Notes under the pieces: model-generated
What the model was told of the DNA's origin: nothing
Databases searched by the model: none
What the model saw: the letters and a program-made list of their open reading frames with translations, nothing else
Made by a program: the position numbers and the translations under genes
NCBI GenBank assembly: GCA_017507215.1
Contig: JAFWBI010000004.1
Span: 19,617 to 83,616, forward strand
Direction: 5' to 3'
Source: Clostridia bacterium
Lineage (GTDB): Bacteria; Bacillota; Clostridia; Christensenellales; UBA1242
DNA: 64,000 nucleotides
Shown here: positions 1-64,000 of the stretch, piece by piece
How positions within the stretch are numbered: the first letter of the stretch is position 1
Layout of the letters: each line of letters opens with the position of its first letter

Positions 1-36
1 AGCAAAAATTAATGATTTGATAGACGAAGGATAAAA

Positions 37-825
37 ATGAAATTTGAAGTTAAAAAGTTAGAAGATAAAAAAGTTAAATATTTTGAAATTAATGAAAAAA
101 CAGATTTTAAGGCAAGCAGGCAAGAAATTGTTGAAGCTGAAGCAATTTCAATAGATTTTGATTATTTGAATCTTGGTGAAAAGCTTTATGGCAATAGCAG
201 AAAAAGTTCGAAACTTATTCAAAAAAAGAACTGTGCACACATTATTAAGGTTTTTAAACATTTAAAGAAAATGGTTAAAATGCTTAAAAAGACAGATTCT
301 AAGTTTGATGGTGTGTTTTATGTTAAAGGGTTAGATAAAAAGAAAAACAACAACGATTTGATGATTGTTGCGCTTCTTGATACTGCTTTGAATTTTAAAC
401 CACACGAGCGTCTTGGAAGTGCAGTGAATTACGCGTGTGACTATCTTGACAAAGAAAACACAATCAACAACATGTGTGACTTTAAAGATAACAAGTGCAT
501 TAAGCATAGGGAAAAGAAGATTGACAAGGCGACCGGTTGCTGTCCACCATTCTGCAAGTATACAGAATGTAAAACATGCACTGTTAAAAATTTATCTTGC
601 AAACTTTTTATGTGTGATTATTTGGAAGATAGGGGTTATATCTTTTCACCACACACCGTTCCAGTTTTGAAAAGACACTTGAATTGGTTTGAAAGATTTA
701 TGAGTATTGGGCTCTTATTCAAAACAACAAAAAAGACCATTAAATGTCTTTGGGCGATTAGGATTTTGCTTGTTGCTTACCTTATTGTTTTTGTGGGGCT
801 TGTAAGCATACCATTTTTTGTGTAA
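37..825 (+). CDS. Cys-rich hypothetical protein with C-terminal transmembrane helix
   Basis: 262-aa ORF. About ten Cys cluster in NMCDFKDNKCIKH...GCCPPFCKYTECKTCTVKNLSCKLFMCDYL. Hydrophobic C-terminus (ILLVAYLIVFVGLVSIPFF). Loosely resembles CxxCxxCC-type metal-chelating domains; no firm family call. Confidence 0.5.
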   Translation: MKFEVKKLEDKKVKYFEINEKTDFKASRQEIVEAEAISIDFDYLNLGEKLYGNSRKSSKLIQKKNCAHIIKVFKHLKKMVKMLKKTDSKFDGVFYVKGLDKKKNNNDLMIVALLDTALNFKPHERLGSAVNYACDYLDKENTINNMCDFKDNKCIKHREKKIDKATGCCPPFCKYTECKTCTVKNLSCKLFMCDYLEDRGYIFSPHTVPVLKRHLNWFERFMSIGLLFKTTKKTIKCLWAIRILLVAYLIVFVGLVSIPFFV

Positions 826-896
826 AAAAGGGTGCTATGTTTTGCATAGTATTTGATAAATTCGAGATTTACGCAGAAATTTGTTAATTTGAACAA

Positions 897-929
897 AATA
901 AAAACCACCGAATTTTCGGTGGTTTTTTG
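897..929. terminator. bidirectional intrinsic terminator between convergent genes
   Basis: A-run, CCACCG/CGGTGG stem (905-910 / 917-922), then T-run. Confidence 0.65.
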
Positions 930-940
930 TGTGTGAAATT

Positions 941-2476
941 TTATTCCCATTCAATGGTTGAAGGTGGTTTTGAAGTGATGTCGTAAACAACACGGTTGAT
1001 GTGTTTGCATTCGTTAACGATTCTGTTTGAACACTTATCAAGCACTTCATAAGGAATTTTATACCAGTCTGCAGTCATTGCGTCAACACTGCTTACGCCA
1101 CGAAGAGCAACAGTGTAGTCATAGGTTCTTTCGTCACCCATAACACCAACTGAACGCATATTTGTTAAAACTGCGAAGTATTGCCAGATTTCTTTATCAA
1201 GACCAGCTTTTGCGATTTCTTCTCTGAAGATGAAATCTACATCACGAAGAAGGTCGAGTTTATCTTTTGTGATGTTGCCAAGAACTCTGATTGCAAGTCC
1301 TGGGCCAGGGAATGGTTGACGCATAACAAGGCTTTCTGGAAGACCAAGTTCGAAACCAACTTTTCTAACTTCGTCTTTATAAAGGTCGCGAAGTGGTTCA
1401 ATGATTTCTTCAAAGTCAACAACTGATGGAAGACCACCAACGTTGTGGTGACTCTTGATAACTTGAGATTTTCCGTTGCCACTTTCAACAACGTCAGGGT
1501 AGATGGTTCCTTGAGCAAGGAAGTCAACTTTTCCAATCTTTTTAGCTTCTTTTTCGAATACTTTGATGAATTGTTTGCCAATGATTTTACGTTTCTTTTC
1601 TGGGTCTCTTTTGTTTTTGAGTTTCTTTAAGAATCTCTTTTCAGCATCAGCAGTGATTAAGTTTACTTTGAATTGTTCTTTGAAAACTCTTTCAACTTCT
1701 TCACGTTCGCCTTTACGAAGAAGACCGTGGTCAACAAACACACAAATCAAGCCTTCTGGACAAGCTTTTTGAAGAAGTGCTGCGCAAACAGAGCTGTCAA
1801 CGCCACCAGAAAGGGCAAGAAGAACTTTTTTGCCTTTAAGTTTTTCTTTAAGTGAAGCAACTTGGTCTGCAACAAAGCTGTCCATTGTCCATTCACCCTT
1901 AGCATTACAAATTTTGTAAATGAAGTTTTTCATGATGTCTAAGCCTTGAATAGAGTGAACAACTTCTGGGTGGAATTGGAATCCATAGATTTTCTTTTCG
2001 TCGTTTGCATAAGCTGCGATAGCAGTATCTTTTGTTTTTGCGATAACTTTGAAGCCTTTTCCAACCTTTGCAACAGAGTCATGGTGACTCATCCAAACGG
2101 TGCCTTTTTTGTTTACACCTTCAAAGATAGGGTGGTCTTCATATTCAATTTCAACTTTGCCATATTCTCCAACTTTTGCAGTTTGAACTTTGCCACCAAG
2201 CATTTGAGCTGTGAGTTGCATGCCATAGCAGATTGCAAAGATAGGAATACCTAAGTTGAACACTTCTGGGTCGATTGAAAGAGCTGTTTCATCGAATGTG
2301 CTGAGTGGACCACCAGTGAAGATGATGCCAATAGGGTCGATTTCTTTAATTTTTTCGGCTGAAGTTGTGCAAGGAATAAGTTCTGAATAAACCTTAAGGT
2401 CACGAACACGTCTTGCTATAAGTTGGCTGTATTGACCGCCGAAGTCAACAACCACAATGGTTTCACGTTTTGCCAT
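941..2476 (-). CDS. guaA: GMP synthase (glutamine-hydrolysing)
   Basis: 511 aa. N-terminal class I amidotransferase ([26 protein letters not shown]), ATP-PPase loop SGGVDSS, and the typical C-terminus ...PPSTIEWE. Confidence 0.95.
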
Positions 2477-2585
2477 ATATTAACTCCTTTTATATAAGTG
2501 AATTATAGCACAATGGGATTTGTTTTTGCAATAGATTATTTTATTATTATCATTTTAAATTGAATTTTGACAAAATGGCAAAATA

Positions 2586-2614
2586 TTGACTTTGTGTTAT
2601 GTTTTTGATATAAT
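2586..2614 (+). promoter_or_regulatory. sigma-A-like promoter
   Basis: TTGACT, 17-nt spacer, TATAAT with TGn extended -10, about 30 nt upstream of the 2643 ORF (RBS GGGGGTG). Confidence 0.5.
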
Positions 2615-2642
2615 ATACTCATTACCTAGGGGGTGAAATAAT

Positions 2643-3461
2643 ATGCTTGAAAAACAATATATTCCAGTATATTTATACAGGGCAATAACTTATGACCATT
2701 TAAGTTTATATCGAAATAATCCTGAAAAGATTCCAAATCTTAAAGGAAAGGCATTTGCTGAATATAAAAAGGAACATGATTTGATTCCTTATCCATATGA
2801 AAATAATGTTAAATATTTGCACTTTTTTGATTCAAGAGAAGTTGCAAAGCAATATGCAAAATCACTTGAAGCTGATGTTAACAGAAAAACATGTATTGCT
2901 ATGTTTAAGTTTGATAGGGCAGCCTTAGAAAAATTTAAAACCATTGGCAAGTTTGAAAATAGTGACGGAAGCTATTCTCTTGTTGGTGAATATATTATGC
3001 CACTTTCTGAATATGACCCAGCAAAACATTTTGCAGGGGTTATGGAAGTGAGTGACAAAAAACCAAACGTTTTTGCTGTTTTGGGTGAAGAAGAATGTGA
3101 GTTTTATGCAACAAACCTTGCAGCTGCTGACGGAAATGAATATTTAAGTGATGAAAGAGTAAAACCATTATTGGCTGAAGGTTATGCCGAAAGGGCGATT
3201 CATTTGTATTCATCAAGAGATGATGCAGAAGATGCTATTGCTGATGGCTCTCATGATGTGGTTATTCCATTTTTTGTTGAAAAATCGGTTTTGAAACCAT
3301 TTAAAATTCCTTTTGCAGATGGAAGTGATGAATATCTGTTGCCACTTTCATTAATGACAGAAGAAAACTATGTTGAAGAAGGTTATGTTCCACTTAAATC
3401 AAAAGAAGAAAGATGGTCTGACCCAGACGATTATAGTGCATGGGGAATGTTTGGATTTTAA
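2643..3461 (+). CDS. hypothetical protein with an internally duplicated module
   Basis: 272-aa ORF with RBS. The two halves share a pattern: HFFDSREVAKQYA...FKFDRAALEKFK...EYIMPLSEYD versus HLYSSRDDAEDAI...FFVEKSVLKPFK...DEYLLPLSLMT. No family recognised. Confidence 0.5.
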   Translation: MLEKQYIPVYLYRAITYDHLSLYRNNPEKIPNLKGKAFAEYKKEHDLIPYPYENNVKYLHFFDSREVAKQYAKSLEADVNRKTCIAMFKFDRAALEKFKTIGKFENSDGSYSLVGEYIMPLSEYDPAKHFAGVMEVSDKKPNVFAVLGEEECEFYATNLAAADGNEYLSDERVKPLLAEGYAERAIHLYSSRDDAEDAIADGSHDVVIPFFVEKSVLKPFKIPFADGSDEYLLPLSLMTEENYVEEGYVPLKSKEERWSDPDDYSAWGMFGF

Positions 3462-3492
3462 TTTCAAACAAAAAACATATTAATTTTGAAAT

Positions 3493-3522
3493 AAAAAAAG
3501 CTCGAGTATTTCGAGCTTTTTG
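3493..3522. terminator. bidirectional intrinsic terminator
   Basis: A-run, AGCTCGA/TCGAGCT stem, T-run, between convergent ORFs. Confidence 0.6.
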
Positions 3523-3527
3523 TTTTT

Positions 3528-4637
3528 TTATTGTTTTTCAAATGGGTAAACACTTGTGGTGTATGAGTTTTCTGAAATCTTTGAAACATAGTTCATAAGG
3601 TTTTTGATTTGCGCTTGTGCTTCGTTTGCTGTTCCAAGGCTGGTTGAGTTTGAAAGTGGCATGTGGAATCTTTCGACGAATTTTTTGAATTTTACATCTA
3701 CAAAATATTCATACATGTCTTTGCTTGAAAGAGCATATTGTTTTTCTAAATCTCTCATGAAGTCTAAGCAAAGTTCTTCATATAAGTCATTTGCTTTTTT
3801 GATTGCTGCAAGACGTTCTTGCTCAGCTGGGCTGATGGTTGGTTCAACCTTAGAGCGTTCTAATTTGGCTTTTTCAATTTCAGCTTGAACATCATCTCTA
3901 AAAGCCTTATCTTTTTTTGCTGCATTTATCATGTGACTGTTGAAAATTGAAAGTTCTGTTGCAAAATCAGCAAATACTTCTTTGCCGGTTTCTGCAAGGC
4001 CAAAGCCCAAATCTTCAACAACTGCAACTTTTGCTGAACATGTTTTGAGTGCTGCAATCATTTTTTTGTTTAATGCTGTTGTCAAACTTGAAAACTCAGC
4101 GAAGTTTTGATTTCTTTCAAAGCAAATATTTTGTGCTTTTTCAGCAAGTGTGAAAAATTTGCTGAGTTCGTTTACAAATTCTTGCAAATTATCATATTTT
4201 TTGCGTGATTCTTGAGTGTGGAAATGTTGTAATTTTAATTCATCTTCAGTTCCACGAATTGAGTTTAAGTATGTTTTATATGCAACAAGTGCAGTCTTGA
4301 TAACTTGCATGTTGTCATTGTAATCACTAAGCTCTTCGATTGGTTTTAATGTGATTTTTTTGCTCAACTCAAACGAATGAACGACGGGGTTTTGCTTTAC
4401 GAGTTTGTAAACAGTTGACGAAATTAAGCCGATAAGCAAGTTTTCAACTGAAGCAAGTTCGAGTGGAAGTGCTTTTTCAATGATTTCGTCAAATTGCTTT
4501 CTCACGTTTTCATCATGTTTGATGCTTGACAAAACTTCTTGAACCCCAGGTTCGTCTGTGTTTGACAATAAAATGAAAAGACCTTCAACGTTTTTGTGAC
4601 CTTCTGCAAAAAAATCTTCTAAAGTAAATTTATCCAT
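3528..4637 (-). CDS. hypothetical soluble, helix-rich protein
   Basis: 369-aa ORF with GGAG-type RBS (gggagaattattATG). No recognisable motif. Confidence 0.5.
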   Translation of the reverse strand: MDKFTLEDFFAEGHKNVEGLFILLSNTDEPGVQEVLSSIKHDENVRKQFDEIIEKALPLELASVENLLIGLISSTVYKLVKQNPVVHSFELSKKITLKPIEELSDYNDNMQVIKTALVAYKTYLNSIRGTEDELKLQHFHTQESRKKYDNLQEFVNELSKFFTLAEKAQNICFERNQNFAEFSSLTTALNKKMIAALKTCSAKVAVVEDLGFGLAETGKEVFADFATELSIFNSHMINAAKKDKAFRDDVQAEIEKAKLERSKVEPTISPAEQERLAAIKKANDLYEELCLDFMRDLEKQYALSSKDMYEYFVDVKFKKFVERFHMPLSNSTSLGTANEAQAQIKNLMNYVSKISENSYTTSVYPFEKQ

Positions 4638-4778
4638 AATAATTCTCCCTTAAACAAAAGAGATTATATCATGAACATAATAATTTGTAAATAGCAAAAA
4701 TCAAATAAGTTATATTTTTATAATTATAAAACTATGTTAAGATTAATTTTGAAAGGCGAGTGGTGAAATTTTTTGCAC

Positions 4779-4807
4779 AAAAAAATCAGCATTTCTGCTG
4801 ATTTTTG
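4779..4807. terminator. intrinsic terminator downstream of the GGGtGRT operon
   Basis: AATCAGCA/TGCTGATT stem flanked by an A-run and a T-run. Confidence 0.55.
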
Positions 4808-4815
4808 TTTTACTC

Positions 4816-5811
4816 TTATTTTCTTGAGCCAACAGCAACAGCAAGTGCAACAGATGCACCAACCATTGGGTTGTTACCCATACCGATAAGACCCATCATG
4901 TCAACGTGAGCTGGAACTGATGAAGAACCTGCGAATTGTGCGTCAGAGTGCATTCTTCCCATGGTGTCTGTCATGCCATAGCTTGCTGGACCTGCAGCAA
5001 CGTTGTCTGGGTGAAGAGTTCTTCCTGTGCCACCACCAGATGCAACAGAGAAGTATTCACGACCAGTTTCTGTGCAGAGCTTTTTGTATGTTCCTGCAAC
5101 TGGGTGTTGGAATCTTGTTGGGTTGGTTGAGTTTCCTGTGATTGAAACGTCAACTTTTTCATGAGCCATGATTGCTACGCCTTCGCTAACGTCATCAGCG
5201 CCATAGCAACGAACTTTGCTTCTGTCACCATCAGAGAATGGAATGGTTTTAACAACTTTGAGTTTGCCAGTAGAGTAGTCATATTCTGTTTGGCAATATG
5301 TGAAACCGTTGATTCTTGAAATGATGTAAGCTGCGTCTTTTCCAAGACCATTAAGGATAACTTGAAGTGGTTTCTTTCTAACTTTGTTTGCAGTTGAAGC
5401 GATGCCGATAGCACCTTCAGCAGCTGCAAAGCTTTCGTGACCTGCAAGGAAGCAGAAACATTCAGTTTTTTCATTTAAAAGCATTGAAGCAAGGTTTCCG
5501 TGGCCAAGACCAACTTTTCTGTGGTCTGCAACTGAGCCAGGAACGCAGAATGCTTGAAGACCAATGCCAATCCATTTTCCAGCTTCTTCAGCAGATGTTA
5601 CATTGTTTTTAATTGCAAGGGCAGTGCCAAGGGTGTATGCCCAAACAGCGTTTTCGAAGCAGATTGGTTGAATGCCTTTAACGATTGCTTCAACATTGAT
5701 GCCTGCTTTGTCGCAGATTTCTTTTGCTTCTTCTAAACTTTTAATACCATATTTTTTAAGGCACTCGTTGATAGATGCCTCTCTCTTTTCTTTACCTTCG
5801 AACTTTACCAT
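4816..5811 (-). CDS. GGGtGRT family protein (function unknown)
   Basis: 331 aa containing the family-defining motif SVASGGGTGRTLHP. Starts 3 nt after the stop of the NifU-like gene. Confidence 0.75.
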   Translation of the reverse strand: MVKFEGKEKREASINECLKKYGIKSLEEAKEICDKAGINVEAIVKGIQPICFENAVWAYTLGTALAIKNNVTSAEEAGKWIGIGLQAFCVPGSVADHRKVGLGHGNLASMLLNEKTECFCFLAGHESFAAAEGAIGIASTANKVRKKPLQVILNGLGKDAAYIISRINGFTYCQTEYDYSTGKLKVVKTIPFSDGDRSKVRCYGADDVSEGVAIMAHEKVDVSITGNSTNPTRFQHPVAGTYKKLCTETGREYFSVASGGGTGRTLHPDNVAAGPASYGMTDTMGRMHSDAQFAGSSSVPAHVDMMGLIGMGNNPMVGASVALAVAVGSRK

Positions 5812-5814
5812 AAA

Positions 5815-6507
5815 TTACTCCTTTCTTGGGTCGATATATTTAACGGCGTCTTTATATCTTCCATATGTTTTAAGGTTTGCTTTAAGGGCTTCGTCAGCAG
5901 ATGTGCCGTTTGAAATTGCTTCCATCATTTTGCCCATATTAACAAATTCATAACCAATGATTTCATTGTTTTTATCAAGAGCAAGTTTTGTGATATAGCC
6001 TTCAGCCATTTGAAGGTATCTTGAACCTTTAAGGTTGGTTGAATAGCTTGTTCCAACTTGTGAGCAAAGGCCTTTTCCAAGGTCGTCTAAACCAGCACCG
6101 ATTTCAAGACCGTCATCAGAGAATGCTGATTGTGTTCTTCCATAAACGATTTGAAGGAAAAGTTCTCTCATTGCTACGTTGATAGCGTCACAAACAAGGT
6201 CTGTGTTTAATGCTTCAAGAATTGTTTTTCCTGTTAAGATTTCAGATGCCATAGCAGCAGAGTGGGTCATACCACTGCAACCGATTGTTTCAACAAGTGC
6301 TTCTTCAATGATGCCATTTTTAACATTCAATGTGAGTTTGCAAGCACCTTGTTGTGGTGCACATCTTCCAACACCATGTGTAAGGCCAGAAATATCTTTA
6401 ATATCTTTGGCAGAAATCCATTGTCCCTCTTCTGGAATTGGGGCAGATTTGTGATTTGCACCCTTAGCAACAGGGCACATATTTTCTACATGTTTTGAAA
6501 TATTCAT
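5815..6507 (-). CDS. NifU/IscU N-terminal-like Fe-S scaffold-like protein
   Basis: 230 aa. GACKLTLNVKNGIIEEALVETIGCSGMTHSAAMASEILTGKTILEAL matches the IscU pattern (CGD-like Cys, then GCxxxxASxS...GK). A third Cys lies near the N-terminus (MCPVAKG). Confidence 0.65.
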   Translation of the reverse strand: MNISKHVENMCPVAKGANHKSAPIPEEGQWISAKDIKDISGLTHGVGRCAPQQGACKLTLNVKNGIIEEALVETIGCSGMTHSAAMASEILTGKTILEALNTDLVCDAINVAMRELFLQIVYGRTQSAFSDDGLEIGAGLDDLGKGLCSQVGTSYSTNLKGSRYLQMAEGYITKLALDKNNEIIGYEFVNMGKMMEAISNGTSADEALKANLKTYGRYKDAVKYIDPRKE

Positions 6508-6668
6508 AATTCACCTCATTAAATTTGCTATAATTAGCCAAATCAAGTATAGCATACCAAAACTAGCATTTGCAAGAATTTAATTTAGGCAAATTGACTA
6601 TTTATGTTTTGATTTTAGACGGATTTGTGTTATATTTATTATGTAAACTTATTAGTTGGAGATATTTT

Positions 6669-7379
6669 ATGGGATACGTTAGCGTTGATACCATTTACGA
6701 AGAAGAAGGAAAAGTTCAACAAGAAGTTAAAAATGACTATATTTCCATTGAACAAATGGTTCCGGTTGAACTCATTATGAAAAAGTCGAGATTTATCGGC
6801 ATGGCTTTTCATGTGACAAGCGATGATGAAGTTCATGAAATTATCGGAAATCTTAAAAAGAGTAACAAAAACGCAAAACATGTTTGCTATGCTTTTATGC
6901 TTGGGGAAGATTACAGCGTTGCAAAAAACAATGATGACGGCGAGCCAGCAGGTTCTGCAGGTGCTCCAATTTTTGAAGCAATCAAGCAAGCAAAGGTGAC
7001 AAACACACTTGTTGCAGTTGTTCGTTATTTTGGTGGTGTTGAACTTGGAAAGAGCAGACTTACTCGTGTTTATAACGCAGTTGCAACCGGTGCGATTAAA
7101 GAAGCTAAAAAGTTTAAAATGGTTTATTGCAACGAAGTTGAAATCAAAGTTTCTTATCAAAACTATGGCGCTGTAAGCAAACTCTTTACCGAAACAAACA
7201 TTCATATTATTGAGCAAAAGAATGATGAATCTATGCCTATTGTGAAGATTGCAGTTCCAGTTAAGGCTTCTGAAAAACTTGTCAGCAGCATTCGTGCTAG
7301 AACTCGTGGCGCTGGCTCTATCAGCAATTATGGCACTGGCTTTTATAAATTTGAATATAAGGAAACCGAAGCGGAGTAA
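6669..7379 (+). CDS. yigZ: YigZ / IMPACT family (UPF0029) protein
   Basis: KKSRFIGMAFHV...HVCYAFMLG...DDGEPAGSAGAPIFEAI...VAVVRYFGGVELG. Start moved to the ATG at 6669, which has a GGAG RBS; the track ORF begins upstream at 6570. Confidence 0.8.
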   Translation: MGYVSVDTIYEEEGKVQQEVKNDYISIEQMVPVELIMKKSRFIGMAFHVTSDDEVHEIIGNLKKSNKNAKHVCYAFMLGEDYSVAKNNDDGEPAGSAGAPIFEAIKQAKVTNTLVAVVRYFGGVELGKSRLTRVYNAVATGAIKEAKKFKMVYCNEVEIKVSYQNYGAVSKLFTETNIHIIEQKNDESMPIVKIAVPVKASEKLVSSIRARTRGAGSISNYGTGFYKFEYKETEAE

Positions 7380-7385
7380 TATTTA

Positions 7386-8024
7386 GTGGCTATTATTACT
7401 AAAATTGAAGAACAAAAAAACAAAAAGCGTGTCAACATTTTTGTTGATGATGCTTTTTTTTGTGGGCTGAATAAAGAAACAGCTGTTGTGTTTAGGTTAA
7501 AAACAAACAAAGAAGTTGATGAAAAAACTTTGAAAGAAACTGTTTTTGACAGTGAAGTTAAGTCTGCAACAGAAAAGGGTGTTGATTACATCGGCTCACG
7601 TATGCACTCAAGAAAAGAGTTATATGACAAGCTTGTTAAAAAGGGATATGACAAGCAAGTTATTTTGAAGGCTCTTGAAAAACTTGAAGAATATCATTAT
7701 GTTGATGATGGATTGTTTGCAAAACAGTTTATCGAGCAAAATAAAAAATACTCAACGAAAATGCTTGAAAATAAACTTAAACAAAAGGGTATATCATCAG
7801 ACATAATATCTGAAAATTTGGGCAGTGATGATGAAAATTTAGATTTAGAGCTTTGCAAAAAGTATGCTCAAAAATATGCAAAAAGCAAAGATTTGAAAGC
7901 TGATGGTGCTGTTCAAAAAATGTATGCTTCGCTTGCAAGAAAAGGGTTTTCATTTGATGTTATAAAAAAAGCCTGCAAGGCTGAAATTGATGGGTTTGAA
8001 GATGAAGATAACTTTTTAGATTAA
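7386..8024 (+). CDS. recX: RecA regulator RecX
   Basis: 212 aa, GTG start. Repeated three-helix pattern (GVDYIGSRMHSRKELYDKLVKKGYDKQVILKALEKLEEYHYVDDGLFAKQFI...). Confidence 0.75.
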   Translation: MAIITKIEEQKNKKRVNIFVDDAFFCGLNKETAVVFRLKTNKEVDEKTLKETVFDSEVKSATEKGVDYIGSRMHSRKELYDKLVKKGYDKQVILKALEKLEEYHYVDDGLFAKQFIEQNKKYSTKMLENKLKQKGISSDIISENLGSDDENLDLELCKKYAQKYAKSKDLKADGAVQKMYASLARKGFSFDVIKKACKAEIDGFEDEDNFLD

Positions 8025-8303
8025 ATGTTCTAAAAGGTTATTTTTTTATTACAATTATTTTCTGAATGGGTATTGACTTTTTGGCTGATTTATAGTATTA
8101 TTATACTAACCATATGAGAATGTGGCAGATGGTTGATAGTTTTCTTTTGTGAAAAATTTTAAGAAAATGATTGACTATTTGATAATTATGTGGCTGGCGA
8201 AAGCATAAAATAATATGTGGAATTTTATTACAGATATTGATTTTGTGCTTGTGTTATGCTAAAATTCATTCGGAAATATAATAACAAAGGGAGAGAGTTA
8301 TTT

Positions 8304-11300
8304 ATGAAAAAAAGTGCCGTAATTAATAAAATTAAGGAATATCACATCATCAAGAAGATTTTGAATGATGCTGGTATCAAAAAATTGCCAGTAGACTCTA
8401 AAGTTGCTCATTTTATTGCAGCTTTTACTGCGCACGTAAAATATTTTGGTTCAATTAAAATTGGGGCTCATGAAACATTTGATGAATTGTTTGCAAGATT
8501 AGAAGGATCATATCTTTCATCTGATGCGTCTCATAAAAAGATTGATCCAGAACAAGCTGGTTATGAACACTATATTGAAGATGTTCTTGGAGCAACTGTT
8601 CTTGATTCAGTTGGTGCAACACTTGAACAACCTGAAAATAAAGAAAAAATGAGAGCGTTCACACTTGAGGTTGGTAGAAAACAAACAACAACAGCACTTG
8701 TTGTTGCTAACTCTGTTAGAGATTATGCAGCTCTTGCAATAGTGATGGAAGAACTTGCAAGAGTGTCTGGTTCAGATGCTTCAAAACAAATCCAACTTGA
8801 AAGAATTGCTGGTCTTTTAGATATGTCTGAAAAGAAAAATGTGACAATGGAACAAATTCGTGCCGTTGCTGGACATATGGAGGCTAGAATTATTGCAAAA
8901 ATTGTTGCAGCGGCTCCAAAAAGCGATGAGGATTTCATCAAAGGTATTGCAATTTTAACTGGAAGAAAAGTTAATGAAATTAAAACTTTAGTTCAAAGTC
9001 AACATGGAGAAATTTTAAATGCTATTGGTGAAATTAAAACACCAATTACTGGAATGGCTGTTGACCTTGGAACTGTTAAAACAGATGTTGCACACATCAA
9101 AGGAAAAGTTGATGCTATGGCATCAGATATTGATGAAATTAAGAAAAATACAGCTGGTTTAGGTAAAAAGAAGACAGCTCTTGCTGTTACTGCAGGTGCT
9201 GCAGGAATGGCTGCACTTCTTGTTGGTGGACACTTCCTTGGCAGCGCAATCTATAATGCTGTTACTCCTGATAAATTAACAGAAACTGAACTTTTAACAG
9301 ACTACATGAGTTTGGTGAATGTGATTAATGGTCTTCAAGTTGATGGCATTTCAGACGCTGAAAAACAAAACTTTGTTGATGTTGACCTTAATGCTTTTGT
9401 TGAAAAATATAAAGGTACAAATCTTGAAGCTAAGAGCTTAGAATGTAGAGATGCTTTGCTTGCTAATATTAATGGAACAATGGAAATTGGTGGTCAAGTT
9501 GGTTTGATTACTGGATATTTCCAAGACACAGCTGCTCTTGACGCAACATTAAACACATTGATTCAAAGCAATGGTGCATTAGATGCAAATGAAAGAGATG
9601 GATTCATTTCTGGAGATGTTGCAGCATTCACAGCAAAATATGCTGGAACAGCTCTTGAAACAGCAAGTAAAACTGATGCAGCTGGATTTACAGCTTATGC
9701 AAACGCAGCTTATGAACTTGGTGCATCTAACTATGATGCAATCAAAGCACTTGCTGATGGATATAGCATTGATGTTAAATCACTTATTGTTGAACTTGAT
9801 AGACTCACAGATGATGCTGACGGTTTAACTCAAGCAGATAAAGATGCTTTTGTTGGTTCAGCAAGTGACCCAAATGCAGTTTCTGTTTATAACTTCACAC
9901 AAAAATATGCTGGAACAGCATTTGAATCAGCAAGCCAAGGACAAGGCACTGAACTTTCAGCGCTTGCTGAAACACTTAGAATTTTGACTCAATCAGGCGT
10001 TGATTTATCAAATGTTAATGCTGATTTGATTGCTTATGGAAACGACGTTGCAAAACTTAACGTTGACCTTAGCAACTTGATTAATGATGCTGATGGTTTA
10101 ACTCAAGCAGAAAGCGATAACTTCTTTGCAAACGATGTTGCAGCATTCACGGCAAAATATGCTGGAACAGCACTTGAGGGTGCAAGCAAAAACCAAGAAA
10201 CTGGTCTTACATCTATTGCAACTGCAGCTCTTGGTCATGCTCAACTTTCAGCTGACAACGCTTTGCTTTCTGAATATCACTTAGACGTTCAAAATCTTAA
10301 CACTACACTTAGTGGTTTGATTTCAAATGATGGCGTTTTAGATGCTACTGAACTTGCAGCATTTATTGGTTCAGCAAGTGACCCAAATGCAATTTCAGTT
10401 TATAACTTCGTTGAAGAATATAAAGGAACATCTCTTGAAGCTGCTAGTGCTGCTCAAGCAGGTGGTTTCACAACAACTGCTAACAGCACATATGAACTTG
10501 GACAAACACAACAACTTATGGCTGACTACAATTCAGATTTAGCAAGTCTTGATTCGGCATTATATGGCTATCTTGCAGATGCTTCTTATGAAGCTGCAGA
10601 AAAAACTGAATTTGAAGGTCTTGTTCAAGACTTCTTAGATAAATACGCTTCAACAACTCTTAAAGCTAGAAGTGAAATTGACGCTGATGTTATGAAGACA
10701 TTGTCAACAAGAATCAGTGAAATGAGCGAACTTAAGCAACAAGTTATCAGTGAACTTGCGACTGAAAAGGGCAAGGTTGCTGACCTTAATAATCAAATTG
10801 TAGCACTTAGAAGTGAAAATGATACACTTGCAGCAACCAATAAAGATTATGCTGACAGAATCACAGCTCTTGAAGCTCAAGTTAAAGAATTGAGTGGCAA
10901 AATTGATGAACTTATGAACAAGATTGCAAATGCTCCAACAGATGCACAAGTTCAAGCACTTCTTGCACAAATTGGAGAACTTGAAGCACAAATTACTGAT
11001 TTGAACAATCAAGTTTCTTCACTTAAAGGTCAAGTTTCAACTCTTACAACAGAAAATGCTGAACTTAAAGCTAAGAATGAAGAACTTACAACAGAAGTTT
11101 CTAACCTTAAAACAGAAAATGCTGGACTTAAAGCTGACCTTGATGCAGCAAATGCAACAATTGATTCACTCAATCAAGTTGTTGATATTTTGAAAACTGA
11201 AAAGGCTAGTCTTGAAGAACAACTTAAAAACAAAGATATTACAATTGCTGAATACGAAGCAAGAATTGCAGAACTTGAAGCTATTGAAACAGAGCTTAGA

Positions 11301-11783
11301 GCACAAATTCAAGATTTAACAGAACAAATTGCTGAGATTGCTGAAGAACTTGAAGAAAAGAAAGATGCTTATAATAAACTTGTTGAAGAACTTGAAGCAG
11401 CAAAAGCAAGAATTGCAGAACTTGAAGCTGAAAAGAAAGCTCTTGAAGAAGACCTTAAGAACAACTATATTTCAAAAGCTGACTATGATGCAAAGGTTGC
11501 AGAACTTAATGCAGAAATTGAAGCAAATAAGGCACTTATTGCTGAAAATGCTGAACTTCAAAGACAACTTACAGAAGCTAGAGCTCAAATTGTTGCTCTT
11601 GAAGAACAACTTGCAGGTTCATCTGTTGAAGCAACAAATCTTGTGTTTGACATTTATGAATATATCACTGGAACAAAAACAAATGATATTGCAACTGCGA
11701 TGAAGGTTATTTCTGAACAACTCGGAATTACAACAGTTCCACCTTCACAAGATGCTGAATCAAATGTTAAACAACCATCTTAA
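8304..11783 (+). CDS. large membrane-spanning repeat plus coiled-coil protein
   Basis: ATG at 8304 with RBS AAAGGGAGAGAG (track ORF starts at 8256). About 300-aa N-terminal domain, one TM helix (TALAVTAGAAGMAALLVGGHFLGSAIY, about 9176-9255), about six 70-75-aa repeats, then about 310 aa of heptad-rich Ala/Glu/Leu/Lys coiled coil. Confidence 0.7.
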   Translation: MKKSAVINKIKEYHIIKKILNDAGIKKLPVDSKVAHFIAAFTAHVKYFGSIKIGAHETFDELFARLEGSYLSSDASHKKIDPEQAGYEHYIEDVLGATVLDSVGATLEQPENKEKMRAFTLEVGRKQTTTALVVANSVRDYAALAIVMEELARVSGSDASKQIQLERIAGLLDMSEKKNVTMEQIRAVAGHMEARIIAKIVAAAPKSDEDFIKGIAILTGRKVNEIKTLVQSQHGEILNAIGEIKTPITGMAVDLGTVKTDVAHIKGKVDAMASDIDEIKKNTAGLGKKKTALAVTAGAAGMAALLVGGHFLGSAIYNAVTPDKLTETELLTDYMSLVNVINGLQVDGISDAEKQNFVDVDLNAFVEKYKGTNLEAKSLECRDALLANINGTMEIGGQVGLITGYFQDTAALDATLNTLIQSNGALDANERDGFISGDVAAFTAKYAGTALETASKTDAAGFTAYANAAYELGASNYDAIKALADGYSIDVKSLIVELDRLTDDADGLTQADKDAFVGSASDPNAVSVYNFTQKYAGTAFESASQGQGTELSALAETLRILTQSGVDLSNVNADLIAYGNDVAKLNVDLSNLINDADGLTQAESDNFFANDVAAFTAKYAGTALEGASKNQETGLTSIATAALGHAQLSADNALLSEYHLDVQNLNTTLSGLISNDGVLDATELAAFIGSASDPNAISVYNFVEEYKGTSLEAASAAQAGGFTTTANSTYELGQTQQLMADYNSDLASLDSALYGYLADASYEAAEKTEFEGLVQDFLDKYASTTLKARSEIDADVMKTLSTRISEMSELKQQVISELATEKGKVADLNNQIVALRSENDTLAATNKDYADRITALEAQVKELSGKIDELMNKIANAPTDAQVQALLAQIGELEAQITDLNNQVSSLKGQVSTLTTENAELKAKNEELTTEVSNLKTENAGLKADLDAANATIDSLNQVVDILKTEKASLEEQLKNKDITIAEYEARIAELEAIETELRAQIQDLTEQIAEIAEELEEKKDAYNKLVEELEAAKARIAELEAEKKALEEDLKNNYISKADYDAKVAELNAEIEANKALIAENAELQRQLTEARAQIVALEEQLAGSSVEATNLVFDIYEYITGTKTNDIATAMKVISEQLGITTVPPSQDAESNVKQPS
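9280..10690 (+). repeat. intragenic tandem repeats (about six units of about 210-225 nt)
   Basis: Recurring peptide DADGLTQA(D/E)KD.F...(V/A)AAFTAKYAGTALE.ASK / SASDPNA(V/I)SVYNF..(K/E)Y(A/K)GT..E.AS. Near-identical DNA blocks, e.g. gatgttgcagcattcac(a/g)gcaaaatatgctggaacagc near 9613 and 10134, and ttggttcagcaagtgacccaaatgca near 9855 and 10366. Confidence 0.6.
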
Positions 11784-11811
11784 TTTACAAATAACTCTCT
11801 CATATATAAAG

Positions 11812-11842
11812 AAAATCCTATGAATTTATCATAGGATTTTTT
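11812..11842 (+). terminator. intrinsic terminator
   Basis: ATCCTATGA/TCATAGGAT stem followed by a T-run. Confidence 0.6.
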
Positions 11843-11848
11843 AGTTTC

Positions 11849-11877
11849 TTGACATAATATTTTTTTGCTAATATAAT
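11849..11877 (+). promoter_or_regulatory. consensus sigma-A promoter abutting the lgt start codon
   Basis: TTGACA (11849-11854), 17-nt spacer, TATAAT (11872-11877). The ATG at 11884 lies 7 nt after the -10 element. Confidence 0.5.
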
Positions 11878-11883
11878 AATGGT

Positions 11884-12669
11884 ATGGATAAGTTTATGAA
11901 TATGGATAAAGTGGCTTTTAGCATTAAAGGCTACGACATTTATTGGTATGGTTTAATCATTTGTGTCGCAATAATTCTTGCGATTTTTATTGCAAGTCTT
12001 TATTCAAAGAAGAAGGGTTATGGCTCTGACATGGCTCTCAATATTGCGCTTGTGGTTCTTCCAACTGGTGTTATGGGTGCAAGGCTTTTCTCGGTTATTT
12101 TTGAAGACTCTCTTCAAATGTCAGACTTTTTTGATTTTAGAACTGGTGGGCTCAGCATTGTTGGTGGAATCATTTTTGGTGCTTTGGGGCTTCTTCTTTA
12201 TTGTCTTATCAAAAGAGATAAAGACGTGTTTAAATATTTTGATGTGCTCACTGTTGTTTTGATTTTGGCACAAGCTATTGGCAGATGGGGAAATTTCTTC
12301 AATCAAGAAGTTTATGGTCATGAAATTGCATCAAATTCAATTTTTGCAATTTTTCCAATCGCTGTTGAAATTGGTGGTGTGCACTATATGGCGTTGTTCT
12401 TCTATGAGTTTTGCTTTAACTTGGTTGGTTTCTTTGTGCTTACAAATGTTTACTTTAACTCGGTTTGCAACGGATATACAACTGCGTTATATTTAGTTTA
12501 TTATGGTCTTGTTAGAACTATTTTAGAGCCACTTCGTGACACAAAATTTATCTTGATGTGGAAAGGTCTTCAAATTTCAAGACTTATGAGTTTCTTGATG
12601 ATTTTTGTGGGCATAGCACTATACATTTTTATATCAGTTAGAGTTACTAAAAAAAGGATGCGTAGATAA
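11884..12669 (+). CDS. lgt: prolipoprotein diacylglyceryl transferase
   Basis: Polytopic membrane protein with the Lgt signature AIGRWGNFFNQEVYG and the YWYGL N-terminal block. The start is ambiguous: 11884, 11899 or 11905. Confidence 0.9.
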   Translation: MDKFMNMDKVAFSIKGYDIYWYGLIICVAIILAIFIASLYSKKKGYGSDMALNIALVVLPTGVMGARLFSVIFEDSLQMSDFFDFRTGGLSIVGGIIFGALGLLLYCLIKRDKDVFKYFDVLTVVLILAQAIGRWGNFFNQEVYGHEIASNSIFAIFPIAVEIGGVHYMALFFYEFCFNLVGFFVLTNVYFNSVCNGYTTALYLVYYGLVRTILEPLRDTKFILMWKGLQISRLMSFLMIFVGIALYIFISVRVTKKRMRR

Positions 12670-13664
12670 TGGTTAAAAAGGGACAAAGTGTGAGTATTGA
12701 AGAACTCACGAAAAGTGAAATTTCTGCAGTTGAAACAAGTGATAAACTTGCAAAACTTGAAAAAGCTTCTGTTCGTGATAAAAAGATTATTGCAGAATAT
12801 AAAGAGCGTGAAAAGGCTTCGGCTAGAGCACTTGTTTTATTTGAAAGAAAACTTAAATATTTAAAAACAACAATTATTGAAGATTTGCTTAAGCTTTCTT
12901 CACTTATTGAAGATTATAAGGCTCAATATGAAGATAGATGTTCGAAAGTTTATAATTCTGAAATAAAATCAGACCTTTTGACATACAAAGACAACTATAC
13001 ATTGTTTGCTAACGAGATTTATAACATTTGCAACAAAATGGAATCTGGCGCTGCAATTTCAAAAGAAGACAGGGCATTTATTTCAAATAAAAAGGTTGAA
13101 TCTGAAAATGCAGGTGATTCAAAGTCTAGGTTTGACAGGCTTAAAGAACAATTTAATCAAAAGATTGGAACCAGTGTTATGAGAAAACCTGGCAGACCAA
13201 AGAAAGAAGACCAAAGTGTTGTTGCTGACATTGGTTTGGGCAAAAAGGTTGAAAGAAAAGTTCAAGAAACTCAAGATGTTGAAAATAAACTTAATGACTT
13301 GTTTTATAATGCGCCATCTAAAAAGAGTGTGGTTTCAAGCATTCCACAAACAAGTGACAGTGTTTTTGACTTTAATGAAGCGCTCAATCCTAATATTTCA
13401 CTTAAAGATATTATGGCAGATTTGATGGAAGATAAGGTAGATGAAGAAGTTAAAAAATATACATCTGAAGATGCTCAACAAATAACTCAAATTCATGATG
13501 CTGAACAAAGGTCTAAGATTGAACTTTTAGAGTCTGGTTTTATAAGAACACCTAGTGTGAAAAGACAAGTTCCGGCTTCTCAGCAAAAAACCATTGACCC
13601 AATCAAAGAAAAACCAACATTTGAAAAGAGATTTTTATCTATTCAAAACATAACAAAAATATAA
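12669..13664 (+). CDS. hypothetical Lys/Glu-rich, partly coiled-coil protein
   Basis: 331 aa. Start overlaps the lgt stop (ATAATG). No family motif. Confidence 0.5.
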   Translation: MVKKGQSVSIEELTKSEISAVETSDKLAKLEKASVRDKKIIAEYKEREKASARALVLFERKLKYLKTTIIEDLLKLSSLIEDYKAQYEDRCSKVYNSEIKSDLLTYKDNYTLFANEIYNICNKMESGAAISKEDRAFISNKKVESENAGDSKSRFDRLKEQFNQKIGTSVMRKPGRPKKEDQSVVADIGLGKKVERKVQETQDVENKLNDLFYNAPSKKSVVSSIPQTSDSVFDFNEALNPNISLKDIMADLMEDKVDEEVKKYTSEDAQQITQIHDAEQRSKIELLESGFIRTPSVKRQVPASQQKTIDPIKEKPTFEKRFLSIQNITKI

Positions 13665-13665
13665 T

Positions 13666-13692
13666 AAAAACCACCGTTTCGGTGGTTTTTTT
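13666..13692. terminator. bidirectional intrinsic terminator
   Basis: AAAAA-CCACCG-ttt-CGGTGG-TTTTTTT between convergent genes. Confidence 0.65.
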
Positions 13693-13696
13693 GTGT

Positions 13697-15579
<1,883 letters not shown>

Positions 15580-15707
15580 ATTTTGCTCCTTTGGTTTAAT
15601 TATATGTTTAAAGTTCAGCTTTATAACATATGCGTTTATTGTTTTTGAATTTATAATTTGAGTTTTGCATAAGTTGTAATATGCTGATTTAAGCATAGTT
15701 TAATGAT

Positions 15708-16472
15708 ATGGTGAAAAATTTGGATTTTCAATATTTCGTGACACATGGAAACATTAAAAAAAAGAAAAATATAGCTTTAAAAATAGGGGTTTTTGTTTTA
15801 GTTGTGCTGATATTTTCGGGAGTTGTGGCGCTTGGATTTTATTCAAATTTTAAGCATAAAAAAAATTTTAAACAAAGCACGTTTTATTTTGTTTGTGCGA
15901 CAAAATCTAAAAAGTATAAGAATATTGAAGCAAAGCAAGAAGATGTTAAAAAACTTGGTGGAGCCGGAAAGATTTATCAAAAAGATAAGTTTTATTATTT
16001 GGTTTTGAGTGTGTATGACGACTTTGAATCGGCAAATCAAGTTGCTGATTTAAACAAAGAGATTTATCCAGAGATTGAAGTTTTAGAAATTAAAACAGAA
16101 AAAATTGCGACAAAAGAGCAGTTTAATGTTAAAAACAATGAAAAGCTTTATCAGTTTTTTAAACTTTCGAGAAGCAGTGTGTTTGACATGATTGGTCTTG
16201 TGGTGGATAGGCTATCGGGGGATTTGTCTGAAAACAAGTTTTGCTCTTGCGTTTTGAAGAGTAAGTTTGAATTTGAAGACTGTAAGCAAAATGTTGAAAA
16301 AATTGAAGATGCCGAGCTTAAAAATCTTTTAAATTCAAACATTAGTTTAATGATTATGTATCATGACGCATTTTTGAATAGTTACTTTGACAGTGACAAA
16401 AAGAACTCGGTTGTTTGCGATTTTGTGGTTTCTTTGGTGCTGGTTTATATTGATTTTATTAATAATTTGTAG
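15708..16472 (+). CDS. membrane-anchored protein with a probable SPOR-like domain
   Basis: N-terminal TM helix (IALKIGVFVLVVLIFSGVVALGFY). FYFVCATKSKKYKNIEAKQEDVKKLGGAGKIYQKDKFYYLVLSVYDDFESANQVA fits the SPOR beta-alpha-beta-beta pattern. Confidence 0.45.
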   Translation: MVKNLDFQYFVTHGNIKKKKNIALKIGVFVLVVLIFSGVVALGFYSNFKHKKNFKQSTFYFVCATKSKKYKNIEAKQEDVKKLGGAGKIYQKDKFYYLVLSVYDDFESANQVADLNKEIYPEIEVLEIKTEKIATKEQFNVKNNEKLYQFFKLSRSSVFDMIGLVVDRLSGDLSENKFCSCVLKSKFEFEDCKQNVEKIEDAELKNLLNSNISLMIMYHDAFLNSYFDSDKKNSVVCDFVVSLVLVYIDFINNL

Positions 16473-16554
16473 AAAAGTGTTAAATTCATCATTAAAATAA
16501 TTTGTGTTTTGCATAAAATATGTTATGATTATGATACTAAGGAGAGTATGAGCT

Positions 16555-17151
16555 ATGGGATTCATGAATTGGTTAATGAAAGGCGTTGGCTTTGAAAATG
16601 AAGAAGTTTATGATGATTCTGTTGAAAAACAAAAAAAGCGCGAAGAAAAACTTGAACGTGATGCAGAAAGAAGAAGACAACGTGAAGAATATAAATCAAA
16701 AAAAGCTCAAGATAAAGCTGACAGGCTCGCAAAGAAGTATTCTTTAAAGCAACAAAAAGATGTGGCTGAAAAACCAAAGAGCACAACGACTTCTTTTGCT
16801 GATAATCCTGCACAATATAACACTTCAAGAACATATGATGCGCCAATCAATAATTATGGCATGAGTTCAAATGTTGGTGGCTATGGAACAAAAAATGTTG
16901 AATTTTTATACCCAACAAGATTTGAAGATGTTCAATTTGTTATCAATTATTTAAAAGAAGGCGAGTCGGTTGTTTTGAATTTAAATCAAATGAATGCAGA
17001 TGATTCACAAAGGCTTTTAGACTGCACAAGTGGTGCGATTTATGCACTTAATGGAAACATTAGACACGTTGACAACAATATTTTCTTGCTTACACCAGAA
17101 GGTTTTAATATTAAGACTCCAGAAGCAGGTCAAAACGGACAAAATCAATAA
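16555..17151 (+). CDS. sepF: cell division protein SepF
   Basis: C-terminal core YPTRFEDVQFVINYLKEGESVVLNLNQMNADDSQRLLDCTSGAIYALNGNI..VDNNIFLLTPEG follows a charged linker. The start could be 16564. Confidence 0.8.
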   Translation: MGFMNWLMKGVGFENEEVYDDSVEKQKKREEKLERDAERRRQREEYKSKKAQDKADRLAKKYSLKQQKDVAEKPKSTTTSFADNPAQYNTSRTYDAPINNYGMSSNVGGYGTKNVEFLYPTRFEDVQFVINYLKEGESVVLNLNQMNADDSQRLLDCTSGAIYALNGNIRHVDNNIFLLTPEGFNIKTPEAGQNGQNQ

Positions 17152-17204
17152 ATTATGTATAATTTGTCGAAATCTGTCACAACATAGTGATAGGAGCGAT
17201 TTAT

Positions 17205-17387
17205 ATGTCATTTGATAGGTTTTTTATAGGGTCTTGCTTTAGTGATGAAAAAATTGAATCATTGGAAGATTTAATCTCTGAAAAAAATAGAATTATATCG
17301 GTTCAAGAACGTGATATGGAATCACTAAAACGAGAGATTGTAGAGCTAAAAAAACAATTAAATTACTCCAAACAGAAAAAGAAGTAG
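17205..17387 (+). CDS. small coiled-coil hypothetical protein
   Basis: 60 aa from the ATG at 17205 (RBS TAGGAG). Heptad-like ESLEDLISEKNRIISVQERDMESLKREIVELKKQL. Confidence 0.35.
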   Translation: MSFDRFFIGSCFSDEKIESLEDLISEKNRIISVQERDMESLKREIVELKKQLNYSKQKKK

Positions 17388-17399
17388 CAATACTTCTTT
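17377..17399 (+). terminator. intrinsic terminator overlapping the stop codon
   Basis: AAGAAGTA-gcaa-TACTTCTT followed by TTT. Confidence 0.5.
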
Positions 17400-17501
17400 T
17401 TGTTTTGCTTGAAAAATGCTGATTTCATTTGGATTTGTGAGTTCTTTTATTGACATAAATTTCAAAAAAATATACACTTAAAGGTGTTAAAGGAGAGTTT
17501 T

Positions 17502-17981
17502 ATGTTTGAAAAATTTGTTATTGCATATGACCACAGAGTTGATTTGAAATATATTGAAAGAATTAAAAATTATCTTCAAGAAAAGGGGCTTGGATATGTT
17601 GTTGTTGATGATAATGGCGAAACCAATGATTATCCTGTTCTTGCAAGCATTGCATATGAATTATACTTAAAGACGAAAGCGAGCGGCATGATTCTTCTTT
17701 GTGGAACTGGTGTTGGCATGAATGTTGTTGCAAACAAGTTTGCAGGAATCAGGTCGGTGCTTCCAAGTGAAGAAGGTTCGGCATATTTTGCAAGAAATGA
17801 CGAAGATGCTAACTGCATTGTTTTTGCAGCTGGAAAAGCAAATGATAAATATGAAGTTAAGATTTGCAAGAGAAAGATGATTAGAATTCTTGATGTGTTT
17901 ATTTCAACGCCGTTTGAAGGTGGAAGACATGCAAGACGTGTTGAACAAATTGGAAAAATTGAAAGGGGTGAAAAGATTTAA
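17502..17981 (+). CDS. RpiB/LacA/LacB family sugar-phosphate isomerase
   Basis: IAYDHRVDLKYIE...GMILLCGTGVGMNVVANKFAGIRSV... ATG at 17502 with RBS AAAGGAGAG. Confidence 0.7.
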   Translation: MFEKFVIAYDHRVDLKYIERIKNYLQEKGLGYVVVDDNGETNDYPVLASIAYELYLKTKASGMILLCGTGVGMNVVANKFAGIRSVLPSEEGSAYFARNDEDANCIVFAAGKANDKYEVKICKRKMIRILDVFISTPFEGGRHARRVEQIGKIERGEKI

Positions 17982-18808
17982 TGGAAGAAATTGTTAAAGA
18001 AGAATCGCTACTTAATAAGAAAACTATTCTAAATTCGCTTAAAATTTTCGCTGTAACGCTCGGAATTATTATTTTTGTATTCTTTTTCGTGATTTCATCA
18101 ATCTTTGTTATTTCGCCAAAAAATGACGCCAAATTATTTAACTTTTTGGGATTTGAAAGGGCAGAAGAAGCATGTTATATCAGACAATATGAAAAAACCG
18201 GAAGCAAAGCTGATTTATATAACTTGATTTTGCTTGAAAGTGAACTTGAAAATTACGAAAAAGAACTTATGTATATCAACGAACTTGTTAGTGATAAAGA
18301 TTATGTTGAGTTTTACACGAAGCTCGACAAGTCTGCAATTAACGCTGTTGAAGACAAATCACTTATTGCATACACTTGCAACACAAATGGTTATTTAATT
18401 AACCAAAAGCTTAAATGTATGTATAAACTTGGGTTTGATGATGGTGTTTCTGCAACTGTGAGAAATTACATAAAAGCCCAAATTAATGGTGATTATTTAT
18501 TTGAAAACTCATTCGTGACATATATTGAGTTTTTAAACAGTGATGGTAGTTTAACAAAAGAAGATAAGATTAATAAAATCAATTTGGTTTATGATGATGT
18601 CGCTTTGACTCAAAGGCTTTCAAATTTAATTGATTTTATCAATTCAGATATCACACTTGAACAGGAAATTGTTGCTCAAAATTCAGTTGTTGGCATTTTG
18701 AAAGCGATTTATCTTATTGATGTAATCAATGAAGCACCTGAAGTTGCAGTGTCAAAGGGTGAATATCAAACAGCTCTTGCAGATTATAATGATTTGATTA
18801 ACGCATAA
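17981..18808 (+). CDS. hypothetical membrane-anchored protein
   Basis: 275 aa with an N-terminal TM helix (IFAVTLGIIIFVFFFVISSIFVI). Start overlaps the upstream stop (TAATG). Confidence 0.45.
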   Translation: MEEIVKEESLLNKKTILNSLKIFAVTLGIIIFVFFFVISSIFVISPKNDAKLFNFLGFERAEEACYIRQYEKTGSKADLYNLILLESELENYEKELMYINELVSDKDYVEFYTKLDKSAINAVEDKSLIAYTCNTNGYLINQKLKCMYKLGFDDGVSATVRNYIKAQINGDYLFENSFVTYIEFLNSDGSLTKEDKINKINLVYDDVALTQRLSNLIDFINSDITLEQEIVAQNSVVGILKAIYLIDVINEAPEVAVSKGEYQTALADYNDLINA

Positions 18809-18853
18809 TGTGTTATATTACACATAGCACTTGATAATTTCAGCATTTACAAC

Positions 18854-18883
18854 AAAAAAGACCACCGATTGGTGGTCTTTTTA
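18854..18883. terminator. bidirectional intrinsic terminator
   Basis: AGACCACC-gatt-GGTGGTCT flanked by an A-run and a T-run. Confidence 0.65.
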
Positions 18884-18900
18884 TATGTTTAAATTAGTGA

Positions 18901-20274
18901 TTAAAACATGATTTTTTCGTTAACATAAGCGATGAGCTCATCAACAGAAACACGTTTTTGTTCCATTGAATCTCTGTCACGAATGGTGACGGTTCCGTCT
19001 TCCATTGTGTCGAAGTCGATGGTTGCGCAGAATGGAGTTCCGATTTGGTCTTGACGACGATATCTTTTTCCGATTGAACCAGCTTCGTCATATGTGCACA
19101 TAAAGTGTTTTGAAAGCTTTTTATAGATTTCTCTTGCTTTTTCTGAAAGGTTCTTTTGAAGTGGAAGAACTGCAACCTTATATGGTGCGATAGCAGGGTG
19201 GAATCTATAAACAACACGAGTGTCGCCACCTTCAAGAGTTTCTTCGTCATAGAATTCGCAAAGAACTGCGAGTGTGAGTCTGTCTGCACCGATTGAGTAT
19301 TCAACAACGTGTGGAATGTATTTTTCGTTTGTCACAGGGTCGATATAAAGCATGTTTTTGCCTGAATATTCTTGGTGACGAGAAAGGTCGTAGTCTGTTC
19401 TGTAGTGAATACCGTTGAGTTCGTTCCAACCGAATGGATATTTGAAGATGATGTCACAAGCGGCTTTTGCATAGTGTGCAAGTTTTTCGTGGTCTTTGTA
19501 GTTCAAATTTTCTTTGTCAAAACCAAGTTCGATTAAAAAGTCATAAGCGTCTTTTTTGTATTTTGCATAGAAGTCAAAACCAGATTCTTCGTTTTTGCAG
19601 AAAAGTTGATGTTCCATTTGTTCGAATTCGATTGTTCTGAATGTGAAGTTTCCTGGAGTGATTTCGTTTCTGAATGCTTTTCCGATTTGACCAATTCCGA
19701 ATGGAACTTTTGCACGAGTTGTTCTTTGAACGTTCATAAAGTTTACAAATTCACCTTGAGCTGTTTCAGGACGAAGGTAAATAACGTCGTCAGCACCACC
19801 AGTGATGTCTCTTGAAGTTTGGAACATTAAGTGGAATTGACGGATTGGTGTCCAGTTGAAATTTCCACAAACAGGGCAGTTAACATGATGTTCATTGATG
19901 TATGCTTCCATTTCTTCATTTGTCATGGCATCAGGGTTAACTTCGCCTTTAGAATATGTGTCGATAAGGTTGTCTGCTCTCATTCTTGCTTTGCAAGATT
20001 TGCAGTCCATTTTTGGGTCGGTGAATGATGCAACGTGGCCAGAAGCTTCCCAAACCTTTGGGTTCATTAAGATTGCTGCGTCAACACCATAGCTGTTGTC
20101 AGCTTCTTGCACGAATCTTTTCCACCAAACGCGTTTAATATTGTTTTTGAGTTCAACACCAACAGGACCATAGTCCCAAGTGTTTGCAAGTCCATCATAA
20201 ATGTCTGAACCAGGGTAAACAATACCAGTTTGTTTGCAGTGACTTACAAGTTTGTCCATTGTTAAATTTTTCAT
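18901..20274 (-). CDS. glyQS: glycine--tRNA ligase (alpha2 type)
   Basis: 457 aa: MDKLVSHCKQTGIVYPGSDIYDGLANTWDYGPVGVELKNNIK..., class II motifs (FRNEITPGNFTFRTIEFEQME), and a C-terminal anticodon-binding domain. Confidence 0.93.
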   Translation of the reverse strand: MKNLTMDKLVSHCKQTGIVYPGSDIYDGLANTWDYGPVGVELKNNIKRVWWKRFVQEADNSYGVDAAILMNPKVWEASGHVASFTDPKMDCKSCKARMRADNLIDTYSKGEVNPDAMTNEEMEAYINEHHVNCPVCGNFNWTPIRQFHLMFQTSRDITGGADDVIYLRPETAQGEFVNFMNVQRTTRAKVPFGIGQIGKAFRNEITPGNFTFRTIEFEQMEHQLFCKNEESGFDFYAKYKKDAYDFLIELGFDKENLNYKDHEKLAHYAKAACDIIFKYPFGWNELNGIHYRTDYDLSRHQEYSGKNMLYIDPVTNEKYIPHVVEYSIGADRLTLAVLCEFYDEETLEGGDTRVVYRFHPAIAPYKVAVLPLQKNLSEKAREIYKKLSKHFMCTYDEAGSIGKRYRRQDQIGTPFCATIDFDTMEDGTVTIRDRDSMEQKRVSVDELIAYVNEKIMF

Positions 20275-20282
20275 AATTTGTT

Positions 20283-20573
20283 CTCCTTTTTGGGTGTGTT
20301 ATTTTTTGTTTTAAGCTAAAACAAAATAAAAAGCCTAATCTTGCTCGTTTCCGATAGCAAAAGAGAATAATGATTTATTCAATTTTGCTAAGGGGCGAGA
20401 GATTAGACCCGTGGTTCCACCCTTATTAGTGTTTGAAATATGCTCAAACACTCACTTTTTTAACGGAATTGCTCCAAAGTGCCTTCGACTTGCGTTTGCT
20501 GTTCTTATTCCACCATCAAGAACTCTCTTATAGCAACCTTCAAGCTTACTATTCTTCTTCACTGCAATTTTAT
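20283..20573 (-). promoter_or_regulatory. T-box riboswitch leader (Gly specifier GGC)
   Basis: Read on the minus strand: AGAGAG K-turn region; specifier loop GUCGAAGGCACUUUGGAGCA with the GGC codon at 20481-20483; T-box core AAGGGUGGAACCACGGG (20408-20424); terminator GUCUAAUCUCUCG / CGAGCAAGAUUAGGC followed by UUUUUAUUUU (about 20322-20410). Confidence 0.85.
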
Positions 20574-20579
20574 GGGCTT

Positions 20580-20608
20580 ATTATACAATGAGTTTTTAGG
20601 TTTGTCAA
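20580..20608 (-). promoter_or_regulatory. sigma-A promoter of the glyQS leader
   Basis: Minus strand: TTGACA (20603-20608), 17-nt spacer, TATAAT (20580-20585). Confidence 0.5.
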
Positions 20609-20625
20609 CCATATTTAAAATTTGT

Positions 20626-21183
20626 TTAATCAATGGCATCTTCTGTGCAAGAGTTTTTGAGAGTTTCAGGATTCACAAGTTTAGTGAGCAGGGTTGCCAT
20701 TTCTTCAGGAGTTTCTTCAGTGTCATTTTTGAGCCACTCAATCAAAACTGCAACGATTGATGTGAAATAAAACACAGGAATATATTTTGATGTTTTATTG
20801 ATATAGTCAAACTTAGATTTTTCTTGAAGCTTAGAAACAACCATGTCTCTTAAAATGTTTGTGATTTGTGAATCCATAATTGAAAATAGGGCAGATTTAT
20901 ATTTTTTTGCAAATATAAAGGTTTCTTGTGTGATTGTGAACATGTTTTTTGTTGTGAGTTTTTCAATAGATGCCGACAGGCTTTTAACAATTCGGTCAAT
21001 GCCCTTGAAAGTTAAGTCTTCTTTTGATTCAAAATTTCGATAAAATGACATTCTTGAGATTCCTGCTTTTGTGCAGATTTCACAAACAGAAATGTCGTCA
21101 TAATGCTTTTTGTCTAAAAGTTGCAAAAAAGCAGAATAGATATATTCTTGAGTTAAGTTTTCTTTTTCATTCATAATTTTCAC
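20626..21183 (-). CDS. TetR/AcrR family transcriptional regulator
   Basis: N-terminal HTH YDDISVCEICTKAGISRMSFYRNFESKEDL. 185 aa. Confidence 0.8.
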   Translation of the reverse strand: MKIMNEKENLTQEYIYSAFLQLLDKKHYDDISVCEICTKAGISRMSFYRNFESKEDLTFKGIDRIVKSLSASIEKLTTKNMFTITQETFIFAKKYKSALFSIMDSQITNILRDMVVSKLQEKSKFDYINKTSKYIPVFYFTSIVAVLIEWLKNDTEETPEEMATLLTKLVNPETLKNSCTEDAID

Positions 21184-21262
21184 TCCTTAAAATTATTGTC
21201 AACATTGTTATATCATAAAGATAAATTGTTTGTAAAGTTAGAAAAAATAATAATTTGAATTA

Positions 21263-21309
21263 TGTTACAATATGTTAAAATTTATTACATTGTAACAATG
21301 GTTGTAACA
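21263..21309. promoter_or_regulatory. candidate TetR operator (inverted plus direct repeat)
   Basis: TGTTACAAT (21263-21271) and its perfect inverse ATTGTAACA (21289-21297), 17 bp apart, plus a third TTGTAACA (21302-21309). Located between the divergent TetR gene and the 21388 ORF. Confidence 0.35.
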
Positions 21310-21387
21310 GAAAATTGTAAACGTGTTTTAACAAATCAGTTGATTAAATTTAAGGATTTTTATATATTTAATGAAAGGAGAATGTTT

Positions 21388-22011
21388 ATGCTTGTTTTGG
21401 AAGTTGGGATTTTGCTTAGCGAAAATTTGGAATATTATCAAAAGATTTTAGAAAAAGCAGGAGCAGTTAACGAGTTTAACTGTGAAACTCATGATTTATA
21501 TTGGACAAACAAAACACAAGATGACCTTGAGCAGATGACAGAAAATCAAATTAAAAAGTCTTGTGTCAGGTTTAGAATGAGTGTTGGGTTTGGTGGTGAA
21601 AAGTTGGAAAAGAAGCAGCCGGTTAAAACGGGAAAATTTGACAACTTTAAAATTTTTGATGAAACAAAAGAAGACAGGTTTTCTGAAAAGACTAGAAAAA
21701 TCAAAAAGTATAACAAAGTTTTTGAAAAGAATGGATGGAAACTTGTTTTTGACACAATAAAGAAAGATTATCAATATAGCATTGGGGATATGAAAAGCAG
21801 AATTCAACTTCAAGATATTAAAGACTTGGGGCTTGTTTTATATTATGATAATCCAGACTATTATCATATGGAAGAAGATGAGCAAAGGCGTATGCTTATT
21901 CGAGAGCTAAACTCGTATGGTTTTGATTTAGATGAAAATATGCTCGGGATTGACAAGTTAAAGACTTTTGTGCATAAAAAGCCAATGTTTAGCAAAAATC
22001 AAAATGGCTAA
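21388..22011 (+). CDS. hypothetical protein (possibly a degenerate CYTH-like fold)
   Basis: ATG at 21388, 7 nt after the AAAGGAG RBS. The pattern LEVGILL..., HDLYW, CVRFRM, KKDYQY..IQLQDIKDLGLVLYY is reminiscent of CYTH beta-strands, but the ExExK motif is absent. Confidence 0.45.
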   Translation: MLVLEVGILLSENLEYYQKILEKAGAVNEFNCETHDLYWTNKTQDDLEQMTENQIKKSCVRFRMSVGFGGEKLEKKQPVKTGKFDNFKIFDETKEDRFSEKTRKIKKYNKVFEKNGWKLVFDTIKKDYQYSIGDMKSRIQLQDIKDLGLVLYYDNPDYYHMEEDEQRRMLIRELNSYGFDLDENMLGIDKLKTFVHKKPMFSKNQNG

Positions 22012-22074
22012 TCTTTCTTGAATTTATATGATTTGTTTTGAAAAATCTTTGTTGCTAGGGTATAATTAATTTGT

Positions 22075-24123
22075 ATGAGTATGGATGGAAGAAAGTTTGA
22101 AATTGTTTCTAAGTATAAGCCGACTGGCGACCAACCACAGGCAATCAACAGTTTGGTTGAAGGCTTGAATGATGGGCTTAGAACTCAAGTGCTGTTAGGT
22201 GTTACCGGAAGTGGTAAAACTTTTACCATGGCAAATATTATTGAAAAGGTTCAACGCCCAACACTTGTTATTGCTCACAACAAAACACTTGCAGCTCAGC
22301 TTTGCAACGAGTTTAGAGAATTCTTTCCAAACAACTCAGTTAACTATTTTGTTTCTTATTATGACTATTATCAACCAGAAGCTTATATTGCAAGTTCTGA
22401 TACCTATATTGAAAAAGAACTTTCAATTAATGATGAAATAGATAAACTTCGTCACTCAGCAACATGTTCGCTTTTTGAAAGAAAAGATGTTATCATTGTG
22501 GCTTCGGTTTCTTGCATCTATGGTCTTGGTGAACCAAGTGAATATCACAGAATGGCAATATCTCTTAGACCTGGAATGCAAATCCCACGAGATGAAGTTG
22601 TTATGAAACTTGTGGATAACCAATATAAGAGAAATGATATTGATTTTTCAAGGGGAACTTTTAGAGTTCGTGGCGACACCCTTGAAGTGTTTCCAGCAAA
22701 CGCAAGTGAAACATCTGTTCGAATTGAGTTTTTTGGTGATGAGATTGACCGTATTTGTGAAATTGAAGCCGTGACTGGCAGGGTGACGGCAACACTTGAG
22801 CATATAGCAATATATCCGGCATCTCACTATGTTGTTGGAAGTGACAAGCTTGAAGACTGTCTTTCTAACATTCAAAGAGATATGGAAGTTGAAGTTGCAG
22901 AACTTCAGGCAAAAGGAAAGATATTAGAAGCTGAAAGGCTTAAACAGAGAACCAGTTATGATATTGAAATGATGCGTGAAATTGGCTATTGCAGTGGCAT
23001 TGAAAACTATTCGAGATATTTCGATGGCAGACTTCCTGGCGAAACACCATATACACTTATGGACTATTTTCCAGATGACTTCTTGCTTTTGATTGATGAG
23101 AGTCATATGACCATTCCACAAGTAAGAGCTATGTATAACGGGGATAGGGCAAGAAAAGATGCTCTCGTTGAATATGGATTTAGATTAAAGTCTGCTTATG
23201 ACAACAGACCACTTAAATTTGATGAGTTTGAATCTAAGTTTCATCAACTGATTTGTGTGTCGGCGACACCGGGTCCATATGAAATGGAAAGGCAAGATAG
23301 TATTGCTGAACAGATTATTCGTCCAACGGGTCTTGTTGACCCTGAAGTTGTGGTTAAACCCGTCAAAAATCAGGTCGACGACCTTATTGGTGAGTTAAAC
23401 CGAACAATTGAGAGTGGTGGAAGATGTTTGGTCACCACACTCACAAAAAAGATGGCAGAAGAACTTTCAAAATATTTGAGTGAAGTGGGAATCAAGACGA
23501 CATATCTTCATTCAGAAATCAAAGCGATGGACAGAATCACTGTCATTAATGAGCTTAGAAGTGGAGAGAGTGACGTGCTTGTGGGAATCAACCTTTTAAG
23601 AGAAGGTCTTGACCTTCCTGAAGTTAAGCTCGTTGCGATTCTTGATGCTGACAAAGAAGGCTTTTTGCGTTCTACTGGTGCGCTTATTCAAACAATAGGT
23701 CGTGCAGCACGTAATGCTGAAGGCAGGGTTGTTATGTATGCTGATGTGATGACGGATAGCTTGAAAAGGGCAATAGATGAAACAAACAGAAGAAGAGCAA
23801 TTCAAATAGCTTATAACAAAGAGCACGGAATTGTTCCTAAGACAATTATCAAAGACATTGTCAACACACTCAAAATTACAACAAAAGAAACAGACACTTC
23901 TAACTTGAAACCTGAAGAAATAAACAGGCAAATTGAAAGCCTTACAGCACTTATGAATGTTGCTGTTAAATCGCTCGACTTTGAAAAAGCGATTGAGCTT
24001 CGTGATAAGATTGAAGAGCTTAAAACAAAGCGAGATGGCAAAAATTATACTGCAAAACGAAAGGTTGAAAAGGTTAGAGATAAGGTTTATGAAAGAACAA
24101 GAAAATCTCATAAAGTTAAATAA
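22075..24123 (+). CDS. uvrB: excinuclease ABC subunit B
   Basis: [11 protein letters not shown], Walker [11 protein letters not shown], helicase motifs (DESH, TATPG-like SATPG), and a C-terminal UVR motif ([15 protein letters not shown]). Confidence 0.97.
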
Positions 24124-24168
24124 TTTGGGGTTTTATGTTACACATAATACTATATTTTAGGAGAATTG

Positions 24169-26967
24169 ATGGATAATTTTATTAGAATTGTTGGGGCAAG
24201 AGAAAACAATTTAAAAAATGTGAATGTTGATATTCCACGAAACAAACTTGTTGTGCTTACAGGGCTTTCTGGAAGTGGAAAATCAAGTTTAGCATTTGAC
24301 ACAATGTTTGCTGAAGGACAAAGGCGATATATGGAGTCGCTCTCTTCTTATGCGAGACAATTTTTAGGTCAAATGAAAAAACCAGATGTTGACCAAATTG
24401 AAGGGCTTTCTCCAGCGATTGCGATTGACCAAAAAACAACATCTTCAAACCCAAGGTCTACTGTTGGAACTGTTACTGAAATTTATGACTATTTCAGACT
24501 CTTGTTTGCAAATGTTGGTGTTCCACATTGCATTAATTGCAAAAAACCAATCAATGCGCTTGCTGTTGACCAGATTGTTAAAATGGTTATGACTGCTGAA
24601 AATGGCACAAAGCTTATGGTTATTGCACCTGTTATTCGTGGAAAGAAGGGTGAATATCGAGAGCTTTTTGAAGAATTTAGAAAAAAAGGATATGTTCGTG
24701 TTAAGGTTGATGGAATTGTTTACAGCCTTGATGAAGATATTATTTTAGAGAAAAATAAAAAGCACGACATTTCGGTTGTTATTGACAGAATTGTTCGAAC
24801 AGACAATGTTTCTCTCAGACTTGCTGAAAGCATTGAAACGGCGTTAAAGCTTGCAGGTGGAATTGTTATTGTTGATGCAAATGGTGCTGAAACACTTTAT
24901 TCAACTAAGCATAGTTGTCCTGATTGTGGATTTTCATTTGATGAGATTTCTTCAAGATTATTCAGTTTCAACACTCCAATTGGCGCGTGTCCTGAATGTG
25001 CAGGTATTGGTTCGAAAATGACTGTTGAAGAAGATTTGCTTATCAAAGACAAGAATCTTTCGCTTTCAGAAGGTGCTATTTCAACATTTGGTTGGGGAGA
25101 TTATGGCTTTGGAAACCTTTATTTTAAAGCGATTTTAGATAAGTTTGGTTGTTCGATGATGACACCACTCAAAAATATTCCAAGAGAAGTGCTTGATGTT
25201 CTTTTTTATGGAACAAATGGGGAAAAACTTCAAATTAATAGCTCATTTGGCTCTTTTAATGGAAAGTTTGAAGGAATTATTCCTAACTTATATCGCAGAC
25301 ACGAAAATGCTTCAAGTGATTTTGTTAGAAATGAAATTGAGAAATATATGATTACGAGAAAGTGTCATATTTGCGACGGAAAACGATTAAACAAACAAGC
25401 TCTTTCAGTTAAGATTGCAGGAAAGTCGATTATTGACGTGACCGATTTGAATATTACTGGTATTCAAAACTGGATTGCAAATTTGAACCTTTCTGAAAAG
25501 GAAAGAATCATTTCACAAAGTATTTTTAAAGAAATCAATGCCAGACTCAAATTTTTGGTTGATGTTGGTCTTGATTATTTAACATTATCACGAACAGCGT
25601 TCACACTTTCAGGTGGTGAAGCGCAAAGAATTAGACTTGCAACTCAAATCGGCAGTGGTCTTATGGGGGTGCTCTATATTTTAGATGAACCAAGCATTGG
25701 TCTTCACCCAAGAGATACAAACAAGCTTATTGAAACACTTAAGCATTTGAGAGATTTGGGGAATAGTGTTGTGGTTGTTGAGCATGATGAAGACACTATT
25801 CGTGCAGCTGATTATATCATTGATGTTGGACCTATGGCTGGTGTGCATGGTGGAAGAGTTATTGCAGCTGGAACAGTGCCTGAAATTGAAAGGGCTGAAA
25901 ACTCACTCACAGGGGCTTATTTGTCGGGAAGAAGAAAGATTGAAATTCCTGAAAAAAGACGTCCTATGTCAGACAAAGTACTCGAAATTATCGGTGCTAA
26001 GCAGAATAATCTTAAAAATATCAATGTCAAAATTCCACTTTCAATGTTTGTTGCAGTGACTGGTGTTTCAGGCAGTGGAAAGTCTAGTTTGATTAATGAA
26101 ATTTTATATCCAGCACTTGCAAACAAGATTAATGGTTCGCATCTTCCAGAAGGTGCATATAAGCAGATTAAGGGCATTGAAAACATTGATAAAGTTGTTG
26201 TTATTGACCAAAGCCCAATTGGAAGAACTCCACGAAGCAACCCTGTGACATACACTGGAGTATTTTCAGCAATACGTGAACTTTATGCAAGCGTTCCAGA
26301 AGCAAAGGCAAAAGGTTACACTCCTGGAAGATTCAGCTTTAACGTGAAAGGTGGAAGATGTGAGTGTTGTGGTGGTGATGGACTTTTGAAAATTGAAATG
26401 CACTTCCTTCCAGACGTTTATGTTACTTGTGATGAATGTAATGGAAAGCGCTATAACAAGAGCACTCTTGAAGTGACATATAAAGGCAAAAACATTAATG
26501 ATGTTTTAAACATGACCATTGAAGACGCACTTGAATTTTTCTATAACTTGCCATCAATCAGAAACAAACTTCAAACGCTTTATGATGTTGGTTTGGGATA
26601 TATTACGCTTGGGCAGCCTGCAACAACGCTTTCAGGTGGTGAAGCACAACGTGTTAAACTTGCAACTGAACTTTCAAAGCGTTCAACAGGAAAAACAATT
26701 TATATTTTAGATGAGCCAACAACTGGGCTTCACACTTACGATGTTCAAAAGCTTATCACAATTTTGCAACGACTTGTTTCAACAGGAAACAGTGTGGTTG
26801 TAATTGAGCATAATCTTGATTTAATCAAGGTTGCAGACCACATTATTGATATTGGGCCAGAAGGTGGTGACAATGGTGGAACAATCATTGCATCAGGAAC
26901 ACCAGAACAAGTGGCAAAATGCAAAGAATCATACACTGGTCAGGCATTAAAAAATGTTTTGAAATAG
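24169..26967 (+). CDS. uvrA: excinuclease ABC subunit A
   Basis: Two ABC modules ([10 protein letters not shown] and [10 protein letters not shown]; LSGGEAQR twice) and CxxC zinc modules. The ATG at 24169 lies 5 nt after AGGAG; the track starts at the TTG at 24166. Confidence 0.97.
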
Positions 26968-26969
26968 TG

Positions 26970-26998
26970 TTGAAATTCTTGACATTATGTGGTATAAT
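26970..26998 (+). promoter_or_regulatory. sigma-A promoter with extended -10
   Basis: TTGAAA, 17-nt spacer, TGgTATAAT. Confidence 0.5.
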
Positions 26999-27043
26999 GT
27001 TCTTAATTAATAACTGTGTGTTATTAATTGAAAGGGGGCTAAA

Positions 27044-28081
27044 ATGAAAAGAATGATGCTCATATTCATGATTATCGTTTGCTGTTGTGGCATCGGTTAT
27101 CTTGGATATTTAATATTTAGGTCGAAAAATGTTGATACCGTTGAGATTGTTGGAAGCATTCAAACACTCTACGTTGTTGGTGATGAGATTGATTTTGAAG
27201 ATGCCAAGCTTAAAGTTACCTATAAAAATGGTAATATCAAGATGGTTAATTTGAAAGAAAAAATGGTTGATTATTTCTCAACTTCAACAGAAGGTCACAA
27301 AGTGATGAACATCAACTATAAATCTGAAGTTTTGAAAGTTGAATATAATGTAATTCAAGTTGGGGCTTATTATTTAAATTATAGCGAAACTAGACTTCCA
27401 AAAGACAGTGGAGTTGGGTTTGATTCAACACCAAAACAATATGATATTTATCAAACTCCAGAAATGCTTTATGTTGGAAAGGCTGGATATTTCAGATATT
27501 ACACAAGAAAGTCAATCGGTTGGACAATGGCTGACGGTAATTATGATGATAGATACTCATATACAATCGTTGGTGACACCATGAAAATCAAGACAGCTTA
27601 TGAGTCTTATGACATTAAAGTAAACTATCTTGAAAATGGCATTATGCAAATGGTTTCAGATAAAGCGACAAAAATTGAAGGCAGCTCACTTGTTTCAAAA
27701 CAAGAAATTAAGCACTTTGTTGTGACTGGTGAAATGAAAACAAATCAAGAAATTCTTCCAAATAATGAAAATGCTGAAGACGGTGTGAAAATGTATGGCA
27801 CCATTGAAAATCCAAACACATCAGTTGTTATTTTCAAGGAAGACGAAAGACTTAAAGATTTAACCAGTCCGGTTTATCTTAAAGTTACTTATGCGTCTTA
27901 TGGAATTGATTTAAACACTGGTGGAAATCACCAATTTAAAACAGTTTACGTTGAACTTACAGACAGCATGATTAATGGTTCATATTCAACAACAGACGTA
28001 TTTTCAACACTTAGGTCTTTGCAAGTTGTGTATGAATCACGTGTGACAACCATGCACTATAAAGTTGTTTTTGCAGACTAA
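27044..28081 (+). CDS. membrane-anchored protein with an N-proximal bacterial Ig-like (Big_3-type) domain
   Basis: TM helix MMLIFMIIVCCCGIGYLGYLIF. VEIVGSIQTLYVVGDEIDFEDAKLKVTYKNGNIKMVNL...GHKVMNINYKSEVLKVEYNV fits the Big_3 pattern. Confidence 0.5.
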   Translation: MKRMMLIFMIIVCCCGIGYLGYLIFRSKNVDTVEIVGSIQTLYVVGDEIDFEDAKLKVTYKNGNIKMVNLKEKMVDYFSTSTEGHKVMNINYKSEVLKVEYNVIQVGAYYLNYSETRLPKDSGVGFDSTPKQYDIYQTPEMLYVGKAGYFRYYTRKSIGWTMADGNYDDRYSYTIVGDTMKIKTAYESYDIKVNYLENGIMQMVSDKATKIEGSSLVSKQEIKHFVVTGEMKTNQEILPNNENAEDGVKMYGTIENPNTSVVIFKEDERLKDLTSPVYLKVTYASYGIDLNTGGNHQFKTVYVELTDSMINGSYSTTDVFSTLRSLQVVYESRVTTMHYKVVFAD

Positions 28082-28084
28082 ATC

Positions 28085-28119
28085 AAAAAAATACATACGA
28101 TTTGTATGTATTTTTTTTT
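28085..28119 (+). terminator. intrinsic terminator
   Basis: ATACATAC-gattt-GTATGTAT followed by T9. Confidence 0.65.
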
Positions 28120-28141
28120 GCGTTTAATTAATAATTAATGT

Positions 28142-28864
28142 ATGGCTATAATGCTTATTCGTTCAGTTTTGATTTATATTTGTGCTCTTATTGTGATTAG
28201 GCTAATGGGAAAGCGTCAAATTGGAGAGATGCAACCATTTGAGTTTGTTATAACGCTTATTATTGCAGACCTTGCATGTGTTCCGATGGCAGAGCTTTCG
28301 GTTCCATTGGTTCATGGGCTTGTGCCGATTTTGTCACTTTTGATAGTGCATTTTTTGATATGTGTTTTATCTCGAAAATTTATGTTTGCGAGATATTTGC
28401 TCACGGGAAAACCTGCGATTGTGATTACGCCTAAGGGGATAGACTATAAAGAACTTAAAAGTTTAAACATGACACTTGATGATTTGATGGAACTGGTTCG
28501 TGGTTGTAATGTTTACAGCTTATCACAAATTTCATATGCCATTTTAGAAACTAACGGAAAAATGTGTGTTATTTCAAAATCTGAGTGTGAACCACCGACT
28601 AGAGAAGATTTAAAGGTCAAAGTCAGTCAAAATAGCTTGCCTATGAATATTATCATGGACGGGAAGTTGATGCAAGAAAATGTTGAAATTGCTGGTTTGA
28701 AATCTGCTTTACTTAATGATTGTTTAGACAAGGCAAGTGTGAAAAAGATTGAAGATGTTTTGATTATGACGATTGATGCAAATGGAGAAGTGTTTATTCA
28801 GGGCAAAAATGCAAAAGAGTGCTTTTCGTTTCAAGTTGATTATAATGGTGGTGGCAAATGGTGA
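28142..28864 (+). CDS. DUF421 (YetF-like) membrane protein
   Basis: LIVIRLMGKRQIGEMQPFEFVITLIIADLA is typical of DUF421. Confidence 0.7.
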   Translation: MAIMLIRSVLIYICALIVIRLMGKRQIGEMQPFEFVITLIIADLACVPMAELSVPLVHGLVPILSLLIVHFLICVLSRKFMFARYLLTGKPAIVITPKGIDYKELKSLNMTLDDLMELVRGCNVYSLSQISYAILETNGKMCVISKSECEPPTREDLKVKVSQNSLPMNIIMDGKLMQENVEIAGLKSALLNDCLDKASVKKIEDVLIMTIDANGEVFIQGKNAKECFSFQVDYNGGGKW

Positions 28865-29253
28865 AAAAGTGGATAATTATGATTTGCTTGATGATTGTGC
28901 TTGGTGTTGGCTGTGTGATTGAGTCAATTTATGTGAATAAGTCTTTTGACAACTTGGTTGATTCGCTTGAACTGTTGCAGACTGAACTTGATTCGACTAA
29001 AGAGAAGATAGATGAGCCCTATTTGTTTGAAAAGGCTGATAAAATTCACAAGACATGGCACAAACGTGTGAAAGTTTTGAAGTGCTTGATTTGGCACACA
29101 GGAATAAAAGATGTTGAAGTTGGACTTGCAAGAATTGAAGTTTATATTGAAGAAAATGATTATACTGAAGCGACTGCAGAAATTTCATCACTTATTGACT
29201 ATTTAGAGCATTACTCAGATGATTTTTCAGTTTCGTGGGAAAATATTTTTTAA
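28858..29253 (+). CDS. DUF4363-like small membrane-anchored protein
   Basis: 131 aa with an N-terminal TM helix. Overlaps the DUF421 gene by 7 nt, and this is the usual DUF421 partner position. The sequence-level call is weak. Confidence 0.5.
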   Translation: MVKKWIIMICLMIVLGVGCVIESIYVNKSFDNLVDSLELLQTELDSTKEKIDEPYLFEKADKIHKTWHKRVKVLKCLIWHTGIKDVEVGLARIEVYIEENDYTEATAEISSLIDYLEHYSDDFSVSWENIF

Positions 29254-30773
29254 GCTTTTGCTTTAGCGAATATTTTATTTTTGAAAATTATCATTTTAAA
29301 GTCGGCTACATTAAAAATGTATACAAGTAATGCCATTGAAAGCATTGTGATTCCGGCGCTTATAAACATTGAAATTGTTTGAAATTGAGATAAAAGTTTA
29401 TAGAGTGAAATTCCAATTAATGCTGAGAATATTGAAATTGACAACATTTTCAATAAAACCTTAACAAAGTCAAACGAAACTAATTTGCGTTTTTTGAGCA
29501 TGAGTATATTCATGGTTGAAGATGTTAAAGACATTAGTAAATATCCAATGATGAGCGCATAAGTTCCAAAATATTTTGGCAAGAAGAATATGCAGAGAAT
29601 AAGCAGGCTTGATGAGATTGCGTAGTTTTTTAGTGATTTTAATTCAAGACCTATTGCGTTTAGAATGCTTGATGTGATTTGTGATATGCCCATTGGAATC
29701 ATCAATATTGCAGAAAAGGTTAAATATTTTCCAGCAGTTTCGTTATTGAATAAAAATTTACAAATCGGCACTCCGATTGCTAGAAACAATGGCAAAAGCA
29801 TGCTTGAGAAAACTACAGTGGTTTTTAAAGAAAAGTTGATTTTGTTTTTCAAGACGGTTGTGTCTTTAAGTTCGCCACTGTCAATATTGTTCGATTGTTC
29901 ACTTATTGATGGTATGATTGTTACGGCAAGAGAACTGATTAGCGTTGATGGAATCATGATGAGTGGAAAAGTCATGCCCATAATGATTCCAAATTCAGAA
30001 AGTGCTTCAGATGATGAATAGCCATATGTCATTAGCCTGATTGGAATAATGACTGCAATCACTGATGACACGATTGAAGAAGCTGTTCGAACGGCTGTGA
30101 TAGGCGTGCTGGTTTTCAGAAGATTTTTAAATTCATATTTTGGATTGTTTAATTTTCCACCACGCTTGAAATATATGATTGCTACATGAATTGATGAAAT
30201 TATACATGCTAAACTTAATGAAAGGGCAGTTTTGTTTGTGAGTGACATATCTAAAAAGGTTGTCTCAAACAAAAGAACAATGATTATTATTCGTGTGACT
30301 TGTTCTAAAAATTCAGTGAAACTTATTGAGAAGAATTGTTTTTCGCCCCAAAGTGCACCACGAAGTACTTCATAAATTGAACTGAAGAGAAGTGCAGGAA
30401 GTAAAATCAAAATCATTTCGCTTGATGCGCTTGATGTGAAGATTAAACTCATTAGTGATGGGCAGAACAAAACAATTAAAGTGACGATAGTGCAAATGAT
30501 TCCAGTTAAAATTAAGCCAGATGAAACTATTGAACCTATGGCTTTTTTATTGTTTTGACCATGATAATATGCTGTGTTTCTTGATAGCACAACGGGGATT
30601 CCACTTGAGACAAGTGTCATGAAAACACCAAAAATGCTCATGGCAACTTGATAACTTCCAAGAAGTTCGCTAGACATTGAGCGAGATAGGTAAATTTTTA
30701 ATAAAAAGCCCATAGCTCTTGTTGCAACTGAAAAAAAGGTGACGCAAAACATAGCTTTAAATAATTTATTCAT
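29250..30773 (-). CDS. MOP-superfamily flippase (polysaccharide biosynthesis / SpoVB / MurJ-like)
   Basis: 507 aa with about 14 predicted TM helices. The N-terminal block FFSVATRAMGFLLKIYLSRSMSSELLGSYQVA is typical of the family. Confidence 0.6.
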   Translation of the reverse strand: MNKLFKAMFCVTFFSVATRAMGFLLKIYLSRSMSSELLGSYQVAMSIFGVFMTLVSSGIPVVLSRNTAYYHGQNNKKAIGSIVSSGLILTGIICTIVTLIVLFCPSLMSLIFTSSASSEMILILLPALLFSSIYEVLRGALWGEKQFFSISFTEFLEQVTRIIIIVLLFETTFLDMSLTNKTALSLSLACIISSIHVAIIYFKRGGKLNNPKYEFKNLLKTSTPITAVRTASSIVSSVIAVIIPIRLMTYGYSSSEALSEFGIIMGMTFPLIMIPSTLISSLAVTIIPSISEQSNNIDSGELKDTTVLKNKINFSLKTTVVFSSMLLPLFLAIGVPICKFLFNNETAGKYLTFSAILMIPMGISQITSSILNAIGLELKSLKNYAISSSLLILCIFFLPKYFGTYALIIGYLLMSLTSSTMNILMLKKRKLVSFDFVKVLLKMLSISIFSALIGISLYKLLSQFQTISMFISAGITMLSMALLVYIFNVADFKMIIFKNKIFAKAKA

Positions 30774-30923
30774 AGTTTATATTTATGAACTAAAAATTAA
30801 AGATATTATCTTAATATCAAAATAATTTGACTGACTTTGACCTATAATAAAAAATTTCAATAAATTTTGTTTAATAATTGTGCTAAGATTTTAGATGGTA
30901 TATAATAGTGATGGGAGAAAGGT

Positions 30924-32045
30924 ATGATTACTGTTAGAAAGATTAGCTCAAGAAAAGATTTCAAAAGGTTTGTTAGGTTTCCAACTGAACTTTATAAAGA
31001 TAATCCAAACTACATTCCACCAATGGAATCTGACGAATATAAAATGACAACAAAAAGAAACGCTCACTATTCAGAATGTGACCAAGCTTATTTTTTGGCT
31101 GAGCAAGATGGAAAGATTGTTGGACGTATTGCTTGTTTGATTATGCACAGATATAACGAGAAGAATAATTCAAAGTATGCAAGATTTTCAAGATTTGATA
31201 TTATTGATAGTGAAGAAGTTGCGCATGCTTTATTTGATGCTGCGTTTGCATGGGCAAAAGAAATGGGTATGGAATATATTCATGGTCCACTTGGCTATGA
31301 TGATTTAGAACGTGAAGGCTTGATGGTTTATGGTTTTGAAAGCAAGGGCTCATTTATAACAAGCTATAATGCTGAATATTATCAGAAACATATTGAGAGT
31401 TATGGTTTTGAGCCAGATGCGAGATGGGTTGAATGGAAATTTAAGTATCCACAAAAAATGGACGAACGTGTTGAAAGAGTGGCAAATATTGTTGAAAAAA
31501 GATATGGTTTCCATGAAAAGCACTATAAAAATATAGATGAAGTTATCAAACATCACAAAAAAGAATTTTTTGAACTTTTAGACGAAACATTTGAAGAACT
31601 TTATGGAACGTTTCCATTTAATGAAGAATTGCAAAAGCAAATTATTTCAATGTTTAAGCTTGTTTTAGACCAAAGATTTTTGTGTTTGGTGTTTGACAAA
31701 CAAGAAAAGCTTATTGGATTTGGTTTAACTTGGCCATCACTTGCTGATGCAATGCAAAAGACAAAGGGAAGAATGTTGCCATTTGGTTGGATAAAATGGC
31801 TTAAAGCCATTAAAAAGCCAACAGGTGTTGAGCTTGGGATTATTTCAGTTAAGAAAGAATATCAAAAACTTGGGGTTACTGGTTTTATCATTAAAAAGAT
31901 TTTTGATAGATATGCAAAGATTCCAACAATCAAAGAAGCATGCACTGGTGTTCAACTTGAAACAAATTTGGGTGCGATTTCGTCACTTGATATGTTTGAA
32001 AGAGAGCTTATCAGAAAGAAAACATGTTATATCAAGAAAATATAA
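30924..32045 (+). CDS. GNAT-like acyltransferase-fold protein
   Basis: 373 aa. The C-terminal ISVKKEYQKLGVTGFIIKKIF resembles GNAT motif A. Confidence 0.45.
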   Translation: MITVRKISSRKDFKRFVRFPTELYKDNPNYIPPMESDEYKMTTKRNAHYSECDQAYFLAEQDGKIVGRIACLIMHRYNEKNNSKYARFSRFDIIDSEEVAHALFDAAFAWAKEMGMEYIHGPLGYDDLEREGLMVYGFESKGSFITSYNAEYYQKHIESYGFEPDARWVEWKFKYPQKMDERVERVANIVEKRYGFHEKHYKNIDEVIKHHKKEFFELLDETFEELYGTFPFNEELQKQIISMFKLVLDQRFLCLVFDKQEKLIGFGLTWPSLADAMQKTKGRMLPFGWIKWLKAIKKPTGVELGIISVKKEYQKLGVTGFIIKKIFDRYAKIPTIKEACTGVQLETNLGAISSLDMFERELIRKKTCYIKKI

Positions 32046-32046
32046 T

Positions 32047-32077
32047 AAAAAGATGTGCATTTTTGCACATCTTTTTG
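32047..32077 (+). terminator. intrinsic terminator
   Basis: AAGATGTGCA-tttt-TGCACATCTT followed by TTT. Confidence 0.6.
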
Positions 32078-32138
32078 AATTTTTGCCACTTTGTGACGAG
32101 CTGAGAACGATTTTTAAATTTTTAATGAATAATTGGTC

Positions 32139-32170
32139 AAAAAAAAGAGAGCAGTTTTGCTCTCTTTTTC
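32139..32170 (-). terminator. intrinsic terminator of the giant surface-protein gene
   Basis: AGAGAGCA/TGCTCTCT stem with T8 on the minus strand. Confidence 0.6.
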
Positions 32171-32177
32171 TTATTTA

Positions 32178-35100
32178 TTAAACAAATCCATCATCTTTTT
32201 TAACGACTTCTTCAATTTCTACTTGTGTTTCTTCAGATTTATCATCATCAGATTTTTTCTTTTTGCGAGATTTTTTCTTAGATGTTGTTTCTGGAAGTGT
32301 AGAAATAAGGTCTTTTTCATGTTCGTTTTGTTCTTGTTTAACAACTTTGATAGGGTGTTTCTTGATGATTGTTGCAACAAGAGCAAGAATGATTACGATT
32401 CCAAGAAGAAGTGAAGAGAAGATGTAGAAGAATGTTGCCCAAGTTGCTGAGCCACTTGATGAATCATCAACAACTTCTGAATCAGTTGTTGAACCTTTGT
32501 TTTCAGTTGATTCAGTTCCGAAGTATGATTTGATTACTGTGTCGTTGCTTTCTTTGTCAACATCGTCATAGTTTAATGCGTATTCTTTAAATAATTTTTC
32601 AGTAGCAAAATTCTTAAGTTCCATTCCTGCGATGATTGCGTAACCTGAACCTGTTGATTTTTCAGTTCCAAGAGAGAATTTAACAGAGAATGAAGAAATT
32701 GCACTTGAGTTTGTTGAAATCAAAATTTGATAGCAAACAAATCCGTTTTCATCTCTAAGTTCATCATATTTTGAATCTGTGGTGTCAATGTTTGTCCATT
32801 TTCTTGAAATTGAGCTGTCAAGGTCAATGTTCAAACCAAAGTCATTTTCAGCAAATGAACTTGTTTTTACATAAACTTTAAGAACATAATAAGATGTTTT
32901 GCTGAGTGTTGTGCTGTAAACTGGGGTAGCAAGTGTGTAGTCTGTTTCAAAACTATTTGCTAAGATAAGCACGTTTTCAGAATAATCATTTTTAAGTTCA
33001 GCAGCATCAATAAACACATTATTGATGGTTACGTCATTTTTAAAGTTATATGTGTAGTTTGTTGTTTCTTTTTCAGTGATTGTGTAATCAGTTGGAGTTT
33101 CTGTTCCAACAGTTACTTTGGCTGTGCCATCAACAACAACTGCTTTACCGTCAAGTTTAGTAACTTCTTCGGTGTAGTTGCTATCACTATACATCTTATA
33201 AACAAGGTCATCAGAACCTTCAACTTCAACACCCTTGATGTAATATTCAACTTTGTTGATAGTTACTGTATAAGATTTTGTGATTGTTGATGTGTAGTAT
33301 GATGCAACAGCAACGCCAGTGTCACCGGTGGTGAATGTTGATGTGTTTTTAATGTTGCTTGTGAATTCTTTTGCATCATATGTGTTTGTTTCATCTTTGT
33401 CGTTGCCATGAATAGAGAATTCGAAGGCTTTAAGGTCGATGAATTTAACATTTTTGAAGCAATCTTTTTCAAAAATATCAGATTCAGTTGTGTCTTTGTT
33501 GTCTGAATCAGGAAGCATGTCATCTCTAATTTCGTCAAGGGTTTCAGTTGTTGTTACGCATGCAACGTTTCTGAAGAAACATGTTCCAGTTGCACTCTTG
33601 ATGCCAAATTTGATATAAACACTTGCAGTTGATGCATCTGATGCGATGTAGAATGTGTATTTATTCCAGCCGTTTGCAATATCATTAAAGTCAATGTCCA
33701 TTCTTGAAATTAAGTTTTCAGCTTTCACTGAGCTTGTGTAAACTTCAGCAAAGATATCACCATTAAAGTTTAATCCTTTATGGAATTCAAAACTTAATTT
33801 ATAAGTTGTTGAAGCAGAAAGACTGATTGATGATGAATATGTGCTGTAGGTTGATTTGTGAGCGTATGATGTCACTGAGTCTTTCCAAGTTGCACTATTT
33901 AATGGATTTTCAATAGTGGCTGGGGCATAGATTGCATAAATGTTATTCTTGAGAGAGTTTTCAGGAACTTCAACAAGAGTGGTTGCATCTGCGCTGTTAT
34001 ATTTTGCGAAGAAGTTGTCTTCAATAGCAAGATATTCATCAGATGTTGGAACAACACCAGCAATAACGCCAGTTGAAGTTTCAGCAATTGTCCAGTTTTC
34101 AGCTTTTCTAGGAGCAGTGTAGTCAATGTTTGAATTGTAGTTATCTGTTACTGTTACATTGTTGAAATAACCATTTGTTACACCAGCAGAAATGATTGAT
34201 TTGCTTGGTGTGAGTGACAAACAGAATGTTGTTTTGTCTGAGTCTGAGTTTGCTGTGTCGTAAGCACCACTTGTGATTTTTTCAATAGTGATGTTGTCAT
34301 AGTAAATGGTTGTGTCTTTATCAGCAGAAAGTGTTAAATAACATTTTTGGCTGTGAAGAGCGTTTCCTTCAATATAGAAACTTACAGGAATCCAACCATA
34401 TTCATTTGCTTGTGTTGTTGAGTAATCGCCAATGTAAGCGTTAACACTTGCAGATGAAGTGATTAATGTTCCGTGAGTTAAGGTTGTTGCAGTTTTCAAA
34501 ACTGAACTTAATGTTAAGTTTGCCTTAACATCTTCTTTTGTTGCAAGAACCCAAACTGTGAGTTTGTAATATTCATTTTGTTTAACAGTGAAGTAGTTTG
34601 AAATTAAACCAAGTGTAAGTTGTCTGCTTGAGTTTGTGAGTTTCAAAATCTTGTTGTTATCTTTGAATGTTGATTTAACAAATGCAACGTCTTCTTTTTC
34701 TGTTGAAGGTGCGTCGCTATCAATAGCGTCGTCATCGTCATCTTCATCTTCTTCTGGCAATTTATCTTCATAAATTGTGCTTTCATCAATGATTGATGCT
34801 GATAATTTTCCAGATTCATATGCTTTTTGATATTGTTCTAAGATGTAGTTATTTCCTTGTCCTGAAACGTCACGGCTGATATACATTTGCCATAATGCTT
34901 CAAGTTCTGAATAACCATCAATATTAGAAGCATTTGAGAAATCAAGAGAAGAGAAGTATGATTCTAAATTGTCTAAATTGAAGTTATCTTCGAAATATTT
35001 TGGATTTGCGTCAGGAGTCCAAGCTGAAATTGAATCATTAACATTTGTGTTTACGGCAGTTACAATAATTTTGTTGCCATATTTATCAACATATTCAGGT

Positions 35101-38100
35101 TCTGATTGAGAAACTGGTTCACCTGGTTCGGTTTCTTCTTCTGGAGCAGTTGTTTTTACAGTTTCGCCATCGATTGTGAGTTTATTGAAATCTGTAAGGT
35201 TGATTTTTGTAACTCTGATGTCATCAAATAACACAGTTCCGTTTGCTGTTGAATAAGTATCTTTCAAAACAGTTTTTGTGTTTGGAGCTGTTCCGATGGT
35301 GTAAGTTGCTTCAGCGTTGCCAACAAAGAATGTTTCTTTTTGTGAACCGAAGATGCTTGTTTTGTCACCCATAAACATTGTGAGCTTTACAGATGAAGCA
35401 GAAAGGGAATTTGTTGCAATATAAAGGTAATGCTTTTCCCATTTTCCGTTTGTTGAGATATGTTCAATATTTGCAGTTGTGATATAACCCTTGGTGTCTT
35501 CAACATAAATTGAAGCTTCAACAGGTTTATTGAAATCTGCAACGCTTTCAAGCTTGTGATTGTAAGTTCCATTTGTGTAAACATAGAATGAAATCACATA
35601 ATAGCTGTTTGAAGAAAGGGTGATTGTTGAGTTTGTTGAATAAGAGTATGTTGTGATGTTTGGTGTTTGAGTATACCAAGCAGCAGATTCAACATCTCTA
35701 ATTTTCTTATAGTAAAGATTTTTGCCTTCAACATAATCAGGATTTAATTCTTCGCTATTCTTGATTTTTGGAGTGATTAATTCATAGTCAGATGCAAGAT
35801 AATCATCACTTGTGTCTGTGAAAGTTTCATAAGCAGAATCTTTGCTTGTTGTGTTTTCATAGATAACTCTTTCAGTTTCGTTTGTAGCATTATATTTATA
35901 GTAAAGAGTGTATTTTAAGTTATAGAACTCATCATCAGATGTGAGTTGTGTGTAGAATTTGTGGTTTGCTTCATATTCTTTTGTTGTGATAACAATGAAG
36001 TTACGTCCACCATCTTTATAAGTTGATTTATCACTTGATGTAACTGAATCGTCAATAACGAAAAGGGCATTCTTGTCAGTGATTGTGTTCTTTACGTAAA
36101 TATCTTTAGCACTTGAATCATATTTATAGTAAAGTTTGAAGTTTTCGTTGTAGTTTGCATCTGATTTTTCAACGGTGATGTAATCTTTATAATTATAGAA
36201 ATTTGCAACACCATCAATTTGTTTGCTTGGGATAACGGTGTAGTTTAAATTTTTGTAAACTTCGTTATCTTTTTCATCTGCATATTTTGCAGCGTCAACC
36301 ACGATGTAAATCTTTTTGATTTTTTCTGTGAGTTCGTGGTGATAGTAATATGTGTATGAAGTATCTAAATCAAGCTTTTTAACTGTTGCTTCAGGAACTT
36401 TTACATATTCATTATATTTAGCTGCTTCAAGAGTAGATTGTGAAAGGTTTGCAATTCCGTCAACAGAATCTTTTCCTGTTGGAATATAAACATAGATTTT
36501 CTTATTGTTTCCGTCCATTTCATATTTTGTTGAAGCAACTTGAGTTTCTTCAAATGGAATGTTTGGAAGGGTCTTTGTTTCATATTCGCCAGCTTTATAT
36601 GTTACATTTGTTAATGTTTCATAGTTGGCTCTAATCTTTTTGAAATAAAGCTTATAGTCGGCTTTGTAATAGTTTGCGTATGAAGAGCTTTCAACAAGAT
36701 AATATTCTTCAAGTTCGTCTTCAGACATATTTGCAAAGTCTGCTGTTTTTACATAATCTTTATATTGATATGTTGGGTATTTTGTTTCGAATGAAGATTT
36801 GTCTTCTGTTTGAATGTAAACATGTTTGTTTTCTGCTTCTTTATATTTCAAATAGAGTGTGCTATTTCCACTTGCATCAGTAAATTGTTTGATGATGTTT
36901 TTGAATCTTGTGATGTTGCCAGTGTCGGTTGTGGTTGATTCATTTTCACTTGTTGGGGAAATGCCAAGAACTTTAATGAAATATTGGTCATGAATACCAA
37001 GTGTGTAGCTTGTTTCGGTTGAAGTTCCGTTTGGAACAGGAAGGTTTACATATGTTGAATCAATATCATTTTTGTCTGTGATTACGTCAAGATACATAAA
37101 GTCATATGTTGCTTGTTCATCAGCAGTGATTCCGTTTGTGTCTAAAACAAAAACTTGATAGTTTCCATCTGCAAGGGTTTGATATGGAATAGCTTCATAT
37201 TTATAGTAAGTGATATATTGTTCCATGTAATCAGCACCATCAGCTGGAGTGATTAATCTATAAAGAAGTGGATATTTTTCCAAGTTTTGTTTAATTGAAC
37301 CATCGTTATCAAAAACCACACGTTTGTCAACGTCGATGCCTTTGCCACGAGCGTTGTCAATGAATGTTTGAGAAGCATCTTTTGCACTTAAATAATAAAT
37401 ATTTGGTTTTGTGTTTCCGGTTGCAATTACGTATTTTTCAGTTGTTTTGTTTGTTGATTCAAATGTGTTGTCTTTGTAGTAATAACTCATTGAACCAGGA
37501 GCTTTGTTTGCCAAAATACCTGCAACGTTTTTGTTTTGAGTTTCGCCATCATATGTGTAGATTGCTACTGTTTTTGCAATTTCATTATCAATTTCGGTTT
37601 TTACACGATTGTAAGAATGGCTTTGTTCATAGAACTTTGTTTGATCGCTGATGCCATCTCTAATGGTTGTTCCTGTTGGTTCGCCAGCGTCGTTTAAAAC
37701 ATCTTCGACTTTGATTGATGATTCGTCACGTTCATCAGGTGAAATGAAGTTTGCTAATGAATGATAGAATTGAATTTTATATTCGTTGCTGTTTTCAGTG
37801 AATATGAAGTTGTTGATAGGAGAGAATGTCATTTGAGTTCCTTCATTCACACCTATAGTTTGTTTTCTGTAAGTGATTTCATGAGAAACGAAATATTCAA
37901 GGTATTCTCTAAATGTTTCACATTTTTCATTATTCTTAATGTTTGTTGCTTCAGCAGTGTAGTACTCAAGGAGAGTGTCATATTTGCCATCGGTTGCTGC
38001 CAAGAATTCAGTGTAAACTGTTTTATAAGCAACATCGGTTTCAACATTTGTGCTTGTGTCTTTGAGTTTAACAGTTTCATCGATTGACTTTAAATATTCA

Positions 38101-38411
38101 TCAGCATATTTAGCAAACAAGTCACTAAATCTAGTGTTGTAATATTTTTCAATGTTGAAGTTGTTGCTGCTACCTTCAAAATATGATTTTAGTGATGAAG
38201 GGTAGTTTCCTGCACTGATGTTAGTTTCGCTTGTTGTGCTTGAGTTTGGATAATAAGTTTGCACAGAAGACGACTTGTAAGCATTAGTTTTGAAAGTATC
38301 CACCAATAAAGCAAGCGGTGAATAGTTAAAAGACAATGTTAAAACAAGTGCTAACATCAAACTAAAAATTGACTTTTTTCTTTTGTTAAAAAACTTTTTT
38401 AAATTGTTCAT
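32178..38411 (-). CDS. giant (about 2077 aa) membrane-anchored surface protein with four jelly-roll/CBM-like modules
   Basis: Signal-like N-terminus (KKSIFSLMLALVLTLSFNYSPLALL). The Tyr/Lys/Asn-rich N-terminal half has recurrent ..(K/T)LY(Y/F)K(K/Y).. motifs. Acidic linker (EEDEDDDDDAIDSD, about 34725-34770). C-terminal TM helix (FFYIFSSLLLGIVIILALVATII) followed by a Lys/Asp-rich tail. No LPXTG motif. Confidence 0.75.
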   Translation of the reverse strand: MNNLKKFFNKRKKSIFSLMLALVLTLSFNYSPLALLVDTFKTNAYKSSSVQTYYPNSSTTSETNISAGNYPSSLKSYFEGSSNNFNIEKYYNTRFSDLFAKYADEYLKSIDETVKLKDTSTNVETDVAYKTVYTEFLAATDGKYDTLLEYYTAEATNIKNNEKCETFREYLEYFVSHEITYRKQTIGVNEGTQMTFSPINNFIFTENSNEYKIQFYHSLANFISPDERDESSIKVEDVLNDAGEPTGTTIRDGISDQTKFYEQSHSYNRVKTEIDNEIAKTVAIYTYDGETQNKNVAGILANKAPGSMSYYYKDNTFESTNKTTEKYVIATGNTKPNIYYLSAKDASQTFIDNARGKGIDVDKRVVFDNDGSIKQNLEKYPLLYRLITPADGADYMEQYITYYKYEAIPYQTLADGNYQVFVLDTNGITADEQATYDFMYLDVITDKNDIDSTYVNLPVPNGTSTETSYTLGIHDQYFIKVLGISPTSENESTTTDTGNITRFKNIIKQFTDASGNSTLYLKYKEAENKHVYIQTEDKSSFETKYPTYQYKDYVKTADFANMSEDELEEYYLVESSSYANYYKADYKLYFKKIRANYETLTNVTYKAGEYETKTLPNIPFEETQVASTKYEMDGNNKKIYVYIPTGKDSVDGIANLSQSTLEAAKYNEYVKVPEATVKKLDLDTSYTYYYHHELTEKIKKIYIVVDAAKYADEKDNEVYKNLNYTVIPSKQIDGVANFYNYKDYITVEKSDANYNENFKLYYKYDSSAKDIYVKNTITDKNALFVIDDSVTSSDKSTYKDGGRNFIVITTKEYEANHKFYTQLTSDDEFYNLKYTLYYKYNATNETERVIYENTTSKDSAYETFTDTSDDYLASDYELITPKIKNSEELNPDYVEGKNLYYKKIRDVESAAWYTQTPNITTYSYSTNSTITLSSNSYYVISFYVYTNGTYNHKLESVADFNKPVEASIYVEDTKGYITTANIEHISTNGKWEKHYLYIATNSLSASSVKLTMFMGDKTSIFGSQKETFFVGNAEATYTIGTAPNTKTVLKDTYSTANGTVLFDDIRVTKINLTDFNKLTIDGETVKTTAPEEETEPGEPVSQSEPEYVDKYGNKIIVTAVNTNVNDSISAWTPDANPKYFEDNFNLDNLESYFSSLDFSNASNIDGYSELEALWQMYISRDVSGQGNNYILEQYQKAYESGKLSASIIDESTIYEDKLPEEDEDDDDDAIDSDAPSTEKEDVAFVKSTFKDNNKILKLTNSSRQLTLGLISNYFTVKQNEYYKLTVWVLATKEDVKANLTLSSVLKTATTLTHGTLITSSASVNAYIGDYSTTQANEYGWIPVSFYIEGNALHSQKCYLTLSADKDTTIYYDNITIEKITSGAYDTANSDSDKTTFCLSLTPSKSIISAGVTNGYFNNVTVTDNYNSNIDYTAPRKAENWTIAETSTGVIAGVVPTSDEYLAIEDNFFAKYNSADATTLVEVPENSLKNNIYAIYAPATIENPLNSATWKDSVTSYAHKSTYSTYSSSISLSASTTYKLSFEFHKGLNFNGDIFAEVYTSSVKAENLISRMDIDFNDIANGWNKYTFYIASDASTASVYIKFGIKSATGTCFFRNVACVTTTETLDEIRDDMLPDSDNKDTTESDIFEKDCFKNVKFIDLKAFEFSIHGNDKDETNTYDAKEFTSNIKNTSTFTTGDTGVAVASYYTSTITKSYTVTINKVEYYIKGVEVEGSDDLVYKMYSDSNYTEEVTKLDGKAVVVDGTAKVTVGTETPTDYTITEKETTNYTYNFKNDVTINNVFIDAAELKNDYSENVLILANSFETDYTLATPVYSTTLSKTSYYVLKVYVKTSSFAENDFGLNIDLDSSISRKWTNIDTTDSKYDELRDENGFVCYQILISTNSSAISSFSVKFSLGTEKSTGSGYAIIAGMELKNFATEKLFKEYALNYDDVDKESNDTVIKSYFGTESTENKGSTTDSEVVDDSSSGSATWATFFYIFSSLLLGIVIILALVATIIKKHPIKVVKQEQNEHEKDLISTLPETTSKKKSRKKKKSDDDKSEETQVEIEEVVKKDDGFV

Positions 38412-38599
38412 TATATACCGTCCCATATTTAATAAAATTAACTGAACTAATTTTAGTATATTTGCGCCGAAAAATCAACCATTTATATTAATTTTTATGC
38501 TTTATAGTCAACATATTTAAATTATTTATAGGCTAGCTAAAATTTGTCATAATAATCACTTATAATTATTGCCGAATTTTAAAATACTAATTATGAGAT

Positions 38600-38974
38600 A
38601 TGGAAAATAAAAATAAATTTTTTGATATTTTGAAACTTGTTGGAGTGGGAGTTGTGTCGGGAATTATAAATGGCTTTTTTGGAGCAGGTGGTGGGCTTCT
38701 TTTGGTTCCATTAATTTCATTTGTTCAAAAAGACAATTCAAAGAAAGCTCATGCCACAACTCTTGTGTGTGTTATGTTTATGTGCATAGCAAGTTCAGTG
38801 ATTTATTTTTTGAAAAAGCAAATAGATTATAAATTGGTTTTGGTTTGTGGAATTGGAAGTTTGATTGGGAGTTTGGTTGGAACAAAACTTTTGAAAAATT
38901 TAAAAAATAACATCATTGATTTAGTGTTTTCTGGAGTGTTAATTTTGGCAGGTGTGTGCATGATTATATTTTAG
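38600..38974 (+). CDS. half-size TauE/SafE (TSUP) family membrane protein
   Basis: 124 aa, 4 TM helices. VGVVSGIINGFFGAGGGLLLVPL is the typical TSUP opening. Confidence 0.6.
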   Translation: MENKNKFFDILKLVGVGVVSGIINGFFGAGGGLLLVPLISFVQKDNSKKAHATTLVCVMFMCIASSVIYFLKKQIDYKLVLVCGIGSLIGSLVGTKLLKNLKNNIIDLVFSGVLILAGVCMIIF

Positions 38975-39041
38975 AAAAAACGCAAAAACACGCAAAAATA
39001 AATGAAAAAACATATAAAAATAAATAAATAAGGAGAATATT

Positions 39042-39446
39042 TTGCAAATTTTATTACTTTTGGCTGTGTCGTGTTTTTCTGGAATTTTTGCCGGAATGGG
39101 AATGGGTGGTGGAACATTTTTGATTCCACTTTTAAGTTTGTTTTTTGGAATTGAGCAAATAATTTGTCAATCAACAAACGTTTTGTGTTTTGTTCTTTTG
39201 GCTATTATTTGTTCGGTGATTTATGCAAAGAATAAATTGATAGATTATAAGGTTGTTTTATGTGTGATTTTTCCGGCAACGGCCATCGCAACGCTTGCCA
39301 GTATTTTTGCTGTGAAGACAAGCTCTGATGTGCTTCAAATTTGTTTTTCAATTTTTATTATTTTAGTTGGTGCTTTTTATTTTATTAAGACGATTGCTGC
39401 CATGAAGAAAGATAAAAAACTGCTTGTAAAAAAGAACCCTAACTAA
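39042..39446 (+). CDS. half-size TauE/SafE (TSUP) family membrane protein
   Basis: 134 aa, 4 TM helices. FSGIFAGMGMGGGTFLIPLL. TTG start 6 nt after AGGAG. Confidence 0.6.
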   Translation: MQILLLLAVSCFSGIFAGMGMGGGTFLIPLLSLFFGIEQIICQSTNVLCFVLLAIICSVIYAKNKLIDYKVVLCVIFPATAIATLASIFAVKTSSDVLQICFSIFIILVGAFYFIKTIAAMKKDKKLLVKKNPN

Positions 39447-39527
39447 TTTCTTAAAGCCTTTAAATTTGTTTTACAATACACTTTATTTTTGGTAATATAT
39501 TTATGTATATATTAATAGGGGTGTATT

Positions 39528-40841
39528 GTGAAATTAGTTAATTTTAAAGGTATTCATCCGTTTACAAAAAAATTATCCGTTGGTATTGATGTGACACCAC
39601 TCAGACCAATGGAGTTTTATAATGTTCCATTGAAAGTAAAAAACATTGCTGAATCTGAACCAGCTGTTCAAATTGGCGATGAAGTTAAGCAAGGAACTTT
39701 GATTGCAAAACCATCTGGAAATTTTGGCATCAACATTTACTCTCCGGTTAGTGGAAAGGTGTTAAATATCTTCAGCAAAGTTACACTCAGTGGCGAATAT
39801 GCTAAGCATATTCTCATTATGAATGACAACAAAAATGAAGTTCAAGATTTGCCAGAAATTGATTCTGTTAGTGATGTCACACTCATCAGCAGGCTTCGTG
39901 AAGCTGGCATGGTTGACACAATTTCTGGTATGCCAACATATTTGAAATATGCTTATGTTGGTGGCAGAGCTTATCGAACACTCATTATTTTGATGGACAG
40001 CACTGACTTGAATAGTTCAACAAATCAAACACTTGCTGAATATAAGACAGAAGAAGTTATAAACGGTGCTAAATATTTCATGAATATTACCAGTGCACCA
40101 CATATAATTTTTGTTTTTACTGAAGCAAATAGAAAGCTTGCTGCGAAAGTCAAAAAACATATTTTAGACACTAAAAAGAACTACGATTTTAAAATTAAAT
40201 TTATTCCAAATAAATATCCTTTTGATGACCCATACATTTTGACTAGTCTTGTTTGTGGAAAGTCAATCAAGAAAGGCAACTCATTCCTTGAAGCTGGCAT
40301 CACCATTGAAAATGCTGAGTCATGTTATAATTTCTGCCGTGCAGTTGAATTTAATAAACCGGTTACTGGAAAGATTGTGACCATTGATGGAAACAATGCT
40401 ATTAGAAAAGGTAACTATTTTGTTCAAAATGGTGTTTCGATTGAAAACATTTATGACTTTATTGGAATTGACGATAAAGAAACTTCTTCAATTTTGATTG
40501 AAGGAAATGTTATGGCTGGAACGGCTCAATATAACAAAGATATCTCTGTTTCACTCACAACAGATTCTTTGATTTTGCAAAAATTTGACGAATATGATGC
40601 ACCAAAAGAATATCCTTGCATTTCTTGTGGAAAGTGTGCAAGTGTTTGTCCTGTGTTTTTGAATCCGAAAAATATTGATAACGCTTATTTGAATGAGCGA
40701 TTTGATGAAATTCCAAAACTCAACACCCACGCATGTATTGAATGTGGTTGTTGTTCATATGTTTGTCCAGCAAGGCGTTTCTTAACTCAAAGAATTGCCG
40801 CTGCAAAACATTATGATAAAACAAGTAGGGGGGCGAAATAA
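39528..40841 (+). CDS. RnfC-like subunit (Fe-S motifs kept, NADH/FMN motifs degenerate)
   Basis: N-terminal RnfC barrel-sandwich pattern (AKPSGNFGINIYSPVSGKV). C-terminal CISCGKCASVCP and CIECGCCSYVCPARR. The GxGGAGFPT and NGAECEP blocks are not recognisable. Confidence 0.7.
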   Translation: MKLVNFKGIHPFTKKLSVGIDVTPLRPMEFYNVPLKVKNIAESEPAVQIGDEVKQGTLIAKPSGNFGINIYSPVSGKVLNIFSKVTLSGEYAKHILIMNDNKNEVQDLPEIDSVSDVTLISRLREAGMVDTISGMPTYLKYAYVGGRAYRTLIILMDSTDLNSSTNQTLAEYKTEEVINGAKYFMNITSAPHIIFVFTEANRKLAAKVKKHILDTKKNYDFKIKFIPNKYPFDDPYILTSLVCGKSIKKGNSFLEAGITIENAESCYNFCRAVEFNKPVTGKIVTIDGNNAIRKGNYFVQNGVSIENIYDFIGIDDKETSSILIEGNVMAGTAQYNKDISVSLTTDSLILQKFDEYDAPKEYPCISCGKCASVCPVFLNPKNIDNAYLNERFDEIPKLNTHACIECGCCSYVCPARRFLTQRIAAAKHYDKTSRGAK

Positions 40842-41770
40842 TGGAAAGATTTGTTGTAATGAATTCGCCATTTGTTCATAGTGGCAACGATGTAAATAAA
40901 ATGTTTATCTATATGGCAGTTGCGCTTACGATTCCTGCAGTTTATGGCATTATCTTTTTTGGAATTCAAGCAGCGTTTGTGATTTTGCTTTCACTTGCGA
41001 CTTGTTTGCTTTCAGAAATGCTTTTCAACCTTGTCACAAAAAAGAAATTTAAAGTTGATAATTTTTCATTTTTTGTTACAGGTATGATATTGGCGCTCAC
41101 ACTTCCAGTTGAAGTTCCGTTCTATGTTGTTATTGGTTCTGGTTTCTTCTCAATCTTTGTTGTTAAACAAGTTTTTGGAGGTCTTGGATTCAATAAGTTT
41201 AATCCGGCGCTTTGTGGAAGATGTTTGGCTGGTGTGATTGTTCCAGCTCTTGCAAGTGAGCTTTATGAGTTTACTCTTAATGAAGAGACATACACATCAC
41301 TTGCTTGTGGTGGTGAAAATTCAATCACTAACTTGCTTTCAGGTCAGGCAGTTGGTGGAATTGGAACAACCTGCATTGTTTTGATTTTTGTCTGTGCATT
41401 CATTTTGGCATACACAAAAGTCATTGATGTTAAAATTCCTATTATTGCTGTGCTTTCATATTTTGTTGTTGGCACAATTTCTGTTGGATATGAAAATGCT
41501 ATAATGAACATGTTTTCTGGTTCATTCGTTTTCATTTGTGTATTTATGCTTACAGACCCTAACACATCACCAGACACATTCTTAGGTAAGATTTTATATG
41601 CGATTCTTTTCGGTGTGCTTTCTGCACTTGTTTGGAATAACGGAAGCTTGGGAGAAAACAGTTTGTTTGCTGTGGCACTTGCTGTTAATATTGTTGCTCC
41701 TATTTTCGATAAATACTTAGAGATTAAACCAGTGGCAAGAGGGGGATATAGAAATGCATATAAAAAGTAA
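40841..41770 (+). CDS. RnfD/NqrB-like membrane subunit
   Basis: SPFVHSGNDVNKMF, GGLGFNKFNPAL, MLTDPNTSPDT. ATAATG overlap with the upstream gene. Confidence 0.75.
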   Translation: MERFVVMNSPFVHSGNDVNKMFIYMAVALTIPAVYGIIFFGIQAAFVILLSLATCLLSEMLFNLVTKKKFKVDNFSFFVTGMILALTLPVEVPFYVVIGSGFFSIFVVKQVFGGLGFNKFNPALCGRCLAGVIVPALASELYEFTLNEETYTSLACGGENSITNLLSGQAVGGIGTTCIVLIFVCAFILAYTKVIDVKIPIIAVLSYFVVGTISVGYENAIMNMFSGSFVFICVFMLTDPNTSPDTFLGKILYAILFGVLSALVWNNGSLGENSLFAVALAVNIVAPIFDKYLEIKPVARGGYRNAYKK

Positions 41771-42653
41771 TATTGAGCATATTGTTATCGACGTTATTAT
41801 AGTTGCTATATGTCCTTTGGTGCTTATCATGAATGATGCAAAAACTGCGTTATATTATGTGGCAGCAACAGCAATTTGTTTGCTTGTTTCAGCTATTTTG
41901 TGTTTGATGCTTAACAAATATTTAAGCAAAATAATGAAGGTTTTTATAACGACTGTTTTGTCGTCATTCTTGATAACTGTATTTAACTATGTTATCAAAG
42001 AATATGGATTTTTGGGGCTTGAAGCAACCGATAAAAACTACTATGCCATTCTTTCGACAATCGTTTTGAGTATTGATATATATTACATTGAAATCAAAGC
42101 GGCTGTTAACCATTATTTTGCAAGAGTTTTAAACTCAATATTTGTGTTTGCGTTAATTACAATGATTTACATTGTTATTAAAGAATTCTTGAGTGTTGGA
42201 ACGATTTTTGAATGGAAACCATTTAAATATTCTGGATTTGAATTTTTCAATACTTACACATTCAGCTTTATTCTATTAGCCATGCTTGCAGCATTTAGTT
42301 CAATGACATTTAGAGCCATTAATAAGCATTTGCAAGAAAAATCAATGGCATATGCTAAGCTTTTAAAACAAATCAAAAATGAAAGAATTTTCCAATATGA
42401 TTCACTTAGACGTCAAAAACTTTTAACTTCTGAAGTTGAAATTAAATATGTTGATGGCGATGAATATGAAGAGATAAAAGATAAAGATAACAAAAACGAA
42501 TCTCTTGCTGACCTTGTTTCTGATGAAGATGGTGAAGAAAAAGAACGTCACACTGAAGGAACAATCAAGAAGAGAAAATCTAAACTTAAAGTTTCGAAAG
42601 AAGCTAAAGTTCAACACATGTTTGAAAGAAGTACTAAAGGGGGTAAAAAATAA
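41754..42653 (+). CDS. divergent RnfE/NqrD-like membrane subunit with a charged C-terminal tail
   Basis: About 6 TM helices. VAICPLVLIMNDAKTALYYVAATAICLLVS resembles the LGLCPxLAVT block. The last 100 aa or so are Lys/Glu-rich. RBS GAGGGGG. Overlaps the rnfD-like gene by 17 nt. Confidence 0.5.
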   Translation: MHIKSNIEHIVIDVIIVAICPLVLIMNDAKTALYYVAATAICLLVSAILCLMLNKYLSKIMKVFITTVLSSFLITVFNYVIKEYGFLGLEATDKNYYAILSTIVLSIDIYYIEIKAAVNHYFARVLNSIFVFALITMIYIVIKEFLSVGTIFEWKPFKYSGFEFFNTYTFSFILLAMLAAFSSMTFRAINKHLQEKSMAYAKLLKQIKNERIFQYDSLRRQKLLTSEVEIKYVDGDEYEEIKDKDNKNESLADLVSDEDGEEKERHTEGTIKKRKSKLKVSKEAKVQHMFERSTKGGKK

Positions 42654-43231
42654 TGTTTGAATCATTTTTATCATACCTTGCGTTATATGGTGCTCAGTCA
42701 AATATATTTGTTTATAATGGTGCTGGAACACTTCAAGTTCAACGTGAAAAAATGTATAGGTCATATAGATATATCAATGCGTTGTTTTTGGTGCTCGGCA
42801 TTATTGTTACATCATTGATTTCATATGTGCTTTACAATTATGTTTATAGCAAATTTGATATGTTTGATATTGGCATTAGCGTCAATGTGTTTATTGTTGC
42901 ATTTTTCCATTTGATAATTTCATTCATTTGGCAAAAAATGTCTTACTTCAAATTCTATTTGTATGAAAACGCTTTTGCTTATGGTTTTGACGTTGCATAC
43001 ACACTTTCAGTTATTTTCACACTTGACATGACTGTTGTCTTTGTGGATTTCATTTGGGCAATTCTTGCAATCTCGATTGTTGTTTTAATTATGAACGTTC
43101 TTATGGGATTCTATATAAAGAGCATCAATAGGGGTTATATGAATGTTAACTTCAGAAACGTTTCGGCTAGAGTTTTCTTATTTGCTATATTTTCAATTTT
43201 ATTATATTACGCAGGAATACTTGTTGGATAA
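42653..43231 (+). CDS. divergent RnfA/NqrE-like membrane subunit (Cys-free)
   Basis: 192 aa, about 6 TM helices. The call rests on position in the operon and weak N-terminal similarity (SNIFVYNGAGTLQV). Contains no cysteine. Confidence 0.4.
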   Translation: MFESFLSYLALYGAQSNIFVYNGAGTLQVQREKMYRSYRYINALFLVLGIIVTSLISYVLYNYVYSKFDMFDIGISVNVFIVAFFHLIISFIWQKMSYFKFYLYENAFAYGFDVAYTLSVIFTLDMTVVFVDFIWAILAISIVVLIMNVLMGFYIKSINRGYMNVNFRNVSARVFLFAIFSILLYYAGILVG

Positions 43232-43240
43232 GGAGAACGT

Positions 43241-44023
43241 ATGTTAAAAATTGTTGTTTATGTGGCATCTGTTTTGATTTTACTTGCTGTTATTATAACG
43301 GTTGTTGTCATCACGAGCAAAAATAAAAGATTAGGCAAAATGCCAGAACTTGTTTATGAACTTTTGCCTAACTTAGATTGCAAGCAGTGTGGAAGAAATA
43401 ACTGTATGCAGTTTGCAGAAGATTTGACAAAGGGAAAGACAGCTCCAAGCAAATGTCCATATTTGAAAGGAAGCAAATATTTAAGGCTTAGACAAGTTTT
43501 AAAAAGAGAAAGAAAAGTTCACTTTGACACAGTTGCATTTGTTCGATGCAAGGGTGGTGTTGACTGCAACAATAAGTTTAAATATATTGGTGACAACACA
43601 TGTTCAAGCATGAACTTGCTTCATAGTGGCGACAAATTTTGCCCTAATGCTTGTCTTGGTTGTGGCGATTGCATTCAATCATGTATTTATGGAGCGATAT
43701 CAATTTCTGAAAAGGGTTGTGCTATCGTTGATAAAGATAAGTGTGTTGGTTGTGGAGAATGCGTTTACGCTTGTCCAAACCATATCATTGATTTGATTCC
43801 AAGCAAAAAATTTGTTGAAGTTGTTTGCAGCAACACTCAAGATGATTCTGTTGTTGTCAGAAATTGTAAAGTGGCTTGCACACACTGTGAAGCCTGCGTT
43901 GTGGCTTGTCCTGTGGGGGCAATTAAAATGGTTGGTGGTGCACCAAAAATTGATTCAGAACTTTGTGTTAAGTGTGGAAAATGCGTTGCTGCTTGTCCAG
44001 AACACGTTATTTCTAGAATCTAG
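43241..44023 (+). CDS. rnfB: RnfB-like polyferredoxin subunit
   Basis: N-terminal TM helix, the Fe-S domain LPNLDCKQCGRNNCMQFAEDLTKGKTAPSKCPYL, then four CxxCxxCxxxCP-type motifs. Confidence 0.75.
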   Translation: MLKIVVYVASVLILLAVIITVVVITSKNKRLGKMPELVYELLPNLDCKQCGRNNCMQFAEDLTKGKTAPSKCPYLKGSKYLRLRQVLKRERKVHFDTVAFVRCKGGVDCNNKFKYIGDNTCSSMNLLHSGDKFCPNACLGCGDCIQSCIYGAISISEKGCAIVDKDKCVGCGECVYACPNHIIDLIPSKKFVEVVCSNTQDDSVVVRNCKVACTHCEACVVACPVGAIKMVGGAPKIDSELCVKCGKCVAACPEHVISRI

Positions 44024-44177
44024 TTTGTTGTCAAATTATTTTCAAAAATAAAGTGAGATTATAAGTTTTTCATATAGATAAAGATTTAAATGAAAATATC
44101 TTTATAAACATATACTTTCAAAATGAAATATGATATAATCTCAATATAGAAATAGAATATTTTTTAGGAGTAGAATT

Positions 44178-45698
44178 GTGGATAAAATTGCTGTTGTAGT
44201 TGTTGAAACGTATTCTGCAAAATTAGTAATTGCGAATGTAGTTCAAGATAATTATTTTTCTATTTGTGACGTTGAAGTTGAACCAATCAAATTTGGGTTG
44301 GAGATGGATGATGACCATTTCTTGAAAAAGAATCAAATCATGTCTATCATCAGCACGCTCAAAAACTTTAGAAAGATTTGTGATATGTTTGCTGTTACAA
44401 AAACTATTGCTATTGCAAGTTTTGTTAAAGATACAAAACCAATGAATATTTATAGCTTCTTTGATGAAGTGTTTGTTACATGTGGATTTAGGTTTTCAAT
44501 GCTTACTCCAGAAGAACAAAACACAGCGATTTACACAGGCATTATGAATAGCTATGATATTCCAAAGGGATTCATTGTTAACATTGGTGCTGACAATATT
44601 CATTTAATTCAATATAATAGAAGAAATATTTTAAACCAAGCATATATTCCAGTTGGTCCTAAAACATTAATTGAAATGTATCCACTTGAAAAGCATGATA
44701 AAACTGAAGTTTTTGAAAAAGTGAAGAAGTATATTAAATCGCAACTTTCAGATTTTGAATGGATAAAAACCATTGAGCCAGAATATGTTTTTGTTGGAAA
44801 CGGAACATATTTTGAAGATTTGTCTAGAATGGATAGAATTTACACAAAGTATCCACTTGACAAAGATGATGGTTACCAATTAAAGTCTGCTGACATTTCA
44901 TATATCTTAAATCAACTTAAAGCACTTGAGCTTAATGAAAACAAGAGATTAAAACACTTGAACGAGCCAAGAGCAGACGTGTTTGCATATGCTGTTGAAA
45001 TTATGCAAGCAATTTCTGAAGAAGTTGAAAGAGAAAATATCACAATCACAACAAGGTCACTTGTTGAAGGTTTGTTGTTCAATTCTGTAACGCCAACTAC
45101 ACTTGAAAAACCAAATTCTGATATTGTTGGTTTCTCAGTTATGGCACAAACTGCTGAATATGAAGCTGATGCAACAAAGCACAATGAACAAGTTTATAAT
45201 TTGTCAATGCTTTTGTTTAAACAACTCAGAGTTTTGCATAAACTTCCAAGGGGATATGTTAAAGTTTTGAGAGTTGCGTCATATATGCACGACGTAGGAA
45301 AGAGAATCAGTTATAAAAACCACGCTCAACATTCATTTGAAGTTGTGCTTAATAGTGAAATTTATGGTCTTACACACAGAGAATTGATTCTTGCTAGTTT
45401 TGTGGCTTCACTTCACTCTGGCGGTGATTTGAAAATGGCTGACTGGGCTAAATATAATGGAATCTTAACTGTTGATGATATTGATGCAACCAAGAAACTT
45501 GGTATCATCTTAAGACTTGCAGAGTGTTTTGATAGAACTAAAAACAACCTTATTATTGATATCAACTGCGATATTTTGGGTGATTCAGTTATTATGAAAA
45601 CTGTTACAACTGCTGATGCTACTTTTGAGATTCAAAGGGGCATGGAAATTGGAAGAGATTTTGAAAAAATCTTCCATAAGAAATTAGAAATATTATAA
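44178..45698 (+). CDS. Ppx/GppA-family protein with a C-terminal HD domain
   Basis: GTG start after AGGAG. ASKHA-like N-terminal half (VVVETYSAKLVI, IVNIGADNIHLIQY). HD region RVASYMHDVGKRISYKNHAQHS. Confidence 0.6.
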   Translation: MDKIAVVVVETYSAKLVIANVVQDNYFSICDVEVEPIKFGLEMDDDHFLKKNQIMSIISTLKNFRKICDMFAVTKTIAIASFVKDTKPMNIYSFFDEVFVTCGFRFSMLTPEEQNTAIYTGIMNSYDIPKGFIVNIGADNIHLIQYNRRNILNQAYIPVGPKTLIEMYPLEKHDKTEVFEKVKKYIKSQLSDFEWIKTIEPEYVFVGNGTYFEDLSRMDRIYTKYPLDKDDGYQLKSADISYILNQLKALELNENKRLKHLNEPRADVFAYAVEIMQAISEEVERENITITTRSLVEGLLFNSVTPTTLEKPNSDIVGFSVMAQTAEYEADATKHNEQVYNLSMLLFKQLRVLHKLPRGYVKVLRVASYMHDVGKRISYKNHAQHSFEVVLNSEIYGLTHRELILASFVASLHSGGDLKMADWAKYNGILTVDDIDATKKLGIILRLAECFDRTKNNLIIDINCDILGDSVIMKTVTTADATFEIQRGMEIGRDFEKIFHKKLEIL

Positions 45699-45726
45699 AA
45701 AGAAGCCATTTGGCTTCTTTTTTTGT
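45697..45726 (+). terminator. intrinsic terminator
   Basis: AAGAAGCC-attt-GGCTTCTT followed by a T-run. Confidence 0.6.
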
Positions 45727-45747
45727 TTTATAATCAAATTAAGCAAA

Positions 45748-45779
45748 GAAAAAACACTATTTTTCAATAGTGTTTTTTA
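45748..45779 (-). terminator. intrinsic terminator of the minus-strand lipoprotein gene
   Basis: AACACTAT/ATAGTGTT stem with a T-run on the minus strand. Confidence 0.55.
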
Positions 45780-45781
45780 GT

Positions 45782-46945
45782 TTAGATTAATTCATTGTAG
45801 AACATGCAAACAAATTTTGATGTTTCGTCAATTTGAATTTCAATATTTAAAATCTTCAAACCTAATGTTAAATCATAAGCTTCGTTTACAACTGTTATAT
45901 TGCATGAATCATAAAGCAAATATGTTGATTCAGCAGTTTTTTCGGTAACAATGAAATTGTATTCTGTGTTTAAAATGTAAAGTTTATCTTCTGGTGTGAA
46001 GTACAATTCAAAGTTTGAAATTTCATCAAGAATTTTATCTTCTTCAACACCAAGCATTTCAGCTAATTTTTTGTTAGCTTCAACAACATCTAAGAAACCG
46101 GTTGTTGATTCAATTGATGCAGATGAATCAAGGTAATGATAATTTTCAGATAATGGATCTTCAGCCATGATATCAACAGCTTCAAAAAGTGTTAAAGTTG
46201 ATTTCACATAAAGTGGGGTGCAAACAACTTCATTTGTTTCTGAATCTATGTAGGTGAATTGATAGAGAATTGAAACAATGTCATTTTCAATAATGATTTT
46301 TGGTTGGCCTTCGGTTTCAATAATTTTTCCATCTTCAATATTGTAAACATAGTTGATGTATAAATCAATATAGCTATTTTTTGTTTTTGTGTAAAGGCTA
46401 GATAATCCAAGTAATGAACCATCAGATTCGTTTTTGTGTAAGCTTACAATTTTGCTGTAAGAAACTTCATCAGCAGTGTGTGTGGTTATTGATTTCACGA
46501 ATTCGTCAAATCCAAGTTGCTTTACAACACCGTAAACACCATTAAGGTCTCTTGTTTTAAAGTATGACAATAATTCAGCTTCTGTTATTTCAAAATAGAT
46601 ATCAGAAAAGGTGAGTGTTTCTTTGTTGTGATTATATAAACCTGGAGTTACTGGATAAGTTGGAGTTTGTTCTTCAGATTCAATTTTATCTTCTTCAGGT
46701 TTTTCAGCGTTTTCTGTTTCTGGTTCGGTTGATTCTTCTTTGTTAGTTTCGTCTTTATCTGTCACTTCATCAGCAACAATGTCATTTTCGGTTTCGTCTT
46801 TTGTATCACTAATTGATTCAGTTGTTGGGCTCACAGCAGCTTGTTTGCTGTCATCATTTTTACAAGCTGTGAAAGATATCATAGTTATAGCAACAACTAA
46901 AATAAGTGAAAGTGATTTGAATAAATTTTTAAATATTTGTTTCAT
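45782..46945 (-). CDS. putative lipoprotein with an acidic low-complexity linker
   Basis: Signal peptide with lipobox-like ...AITMISFTAC|KNDD, followed by a Glu/Asp/Thr-rich stretch. Confidence 0.55.
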   Translation of the reverse strand: MKQIFKNLFKSLSLILVVAITMISFTACKNDDSKQAAVSPTTESISDTKDETENDIVADEVTDKDETNKEESTEPETENAEKPEEDKIESEEQTPTYPVTPGLYNHNKETLTFSDIYFEITEAELLSYFKTRDLNGVYGVVKQLGFDEFVKSITTHTADEVSYSKIVSLHKNESDGSLLGLSSLYTKTKNSYIDLYINYVYNIEDGKIIETEGQPKIIIENDIVSILYQFTYIDSETNEVVCTPLYVKSTLTLFEAVDIMAEDPLSENYHYLDSSASIESTTGFLDVVEANKKLAEMLGVEEDKILDEISNFELYFTPEDKLYILNTEYNFIVTEKTAESTYLLYDSCNITVVNEAYDLTLGLKILNIEIQIDETSKFVCMFYNELI

Positions 46946-46960
46946 GTGCGTTCTCCTTAA

Positions 46961-47674
46961 TTAAAAATCATAAATGCTTTCATTGATTTCTTCTTCGATT
47001 ACAAATAAATTATATTCGTAAACAATGTTGATTAACAAAACATCAGGCTTTTCACTACTATAAATTCTTTCAAAAACATATAGTTTTGTTCCATTTGTGT
47101 TAGTTTGGTTGTCTGAAACGTCAATAGCTGAATCTTTTGATTTGTAGTTTAATGAGATATAATATTGCTTTTCAGAACCATTAAGTGTTACCAAAGACAA
47201 GTTGTCATCACCAACAAATTTTCCTGCAGAACCTGCAACAGGTCTAGGATTTTTAATTCCACCAGTTGTGGTGCTGATGTTTCCGTCATGGATAACGATA
47301 AGTTCACCGTCAACAGCTGCTGTTCTTTTTTGACTCTTTAATAAGTCAAACAATTCGTTTTCGTTTTTAACGCCTTTATTTTTGAAAAGGGCAGCAAGCT
47401 TTCTTGGATTGTCTAAAAGTTCATCACTATATTCAATTGTTTTGATTGTGTTGAAAACATATGAACCATTATAGTTTGATGAAACTAAACCGTCTGCGAT
47501 AGCCATGTTTGACATGTTTGATGCAGAATCGGTTGTTTGGTTTGCTGTTGGCGCATTGTCAGACTTGTCGTTTTTCTTTCTAATGATAAAAACGGCGCTG
47601 ACTGCAATAATTGCAACAAGCAAGATAGATATAATGCTAATTAAAATAATTTTTTTCTTTTTCTTTGAAACCAT
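46961..47674 (-). CDS. hypothetical single-pass membrane protein
   Basis: KKKKIILISIISILLVAIIAVSAVFII anchor. 237 aa. Confidence 0.45.
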   Translation of the reverse strand: MVSKKKKKIILISIISILLVAIIAVSAVFIIRKKNDKSDNAPTANQTTDSASNMSNMAIADGLVSSNYNGSYVFNTIKTIEYSDELLDNPRKLAALFKNKGVKNENELFDLLKSQKRTAAVDGELIVIHDGNISTTTGGIKNPRPVAGSAGKFVGDDNLSLVTLNGSEKQYYISLNYKSKDSAIDVSDNQTNTNGTKLYVFERIYSSEKPDVLLINIVYEYNLFVIEEEINESIYDF

Positions 47675-47811
47675 ATTTCACTCCCTAAGAAATATAATTT
47701 TTGGAACAAAAAAACACTTTGCTCCATTGCTATATAATTATAACAGTTTTTGAACAAAAAGTCAATACCTATTAAAATTTTAAGTTTTTTAGGAGAAAAG
47801 TGCGTTTTTTC

Positions 47812-48819
47812 TTAGTTATTTTTTAAAATTCTTTTCAAAAGTTGAGGATATTTGATAAGTTCGCCAGTGCCAACAATGTTTGATTTTGAGATATTTGAAA
47901 AGTGGATTTTAAATTTTGTCTGCTCAGACATGAATCGTTCAAGTCCAACAATTCGTGTGGAGCCACCATAGAAATAAATTCCGTTTTTTGCAATGTCTTC
48001 AACAATGGTTGGGTCTGCATCTTGAATTATTGAGTTGATGGCTTCTGCAATCTTTCCGTAGTAATATTTGATGATAGGGTAAAGTTCAGAAGATGTTATG
48101 GTTATTTTTTCTTTAGATTGTGTTTTTTGATTGATTCCAGTGATTTCCATTGATGCTGAGTAGTTTTCAAAAAGGGAACATATTTCAAGTTTAAGTTTGT
48201 CAACTTGTTCAAGTGTTACACTCATATTATATGTTTCTTCAATAAACTTTGCGATTGCGATGTTGATTAATTCGCCACCGATTGCAAAGTTGTAACCTTT
48301 TATGATTGAATAGTTTGAAACGGTTGCAATATTTGTTGTGTCACCACCAATGTTAACAATGAGTTGAGATGTTTCTGATTTTATATCGATTCCGTTTCCA
48401 AGTGCATAGCAGATGATATCTGGAACTAAAAACACATCAGCAATTCCAGCTTTAAAACAAACGATTTCTAATTGTTTTTTTTCAGCAGGGCTTATGCCGA
48501 GTGGAATACATAAGACAGCTTTTATGTTTTGTCCAATTTTTCTAACTGGAAAGATTTTCTTCAAAAACCCTTTTAACATTTGAATTGCCATCTCTTCATA
48601 TTGAATAACACCGTTTATGATTGGGGAGAAGATATTAATATTTTCAGGAGTTCTTCCCATCAAGTTTTTAACGTCATTTCCAATAGCTTTAACTTCTTTG
48701 AATCTTAAGTTAGATGACATAGCAATTAAGCTAGCTTCACGAAGCACAATTCCGTTTCCTGGTTTGTATATGTATGTTGTTGTTGAACCTAACTTCATTC
48801 CAATATATGATGTTGACAT
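47812..48819 (-). CDS. mreB: MreB-like actin homologue (divergent nucleotide-binding motifs)
   Basis: Collinear with MreB: IGMKLGSTTTYIY, VLREASLIA, GRTPENI, VNIGGDTTNIA, FYGGSTRIVGL. Start at 48819 with RBS GAGAGGTGGG; the track ORF extends to 48882. Confidence 0.8.
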   Translation of the reverse strand: MSTSYIGMKLGSTTTYIYKPGNGIVLREASLIAMSSNLRFKEVKAIGNDVKNLMGRTPENINIFSPIINGVIQYEEMAIQMLKGFLKKIFPVRKIGQNIKAVLCIPLGISPAEKKQLEIVCFKAGIADVFLVPDIICYALGNGIDIKSETSQLIVNIGGDTTNIATVSNYSIIKGYNFAIGGELINIAIAKFIEETYNMSVTLEQVDKLKLEICSLFENYSASMEITGINQKTQSKEKITITSSELYPIIKYYYGKIAEAINSIIQDADPTIVEDIAKNGIYFYGGSTRIVGLERFMSEQTKFKIHFSNISKSNIVGTGELIKYPQLLKRILKNN

Positions 48820-48965
48820 ATCCCACCTCTCTAAATTAATTATATAATATTTTTCAATAGACATACAACCACAAAAACACAAAAATTTTATAAATTATCA
48901 AAAAGTGACATAATTACAGAAATTAATGATAGGTTTTGTTTGAGTTTTGGTGATAGCATGTATGT

Positions 48966-49736
48966 ATGTGTAGGATTATAGGATTTGTTTCTGCAAAGGG
49001 TGGGGTTGGAAAAACTTCGATAATTTTTCATCTTGCAAATGAATTGTCAAAAAAATATAGGGTTTGTGTTTTTGATTCTTATTTTTTTTTGAACGATATT
49101 TCAGAAAGATTTGCTGGAAGTGTTGGTGGTGACTTGAAAGATTATTTGACTGGCGAACTGGGAACTGATAACGTTTTGAGAAAGGTGAGAAGCAACTTAT
49201 ATCTAGTCAGAACGAATGAAAATTTCGATTATTTAAAACACAGTGAACTTATTAAATTTTTTATATCAGAATTGTCGTTTCGATTTGATTATATTTTGAT
49301 TGATATAAATTCGTTTAATTTTAGAGTTTTAAACTTGATGCTTTGTGTTTCAACGGAGATTGTTTATATTTGCACAGATGATGAACTTTGTGTTAAGAAT
49401 ACAGCTAAGTTAATGGTGTATATAAAAAATTTTACTAAGGCTAAAAGTTCTAAATTTATTTTAAATAAGGCAAGGATTATTCATATGATGAGAAATAAAT
49501 GTTTGAATGTGAATGACATTTCTGAACTTTTAAAAATGGATTCATTATTTGTTATTCCAAAGTTTTATATTAATAACAATAAAAGCAGTGAAAAAATATT
49601 TTTAAACAACAAAAATTTTATTAGAAAATTAAGTTATAGTATTATAACTAATAAGATGTGCGATTATGACATTTATAAGCGGTATAGGGGACCATTTGGA
49701 TATATTAGAAGAATAAGGTGTTTTAAGTATGAATAA
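48966..49736 (+). CDS. minD: MinD/ParA-family ATPase (divergent MinD)
   Basis: Deviant Walker A GFVSAKGGVGKTS, FDSYFFLNDIS, ILIDINS. Basic amphipathic C-terminus (FGYIRRIRCF). Confidence 0.7.
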   Translation: MCRIIGFVSAKGGVGKTSIIFHLANELSKKYRVCVFDSYFFLNDISERFAGSVGGDLKDYLTGELGTDNVLRKVRSNLYLVRTNENFDYLKHSELIKFFISELSFRFDYILIDINSFNFRVLNLMLCVSTEIVYICTDDELCVKNTAKLMVYIKNFTKAKSSKFILNKARIIHMMRNKCLNVNDISELLKMDSLFVIPKFYINNNKSSEKIFLNNKNFIRKLSYSIITNKMCDYDIYKRYRGPFGYIRRIRCFKYE

Positions 49737-49956
49737 AATTGAATTAAAAAAGCGACTTAGAGATTCAATGAATATTGAAAGTTTTAAACTTAATAAAACG
49801 CTGCACATAAATTTAAAACAGGATATTGTGAGTGTTTTAAAAGACTATTATGATGTTGATGAAAAATCACTAAAAGTTGTTTTCAAAATTTTGAAAAATG
49901 GTGATATTGTTTTTGATTTAAGTTGTTTGATTAGAGATAAAAATTGTTTATCATAA
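49729..49956 (+). CDS. MinE-like topological specificity factor (tentative)
   Basis: 75 aa, overlaps minD by 8 nt. The C-terminal pattern LKQDIVSVLKDYYDVDEKSLKVVFK...DIVFDLS resembles the MinE beta-alpha core. Confidence 0.4.
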   Translation: MNKIELKKRLRDSMNIESFKLNKTLHINLKQDIVSVLKDYYDVDEKSLKVVFKILKNGDIVFDLSCLIRDKNCLS

Positions 49957-49968
49957 TTTGCAAAAATA

Positions 49969-50844
49969 TTGCATATATTTATTATAATGAAGCAATATTT
50001 CAATAAAATAAGTGAAAAAATGCGAAAAAATGTCAAAATCTTATCTTTTGTTAAGATTGATATTTCGTTTTTGTTGCTCTTATTTTTGGCAGTTGTTTTA
50101 GAAGAAGTTAAGCTTTATTTTATATATGTCATATTTATTATTTTGCACGAACTGTCACATTTTTTTGTTGCTAAAAAACTTGGCTATTTGCCACAAAAAA
50201 TCCATCTTACTTTCTTTGGTGCATCACTTGAAGGATATGACGATTTTTTGTTTTATGATGAAATGAAGATAATTATTGCAGGTCCATTTTTTAATTTTTG
50301 TGTCATAGTTTTTTGTTATCTTTGTTTTTGGTTTAGACCAGAAAGTTTTATTTTTTTGAATGATATTTTGGTTGCAAATTTGTCAATTTTTTTGTTTAAT
50401 ATTTTGCCAATTTATCCACTTGATATGGGCAGATTTATTCTTGCAAAATTATCAAAAAAACATTTGAGAAATGATGCCGTTAAGAAGGTGAAAAAATATT
50501 CGCTTTTTGTGATTTTGTTTTTATTTTTTGTCTTTTTGCTGTCATTCTTTTTTGAGTATAATTTTTCGTTTGGATTTGTATGTGTCAATCTTGTTAGACT
50601 GCTTTTTAAAAGTGGAAAAGAAACATCTTATAAAAGGCAGTTGTTTGTTTCAAGAAAGTTGAAGTTTTTGAAAAAGGGTTTGTTTGAAAGAGCAGTGTAT
50701 GTTCCAGAAAAAACAAAATTGTTTGAGCTGTTTAAGTTTATTGATGACACGCATTATTTTCGCTTTATTTTTCTTGATGATTTAGGAACAAAGGTTAAAG
50801 AAATGTCTGAAGTTGAAATCTATAAAGCGTGTGATTTTATTTAA
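49969..50844 (+). CDS. M50 site-2 protease family (SpoIVFB-like) membrane metalloprotease
   Basis: HELSHFF inside a TM helix, plus the second motif FNILPIYPLDMGR. The start is uncertain: 49969 TTG, 49987 or 50020. Confidence 0.7.
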   Translation: MHIFIIMKQYFNKISEKMRKNVKILSFVKIDISFLLLLFLAVVLEEVKLYFIYVIFIILHELSHFFVAKKLGYLPQKIHLTFFGASLEGYDDFLFYDEMKIIIAGPFFNFCVIVFCYLCFWFRPESFIFLNDILVANLSIFLFNILPIYPLDMGRFILAKLSKKHLRNDAVKKVKKYSLFVILFLFFVFLLSFFFEYNFSFGFVCVNLVRLLFKSGKETSYKRQLFVSRKLKFLKKGLFERAVYVPEKTKLFELFKFIDDTHYFRFIFLDDLGTKVKEMSEVEIYKACDFI

Positions 50845-50861
50845 TTATTATTAATAAATAC

Positions 50862-50890
50862 CTTGACAAGAAAAGGCAAAAGTGCTAAAT
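50862..50890 (+). promoter_or_regulatory. sigma-A promoter of the rplU operon
   Basis: TTGACA, 17-nt spacer, TAAATT. Confidence 0.5.
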
Positions 50891-50996
50891 TATAGTCGTG
50901 CCACTTGCAAAAGGTATTTTTTTCTTGTGAAAAAATCAAGATATAACCCTGAGTTATACACCTTCGCAGTGAGACTGGAGAGAGGAGGAAAAGTTA
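50891..50996 (+). promoter_or_regulatory. possible ribosomal-protein L21 leader
   Basis: About 100-nt 5' UTR with hairpins (CTTG..CAAG, TATAAC-cctga-GTTATA) in the position where Firmicutes carry the L21 leader. Not verified against a covariance model. Confidence 0.3.
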
Positions 50997-51305
50997 ATGT
51001 ACGCTATTGTTGAAGTTGGTGGAAAACAATATAAAGTTGAACCAAACACATATTTCAAAGCAGAAAAAATTGACGCTCAAGTTGGTGACAAAGTTGAACT
51101 TCCATGTTTGCTTGTTGCTGATGGTGATAAAGTTGAAATCGCTTCTGCTAATGGAAAGAAAGCTAAGGCTATCTGCGAAGTTCTTGAATTCGGAAAAGAA
51201 AAGAAAGTTGTTGTATACAAATACAAAGCTAAGAAGAACGTTCGTAAGAAACAAGGTCATCGTCAACCATTCACAAAACTTAAAGTTGTTTCAATTGAAA
51301 AATAA
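50997..51305 (+). CDS. rplU: 50S ribosomal protein L21
   Basis: MYAIVEVGGKQYKV...KKNVRKKQGHRQPFTKLKV. Confidence 0.95.
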   Translation: MYAIVEVGGKQYKVEPNTYFKAEKIDAQVGDKVELPCLLVADGDKVEIASANGKKAKAICEVLEFGKEKKVVVYKYKAKKNVRKKQGHRQPFTKLKVVSIEK

Positions 51306-51326
51306 TTAAGTCTAGTGTGGTAAGAT

Positions 51327-51662
51327 ATGACAAAAGTAGTTATTAGTAAAAAGAATAATAAAATTTTCGACGTTGAGTGTGATGGTCACACAAATTACGG
51401 CGAGAAAGGTGAAGATATAGTTTGTGCATCACTTTCAAGCATTGTTCAAACAGCAGTTTTAGGGCTTTTGATGGTTGTGCTTGTTGAACTTGATATGAAA
51501 CGTGATGATGAAGCAGGTTATTTGAAATTCACTTTACCTGAAAAACTTACAGCAGAACAAGACACTCAAGCTTGTGCAATTTTAGACACAATGCTTTGTG
51601 GGATTTCTGACCTTAATGAAAGTTTTTCTGACTATATTGAATTGGAGGTTAAAAACTTATGA
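51327..51662 (+). CDS. prp: ribosomal-processing cysteine protease Prp
   Basis: [20 protein letters not shown] (His/Cys dyad), located between rplU and rpmA. Confidence 0.85.
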
Positions 51663-51949
51663 CAATGTTTATGAATATCCAGTTATTTGCTCACCATAAA
51701 GGTGGTGGTTCAACAAGAAACGGACGTGATTCAAACGCTCAAAGACTTGGTGTTAAAAAATATTCTGGCGAAACTGTTAAAGGTGGAAACATTATTGTTC
51801 GTCAAAGAGGAACTAATGTTCACCCAGGCGAAAATGTAGGCATTGGTGATGACGATACTCTTTACGCTAAAATTGATGGCGTTGTTAAATTTGAAAAATT
51901 TGGCAAAGACAAAAAGAGAGTTTCAGTTGTTCCAGCTGAAAGCAAGTAA
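51659..51949 (+). CDS. rpmA: 50S ribosomal protein L27 with an N-terminal propeptide
   Basis: [10 protein letters not shown]|[23 protein letters not shown]. The Prp cleavage context (LF|A) is present. Confidence 0.95.
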
Positions 51950-51960
51950 TTTTTAAATTT

Positions 51961-51987
51961 AAGCGAAACTTCGGTTTCGCTTTTTTT
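51961..51987 (+). terminator. intrinsic terminator
   Basis: AGCGAAAC-ttcg-GTTTCGCT followed by T7. Confidence 0.65.
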
Positions 51988-52090
51988 ATGTAAATTTTTT
52001 CAAGTAATATTTTATTGAAATTAAATAAAAATTTAGTTGTAATTTTGGCATCTTAAATGTTATCATAGACACATAAGAGAGGTATTATAT

Positions 52091-52495
52091 ATGAGCGCAA
52101 CTAATGAACGTATTGTTAGAATTTTAAGACAGGCAAAAACATTCTTTTTTGCAACAGTTGATGGTGACCAACCACGTGTTAGACCATTCAATGCTGTTGT
52201 TGAATTTGATGAAAAAGTATATTTTTACACAAACAACCACAAAAGCGCATTTAGACAAATGATGGAATCTCCAAAAATTGAACTTTGTGCACAAATTTCT
52301 GACGAAAGATGGATTCGTGTTAGTGGAAAAATTGTATTTGACTATCGTCCTGAACCAAAGAAGGCTATGCTTGATGCTAATCCAGAGCTTAGAAAAATGT
52401 ATTCAGAAGACGATAAGATTTTTGAAGTGTTCTATTTGAGCAATTTATCAGCACAAATTCATTCACTTCATGAAAGTCCTGAAGTTATTTGCTAA
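52091..52495 (+). CDS. pyridoxamine 5'-phosphate oxidase-like (FMN-binding split barrel) family protein
   Basis: AKTFFFATVDGDQPRVRPF...IELCAQ...WIRVSGK pattern. Confidence 0.65.
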   Translation: MSATNERIVRILRQAKTFFFATVDGDQPRVRPFNAVVEFDEKVYFYTNNHKSAFRQMMESPKIELCAQISDERWIRVSGKIVFDYRPEPKKAMLDANPELRKMYSEDDKIFEVFYLSNLSAQIHSLHESPEVIC

Positions 52496-52496
52496 A

Positions 52497-52532
52497 ATGA
52501 AAAAGACTAGGTGATTCCTAGTCTTTTTTTTC
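52497..52532. terminator. bidirectional intrinsic terminator
   Basis: AGACTAGG/CCTAGTCT stem with an A-run and T8. Overlaps the ogg stop codon. Confidence 0.6.
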
Positions 52533-53348
52533 GCGTTCATAATAGAATAAATATTGTTGTGCGATTCCGGAATATTGTTTAAATTCGGATTCGAAATATT
52601 TTTGAATAGCTGGCCTAGTTCGTTTTTCAGATGAAAAATGATTGAAATATACTTGTTCAATCCAAGTGTCTACTGGAAATTTATCCATTTTGTGGAATCC
52701 AAACAAGAGAATGCAACTTGCAACTTTTGGACCGATTCCTGTAAGGTGTATCAAAAAGTCGTAAATCTCATCAGTGCTTAAGCTTTCAATTTCTTTAAGG
52801 TTTACATGTAACAAATCGTCGGCCGTTTTCTTTAAAAATTTATCACGATAACCGGCACCAAGTGATTCAAAAAAGGAAAGTGGTTGATTTGAAAGTTCTG
52901 AGATTGTTGGAAAAGCGTGATAATCGTCAATCTCGTCACCAATTTGACATAACTTTTCAATAATTTTCTGAATTCGTTTAATATTGTTGTTTTGTGAAAT
53001 AATGTAAGAAAAAATCATTTCGTATGGGTCGCCGTTTAAAATTCGAATGCCATAGCCATATGGTATCATTGTTGAAAGAATTTTGTTTTTGCTAAGTGTC
53101 TTTTTGATTTCGTTGTAATCAGTGTCTAGGTCAAAATAGTTAACGAAATAACTTGCGTTATTAGATATTATTTCATAACAATCATCTTTTTCGATTATGG
53201 TTGCTTTATATCTGTCTGAAATCACGTAATAATTTCCGTCATCATTGATGCCAAACCTAAAGACTTGTCCACATTCTAAGATGTGTTTTGGATTGAATTG
53301 GGTTTTGTCAAAAACTTTAATAATGTTGTTTTCAATGGTATAAATCAT
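52518..53348 (-). CDS. ogg: 8-oxoguanine DNA glycosylase / HhH-GPD family N-glycosylase
   Basis: OGG N-terminal fold, then HhH-GPD LTGIGPKVASCILLFGFHKMDKFPVDTWI. Confidence 0.75.
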   Translation of the reverse strand: MIYTIENNIIKVFDKTQFNPKHILECGQVFRFGINDDGNYYVISDRYKATIIEKDDCYEIISNNASYFVNYFDLDTDYNEIKKTLSKNKILSTMIPYGYGIRILNGDPYEMIFSYIISQNNNIKRIQKIIEKLCQIGDEIDDYHAFPTISELSNQPLSFFESLGAGYRDKFLKKTADDLLHVNLKEIESLSTDEIYDFLIHLTGIGPKVASCILLFGFHKMDKFPVDTWIEQVYFNHFSSEKRTRPAIQKYFESEFKQYSGIAQQYLFYYEREKKD

Positions 53349-53435
53349 AGCTAGATTATATCATTATTGTAAAAAGTTGACAATAATTTGTTGTATATCG
53401 AAGAAATTTTATGATAAAATGATATTAGGTGAATT

Positions 53436-54035
53436 ATGTTATTTGTTTATTCTAAATTTAAAAAGAAAAAATGGCTAAAACTTGGTCCTGAAAAAAGGCT
53501 TAAAGTTTTGATTGCTCTTGAAAAAAAGATTGCAAAAAAACTCAAAATCGCTCCACTTAAACTTGAGATTAATGAAGATGAAAACTGGGGCTGTTTTGGT
53601 TCATTTTCTGTTGATGAAAATGGCAAGAAGATTTCGCTTAATACAAACCTTCTTTATGAGCCAAAGTATAGATTTCATGCTATGGAAACTATTGCGCATG
53701 AAACAAGACATGCTTATCAACACACAATCATTTCAAGAGATTTGAAATGGTATGAATTTACTGCGAAAAAGTGGAGACGTAATTGGAGTGGATATTTCAA
53801 CTCGTCAACTGACAACGTTATGTATAACAATCAGGCGATTGAAAGAGATGCTCAAAAATATTCGCTCAAGATTTTAAAGCAACACAAATATCCTGATGAA
53901 GATTACATCAGAACTTATGATGCTGTGAAGTATAGATATGACCAAGCTGAAGTTGAAGCAAAAAAGAAATATGGCTTTTTCTATAAACACAAAATCGAGA
54001 AAAATATTAAAAACAGAGCAAAATATGATTATTAA
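53436..54035 (+). CDS. hypothetical HExxH protein (putative Zn-metallopeptidase-like)
   Basis: METIAHETRHAYQH motif. 199 aa. No family call. Confidence 0.45.
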   Translation: MLFVYSKFKKKKWLKLGPEKRLKVLIALEKKIAKKLKIAPLKLEINEDENWGCFGSFSVDENGKKISLNTNLLYEPKYRFHAMETIAHETRHAYQHTIISRDLKWYEFTAKKWRRNWSGYFNSSTDNVMYNNQAIERDAQKYSLKILKQHKYPDEDYIRTYDAVKYRYDQAEVEAKKKYGFFYKHKIEKNIKNRAKYDY

Positions 54036-54156
54036 TTGCAAGGCGAATAAGCTTTGCAATTTTAATTTTGGTTGTTATGCTTTTATAATTAATTTATTAA
54101 TACGTATTGATTTTTTTGTGTCTACATGTTATAATTAAATCAATTCGGAGGGGCTT

Positions 54157-55362
54157 ATGATTTTAAGTGGTTTTCAATTAACTACGGGCTGGATAGCGGC
54201 AATCATTGTTGTTGCTGTGCTTTTTGTGACATTTGTTGTCACAGTGCTTGTTATGGTTCCATTCAGGCTTTGGTTCCGTGCGTTCGTTTCGTCTGCACAT
54301 ATATCAATGCTTAAACTTATTGGAATGAAACTTAGAAAAGTTGATTGCCAACTTATAACCCTTAACTATATCACTGCTAGAAAAGCTGGTTTGAAGATTA
54401 CTGTTGATGAACTTGAAACTCACTTTATGGCAGGTGGAAGTGTTGAAAATGTTGTTAAAGCTCTTGTTGCTGCATTTTCAGCAAACATTGACCTTACAGT
54501 TCAAAAGGCAAAGGCGATTGACCTTGCTGGACGTGATGTTTATGAAGCTGTAAAAAATACCGTTGTTCCAAAAATTATTGAAACTCCTGAAATTGCTGCA
54601 GTTGCAAAAGATGGTATTGAACTTATCGTTAAGGCGAAAGTTACTGTGGTTTCAAATATGCTTATGCAGATTTCGGGTGCCGGTGAAGATACTATTATTG
54701 CTCGTGTTGGTGAAGGTATCGTTACAACTGTTGGTTCAACAGATTCGCACAAAATGATTCTTGAAAGCCCTGAGCTTATATCTTCAACGGTTCTTGAAAA
54801 GGGTCTTGACAGGGGCACTGCATATTATATTTCATCTCTTGATATTGCTGACATTGATGTAGGAAGAAATATTGACGCTGAACTCAACATTGCAAAAGCT
54901 GAAGCTGAAAAGAGAATTGCTCAAGCAAAAGCTGAAGAAAGAAAAAGTATGGCTATTGCAGCTGAAAATGAAATGAAGGCAAGAGTTCAAGAAATGCGAG
55001 CTGAAGTTATCAGAGCTGAAGCTGAAGTTCCAAAAGCACTTGCAAAAGCGCTATCTGCTGGAAAGATTTCTGTTAATGATTATTATGAAATGCAAAATAT
55101 AAAAGCTGATACAGCGATGAGAAATTCGCTTTCAAAAGCAGAAGATGAAAAGGCTGAAAAGCTCAGTTCGCTTCCAAAGAAAGACCCATCTGCTGCACCA
55201 CCAAGACCAATGATGCAAACACCACCAATGCCACAAACTCCAGTTGGATTTGGTGCACCAAGTCCATTCTCGCAACAGATGAATCCACTTGCTGCAAGAT
55301 TTGCAAGTTTGGCTGCTGCTCAAAAACGTAATAACAACTCAGGTTCAGATGATAATAAATAA
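54157..55362 (+). CDS. floA: flotillin-like protein FloA (UPF0365) with a Pro-rich C-terminal extension
   Basis: VPFRLWFRAFVSSAHISMLKLIGMKLRKV...LETHFMAGGSVENVVKALVAAFSANIDL...AIDLAGRDVYEAV...PKIIETP. Tail PPRPMMQTPPMPQTPVGFGAPSP. Confidence 0.8.
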   Translation: MILSGFQLTTGWIAAIIVVAVLFVTFVVTVLVMVPFRLWFRAFVSSAHISMLKLIGMKLRKVDCQLITLNYITARKAGLKITVDELETHFMAGGSVENVVKALVAAFSANIDLTVQKAKAIDLAGRDVYEAVKNTVVPKIIETPEIAAVAKDGIELIVKAKVTVVSNMLMQISGAGEDTIIARVGEGIVTTVGSTDSHKMILESPELISSTVLEKGLDRGTAYYISSLDIADIDVGRNIDAELNIAKAEAEKRIAQAKAEERKSMAIAAENEMKARVQEMRAEVIRAEAEVPKALAKALSAGKISVNDYYEMQNIKADTAMRNSLSKAEDEKAEKLSSLPKKDPSAAPPRPMMQTPPMPQTPVGFGAPSPFSQQMNPLAARFASLAAAQKRNNNSGSDDNK

Positions 55363-55376
55363 TAGGTTGGTGTGAT

Positions 55377-56300
55377 ATGGAATATATATTGCAAAATCCT
55401 TTAATTTTAGTAGCCTTGATTTTGGTTGTTATGGTTGGGCTTGCTTATATTATTGTTAAACCAAGAAAAAAACAGGCTAAAAAAGATGATAAAAAGCCAG
55501 AATCTGAAAGTGAAACAAAGGCGCCAGATGATGTGGCTGCCGATGCAAATGTGACTGCGTCGGAGTCTGAAGATAAACCAAAAAAGAAAAAGAAGAAACT
55601 TAGAAAATTAAAACCTGAGATTACTCATGTTTACGAAAAGAAGAAATTAAAATCTAAAGAAGAACAACCTGAAGAAAAACAAGAAGACCTTTCTCCGATT
55701 GAAGAAGAGTTTTTGAAAAGAATGCAGTTTGTGAAAACTTCAAAAAATATTTCTAAACTTAAACCATATACAGTAAAAGAAGAAATAGTTGAAGAACACA
55801 TTGAAGAACTTACGATGCCTGAAACCGAAGAAAAATGTGTTTTTTGTGAAGAAAGCCACAAAAGTTCATACTTTGATAGAAGCAGAAGGCTTTCAAAAAT
55901 GATTAAAGATGGAACTTTTGATGATATGTTTTGCTCGCATATTTCTGAAAAGTATATGAATATAGACGACATTTCAAGGCATATAAGAAACTGTGATGAA
56001 ATTGAAGAAAAATTGTTTGAGCGTGCTGCAAAAAGAATGGCAAACAGTGAAGCAAAGCTTTCAATTTCAGAAGAAGGAAAGGTTCAAAAACGTTCTAGCA
56101 AAGATGATGTTATGGCTTTGTCAGAAGAACGAAAAAGACAGGAAATTGCCAAGTTCGTGACAAGTAAAAACGAAGAATATCAAGTTGGTGACTATGACTA
56201 TGAAGACATTGTTCATGACGACGTTGACCTTAGTGCTAGAAATATTTTAGTTGTAGATTCAATTTTGAATAGAAAAGGTAAAACAAAGCCAAAGAAGTAA
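55377..56300 (+). CDS. hypothetical single-pass membrane protein, Lys/Glu-rich
   Basis: N-terminal TM helix LILVALILVVMVGLAYIIV, then charged low-complexity sequence. 307 aa. Confidence 0.45.
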   Translation: MEYILQNPLILVALILVVMVGLAYIIVKPRKKQAKKDDKKPESESETKAPDDVAADANVTASESEDKPKKKKKKLRKLKPEITHVYEKKKLKSKEEQPEEKQEDLSPIEEEFLKRMQFVKTSKNISKLKPYTVKEEIVEEHIEELTMPETEEKCVFCEESHKSSYFDRSRRLSKMIKDGTFDDMFCSHISEKYMNIDDISRHIRNCDEIEEKLFERAAKRMANSEAKLSISEEGKVQKRSSKDDVMALSEERKRQEIAKFVTSKNEEYQVGDYDYEDIVHDDVDLSARNILVVDSILNRKGKTKPKK

Positions 56301-56357
56301 TATTCTTGACTTTGTTTTTTTGTTGTGTTAAAATGACAAAGTTAAGGAAGGTGCTTT

Positions 56358-56897
56358 ATGAATATTTGGAAAGAATTTAATAAAGATAGAATTAAAAGTG
56401 ATGACTTCATTTGCTTCATAGAAATTGAACAAGGTGGCAAAAATAAATATGAACTTGACAAAGAAACATCTTTGATTATTTTGGATAGGGTGCTTTTCAC
56501 AGCAACATATTATCCAATGAACTATGGTTTTATTCCAAGAACACTTAGTCCTGATAATGACCCACTTGATGTTTTTGTTATGTGTAGCCAGCCTATTGAA
56601 AAGGCGAGCATTGTTAGATGCTATCCAATCGGCGTTATCAAAATGATTGACGGAAATGAAATGGACCAAAAAATTATTGCGATTCCATTTGGTGACCCAC
56701 AAAACAATCAATACACAGACATTTCAGAACTTCCAAAGCATATTTTTGATGAACTTATTCATTTCTTGACTGTTTACAAACAACTTGAAAACAAGCCTGT
56801 CAGAATTGAAAGTATTAGTGGAAGAAGAGAAGCTGTTGAAACTGTTGATGAGTGCATCAAAGCATTCGAAGAAGCTATGAAAGAAGGAAAGATTTAA
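56358..56897 (+). CDS. ppa: inorganic pyrophosphatase (family I)
   Basis: EIEQGGKNKYELDKE..., YPMNYGFIPRTLSPDNDPLDVFVM, IGVIKMIDGNEMDQKIIA. Confidence 0.9.
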   Translation: MNIWKEFNKDRIKSDDFICFIEIEQGGKNKYELDKETSLIILDRVLFTATYYPMNYGFIPRTLSPDNDPLDVFVMCSQPIEKASIVRCYPIGVIKMIDGNEMDQKIIAIPFGDPQNNQYTDISELPKHIFDELIHFLTVYKQLENKPVRIESISGRREAVETVDECIKAFEEAMKEGKI

Positions 56898-56927
56898 AAG
56901 GAGTGAAAATTCACTTCTTTTTTTGTT
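56898..56927 (+). terminator. intrinsic terminator
   Basis: 9-bp stem (one G-U pair) around AGTGA/TCACT, followed by T7. Confidence 0.5.
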
Positions 56928-57020
56928 TCAATAAATAAAAATGATGGTTGTTTATAGTTTTTGTTTTTATTTTGGCAAAAATATTGATATACTATAATTA
57001 GGAAATTTTAGGAGAAACTT

Positions 57021-59555
57021 ATGTCTAACAAACTTGTCGTTATCGATGGTAATAGCATTTTTTATCGTTCGTTTTATGCGCTTCCACTTTTGGCCAACTC
57101 TCAAGGGGAATATTCAAATGCTGTTTATGGTTTTGCAATTCAAATTTTGCATATCATTCAAAACATAAAACCGAAGTATATTGCTGTTGCTTTTGATGTT
57201 TCAAAAAAGACTTTCAGAAATAATATTTATGCAGATTATAAGGGAACAAGAAAACCTATGCCAGATGAGCTTAGAAGTCAAATTGTTCCGCTTAAGAAAA
57301 TGTTGTCGCTTATGAATGTGAAATGTGTTGAAAAAGAAGGCATTGAAGGTGATGACATTATTGGAATTATCTCAAAAAGATTTTTAGATACAGAAACAAT
57401 TATTGTGACTGGAGATAGAGATACTTTTCAGCTTGTTGATGACACCACGAAAGTATACTTCACAAAAAAAGGAACTAGTGACCTTAAGATAATGGGTGAA
57501 AAGGAACTTAGGGAAGAGTATGGTGTTTCGCCAAAAGAGTTTATTGACCTTAAGGCGCTTCAGGGAGATTCGTCAGATAATATTCCTGGGGTTGCAGGTG
57601 TTGGACCAAAGACTGCAACTGACTTGATTCAAAAATATGGAAGCATTGAAAATTTATATGAGCATATAGACGAACTTTCAGGAAAACTTAAAGAGAAACT
57701 TGAAACAAACAAAGACAACGCATTTATGTCAAAAGAGCTTGCAACGATTCTTACAAAAGGTGACCTTGAAATAACTCTTAAAGAGTGTGAATATGATTAT
57801 CCATTTTCAGCACCAGTTTATGACTATTTTAAACAATATGAGTTTAGAACACTGCTTAAAAATGAAGATATTTTCGATATGTCAAAAGGTGAAAAAAGTC
57901 AAATTGTTTATGATGTTAAAAATTATTCAAAAAAAGAAGAATTGCAAAATGTGAAAGATTTGATTGAAAAAACTGGCAAATTTGCATACTTTTTCAATAA
58001 AAATGAAATTCATTTTGCGATAAATAGTGAAGAAGTTTTATTCAACACTTCAAACGATTTGCTTGGAGAGCTTGAAGCAAACTATTTCTTTGATTTCTTT
58101 AGAGATGTGTTTGAATCAAATGATATTGAAAAAATATGTTTTGATTCGAAACAAGATATGTATTATTTGAAACAATTTGGAATTGAACTCAATAATTATT
58201 TTGATGCATCTATTGCAAAATATTTGGTTGATGGAACTCCTGTTGATGCTGTGCATGATGTGTTTTTTGAAGATGATGTGACCTTTATTGCTTGCAATCT
58301 TCTTCAGTTTTATGGTGAATATAAAAAGAAAATTGAAGATGAAAAACTGCAATTTTTGTTTAAAAAAGTTGAAATTCCATTGTCAAAAGTGCTTTTTAGT
58401 ATGGAAAATCAGGGTTTTAAGGTTGATGTTGATATTTTGGAAACTTTAAAACAAAAATATAATTTAGAACTTAAAGAACTTGAAAAACAGATATATAAAC
58501 TTGCAGGTGAAGAGTTTAACATAAATTCTCCAAAGCAACTTGCGCATGTGCTTTATGATAATCTTGGTCTTGCTCACAACAAAAAGCAATCCACTTCTGC
58601 CGACAAACTTGAAGAACTTAAAGATGACCATGAAATTATTAGATATATTTTGAGATTCAGAAAAGTTGCAAAATTTTTGAATACTTATGTGACAGGAATT
58701 TACCCACACGTTGATAGAAACAATTTGATTCACACATATTTCAAGCAAACTCTCACAACAACAGGAAGACTATCTTCGGTTGAACCAAATTTGCAAAACA
58801 TTCCAATCAGGTCAGAAGAAAGCAAAGAAATTCGAAGCATGTTTGTTGCTCGTGACAAAGACCATGTTTTGATTGATGCAGACTATTCACAAATTGAGCT
58901 TAGAATCTTGGCTCATATGAGCGAAGATGAAATTTTTGTGAACGCATTTAAAAATGGTGAAGACATTCACACAAAAACTGCTAGCAATGTTTTTGGTGTG
59001 CCAGAAAGTGAAGTTTCTAAAGATATGAGAAGAATGGCAAAAGTTGTCAACTTTGGAATCATTTATGGCATTAGTGAATATGGTCTTGCAGATGATTTGA
59101 AGATTAAAGCCTTTGAAGCAAGAAAGTTTATTGAAAACTTTTATGCGTCACACCCAGCTGTTGGTGACTTTATGAAAAACGCTATTGAAAAGGCAAGAGA
59201 GACTGGTGTTGCTGAAACGCTTTTTGGAAGAAAGAGAAAAATGTTTGACATAAAAGCAACAAACTTCATGGTTAGGTCAAGAGCTGAAAGGGCAAGTCAA
59301 AATATGCCACTTCAGGGAACAGCTGCTGACATTATCAAGATTGCGATGGTCAACACTTATAACGCTCTTGAGATGGGTGGTTTTAAAGCAAAACTTATTA
59401 TGCAGGTTCATGACGAACTTATTATTGATTGTCCGATTGAAGAAAAAGATGCTGTTTGCAAACTTTTGAAAGAGCAAATGGAAAGTGCTGTCAGCCTTTC
59501 GGTTCCACTTGACGTTGATGTTGCTTGCAGCTATAGATGGAGTGATGGGCACTAA
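57021..59555 (+). CDS. polA: DNA polymerase I
   Basis: 5'-nuclease domain (GDRDTFQL, ALQGDSSDNIPGV). Pol motifs DYSQIELRILAH, RRMAKVVNFGIIYG, QVHDEL. The central exonuclease-like domain lacks an obvious DxE motif. Confidence 0.97.
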   Translation: MSNKLVVIDGNSIFYRSFYALPLLANSQGEYSNAVYGFAIQILHIIQNIKPKYIAVAFDVSKKTFRNNIYADYKGTRKPMPDELRSQIVPLKKMLSLMNVKCVEKEGIEGDDIIGIISKRFLDTETIIVTGDRDTFQLVDDTTKVYFTKKGTSDLKIMGEKELREEYGVSPKEFIDLKALQGDSSDNIPGVAGVGPKTATDLIQKYGSIENLYEHIDELSGKLKEKLETNKDNAFMSKELATILTKGDLEITLKECEYDYPFSAPVYDYFKQYEFRTLLKNEDIFDMSKGEKSQIVYDVKNYSKKEELQNVKDLIEKTGKFAYFFNKNEIHFAINSEEVLFNTSNDLLGELEANYFFDFFRDVFESNDIEKICFDSKQDMYYLKQFGIELNNYFDASIAKYLVDGTPVDAVHDVFFEDDVTFIACNLLQFYGEYKKKIEDEKLQFLFKKVEIPLSKVLFSMENQGFKVDVDILETLKQKYNLELKELEKQIYKLAGEEFNINSPKQLAHVLYDNLGLAHNKKQSTSADKLEELKDDHEIIRYILRFRKVAKFLNTYVTGIYPHVDRNNLIHTYFKQTLTTTGRLSSVEPNLQNIPIRSEESKEIRSMFVARDKDHVLIDADYSQIELRILAHMSEDEIFVNAFKNGEDIHTKTASNVFGVPESEVSKDMRRMAKVVNFGIIYGISEYGLADDLKIKAFEARKFIENFYASHPAVGDFMKNAIEKARETGVAETLFGRKRKMFDIKATNFMVRSRAERASQNMPLQGTAADIIKIAMVNTYNALEMGGFKAKLIMQVHDELIIDCPIEEKDAVCKLLKEQMESAVSLSVPLDVDVACSYRWSDGH

Positions 59556-59569
59556 TAAACTTGAAAGAA

Positions 59570-59597
59570 AAAGTCAACAGAAATGTTGGCTTTTTAT
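59570..59597 (+). terminator. intrinsic terminator
   Basis: AGTCAACA-gaaa-TGTTGGCT followed by a T-run. Confidence 0.5.
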
Positions 59598-59630
59598 TTT
59601 TGAAAAATTTTGCGCATAATATATAGATAT

Positions 59631-60149
59631 ATGAAAAAGTGGATTTTTGTTTTGTTTGGTTTGATTTGTGTTGCTTCTTTCTGTTTGTTTGTGATTATGA
59701 ATTTTTTTCTAATAAGAAAAGATTACAGTTATTTTGTTGAGAAATATTCAGCTGAATATGGTCTTGAAGAAGAGTTCGTTTTTGCAGTGATTAAAGCTGA
59801 GAGTGATTTTCAAGAAAAGGCTATTTCAAAATCTGGAGCTCTTGGTCTTATGCAAATTATTCCGTCAACAGCAAAGTGGATTTCTAGTGAGTTTGATGAA
59901 ACTTATTCAAAAGATAGGCTCTTGACTGCTGAAGTGAATATTAAATATGGTTGCTTTTATTTGAAATATTTGTTTTCTAAATTCGAAAATCAAGATGCAG
60001 TGACCTGTGCATATAATGCAGGGGAAACGGTGGTTCGTGGTTGGCTTGATGAAAATGGCGAGATTGATGAAGGGAAGATTGAGTATGAAGAAACACGAGT
60101 TTATCTTGAAAGAGTGCGAAAGTTTTATCAAATGTATAAAACAAAATAA
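59631..60149 (+). CDS. membrane-anchored lytic transglycosylase (SLT domain)
   Basis: FAVIKAESDFQEKAISKSGALGLMQIIPSTAKW, AYNAGE. Start either the ATG at 59631 or the TTG at 59610. Confidence 0.7.
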   Translation: MKKWIFVLFGLICVASFCLFVIMNFFLIRKDYSYFVEKYSAEYGLEEEFVFAVIKAESDFQEKAISKSGALGLMQIIPSTAKWISSEFDETYSKDRLLTAEVNIKYGCFYLKYLFSKFENQDAVTCAYNAGETVVRGWLDENGEIDEGKIEYEETRVYLERVRKFYQMYKTK

Positions 60150-60227
60150 AATTTCCTTAAATAAGTTTTTGGTGTTCTTGACAATGATTTGAGTTTTCTT
60201 ATATAATGATTTTGTTTAGGAGATATT

Positions 60228-60626
60228 ATGGTAGATATTTATACATTTGAGATTCACAGCTTAGAGTTTGAAAGAATTCTTTCAGGAAAGAAAACAGCAC
60301 AACTTTTGGTTAATGATTCAAAACACAAAGACTATGCCGTTGGAAACAAAATTACTTTTAAAAGAAGTTTGGAAGAATTGACAGAAGATGAACAAAAACT
60401 TTTAAACAAAGGCAAACTTGTGACAGAAATTGATGCAACCATTATGAATTTGCTTTATTTCAATGATTTTATTGAAGCTGTCAACACTCTTGGAAAGGAA
60501 AGTTGTGGATTTAAGTCAAGTGCTACTATCGAAAAAACATCAGATTTGTTTTTGGCAGAAGATTCTTATGAAGCTGTTGAAAAATATGGAATTGTCGCTC
60601 TTGTGTTTGAACCTGTGAAAAAGTAA
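60228..60626 (+). CDS. ASCH-domain-like protein
   Basis: YTFEIHSLEFERILSGKKTAQLLVND...YAVGNKITFKR resembles the ASCH N-terminal beta-barrel pattern. Confidence 0.5.
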   Translation: MVDIYTFEIHSLEFERILSGKKTAQLLVNDSKHKDYAVGNKITFKRSLEELTEDEQKLLNKGKLVTEIDATIMNLLYFNDFIEAVNTLGKESCGFKSSATIEKTSDLFLAEDSYEAVEKYGIVALVFEPVKK

Positions 60627-60681
60627 AATAGGGAAGAAATAAAAAATTTGACAAAAAATTTAAAAATTTTTATAAAAACAC

Positions 60682-60710
60682 TAGACAAATTTAAAATTTA
60701 AGATTATACT
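60682..60710 (+). promoter_or_regulatory. promoter of tRNA-Leu
   Basis: TAGACA, 17-nt spacer, TATACT. The pre-tRNA leader contains the hairpin GTAATTT-gaaa-AAATTAC. Confidence 0.45.
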
Positions 60711-60744
60711 TAGTTTCGTAATTTGAAAAAATTACAACTCCCTT

Positions 60745-60828
60745 GCGAGGATGGCGGAATGGCAGACGCGATCGTTTAAGGGGCGGTTTCCGAAAGGAGT
60801 GAGGGTTCGACCCCCTTTCCTCGCACCA
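60745..60828 (+). tRNA. tRNA-Leu, best fold gives anticodon AAG (class II, encoded CCA)
   Basis: Acceptor stem GCGAGGA/TCCTCGC, discriminator A, CCA. D arm GCGG-AATGGCAGA-CGC. Anticodon arm ATCGT-TTAAGGG-GCGGT. Long variable arm TTCC-GAAA-GGAG. T arm GAGGG-TTCGACC-CCCTT. Confidence 0.85.
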
Positions 60829-60862
60829 AAAAAATCCCAGCACATTGTGTTGGGATTTTTTA
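60829..60862 (+). terminator. intrinsic terminator after tRNA-Leu
   Basis: ATCCCAGCAC-att-GTGTTGGGAT followed by T6. Confidence 0.65.
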
Positions 60863-60880
60863 TTGTCTAAAAATAAAATT

Positions 60881-60950
60881 TGAAGAAAAAATAAAACCCA
60901 TGACCAAATATTAGATGCCATGGGTAAAAGAAAATATTTTGCTTTTGTGT
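60881..60950 (-). ncRNA. candidate small RNA unit 3 (promoter plus terminator-delimited)
   Basis: Minus strand: TTGATG (60980-60985), 17-nt spacer, TATAAT (60957-60962). About 30-nt 5' tail containing ACAAAAGC, then ACCCATG...CATGGGT hairpin followed by UUUUAUUUUUU. Confidence 0.3.
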
Positions 60951-60992
60951 ATTTCTATTATATGTAATAAAAATATAAACATCAATATTTTG

Positions 60993-61066
60993 CAATAAAA
61001 AAATCAATCCTATATTTTGGCGTTTCCACCGAGTTCCTTTAAACAAGTAAAGGCTTTTGGATTGAT
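60993..61066 (-). ncRNA. candidate small RNA unit 1 (three-way-junction fold)
   Basis: Minus strand: TTGACT (61096-61101), 17-nt spacer, TACAAT (61073-61078). RNA AUCAAUCC-AAAAG-CCUUUA(cuuguu)UAAAGG-AACUC-GGUG(GAAA)CGCC-AAAAUAUA-GGAUUGAU followed by U7. Confidence 0.4.
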
Positions 61067-61109
61067 GAAATCATTGTATGTCAAAACACATAAAAAGTCA
61101 ATATCATGC

Positions 61110-61174
61110 AATAAAAAAATCAACCCTTGCTGTGTTACCACAATATAATCGTCTTTTGGACTTGGTTGATTTAT
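61110..61174 (-). ncRNA. candidate small RNA unit 2 (paralogue of unit 1)
   Basis: Minus strand: TTAACT (61204-61209), 17-nt spacer, TATAAT (61181-61186). RNA AUCAACC-AA-GUC(CAAAA)GAC-GAUUAUAU-UGUG(GUAA)CACA-GCAAG-GGUUGAU followed by U7. Confidence 0.4.
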
Positions 61175-61292
61175 GGTTATATTATATATTGCAAATATAA
61201 GTTAGTTAATAATTGAAACAAAGAATATTAATTTATTTGCCAAACTTGTTTTAGATTTGTTATATTTGACATAGATTTATTGGGGGAAGATT

Positions 61293-61721
61293 ATGGAATT
61301 AACAAAAAAAGATAAAGAACTTATCGAAATTGCAACAGAAGTTGTGAAGTCAAATTCTGACCTTTATGAACATCTTGGAATGCACGTGGGTGCTGCTGTT
61401 CGTGCAAAGTCTGGAAAGATTTATAAGGGAATAAACATCAACACTTCTCATTCAATTTGTGCTGAACAAGTTGCAATGGGTCAAGCATTTGCTTGTGGTG
61501 AGCGTGACCTTGAAGCAATGGTTTCAGTGAAAATGAATAACGATGGTTCGGTTCGTGTGGTTTCACCATGTGGGCTTTGCAGATATACATTTGATAAGTT
61601 TAATGATAGCTTTGATGTTATTTTGGAAGATATTGAAACTGGTGAAATTTTGAAAGTTGATTCACTTGAGCTTTTGCCATATCCTTACAAAAGAGAGTCT
61701 TTACACAAAAAGAAAGTCTAA
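61293..61721 (+). CDS. cdd: cytidine deaminase family protein (homotetrameric CDA / blasticidin-S deaminase type)
   Basis: GAAVRAKSGKIYKGININ...HSICAEQVAMG...VSPCGLCR zinc-binding motifs. 142 aa. RBS GGGGGAAG. Confidence 0.7.
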   Translation: MELTKKDKELIEIATEVVKSNSDLYEHLGMHVGAAVRAKSGKIYKGININTSHSICAEQVAMGQAFACGERDLEAMVSVKMNNDGSVRVVSPCGLCRYTFDKFNDSFDVILEDIETGEILKVDSLELLPYPYKRESLHKKKV

Positions 61722-61791
61722 ACATAGAAAATATGACCATTGACAAATTGTTTTTAAGTTGATAAAATTGGTTTAGAAATAGGGGGTGTTT

Positions 61792-62136
61792 ATGGTTAGT
61801 GTTAAAAAGTATAGAAGGTTTGATTTAAAACCAAAAAAAGAAGAAAAACCTGTGGTTTATGGAACAAGATGCCCTTGCTGTGGTTCTGATTTGGAATTTA
61901 CTTCTGCAGATTTAAATCAAGATGTGACACATGGTTCATATGTTGAAAAAGGAAGAAGATTTTCAACAACAGATGTTTCACCTTATTATATTCTTTGTCC
62001 GGTTGATGGAACAAGAATTGAGCTTGGCAGAGATACTGACGAATTTATCCATTTAATCAAAAATAAGAAGCAGAGAGAATCTGCGAGAAAGTCTTATGAT
62101 GAACGCATGGAAGCATTGTATGGCTATGATGATTAA
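61792..62136 (+). CDS. hypothetical small zinc-ribbon-like protein
   Basis: CPCCGSDLEF...ILCPVDGTRIE. ATG at 61792, 5 nt after AGGGGG. Confidence 0.45.
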   Translation: MVSVKKYRRFDLKPKKEEKPVVYGTRCPCCGSDLEFTSADLNQDVTHGSYVEKGRRFSTTDVSPYYILCPVDGTRIELGRDTDEFIHLIKNKKQRESARKSYDERMEALYGYDD

Positions 62137-62143
62137 ATAAATT

Positions 62144-62170
62144 AAACTTTGGAATTTTCCAAAGTTTTTT
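62144..62170 (+). terminator. intrinsic terminator
   Basis: AAACTTTGG-aatttt-CCAAAGTTT followed by TTT. Confidence 0.65.
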
Positions 62171-62199
62171 CTTTGAAAAATAAATAATGCCGAAAAATA

Positions 62200-62392
62200 T
62201 TGACATAAAAAATTTATAAGAGTATATTTAGATTATGGTAATTAATTTTAAAGAAGCACAACAACAACGATAGGCTGTGTGTGAAAGCACACAGGCATTT
62301 TTGTTGCTTGTGAATATCAAACCACCAAGCAACAAATGTTTGGTGGTTTTTTATTTGAAAATTTGCTTAATTAAATCAAGGGGATTATATTC
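62200..62392 (+). promoter_or_regulatory. metG promoter plus terminator/antiterminator leader (not a recognisable T-box)
   Basis: TTGACA (62200-62205), 17-nt spacer, TATATT (62223-62228). Hairpin CTGTGTG-tgaaag-CACACAG (62275-62294). 11-bp alternative stem 62300-62310 / 62326-62336. Terminator AAACCACCAA / TTGGTGGTTT (62319-62328 / 62340-62349) followed by a T-run. Confidence 0.45.
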
Positions 62393-64000
62393 ATGGATAG
62401 TTCAAAAATGAAAGAAATTTTAGAGAGAATGAAGGCAAACAGACCAAAGTTTCCAAAACGTGCGATTGTGACTGCTGGTATGCCTTATGGAAACAAAGAA
62501 CTTCATTATGGCCACGTTTGTGGAATGTTTGTTTATGCAGACTTTTTTGCAAGGTTTTTGAAAGATAAACTTGGAAAAGAAAATGTTATTTTTGTTTCAG
62601 GAACAGACTGCTATGGTTCGCCAGCTCTCGAAACTTATAGAAAAAGAAAGGCTGAAGGCTATGACAAGTCTATTTTTGACATGGTTTTGGAATATAACAA
62701 AAAGCATGTTGAAACACTCAAAAAATATGAAATTGGTTTAGACCATTTTGAAGGTTCTGCTATTGGCGAATCTGCTGAAATGCACAAAAAAGTTAGTGAA
62801 GAAATCTTTGATAAGCTTTATGAAAATGGCACACTTTCAAAGCTTTCAACTTATCAATTTTATGACACAACTGCAAAGTGTTTTTTAAACGGAAGACAGG
62901 TTGTTGGAAAGTGTCCTATTGATGGTTGTAAATCTGAAAAGGGTTATGCTGATGAATGTGATTTGGGTCACCAATATACTCCAGAAGAACTCATTGACCC
63001 AGTGTCTACAATTTCAGGAACAAAACCTGAGCTTAGAAAGATTGAAAACTGGTATTTTAATTTGCAAAACTACACAGAACTTTTAAAGGGTTGGATTGAA
63101 AAACTTGAAAAAGAAACACCAACTCGTGATTTTGTGACAAAAGAAATTAAAGAATTTTTGAAAAAACCTGAAATTTATATCAAGAAAGACTTTATGGCTG
63201 AATTTGAAAAACTTGCGCCAAGTCTTCCAAAATTCACTCAGATTGAAGATAAGAGCAAGGCAAGTTTTGTTATAGAGTTTGAGTCACTTTCTGACCGTGA
63301 AAAAGCGTGTGAGATTTTGTCTGGAAAGGCTGCTGCTTCTTGGGAAAAGAGCGAAGTTGCTCCTGAAGATAAGGTTGAACCTATTTCTGCTGGTGCGATT
63401 AGATATAGAACAGGAAAGACACTTGTTCCTTTCCGTTTGTCTGGAAACATTGATTGGGGCGTTCCAGTGCCTGAAAAAGAAGGGCTTGGAGATTTGACAT
63501 TCTATGTTTGGCCAGAATCACTTTGGGCTCCAATTTCATTCTCTAGAACCTTTATGAAGAAAAAAGGTATGGCTGATGATGAATGGAAGAACTGGTGGTG
63601 CAGCAAAGACGCCAAAGTTTATCAAGTGCTTGGCGAAGATAACATTTATTTCTATGGTCCAGCACAACATGCTATGTGGCTTGCAACTCAAGATGGAGAA
63701 CCAGTTGTTGATGCTCCAGAAGGAAAACTTCAAATCAGTCAACTTATTGTAAACAAGCATTCGCTCTTTATGGGCAATAAGGCAAGCTCGTCTGGCTCAA
63801 TTAAACCACCAATGGCAAACGAACTTTTAGACCATTATACTCACGAGCAATTAAGAGCACATTTCTTGGCGCTTAACGTTGGAAACACGTCATCTTCATT
63901 TAATCCAAAGGTTTATAATCCAGATGCAGACCCTAATGAAGTTGACCCTGTTGTTAAAGATGGCAACTTGCTTACAAATGTTTACAACAGAACGCTTAGA
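62393..64000 (+). CDS. metG: methionine--tRNA ligase (3'-truncated by the window edge)
   Basis: Open frame of 536 codons running to the window end, so it is absent from the ORF track (no stop). AIVTAGMPYGNKELHYGHVCG (HIGH-type motif), zinc knuckle GKCPIDGCKSEKGYADECDLGH, GNIDWGVPVP, KMSKS position reads GNKASSSGS. Confidence 0.85.
   Translation, partial: MDSSKMKEILERMKANRPKFPKRAIVTAGMPYGNKELHYGHVCGMFVYADFFARFLKDKLGKENVIFVSGTDCYGSPALETYRKRKAEGYDKSIFDMVLEYNKKHVETLKKYEIGLDHFEGSAIGESAEMHKKVSEEIFDKLYENGTLSKLSTYQFYDTTAKCFLNGRQVVGKCPIDGCKSEKGYADECDLGHQYTPEELIDPVSTISGTKPELRKIENWYFNLQNYTELLKGWIEKLEKETPTRDFVTKEIKEFLKKPEIYIKKDFMAEFEKLAPSLPKFTQIEDKSKASFVIEFESLSDREKACEILSGKAAASWEKSEVAPEDKVEPISAGAIRYRTGKTLVPFRLSGNIDWGVPVPEKEGLGDLTFYVWPESLWAPISFSRTFMKKKGMADDEWKNWWCSKDAKVYQVLGEDNIYFYGPAQHAMWLATQDGEPVVDAPEGKLQISQLIVNKHSLFMGNKASSSGSIKPPMANELLDHYTHEQLRAHFLALNVGNTSSSFNPKVYNPDADPNEVDPVVKDGNLLTNVYNRTLR

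Follow-up and report, generated by a model that had tools for sequence, protein, structure and literature searches.

A five-gene Rnf-like cluster of uncultured Clostridia without RnfG and without the canonical flavin, NAD(H) and membrane iron sites

In the Rnf complex, electrons pass from ferredoxin to RnfB, the RnfA/E iron centre, the FMN of RnfG, the FMN/riboflavin of RnfD, the Fe-S clusters of RnfC and the FMN of RnfC, and finally to NAD+. The canonical clostridial enzyme (C. tetanomorphum, 7ZC6; A. woodii, 9ERI) is a Na+/H+-translocating ferredoxin:NAD+ oxidoreductase. The window analysed here, a stretch of 64 kb, carries at positions 39528-44023 (forward strand) five translationally coupled genes homologous to RnfC, D, E, A and B. 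What can such a complex do after losing the flavin subunit, the NAD(H)/FMN pocket and the iron centre in the membrane?

Gene order, neighbours and distribution

The five ORFs (Table 1) overlap by 1 nt (C/D), 17 nt (D/gene 3) and 1 nt (gene 3/gene 4), with a gap of 9 nt before B, exactly as in an earlier sequence-only reading that described a tightly coupled C-D-E-A-B series. The order is that of canonical Rnf, C-D-(G)-E-A-B, except that D is followed directly by gene 3, the cluster having lost RnfG. This absence, already noted in that reading, extends to the 50 ORFs scanned in the window (a few short ORFs and a 2082-aa protein were omitted), none of which is rnfG or contains an FMN_bind or ApbE domain; neither domain is listed at related loci. 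Because the search was confined to the window, the rest of the genome may still hold rnfG/apbE at an unlinked site or another, canonical rnf operon.

Table 1. Features of the Rnf-like cluster and its neighbours (window coordinates)
Feature	Position	Strand	Remarks
Half-size TauE/SafE (TSUP) permease, C-terminal-half type	38600..38974	+	Conserved upstream neighbour
Half-size TauE/SafE (TSUP) permease, N-terminal-half type	39042..39446	+	Conserved in all sub-lineages
RnfC-like, 437 aa	39528..40841	+	RnfC fold, two intact [4Fe-4S] motifs
RnfD-like, 309 aa	40841..41770	+	GGLGxNxFNPAL and TDPNTSP blocks kept
RnfE/NqrD-like (gene 3), 299 aa	41754..42653	+	Cys20 and KEFLxxG motif kept
Highly divergent RnfA-like (gene 4), 192 aa	42653..43231	+	No Cys
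RnfB, clostridial polyferredoxin type, 260 aa	43241..44023	+	All Cys align with solved RnfB
Ppx/GppA-family phosphatase	44178..45698	+	Conserved downstream neighbour
Intrinsic-terminator-like hairpin	45697..45722		11-bp stem, bidirectional

An interval of 81 nt separates the N-terminal-half TauE/SafE gene from the RnfC-like gene downstream, and the transcription unit probably begins with the C-terminal-half counterpart. The hairpin after the phosphatase gene is the sole strong intrinsic-terminator-like structure in the block; none was found inside the block or between rnfB and the Ppx/GppA gene. Both TauE halves accompany the cluster, on its own strand, in every sub-lineage, and this conserved pairing with TSUP half-permeases hints at a transport-related role. 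However, the whole chromosomal region is syntenic in the lineage, so the linkage is weak evidence.

A survey of relatives, which the sequence-only reading had proposed, found the layout TauE-TauE-C-D-E-A-B-Ppx in 20 species-level MAGs and four deeper sub-lineages, all of them uncultured Clostridia. Identity of the RnfC-like protein to the deeper sub-lineages is only 33-38%, and at least 24 genomes or contigs, independent of one another, show the same gene set with the same substitutions. Estimates of dN/dS are 0.019 for C, 0.041 for B, 0.059 for D, 0.063 for A and 0.077 for E (dS 0.6-0.8); the RnfC-like and RnfB genes are thus the most constrained of the five, and every one of their Fe-S Cys residues is invariant. 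Such recurrence under purifying selection shows that the pattern is not due to chance, and dN/dS values of 0.02-0.08 indicate that the cluster is not decaying.

Cofactor sites of the five subunits

The RnfC-like protein scores 241.5 bits against TIGR01945 (cutoff 245.95), matches 7zc6_C with E=8e-46, and its AF2 model retrieves 9eri_C in Foldseek (E=2e-34, TM 0.77), with NqrA as the second-best fold match behind RnfC. The FMN loop, GIVGMGGATFPT in RnfC, reads GMVDTISGMPT, and the NAD(H) motif NAAECEPY reads LMDSTDLN. Alignments bear out the earlier claim that these motifs are replaced while both C-terminal 4Fe-4S motifs remain intact. No sub-lineage has the FMN phosphate loop or the acidic NAD(H) motif, and the replacements are conserved family-wide (VDTISxMPxYLKY, LMDSTDPNNS); as judged from the aligned sequences, the FMN/NAD(H) pocket has been rebuilt as a new, conserved, Asp/Ser/Thr-rich sequence. 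NqrA, which lacks cofactors, is reported to be highly variable (PMC4014512), whereas the RnfC-like protein is strongly constrained; a merely structural role for it is therefore unlikely.

The RnfD-like protein (PF03116, 226 bits; 7zc6_D, E=2e-37) keeps the NPAL and TDPNTSP blocks and does not meet the ApbE flavinylation motif D-x-x-[ST]-G-A-[ST] as defined in PMC12052999, of which only a degenerate version is present. The lack of an SGATPL site had been taken to mean that the flavin was lost, which is an overstatement: Ser153, invariant in all sub-lineages, aligns with the flavinylated Thr of RnfD, and Ser can be used by ApbE (PMC12052999), so that the sequence leaves room for a flavin in D. 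In place of the G-A dipeptide the motif has bulky or beta-branched residues, and Thr stands where RnfD of C. tetanomorphum has the Glu of its GxIGE(T)S block, close to the FMN. The invariant Ser and the strongly conserved core suggest that the D-like subunit could have kept a cofactor; if it were no more than a scaffold, this would go unexplained.

The canonical ligands of the membrane part are Cys25 and Cys113 of RnfA and Cys26 and Cys109 of RnfE for the iron centre, and Thr153 of RnfD and Thr164 of RnfG for the flavins (PMC9588780). Gene 3 alone is a marginal match to PF02508 (23.5 bits, cutoff 23.8), and its family profile matches RnfE (7zc6_E, E=3.8e-12) and NqrD (5.7e-10). As claimed before, alignment places the first canonical Cys at Cys20 and S-T at the position of the second; two further, semi-conserved Cys residues (42 and 50) in TM2 are non-canonical. 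Gene 4, alone or with a close-family profile, had no Pfam, NCBIfam or PDB match. A broadened profile matched RnfA chains only (9eri_A, E=1.4e-4, full length), and the top 13 Foldseek matches of its AF2 model were all RnfA, RnfE, NqrD or NqrE. The RnfA-like label thus holds, as does the complete lack of Cys, although the link to RnfA itself rests on the broadened profile and the fold. Its first canonical Cys is Gly25 and the second is a non-Cys residue that differs among sub-lineages. Full-length alignment with E. coli RsxA/RsxE reveals common NNxV, K/RExxG and FRG/N blocks, and gene 3 keeps the (K/R)ExxGxG block of RnfE. Profiles, fold and alignment agree on the kinship of genes 3 and 4 with RnfE and RnfA, a point on which the sequence-only reading could have failed.

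Three of the four canonical Cys residues of the RnfA/E iron centre are therefore gone here, and at most one is left in any sub-lineage. Which one survives in the E/A pair differs between sub-lineages, the pattern expected once a metal site has been lost. The Lys/Glu-rich C-terminal tail reported for the RnfE-like protein is real (114 aa, 45% charged, preceded by a conserved amphipathic helix, FQYDxLRRQKLL). It is not a general feature but is specific to one clade; the E-like proteins of the deeper sub-lineages, 207-238 aa long, lack it.

RnfB is the normal polyferredoxin that it was said to be: an N-terminal TM helix, an FeS domain (PF04060) and further [4Fe-4S] motifs are present, and all Cys motifs align with 9eri_B and 7zc6_B (about E=2e-35). 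The folds of all five subunits are those of canonical Rnf. None of the proteins reaches its NCBIfam Rnf cutoff.

Possible function of the complex

Profile and structure-guided alignments recovered no GGAGFPT/ECEP, SGATPL or paired Cys residues at shifted positions. The cluster is very probably a lineage-wide derivative of clostridial rnfCDGEAB that combines loss of motifs and ligands with Fe-S retention: the Rnf transmembrane electron loop is lost, and what remains is the scaffold in the membrane with the two Fe-S subunits on the cytoplasmic side. Given the established electron path, the lost sites make canonical ferredoxin:NAD+ oxidoreduction and redox-driven ion pumping impossible, an exclusion inferred from sequence, and the complex must do something other than the textbook reaction. 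The view that it is Rnf-derived and not an NAD-linked ferredoxin oxidoreductase stands; the new function itself is not shown by anything here. Survival of an Rnf derivative under strong selection, in an uncultured lineage from the gut, without its flavin subunit and with its cytoplasmic Fe-S clusters points to a non-textbook job. No description of this variant was found in the searchable literature.

The mechanism judged likeliest, inferred and still rather doubtful, is an Fe-S relay that is anchored in the membrane, works on its cytoplasmic side, is linked to ferredoxin and reduces something other than NAD+. Reduced ferredoxin would hand electrons to RnfB, which could pass them directly to the RnfC clusters once a B-C gap of roughly 25 A closes through a rearrangement that has not been modelled. 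The final acceptor would be an unidentified small molecule or protein at the remodelled RnfC pocket, and the D/E/A core would serve as a scaffold. In canonical Rnf the shortest B-C cofactor distance is 25 A, and a segment of RnfB-RnfC contact has been described (PMC9588780). By analogy, the relay may be likened to E. coli Rsx, an Rnf-type complex that reduces a protein target. Fe-S clusters can also be retained for structural reasons alone. The full statement, Rnf derivative plus relay, earns somewhat less than even confidence.

An unlikely alternative is a non-redox exaptation, in which D/E/A, free of cofactors, would act as a channel or transporter for ions or solutes, perhaps jointly with the two TSUP half-permeases, and B and C would be structural or would gate it as ferredoxin-redox sensors. 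In structure, RnfD/NqrB is akin to ammonium/urea transporters, and RnfA/E is similar to symporters of the alternating-access type (PMC12174285); D, E and A are under purifying selection despite cofactor loss, and the same-strand TauE halves and the terminator-free block would fit. However, regional synteny weakens the TauE argument, and the strongest constraint falls on the Fe-S genes with their invariant Cys, which a redox role fits better. Electrons might instead flow one way across the membrane, from the C clusters (fed by B or ferredoxin) to a D-like flavin on or near Ser153 and on to an extracellular acceptor. This would reuse half of the Rnf loop for extracytosolic electron transfer. The invariant Ser, its acceptance by ApbE (PMC12052999) and known RnfD-based partial systems for unidirectional flow (PMC8238504) speak for such a conduit, which is nevertheless improbable given the altered G-A dipeptide, the Glu-to-Thr change and the lack of an ApbE or FMN-binding partner in the scanned window ORFs or listed at related loci.

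A ferredoxin:NAD+ Rnf that still works, with RnfG/ApbE encoded elsewhere and cofactors on non-canonical residues, is very improbable. Fold and gene order are still those of Rnf for all five subunits, the rnfG/apbE search did not extend to the rest of the genome, and the two extra Cys in gene 3 might be invoked; against this stand the RnfC motifs gone in every sub-lineage, the canonical Cys of the E/A pair, at most one and not always the same, and the five subthreshold NCBIfam scores. Hardly any credence remains for a functionless remnant, or for genes 3 and 4 as unrelated membrane proteins between rnfD and rnfB. Both genes do fail standard family models, but decay is ruled out by dN/dS values of 0.019-0.077 (0.06-0.08 for genes 3 and 4) and by at least 24 genomes or contigs in which the ORFs are intact, and unrelatedness is contradicted by the profile, fold and alignment results for these two genes.

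Comparison with related systems

Na+-NQR (NqrABCDEF) provides a precedent for cofactor loss in an RnfC homologue, as NqrA has none (PMC12174285). It differs from the cluster in keeping NqrC (the RnfG homologue), the NqrD/E Cys4 centre and covalent FMN on NqrB, and in having NqrF in place of RnfB, whereas the cluster keeps RnfB and a C-like protein with both Fe-S clusters. NqrA also evolves fast (PMC4014512), while the C-like gene is the most constrained of the cluster. The partial 'NQR/RNF-like' systems of Actinobacteria and CPR (Meheust et al. 2021, PMC8238504) are likewise reduced, and a full semicircular loop is impossible in them. What they retain is the flavinylated half, in which an RnfD-NqrF fusion is joined by ApbE and an FMN-binding protein outside the cytosol; in the cluster it is the Fe-S half that is kept, and the flavinylated parts are absent. 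That survey was anchored on flavinylation genes, so the cluster would have escaped detection.

E. coli RsxABCDGE (SoxR-reducing) is of the Rnf type and, by annotation, has a non-energy role in which electrons go to a protein Fe-S target, a functional analogy for an acceptor other than NAD+. Unlike the cluster, it has all six subunits, and its sequence still shows the FMN/NAD motifs in RsxC, SQATPLD in RsxD and the Cys motifs in both RsxA and RsxE. PrdC, the proline-reductase-associated RnfC-like protein (TIGR04481, 97 bits; example L021), is an RnfC paralogue outside Rnf. It retains GMGGAGFPT and NAAECEP, unlike the C-like protein of the cluster, and is a soluble partner of proline reductase that is not encoded with D/E/A/B genes.

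Gene order and identity of the five subunits

Five ORFs occupy 39528-44023 on the forward strand, with junctions that match those described in the sequence-only reading. That reading called them an Rnf-derived operon without rnfG, which is confirmed by the junctions, by homology and by the lack of any FMN_bind or ApbE domain among 50 window ORFs scanned against Pfam (a few short ORFs and a 2082-aa protein lay outside the scan). The gene tables of six related loci (L026, L029, L031, L033, L035 and L036) likewise contain no FMN_bind or ApbE gene.

Features of the window discussed in the text
Feature	Position	Strand	Remarks
GGGtGRT-family protein	4816-5811	-	PF14057, 633 bits
NifU_N-like protein	5815-6507	-	weak match
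1175-aa protein	8256-11783	+	
Class II aminoacyl-tRNA synthetase gene	18901-20274	-	
T-box leader	20388-20571	-	Rfam RF00230, 102.6 bits
2082-aa protein	32178-38426	-	
Half-size TauE/SafE (TSUP) permease, first	38600-38974	+	Pfam profile positions 127-237
Half-size TauE/SafE (TSUP) permease, second	39042-39446	+	Pfam profile positions 2-113
C/D junction	40841	+	C end and D start on one base
D/gene 3 junction	17-nt overlap	+	no room for a gene between
Gene 3/gene 4 junction	base 42653 common to both	+	
Gene 4/B junction	B start 9 nt past gene 4	+	
Ppx/GppA-family phosphatase	44178-45698	+	downstream of B
Terminator-like hairpin	45697-45722		after Ppx/GppA gene; sole strong one of block

C, D and B are clearly Rnf subunits. 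The C protein aligns end to end with Clostridium tetanomorphum RnfC (7zc6_C, E=8e-46), and the best fold matches of its AF2 model (pLDDT 74) are RnfC chains (9eri_C from Acetobacterium woodii, E=2e-34, TM 0.77), followed by NqrA (TM 0.52-0.58) and then by NuoF-type proteins. D, a protein of 309 aa with PF03116 as its sole domain (226 bits), matches 7zc6_D at E=2e-37. B contains PF04060, four Fer4 stretches and one transmembrane helix at residues 4-22, and aligns to the RnfB proteins of A. woodii and C. tetanomorphum (9eri_B and 7zc6_B, about E=2e-35) with each Cys motif in register. None of the five reaches its own cutoff in the NCBIfam rnfA-E models: C scores 241.5 bits against 245.95 (TIGR01945), D 146.3 against 207, E 12.5 against 213.4, and B 65.2 against 68.7 (TIGR01944) and 142 against 252 (NF005503), while A has no match. 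In public annotation the C-like protein is a '4Fe-4S dicluster domain-containing protein' and gene 4 a 'hypothetical protein'.

The sequence-only reading would have been refuted had the third and fourth genes proved unrelated to RnfE and RnfA, and this is not the case: a profile links gene 3 to RnfE, and profile and fold link gene 4 to RnfA. As a single sequence gene 3 is marginal (PF02508, 23.5 bits against a cutoff of 23.8); a profile of 16 orthologues retrieves RnfE (7zc6_E, E=3.8e-12), NqrD (5.7e-10) and other RnfE/RnfA chains, and gene 3 is thus RnfE-like by profile. Gene 4, alone or as a close-family profile, has no match in Pfam, NCBIfam or PDB; hhalign likewise found nothing between gene 4 profiles and single E. 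coli RsxA or RsxE sequences, or between the gene 3 and gene 4 profiles. Searched exhaustively by profile, 1.84 billion representatives yielded only 25 relatives, four of them distant full-length proteins of 190-191 aa. Homology showed only after these were added to the close family: the only PDB matches of the broadened profile are three RnfA chains (best 9eri_A, E=1.4e-4, residues 5-184 against 3-183). The top 13 Foldseek matches of the AF2 model (pLDDT 73) are all RnfA, RnfE, NqrD or NqrE (prob 0.57-1.0, TM 0.40-0.57), and a joint alignment with E. coli RsxA has NNxV, SxK, (R)ExL and FRG/N blocks in common. The earlier identification of gene 4 as RnfA-like therefore stands on the broadened profile and the fold but not on the standard libraries; gene 4 is accepted as a very divergent RnfA, the weakest of the five assignments.

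In all sub-lineages examined, the two TauE/SafE halves lie directly 5' of the Rnf-like genes, and the Ppx/GppA gene is always immediately 3' of rnfB, with no terminator between the two. The phosphatase is 79-95% identical across species, against 59-88% for the RnfC-like protein. A promoter scan gave 46 sites where 36 were expected and is uninformative in this AT-rich DNA. The TauE/SafE halves are separate genes, their order swapped relative to the Pfam profile. In some contigs the gene call for the second half reads through into the RnfC-like gene, giving a 591-aa fusion (P0025); use of this fusion as Rosetta-stone evidence was dropped, the linker resembling a translated intergenic region.

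Cofactor sites lost and kept

In C. tetanomorphum Rnf, FMN is esterified to RnfD Thr153 and RnfG Thr164, RnfC carries a non-covalent FMN and two [4Fe-4S] clusters, RnfB carries five to six [4Fe-4S] clusters, and the intramembrane iron centre is liganded by RnfA Cys25/Cys113 and RnfE Cys26/Cys109 (PMC9588780). In the RnfC-like protein of the cluster described here the FMN loop, GIVGMGGATFPT in its canonical form (pattern GxGGAxFPT), reads GMVDTISGMPT, and the NAD(H) motif NAAECEPY reads LMDSTDLN (family consensus LMDSTDPN). Both are gone in 10 of the 10 sequences compared and the replacement sequences are themselves conserved; partial intermediates of the NAD(H) motif, INCTEDDPY and ISCIDNDPY, occur in deeper sub-lineages. 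The C-terminal domain with two [4Fe-4S] clusters is kept, C364/367/370/374 and C403/406/409/413 being invariant. The sequence-only reading, in which RnfC had lost its FMN and NAD motifs and kept both 4Fe-4S motifs, thus holds on both counts in all sequences compared. It was also right that RnfB remains a normal polyferredoxin: the N-terminal transmembrane helix, the FeS (CxxCx4-5Cx16-17C) domain and the polyferredoxin clusters are all present.

The RnfD-like protein keeps the NPAL and TDPNTSP blocks. ApbE recognises D-x-x-[S/T]-G-A-[S/T] and can use Ser as acceptor (PMC12052999); this motif is unmet in the window (N-E-E-T-Y-T-S) and in the family (N-G-E-E-Y-I-S), and none of the sequences has the G-A dipeptide, its place being taken by Y-T, Y-I, V-S, I-S or M-V. 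However, the residue at the position of the flavinylated Thr is an invariant Ser in every sub-lineage (Ser153 in the window; 'SPL/SPI' in deeper ones). A flavin on the RnfD-like subunit is unlikely, judged by motif, but is not excluded, because this Ser is invariant and ApbE can use Ser, so that of the earlier claim the loss of the site motif is borne out and the full loss of flavin is not established.

The loss of Cys residues from the RnfA/E pair noted earlier is real, Cys20 of the E-like protein being the sole canonical Cys in the window. Most lineages keep this first Cys, with the second replaced by S-T; L029, a deeper sub-lineage, has the reverse pattern, with the second Cys only. In the RnfA-like protein the first Cys is a near-invariant Gly and the second is gone in all. 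Each sub-lineage retains one canonical Cys of the four at most, and the survivor differs between lineages, as would be expected after loss of the metal site. Cys42 and Cys50 in TM2 of the RnfE-like protein are semi-conserved and non-canonical, and the canonical RnfE sequences in the alignment have no equivalent of them.

Distribution and selection

More than 120 cluster representatives are close to the RnfC-like protein (at least 59% identity), and each comes from a metagenome or from a MAG that bears the label 'Clostridia bacterium'. With one genome scanned per species, the cluster appears in 20 species-level MAGs, from guts that include those of human, goat and roe deer; by tblastn all 20 have one neighbourhood, consisting of MurJ-like, GNAT, a giant surface protein (opposite strand), TauE, TauE, C-D-E-A-B and Ppx, with MreB further downstream. 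Four deeper sub-lineages (L026, L029, L035 and L036), with C-like identity of 33-38%, keep the order TauE-TauE-C-D-E-A-B-Ppx and have the same losses. Their E-like proteins are short (207-238 aa), and the Lys/Glu-rich tail of the window's E-like protein (114 aa, 45% charged) is thus inferred to be an addition in the window's clade; the tail reported by the sequence-only reading does exist but is confined to that clade. No intermediate lineage with rnfG was found with the most divergent C-like protein as query: all degenerate sub-lineages are without G, and the next matches are ordinary RnfC of other phyla.

Relative to a close relative (dS 0.6-0.8), dN/dS is 0.019 for C, 0.041 for B, 0.059 for D, 0.063 for A and 0.077 for E. 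The Rnf-like cluster is a functional, selected system, not a decaying operon.

L021 and L022, two loci from the genome scan, were rejected as relatives; L021, which is PrdC next to proline reductase genes, was used solely to illustrate an RnfC paralogue whose motifs are intact. An RnfC-like protein of about 500 aa at L029:6892-8397, with relatives P0191-P0207, is extended at its C-terminus by about 60 aa that are acidic and contain no detectable domain. The 2082-aa protein combines a hydrophobic segment at the N-terminus with a C-terminal transmembrane helix and a Lys/Glu-rich tail. It is always present, divergent from the TauE/Rnf-like block, and evolves far faster than its neighbours (33-57% identity); its homologue in L031 has no Pfam domain on record.

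Possible function and comparison with known systems

To our knowledge, Rnf and Nqr have been treated as one conserved machine whose six subunits, flavins and intramembrane iron centre are held strictly conserved, and we know of no proposed pumping mechanism that these elements do not underlie. A specialist would find the cluster surprising because the lost elements are those held strictly conserved. With five subunits under strong selection but RnfG, the iron centre and the NAD(H)/FMN site missing, the lineage offers a dissection of Rnf made by nature, in which one can see what persists once the electron loop has gone. The finding also suggests that these Clostridia, abundant in gut and rumen but uncultured, have a ferredoxin-linked function so far unrecognised, and metabolic reconstructions that score 'Rnf present' from RnfB/C/D matches would wrongly credit ferredoxin:NAD+ energy conservation.

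Among the proteins that the cluster encodes, four breaks interrupt the canonical electron path: at the A/E centre, at RnfG, at the flavin motif of RnfD and at the FMN/NAD site of RnfC. The cytoplasmic Fe-S clusters all remain, and their carrier subunits are the most constrained. In Rnf, redox-driven conformational pumping hangs on the transmembrane loop (PMC9588780; PMC12174285). Given this mechanism and the broken path, ferredoxin:NAD+ oxidoreduction and loop-dependent pumping cannot, judged from sequence, occur as in Rnf. The proposal that the operon derives from Rnf and has been turned to a use other than NAD-linked electron transfer is supported, subject to these caveats; the function itself is unknown. 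As the simplest reading we tentatively infer a membrane-anchored Fe-S relay, which we consider possible rather than probable. The RnfB-like subunit would still accept electrons from ferredoxin. In canonical Rnf, RnfB segment 91-140 contacts RnfC and the closest B/C cofactors are 25 A apart (PMC9588780); a modest rearrangement could connect the B and C clusters, and the C-like subunit's remodelled pocket, conserved and rich in Asp, Ser and Thr, may serve a new acceptor.

There are other readings. Free of cofactors, the D/E/A core could form, perhaps together with the TSUP halves, a non-redox or redox-gated transporter; this is doubtful, and the most constrained subunits are the carriers of Fe-S clusters. 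A flavin retained on Ser153 of D could provide a one-way conduit, for which the invariant Ser speaks and the unmet motif does not, and which is quite improbable. It is very unlikely that the complex is still a canonical Rnf served by an unlinked G/ApbE, a reading that would account for the missing genes and leave the losses in the A/E-like and C-like subunits. Decay or misassignment, for which the weak assignment of gene 4 might be invoked, is scarcely credible given the selection on the cluster. Bolder versions can be imagined, which we think unlikely to be right: the D/E/A core, without flavins and iron centre, may conduct ions or solutes under the control of ferredoxin redox state, possibly in concert with the split TSUP permease, or it may underpin a ferredoxin-dependent reductase whose wholly new substrate binds in the rebuilt RnfC pocket. 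If either were true, the complex would be the first of the Rnf/Nqr family to work with no flavin at all and no transmembrane electron loop.

The closest relative of the cluster is clostridial rnfCDGEAB. Na+-NQR offers in NqrA a precedent for a cofactor-less RnfC homologue but, unlike the cluster, keeps NqrC, the Cys4 centre and the NqrB flavin. NqrA evolves fast (PMC4014512), whereas the C-like gene evolves more slowly than the other four; the C-like protein also keeps Fe-S clusters and fits RnfC better than NqrA (TM 0.77 vs 0.58). No NqrF or NqrC homologue was found, and the input subunit of the cluster is RnfB. Partial 'NQR/RNF-like' systems keep the flavinylated half (PMC8238504), whereas the cluster keeps the opposite half; they have an RnfD-NqrF (NAD-binding) fusion beside an ApbE or FMN-binding gene, and no PF00175, ApbE or FMN_bind gene lies near the D-like gene here. 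The survey that described them would miss the cluster because it was anchored on flavinylation genes. E. coli Rsx, an Rnf-type complex that reduces a protein target, is the basis of the acceptor analogy. No description of a G-less rnfCDEAB was found in the literature searched, including work on Rnf-like systems in uncultured Clostridia and on TauE with Rnf; a termite endosymbiont paper (PMC10579323) was set aside, as it concerns a different family without rnf genes.

Elsewhere in the window, the GGGtGRT-family protein adjoins the weak NifU_N-like protein, and the T-box leader lies upstream of the class II aminoacyl-tRNA synthetase gene. The C-terminal third of the 1175-aa protein matches only many coiled-coil families, and the protein may be a cytoskeletal or division-related filament protein.

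What the first reader, a model, noticed from the sequence alone, without database searches (positions are those of the whole stretch)
60881..61209. Three tandem promoter-to-terminator mini transcription units on the minus strand: candidate family of paralogous small RNAs
The 460-nt gap between tRNA-Leu and cdd has no credible ORF. On the minus strand it contains three head-to-tail modules of about 105-115 bp. Each has a near-consensus sigma-A promoter with an exact 17-nt spacer (TTAACT/TATAAT, TTGACT/TACAAT, TTGATG/TATAAT), followed 7 nt later by a 60-70-nt RNA that ends in a stem plus U7-type intrinsic terminator. Units 1 and 2 share the same architecture. A closing helix (AUCAAUCC/GGAUUGAU and AUCAACC/GGUUGAU) doubles as the terminator stem and encloses two short hairpins, one capped by a GNRA tetraloop (GAAA, GUAA). 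The segment joining one unit's terminator to the next unit's promoter is duplicated (TTTTTTTATTGCAnnATATTGA). All three RNAs carry a CAAAAG(C/A) motif near the 5' end (UCCAAAAGCC, UCCAAAAGAC, ACAAAAGCA). Strand assignment is supported three ways: the GNRA loops exist only on the minus strand, a G-U pair in unit 1 (GGUG/CGCC) becomes a C-A mismatch on the plus strand, and the U-tracts follow the stems only on the minus strand. I do not recognise the fold as a known RNA family.
Basis: seen in the sequence. Interest (0 to 1): 0.65.

Follow-up and report, generated by a model that had tools for sequence, protein, structure and literature searches.

The report
Tandem phage-type small RNA genes
The gap between tRNA-Leu and cdd holds three back-to-back small-RNA genes, and one belongs to an uncatalogued structured RNA family that also sits, in antisense orientation, inside filamentous-phage-like prophages of gut Clostridia.

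Summary
On the minus strand of 60881-61209 there are three promoter-like sites (10/12 matches, 17-nt spacers). Each is followed a few bases later by a short structured RNA that ends in a stem plus U-tract.

- **Units A and B** fold as three-way junctions. The closing helix doubles as the terminator stem.
- **Unit C** is a plain hairpin RNA.
- **Rfam 15** has no match for any of them.

Relatives show this is not chance. I collected 12 three-way-junction units from related MAGs and metagenomes. They keep the fold (98% of cells paired, 13 of 18 pairs changed on both sides) and nearly all keep a promoter and a U-tract. In all 12, the structure is more stable on the RNA-sense strand.

The new point is origin. 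Unit A's family is also found inside roughly 10-kb inovirus-like prophages (Zot plus rolling-circle Rep) next to a tRNA-Leu(UAG) fragment. There the RNA lies antisense to every called phage gene.

The chromosomal array gains and loses whole modules between close relatives.

My best reading is stand-alone chromosomal copies of a phage-type antisense or regulatory RNA. Their function is inferred, not shown.

I rate this a new member of a known kind, of moderate interest.

The parts
61181..61209 (-). Unit A promoter-like site, TTAACT-17-TATAAT. It lies back-to-back with the cdd promoter region.
   Evidence: 10/12. L010 has an orthologous promoter in the same position, but there it drives a B-type RNA.
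61113..61173 (-). Unit A RNA (A-type three-way junction). P1 61170-61164/61125-61119, P2 61161-61159/61153-61151 with loop CAAAA, P3 61142-61139/61134-61131 with loop GUAA, U7 61119-61113. The 5' end is inferred from the -10 box, not mapped.
   Evidence: Fold. Model R1 scores it 89.3 bits, E 2e-18, but it is one of the training sequences. Covariation.
61098..61119 (-). Terminator-to-promoter junction repeat, copy 1 (TTTTTTTATTGCATGATATTGA).
   Evidence: D1 repeat family.
61073..61101 (-). Unit B promoter-like site, TTGACT-17-TACAAT.
60997..61067 (-). Unit B RNA (B-type three-way junction). P1 61066-61059/61010-61003, P2 CCUUUA/UAAAGG, P3 GGUG-GAAA-CGCC, U7 61003-60997.
   Evidence: Fold. Orthologue in L010 with a U-A to U-G change in P1. 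A related unit in L006 has a compensatory P1, AACAACUC/GAGUUGUU.
60982..61003 (-). Terminator-to-promoter junction repeat, copy 2 (TTTTTTTATTGCAAAATATTGA).
60957..60985 (-). Unit C promoter-like site, TTGATG-17-TATAAT.
60886..60950 (-). Unit C RNA. Hairpin 60925-60917/60904-60896 with the 12-nt loop AUCUAAUAUUUG, then UUUAUUUUUU.
   Evidence: Fold (z -3.2). L006 10434-10446 keeps the loop (AUCUAAUAGUUGG) with a different stem sequence, but its predicted fold is poor.
60830..60860 (.). Inverted repeat with A- and T-tracts on either side. It looks like a bidirectional terminator that ends tRNA-Leu on the plus strand and would stop read-through from unit C on the minus strand.
   Evidence: I3, 15-nt arms, 93% complementary; sequence.
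60745..60828 (+). tRNA-Leu (anticodon AAG). It is convergent with the array, and its downstream flank is an integration and variation hotspot in relatives.
   Evidence: Integrase directly downstream in L026.

Best explanation
The region is a tandem array of three independently transcribed small-RNA genes. Each is a sigma-A-type promoter, then a 57-70-nt structured RNA, then an intrinsic terminator.

**Units**
- Unit A belongs to a conserved RNA family absent from Rfam 15. It is a small three-way junction. The 7-8-bp closing helix P1, followed directly by U6-U8, also serves as the terminator stem. P2 is a short hairpin. P3 is a 4-bp hairpin capped by a GNRA loop.
- Unit B is a diverged unit with the same architecture.
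- Unit C is a separate hairpin-type RNA.

**Origin.** The A-type family is also carried by inovirus-like (filamentous-phage-like) prophages that lie next to a tRNA-Leu fragment. There the RNA gene is antisense to all the called phage genes. It sits in the 122-nt gap between orf112 (just downstream of the rolling-circle Rep gene) and orf231.

**Array evolution.** Whole promoter-to-terminator modules are gained and lost between close relatives. I infer that this happens by recombination between the conserved terminator-to-promoter junctions.

**Shown versus inferred**
- Shown: anatomy, conservation, covariation, strand bias, the phage linkage and the module turnover.
- Inferred: in the phage, the RNA acts as a cis-antisense regulator of the phage transcript that runs through this gap. 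In position it resembles the oppositely oriented immunity gene of other filamentous prophages (that comparison is from my own knowledge, not tested).
- Inferred: the chromosomal copies in this window express the same kind of RNA in trans. They could then pair with transcripts of related incoming or resident phages (cross-immunity or cross-regulation), or they may have been taken over for host regulation.
For: **Anatomy**
- Three 10/12 promoters with 17-nt spacers and three folds ending in U-tracts.

**Promoters in relatives**
- 16 of 19 units of all types across loci have a 9-12/12 promoter. The -10 box ends 3-11 nt before the first helix.

**Family**
- Model R1 finds non-training members in L041 (38.6 bits, E 5e-6) and L006 (34.3 bits, E 6e-5).
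- It also finds members in the prophage loci L064-L067 (75.1 bits, E 1e-15).

**Structure, 12 sequences**
- 98.3% of cells paired, against 84.4 +/- 1.5 in shuffles (0 of 500 reach it).
- 13 of 18 pairs change on both sides, against 4.5 in shuffles and 1-3 in slid controls.
- All four P3 pairs covary, while the loop stays GNRA (GUAA, GAAA, GUGA).

**Strand**
- The model structure is more stable on the RNA-sense strand in 12 of 12 members. The sums are -150.9 and -117.1 kcal/mol.

**Selection**
- The L046 and L035 units are nearly identical. The adjacent protein is only 33% identical and the next one 70%.
- winA and the L020 unit differ by compensatory changes in P2 and P3.

**Phage linkage**
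- Gene maps.
- Zot passes the Pfam cut-off (26.9 against 20.3), as does REP_ORF2-G2P (36 against 27.8).
- PHROG Zot-like E 3e-12 and rolling-circle initiator E 2e-10.
- The best GenBank phage hits for Zot are Inoviridae records.
- L046 starts with the 3' half of a tRNA-Leu(UAG), read from the sequence.
- The RNA is antisense to all called genes in L064-L067.

**Module turnover**
- The window has A-B-C. L010 has B-D. L006 has C-like, then a stretch ending in its own terminator, then D, F and B-like. L020 has A-A-other. L017/L018 and L013 have none.
Against: - No transcript data exist. Promoters and terminators are consensus predictions, and the branched terminator is untested.
- The window, and the relatives' loci held here, contain no inovirus genes. 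So a trans target is hypothetical.
- No A-, B-, D- or E-type motif was found in IMG/VR, and the array region had no match in GenBank phages or PLSDB plasmids.
- B is not significantly similar to A under the A model (17.3 bits, E 0.83).
- The covariation alignment was fitted by hand to the structure and has only 12 related sequences.
- P2 in B and in L041_1 is aligned by structure, not by sequence homology.
- One A-type copy (L020, 4915-4978) has lost P2 and its promoter. So some copies do decay.
Confidence: 0.6

Rival explanations
1. Host-directed sibling sRNAs. The array encodes ordinary trans-acting regulatory RNAs, comparable to LhrC1-5 or Qrr1-5, that base-pair with host mRNAs. The phage copies would then be secondary or a vehicle for spread.
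For: - Tandem genes, each with its own promoter and terminator.
- Maintained in the chromosome of several related species with compensatory changes.
- L045 and L041 carry single or double copies in chromosomal settings.
Against: - No conserved single-stranded seed. The CAAAAG motif varies, and loops and junctions differ between A, B and C.
- Rapid presence/absence among close relatives is unusual for core regulators.
- Duplex prediction against 71 translation-initiation regions in the window gave only U-tract/A-rich pairings.
- The weak LhrC hit scores 17.8 bits against a gathering score of 110.
Confidence: 0.2
2. Decaying relics. The units are leftover promoter/terminator fragments of prophages or other elements that integrated at the tRNA-Leu hotspot. 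They are duplicated by unequal crossing-over and have no current function.
For: - The interval is hypervariable and receives integrative elements (integrase in L026; other cargo).
- Downstream of L041 unit 2, the sequence read by eye matches the stretch after the L046 unit, and a short translated match (74% over 31 aa, L046 1766-1855) spans the unit and about 20 nt beyond it. Beside it is a duplicated tRNA-Gln 3' end.
- One L020 copy is degenerate.
Against: - Helices are kept by compensatory changes within the chromosomal lineage (winA against L020_2; winB against L010_1 and L006_3).
- Promoters stay at 10-11/12 and U-tracts stay intact.
- The region is identical across the five same-species contigs held.
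- The RNA is far better conserved than the neighbouring proteins.
Confidence: 0.12
3. Terminator-embedded riboswitch or attenuator. The three-way junction binds a ligand or protein that stabilises P1, which is also the terminator, and so controls read-through into downstream sequence.
For: - P1 doubles as the terminator stem.
- A-type junction nucleotides are conserved (J1/2 AA, J3/1 AGCACG(G)).
- In L045 the unit lies about 60 nt upstream of a YitT-like membrane protein gene on the same strand, and the scan finds no second promoter between them.
Against: - In the window, and in most loci, nothing is downstream to regulate. Each unit is followed by another promoter, by a convergent gene or by the tRNA terminator.
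- In the prophage it is antisense to the called genes.
- B-type junctions share no sequence with A-type junctions.
- No riboswitch family matches.
Confidence: 0.06
4. DNA-level element. The conserved stems act in single-stranded or double-stranded DNA, for example as a filamentous-phage packaging signal, a minus-strand origin or a recombination site, and not as RNA.
For: - Filamentous phages use ssDNA hairpins for packaging and replication (general knowledge).
- The mirror-image structure also folds on the phage-sense strand (-16.5 kcal/mol, z -2.4).
Against: - If, as in known filamentous phages, the packaged strand is the gene-sense strand, it is the complement of the RNA. On that strand the 8 G-U cells become A-C mismatches, and the structure is weaker in 12 of 12 members.
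- A consensus double-stranded promoter and a U-tract flank nearly every unit.
- Chromosomal copies are never packaged.
- The prophage has a separate GC-rich hairpin region upstream of Rep that better fits an origin or packaging signal.
Confidence: 0.02

Closest known systems
Multicopy 'sibling' sRNA loci such as Listeria LhrC1-5 (Rfam RF00616) or Vibrio Qrr1-5
   Same: Several short RNA genes lie head to tail. Each has its own promoter and rho-independent terminator, and they arose by duplication and divergence.
   Different: - No sequence or structure match (LhrC 17.8 bits against a gathering score of 110).
- No shared C-rich or other seed.
- The units here differ in fold type (A/B against C) and turn over between close relatives.
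- The family is linked to a prophage.
Phage and plasmid antisense / immunity RNAs (P1/P7 c4 RNA, P4 CI RNA, P22 sar, lambda OOP, countertranscripts of rolling-circle plasmids); comparison drawn from my own knowledge
   Same: In the prophage the A-type RNA is a short, structured, constitutively promoted transcript with its own terminator. It is encoded opposite to the element's transcription, close to the replication module. Stem-loops on both strands could kiss.
   Different: - No homology to the c4 family or any other Rfam family.
- The host phage is a Gram-positive inovirus-like element.
- The RNA lies downstream of Rep, not in its leader.
- The window holds free-standing chromosomal copies in an array, with no cis target.
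Prophage-encoded sRNAs that limit infection by other phages (svsR of prophage NC-SV in E. coli; PMC12803456, abstract as listed)
   Same: A prophage-borne small RNA with a proposed role in phage-phage or phage-host conflict.
   Different: Different phage type, host and RNA. Here the function is only inferred, and the copies of interest lie outside any prophage.
Terminator-embedded aptamers (for example the HMP-PP thiS riboswitch); comparison drawn from my own knowledge
   Same: The structured, conserved domain shares its closing helix with the intrinsic terminator stem.
   Different: No regulated gene downstream in the window. Each unit has its own promoter. No ligand is known and no family matches.

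Membership tests
Any Rfam 15 family | Covariance-model score at or above the family's gathering threshold | tested here: not met
   Window 60500-61500 at E<=10: only tRNA passes. Every hit over the units is far below threshold. Whole window at gathering thresholds: only a T-box elsewhere. Seven related loci: only tRNA passes its threshold.
Bacterial stand-alone sRNA gene | Own promoter just upstream of the RNA | tested here: met
   Three 10/12 sites with 17-nt spacers. 16 of 19 units across loci have 9-12/12 sites ending 3-11 nt before the first helix. These are consensus matches only; activity is untested.
Bacterial stand-alone sRNA gene | Rho-independent terminator at the 3' end | tested here: inconclusive
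   A stem followed directly by U6-U8 is present in all 12 three-way-junction units and in unit C. In A and B the stem closes a branched structure, which the simple scan does not recognise. Termination efficiency is untested.
Bacterial stand-alone sRNA gene | A detected transcript of the predicted size | not testable with these tools
   No RNA-seq or metatranscriptome mapping is available here.
Conserved structured RNA family (A-type three-way junction) | Homologues in other genomes with compensatory base changes that support each helix | tested here: met
   R1 hits outside the training set. 13 of 18 pairs change on both sides and 98.3% of cells are paired; controls are. Caveats: hand-fitted alignment, 12 sequences.
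Cis-encoded antisense RNA of a mobile element | Encoded opposite to, and overlapping, a transcript of the same element | tested here: inconclusive
   Met by position for the A-type copies in L064-L067, L046 and L035. They are antisense to all called genes, in the orf112-orf231 gap, and the U-tract abuts the orf112 stop codon. The sense transcript through the gap is assumed, not observed. Not met in the window, which has no inovirus genes.
Riboswitch / transcription attenuator | Sits in the 5' leader of the gene it controls | tested here: not met
   In the window, each unit is followed by another promoter or by the convergent tRNA terminator. Only L045 has a same-strand gene downstream.
Type I or type III toxin-antitoxin locus | An adjacent toxin ORF (a small hydrophobic peptide, or a ToxN-like protein after the RNA repeats) | tested here: not met
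   No credible ORF in the gap. The only longer ORFs run antisense through the tRNA. The ATG inside unit C has no Shine-Dalgarno sequence and is absent from the L006 counterpart.
Inovirus-like prophage (context of A-type units in L064-L067) | Zot/pI-type assembly ATPase plus a rolling-circle Rep, in a compact unidirectional genome of about 10 kb | tested here: met
   Pfam Zot 26.9 against 20.3 and REP_ORF2-G2P 36 against 27.8. PHROG hits. Gene maps. The nearest GenBank phages are Inoviridae. Coat proteins and the virion are not identified.

The most novel reading that the evidence does not exclude
The array is an RNA-only immunity repertoire. On this reading, the host has captured the antisense 'immunity' RNAs of several filamentous-phage lineages (types A, B, C, and D-F in relatives). 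It keeps them as constitutively expressed promoter-to-terminator cassettes beside the tRNA-Leu hotspot. Each RNA would silence the matching incoming or resident phage in trans. Cassettes would be gained and lost by recombination at the conserved junctions as the phage population changes.
Probability: 0.1. Interest if true: 0.85.

Novelty: new member of a known kind. Interest (0 to 1): 0.52.

Why it matters
**A new RNA family.** It adds a structured RNA family absent from Rfam 15, with an unusual design: a three-way junction whose closing helix is also the terminator stem. The family comes from poorly studied, uncultured gut Clostridia.

**A link to filamentous prophages.** I found no published report of an RNA regulator in Gram-positive filamentous prophages in two literature searches. 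This gives a concrete, testable candidate for RNA-based control of lysogeny or superinfection in such phages.

**Modular evolution.** Small-RNA genes here evolve as movable promoter-to-terminator cassettes at a tRNA hotspot.

**If the chromosomal copies act on phages in trans,** this would be a simple nucleic-acid defence built from domesticated phage regulators.

Tried and rejected
1. **Rfam.** Both thresholds on the window and on seven related loci gave nothing beyond tRNA and a T-box.
2. **IMG/VR scans.** Six DNA-pattern scans for A-, B-, D- and E-type motifs gave only chance hits in coding or high-GC sequence, or no hits at all. The A-motif hits of one scan were also checked with model R1.
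3. **Metagenome scan.** 16 hits, of which 4 are real A-type units.
4. **Phage and plasmid databases.** The array and the L046 225-aa protein had no match in GenBank phages or PLSDB plasmids.
5. **Viral protein scans.** IMG/VR scans with the L046 163-aa and 225-aa proteins found nothing.
6. **att-like repeat.** There is no second copy of the tRNA-Leu 3' end in the window, so the array is not bounded by such a repeat.
7. **Target prediction.** Duplex folding against 71 translation-initiation regions in the window was dominated by U-tract pairing and was uninformative.
8. **Neighbouring proteins.** PADLOC, Pfam, PHROG and PDB searches gave no function for orf231, orf163 or orf112. The only hint is a sub-threshold HTH in orf231.
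9. **Ideas rejected by reading the sequence.** No hammerhead core (CUGAUGA) in unit B, no PyrR binding-site consensus, and no consistent GGA loop motif for CsrA. A CUU (Leu codon) in the B loop opposite tRNA-Leu(AAG) is not consistent across members.
10. **Small-ORF reading.** A coding reading of units B and C was rejected: no Shine-Dalgarno sequence and not conserved.

Full report
**1. The observation**

tRNA-Leu (anticodon AAG) occupies 60745-60828 on the plus strand. A CDA-family deaminase gene (cdd) starts at 61293. The 464 nt between them hold no credible ORF.

- 61209-61181
- 61101-61073
- 60985-60957

Folding the sequence after each -10 box gives these structures:
- **Unit A:** a three-way junction closed by AUCAACC/GGUUGAU. 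It encloses GUC-CAAAA-GAC and a GUAA-capped hairpin, and U7 follows at once.
- **Unit B:** the same layout, closed by AUCAAUCC/GGAUUGAU. It encloses a 6-bp hairpin and GGUG-GAAA-CGCC, then U7.
- **Unit C:** a 9-bp hairpin with a 12-nt loop, followed by a U-rich tract.

The 22-nt terminator-to-promoter junction occurs twice, and nowhere else in the 64 kb. An A/T-flanked inverted repeat at 60830-60860 separates the array from the convergent tRNA.

**2. No known family**

No Rfam 15 model comes near its threshold over the units, either in the window or in seven related loci.

**3. Relatives**

Five contigs of the same species are identical across the gap. Using PolA and the upstream ASCH-domain protein as anchors, I fetched the orthologous interval from related uncultured Clostridia MAGs.

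The interval is hypervariable. On the same strand it often carries other promoter-to-terminator units:

| Locus | Units in the interval |
|---|---|
| Window | A, B, C |
| L010 | B orthologue, D-type |
| L006 | C-like, a stretch ending in its own terminator, D-type, F-type, B-like |
| L020 | two A-type, one other |
| L015 / L023 | a longer E-type; L023 also has an F-type |
| L013, L017/L018 | none |
| L026 | a phage-type integrase in that position |

The B-like unit in L006 has a fully compensated closing helix, AACAACUC/GAGUUGUU.

Across loci, 16 of 19 units have a 9-12/12 promoter that ends 3-11 nt before the first helix. In L010 the promoter next to cdd is orthologous to the window's unit A promoter, yet it drives a B-type RNA. 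So whole modules are inserted or deleted. I infer that this happens by recombination between the conserved junctions.

**4. A wider family**

A pattern built from P1, P3 and the U-tract found four real A-type units in public metagenomes: L035, L041, L045 and L046. Each has a recognisable promoter (9-11/12 in three; a weaker TTGCTT/TATTAT site in L041). The other 12 hits were chance matches.

A covariance model built from seven A-type units then detected:
- a second, divergent unit in L041, with P1 AAUUCAAU/AUUGAAUU (38.6 bits)
- the L006 B-like unit (34.3 bits)
- window unit B only weakly (17.3 bits, E 0.83)

On a hand-made structural alignment of 12 units:
- 98.3% of pair cells are standard pairs, against 84.4% in shuffles.
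- 13 of 18 pairs change on both sides, against 4.5 in shuffles and 1-3 in slid controls.
- All four P3 pairs covary, while the loop remains GNRA.

The alignment was fitted to the structure and is small, so these figures support the fold but do not prove it.

The structure is more stable on the RNA-sense strand in all 12 members.

**5. What does not hold**

- The CAAAAG motif is the P2 stem-loop in A but J1/2 in B. It is replaced in the B orthologue of L010 (CCAUAUGCC) and in L041 (GCCCUUGGGGC). It is therefore not a conserved seed.
- Unit C is a different RNA type. Its one counterpart, in L006, keeps the loop sequence with a different stem, but the predicted fold there is poor.

**6. Origin**

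L046 and L035 share neighbouring genes at only 33% and 70% protein identity, yet their RNAs are nearly identical. L046 begins with the 3' half of a tRNA-Leu(UAG), which looks like an attachment-site copy.

Homologues of its 163-aa protein led to longer contigs, L063-L068. These show a compact, one-directional gene set of about 10 kb, in this order:
1. small ORFs
2. a 740-823-aa protein with Flg_new repeats
3. a Zot-type ATPase
4. a rolling-circle Rep of the G2P type
5. orf112
6. a 122-nt gap
7. orf231, orf55/75 and orf163
8. host genes

Zot and Rep pass Pfam's own thresholds and match PHROG families. The nearest GenBank phages are Inoviridae.

The A-type RNA gene lies in the 122-nt gap on the opposite strand (75.1 bits). 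It is antisense to every called phage gene. Its U-tract abuts the orf112 stop codon, and its promoter is back-to-back with the orf231 start.

A separate GC-rich hairpin region upstream of Rep is a better candidate for the origin or packaging signal.

In L041 the sequence after unit 2 resembles, by eye, the stretch that follows the unit in L046. A short translated match (74% over 31 aa) spans the unit and about 20 nt beyond it. The units there sit beside a duplicated tRNA-Gln 3' end. The window itself holds no inovirus genes.

**7. How it most likely works**

*Shown:*
- autonomous units with conserved promoters and terminators
- a conserved, covarying fold
- a bias toward the RNA-sense strand
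- linkage to filamentous-phage-like prophages
- cassette-like turnover at a tRNA hotspot

*Inferred:*
- In the prophage the RNA is a cis-antisense regulator of the transcript that passes from the Rep/orf112 module into orf231-orf163. In position it resembles the oppositely oriented immunity gene of other filamentous prophages (from my own knowledge).
- The mirror-image structure on the sense strand is followed by a U-rich stretch. Pairing could therefore alter termination or stability there.
- The chromosomal copies in the window would make the same kind of RNA in trans. They could act on related phages, may have been taken over for host regulation, or may be slowly decaying.

I put about 0.6 on the overall statement. 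Within that, roughly 0.3 goes to a phage-directed role for the chromosomal copies. The rivals and their tests are listed separately.

**8. Comparison and novelty**

In layout it works like sibling-sRNA loci, and in the phage setting like phage or plasmid antisense RNAs. It is a member of none of the catalogued families; the membership table gives the tests.

I rate it a new member of a known kind: a new small-RNA family with a branched terminator design and a prophage connection. Interest is moderate. It would be high if the chromosomal cassettes prove to be an RNA-only defence against filamentous phages.

Noticed in passing
window 60745-60828 (+); also L006 9727-9810, L008 9798-9881: The tRNA-Leu has anticodon AAG (A at position 34). 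From my own knowledge this is unusual for bacteria, because A34 normally implies inosine formation. The two relatives scanned (L006, L008) have the same anticodon. The tRNA sits between an ASCH-domain gene (60228-60626) and a CDA-family deaminase (61293-61721).
   Followed up: no
L026 3717-5281; L013 3722-4408; L020 3868-4626; L017 3403-3767: The interval downstream of tRNA-Leu differs in nearly every relative. It holds a phage-type integrase plus an HTH gene (L026), an Apyc1/MBL-fold gene (L013/L014), an unknown 252-aa ORF (L020), or almost nothing (L017/L018). It is an integration and variation hotspot.
   Followed up: partly
L006 10195-10289 and L010 3660-3758 (D); L006 10085-10160 and L023 3640-3735 (F); L015 1090-1215 and L023 ~3800-3925 (E); L020 4675-4768: The same interval holds at least four further promoter-to-terminator RNA types. 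All fold well (z -3 to -4.5), several have a GNRA-capped hairpin or a multibranch core, and none is in Rfam.
   Followed up: partly
L028 ~3700-3790; L026 ~3690-3716: Short direct repeats lie just beyond the tRNA: AATTCTACTCA four times in L028, and AAATTGCACTCA twice next to the integrase in L026. They look like arm-type recombinase binding sites.
   Followed up: no
L041 ~10730-10800 and ~10890-10960: The 3' end of tRNA-Gln and its terminator are duplicated about 150 nt apart, just upstream of the two A-type units. This looks like an attachment-site scar.
   Followed up: no
L064 7258-7616: The non-coding region upstream of the rolling-circle Rep gene in the inovirus-like prophage is GC-rich and full of long hairpins. 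It is a candidate replication origin or packaging signal.
   Followed up: no
L045 432-560: Here a single A-type unit lies about 60 nt upstream of a YitT-like (300-aa membrane) gene on the same strand. The scan finds no second promoter between them. This is the only locus where a cis-regulatory role is plausible.
   Followed up: partly
window 20388-20571 (-): A T-box leader (102.6 bits) is the only Rfam family that passes its gathering score in the whole-window scan.
   Followed up: no
window 60745-60825: The tRNA scores 40.6 bits (gathering score 29) in the E-value-mode Rfam scan of 1 kb. It is missing from the gathering-mode scan of the whole window, presumably lost to the speed filters.
   Followed up: no
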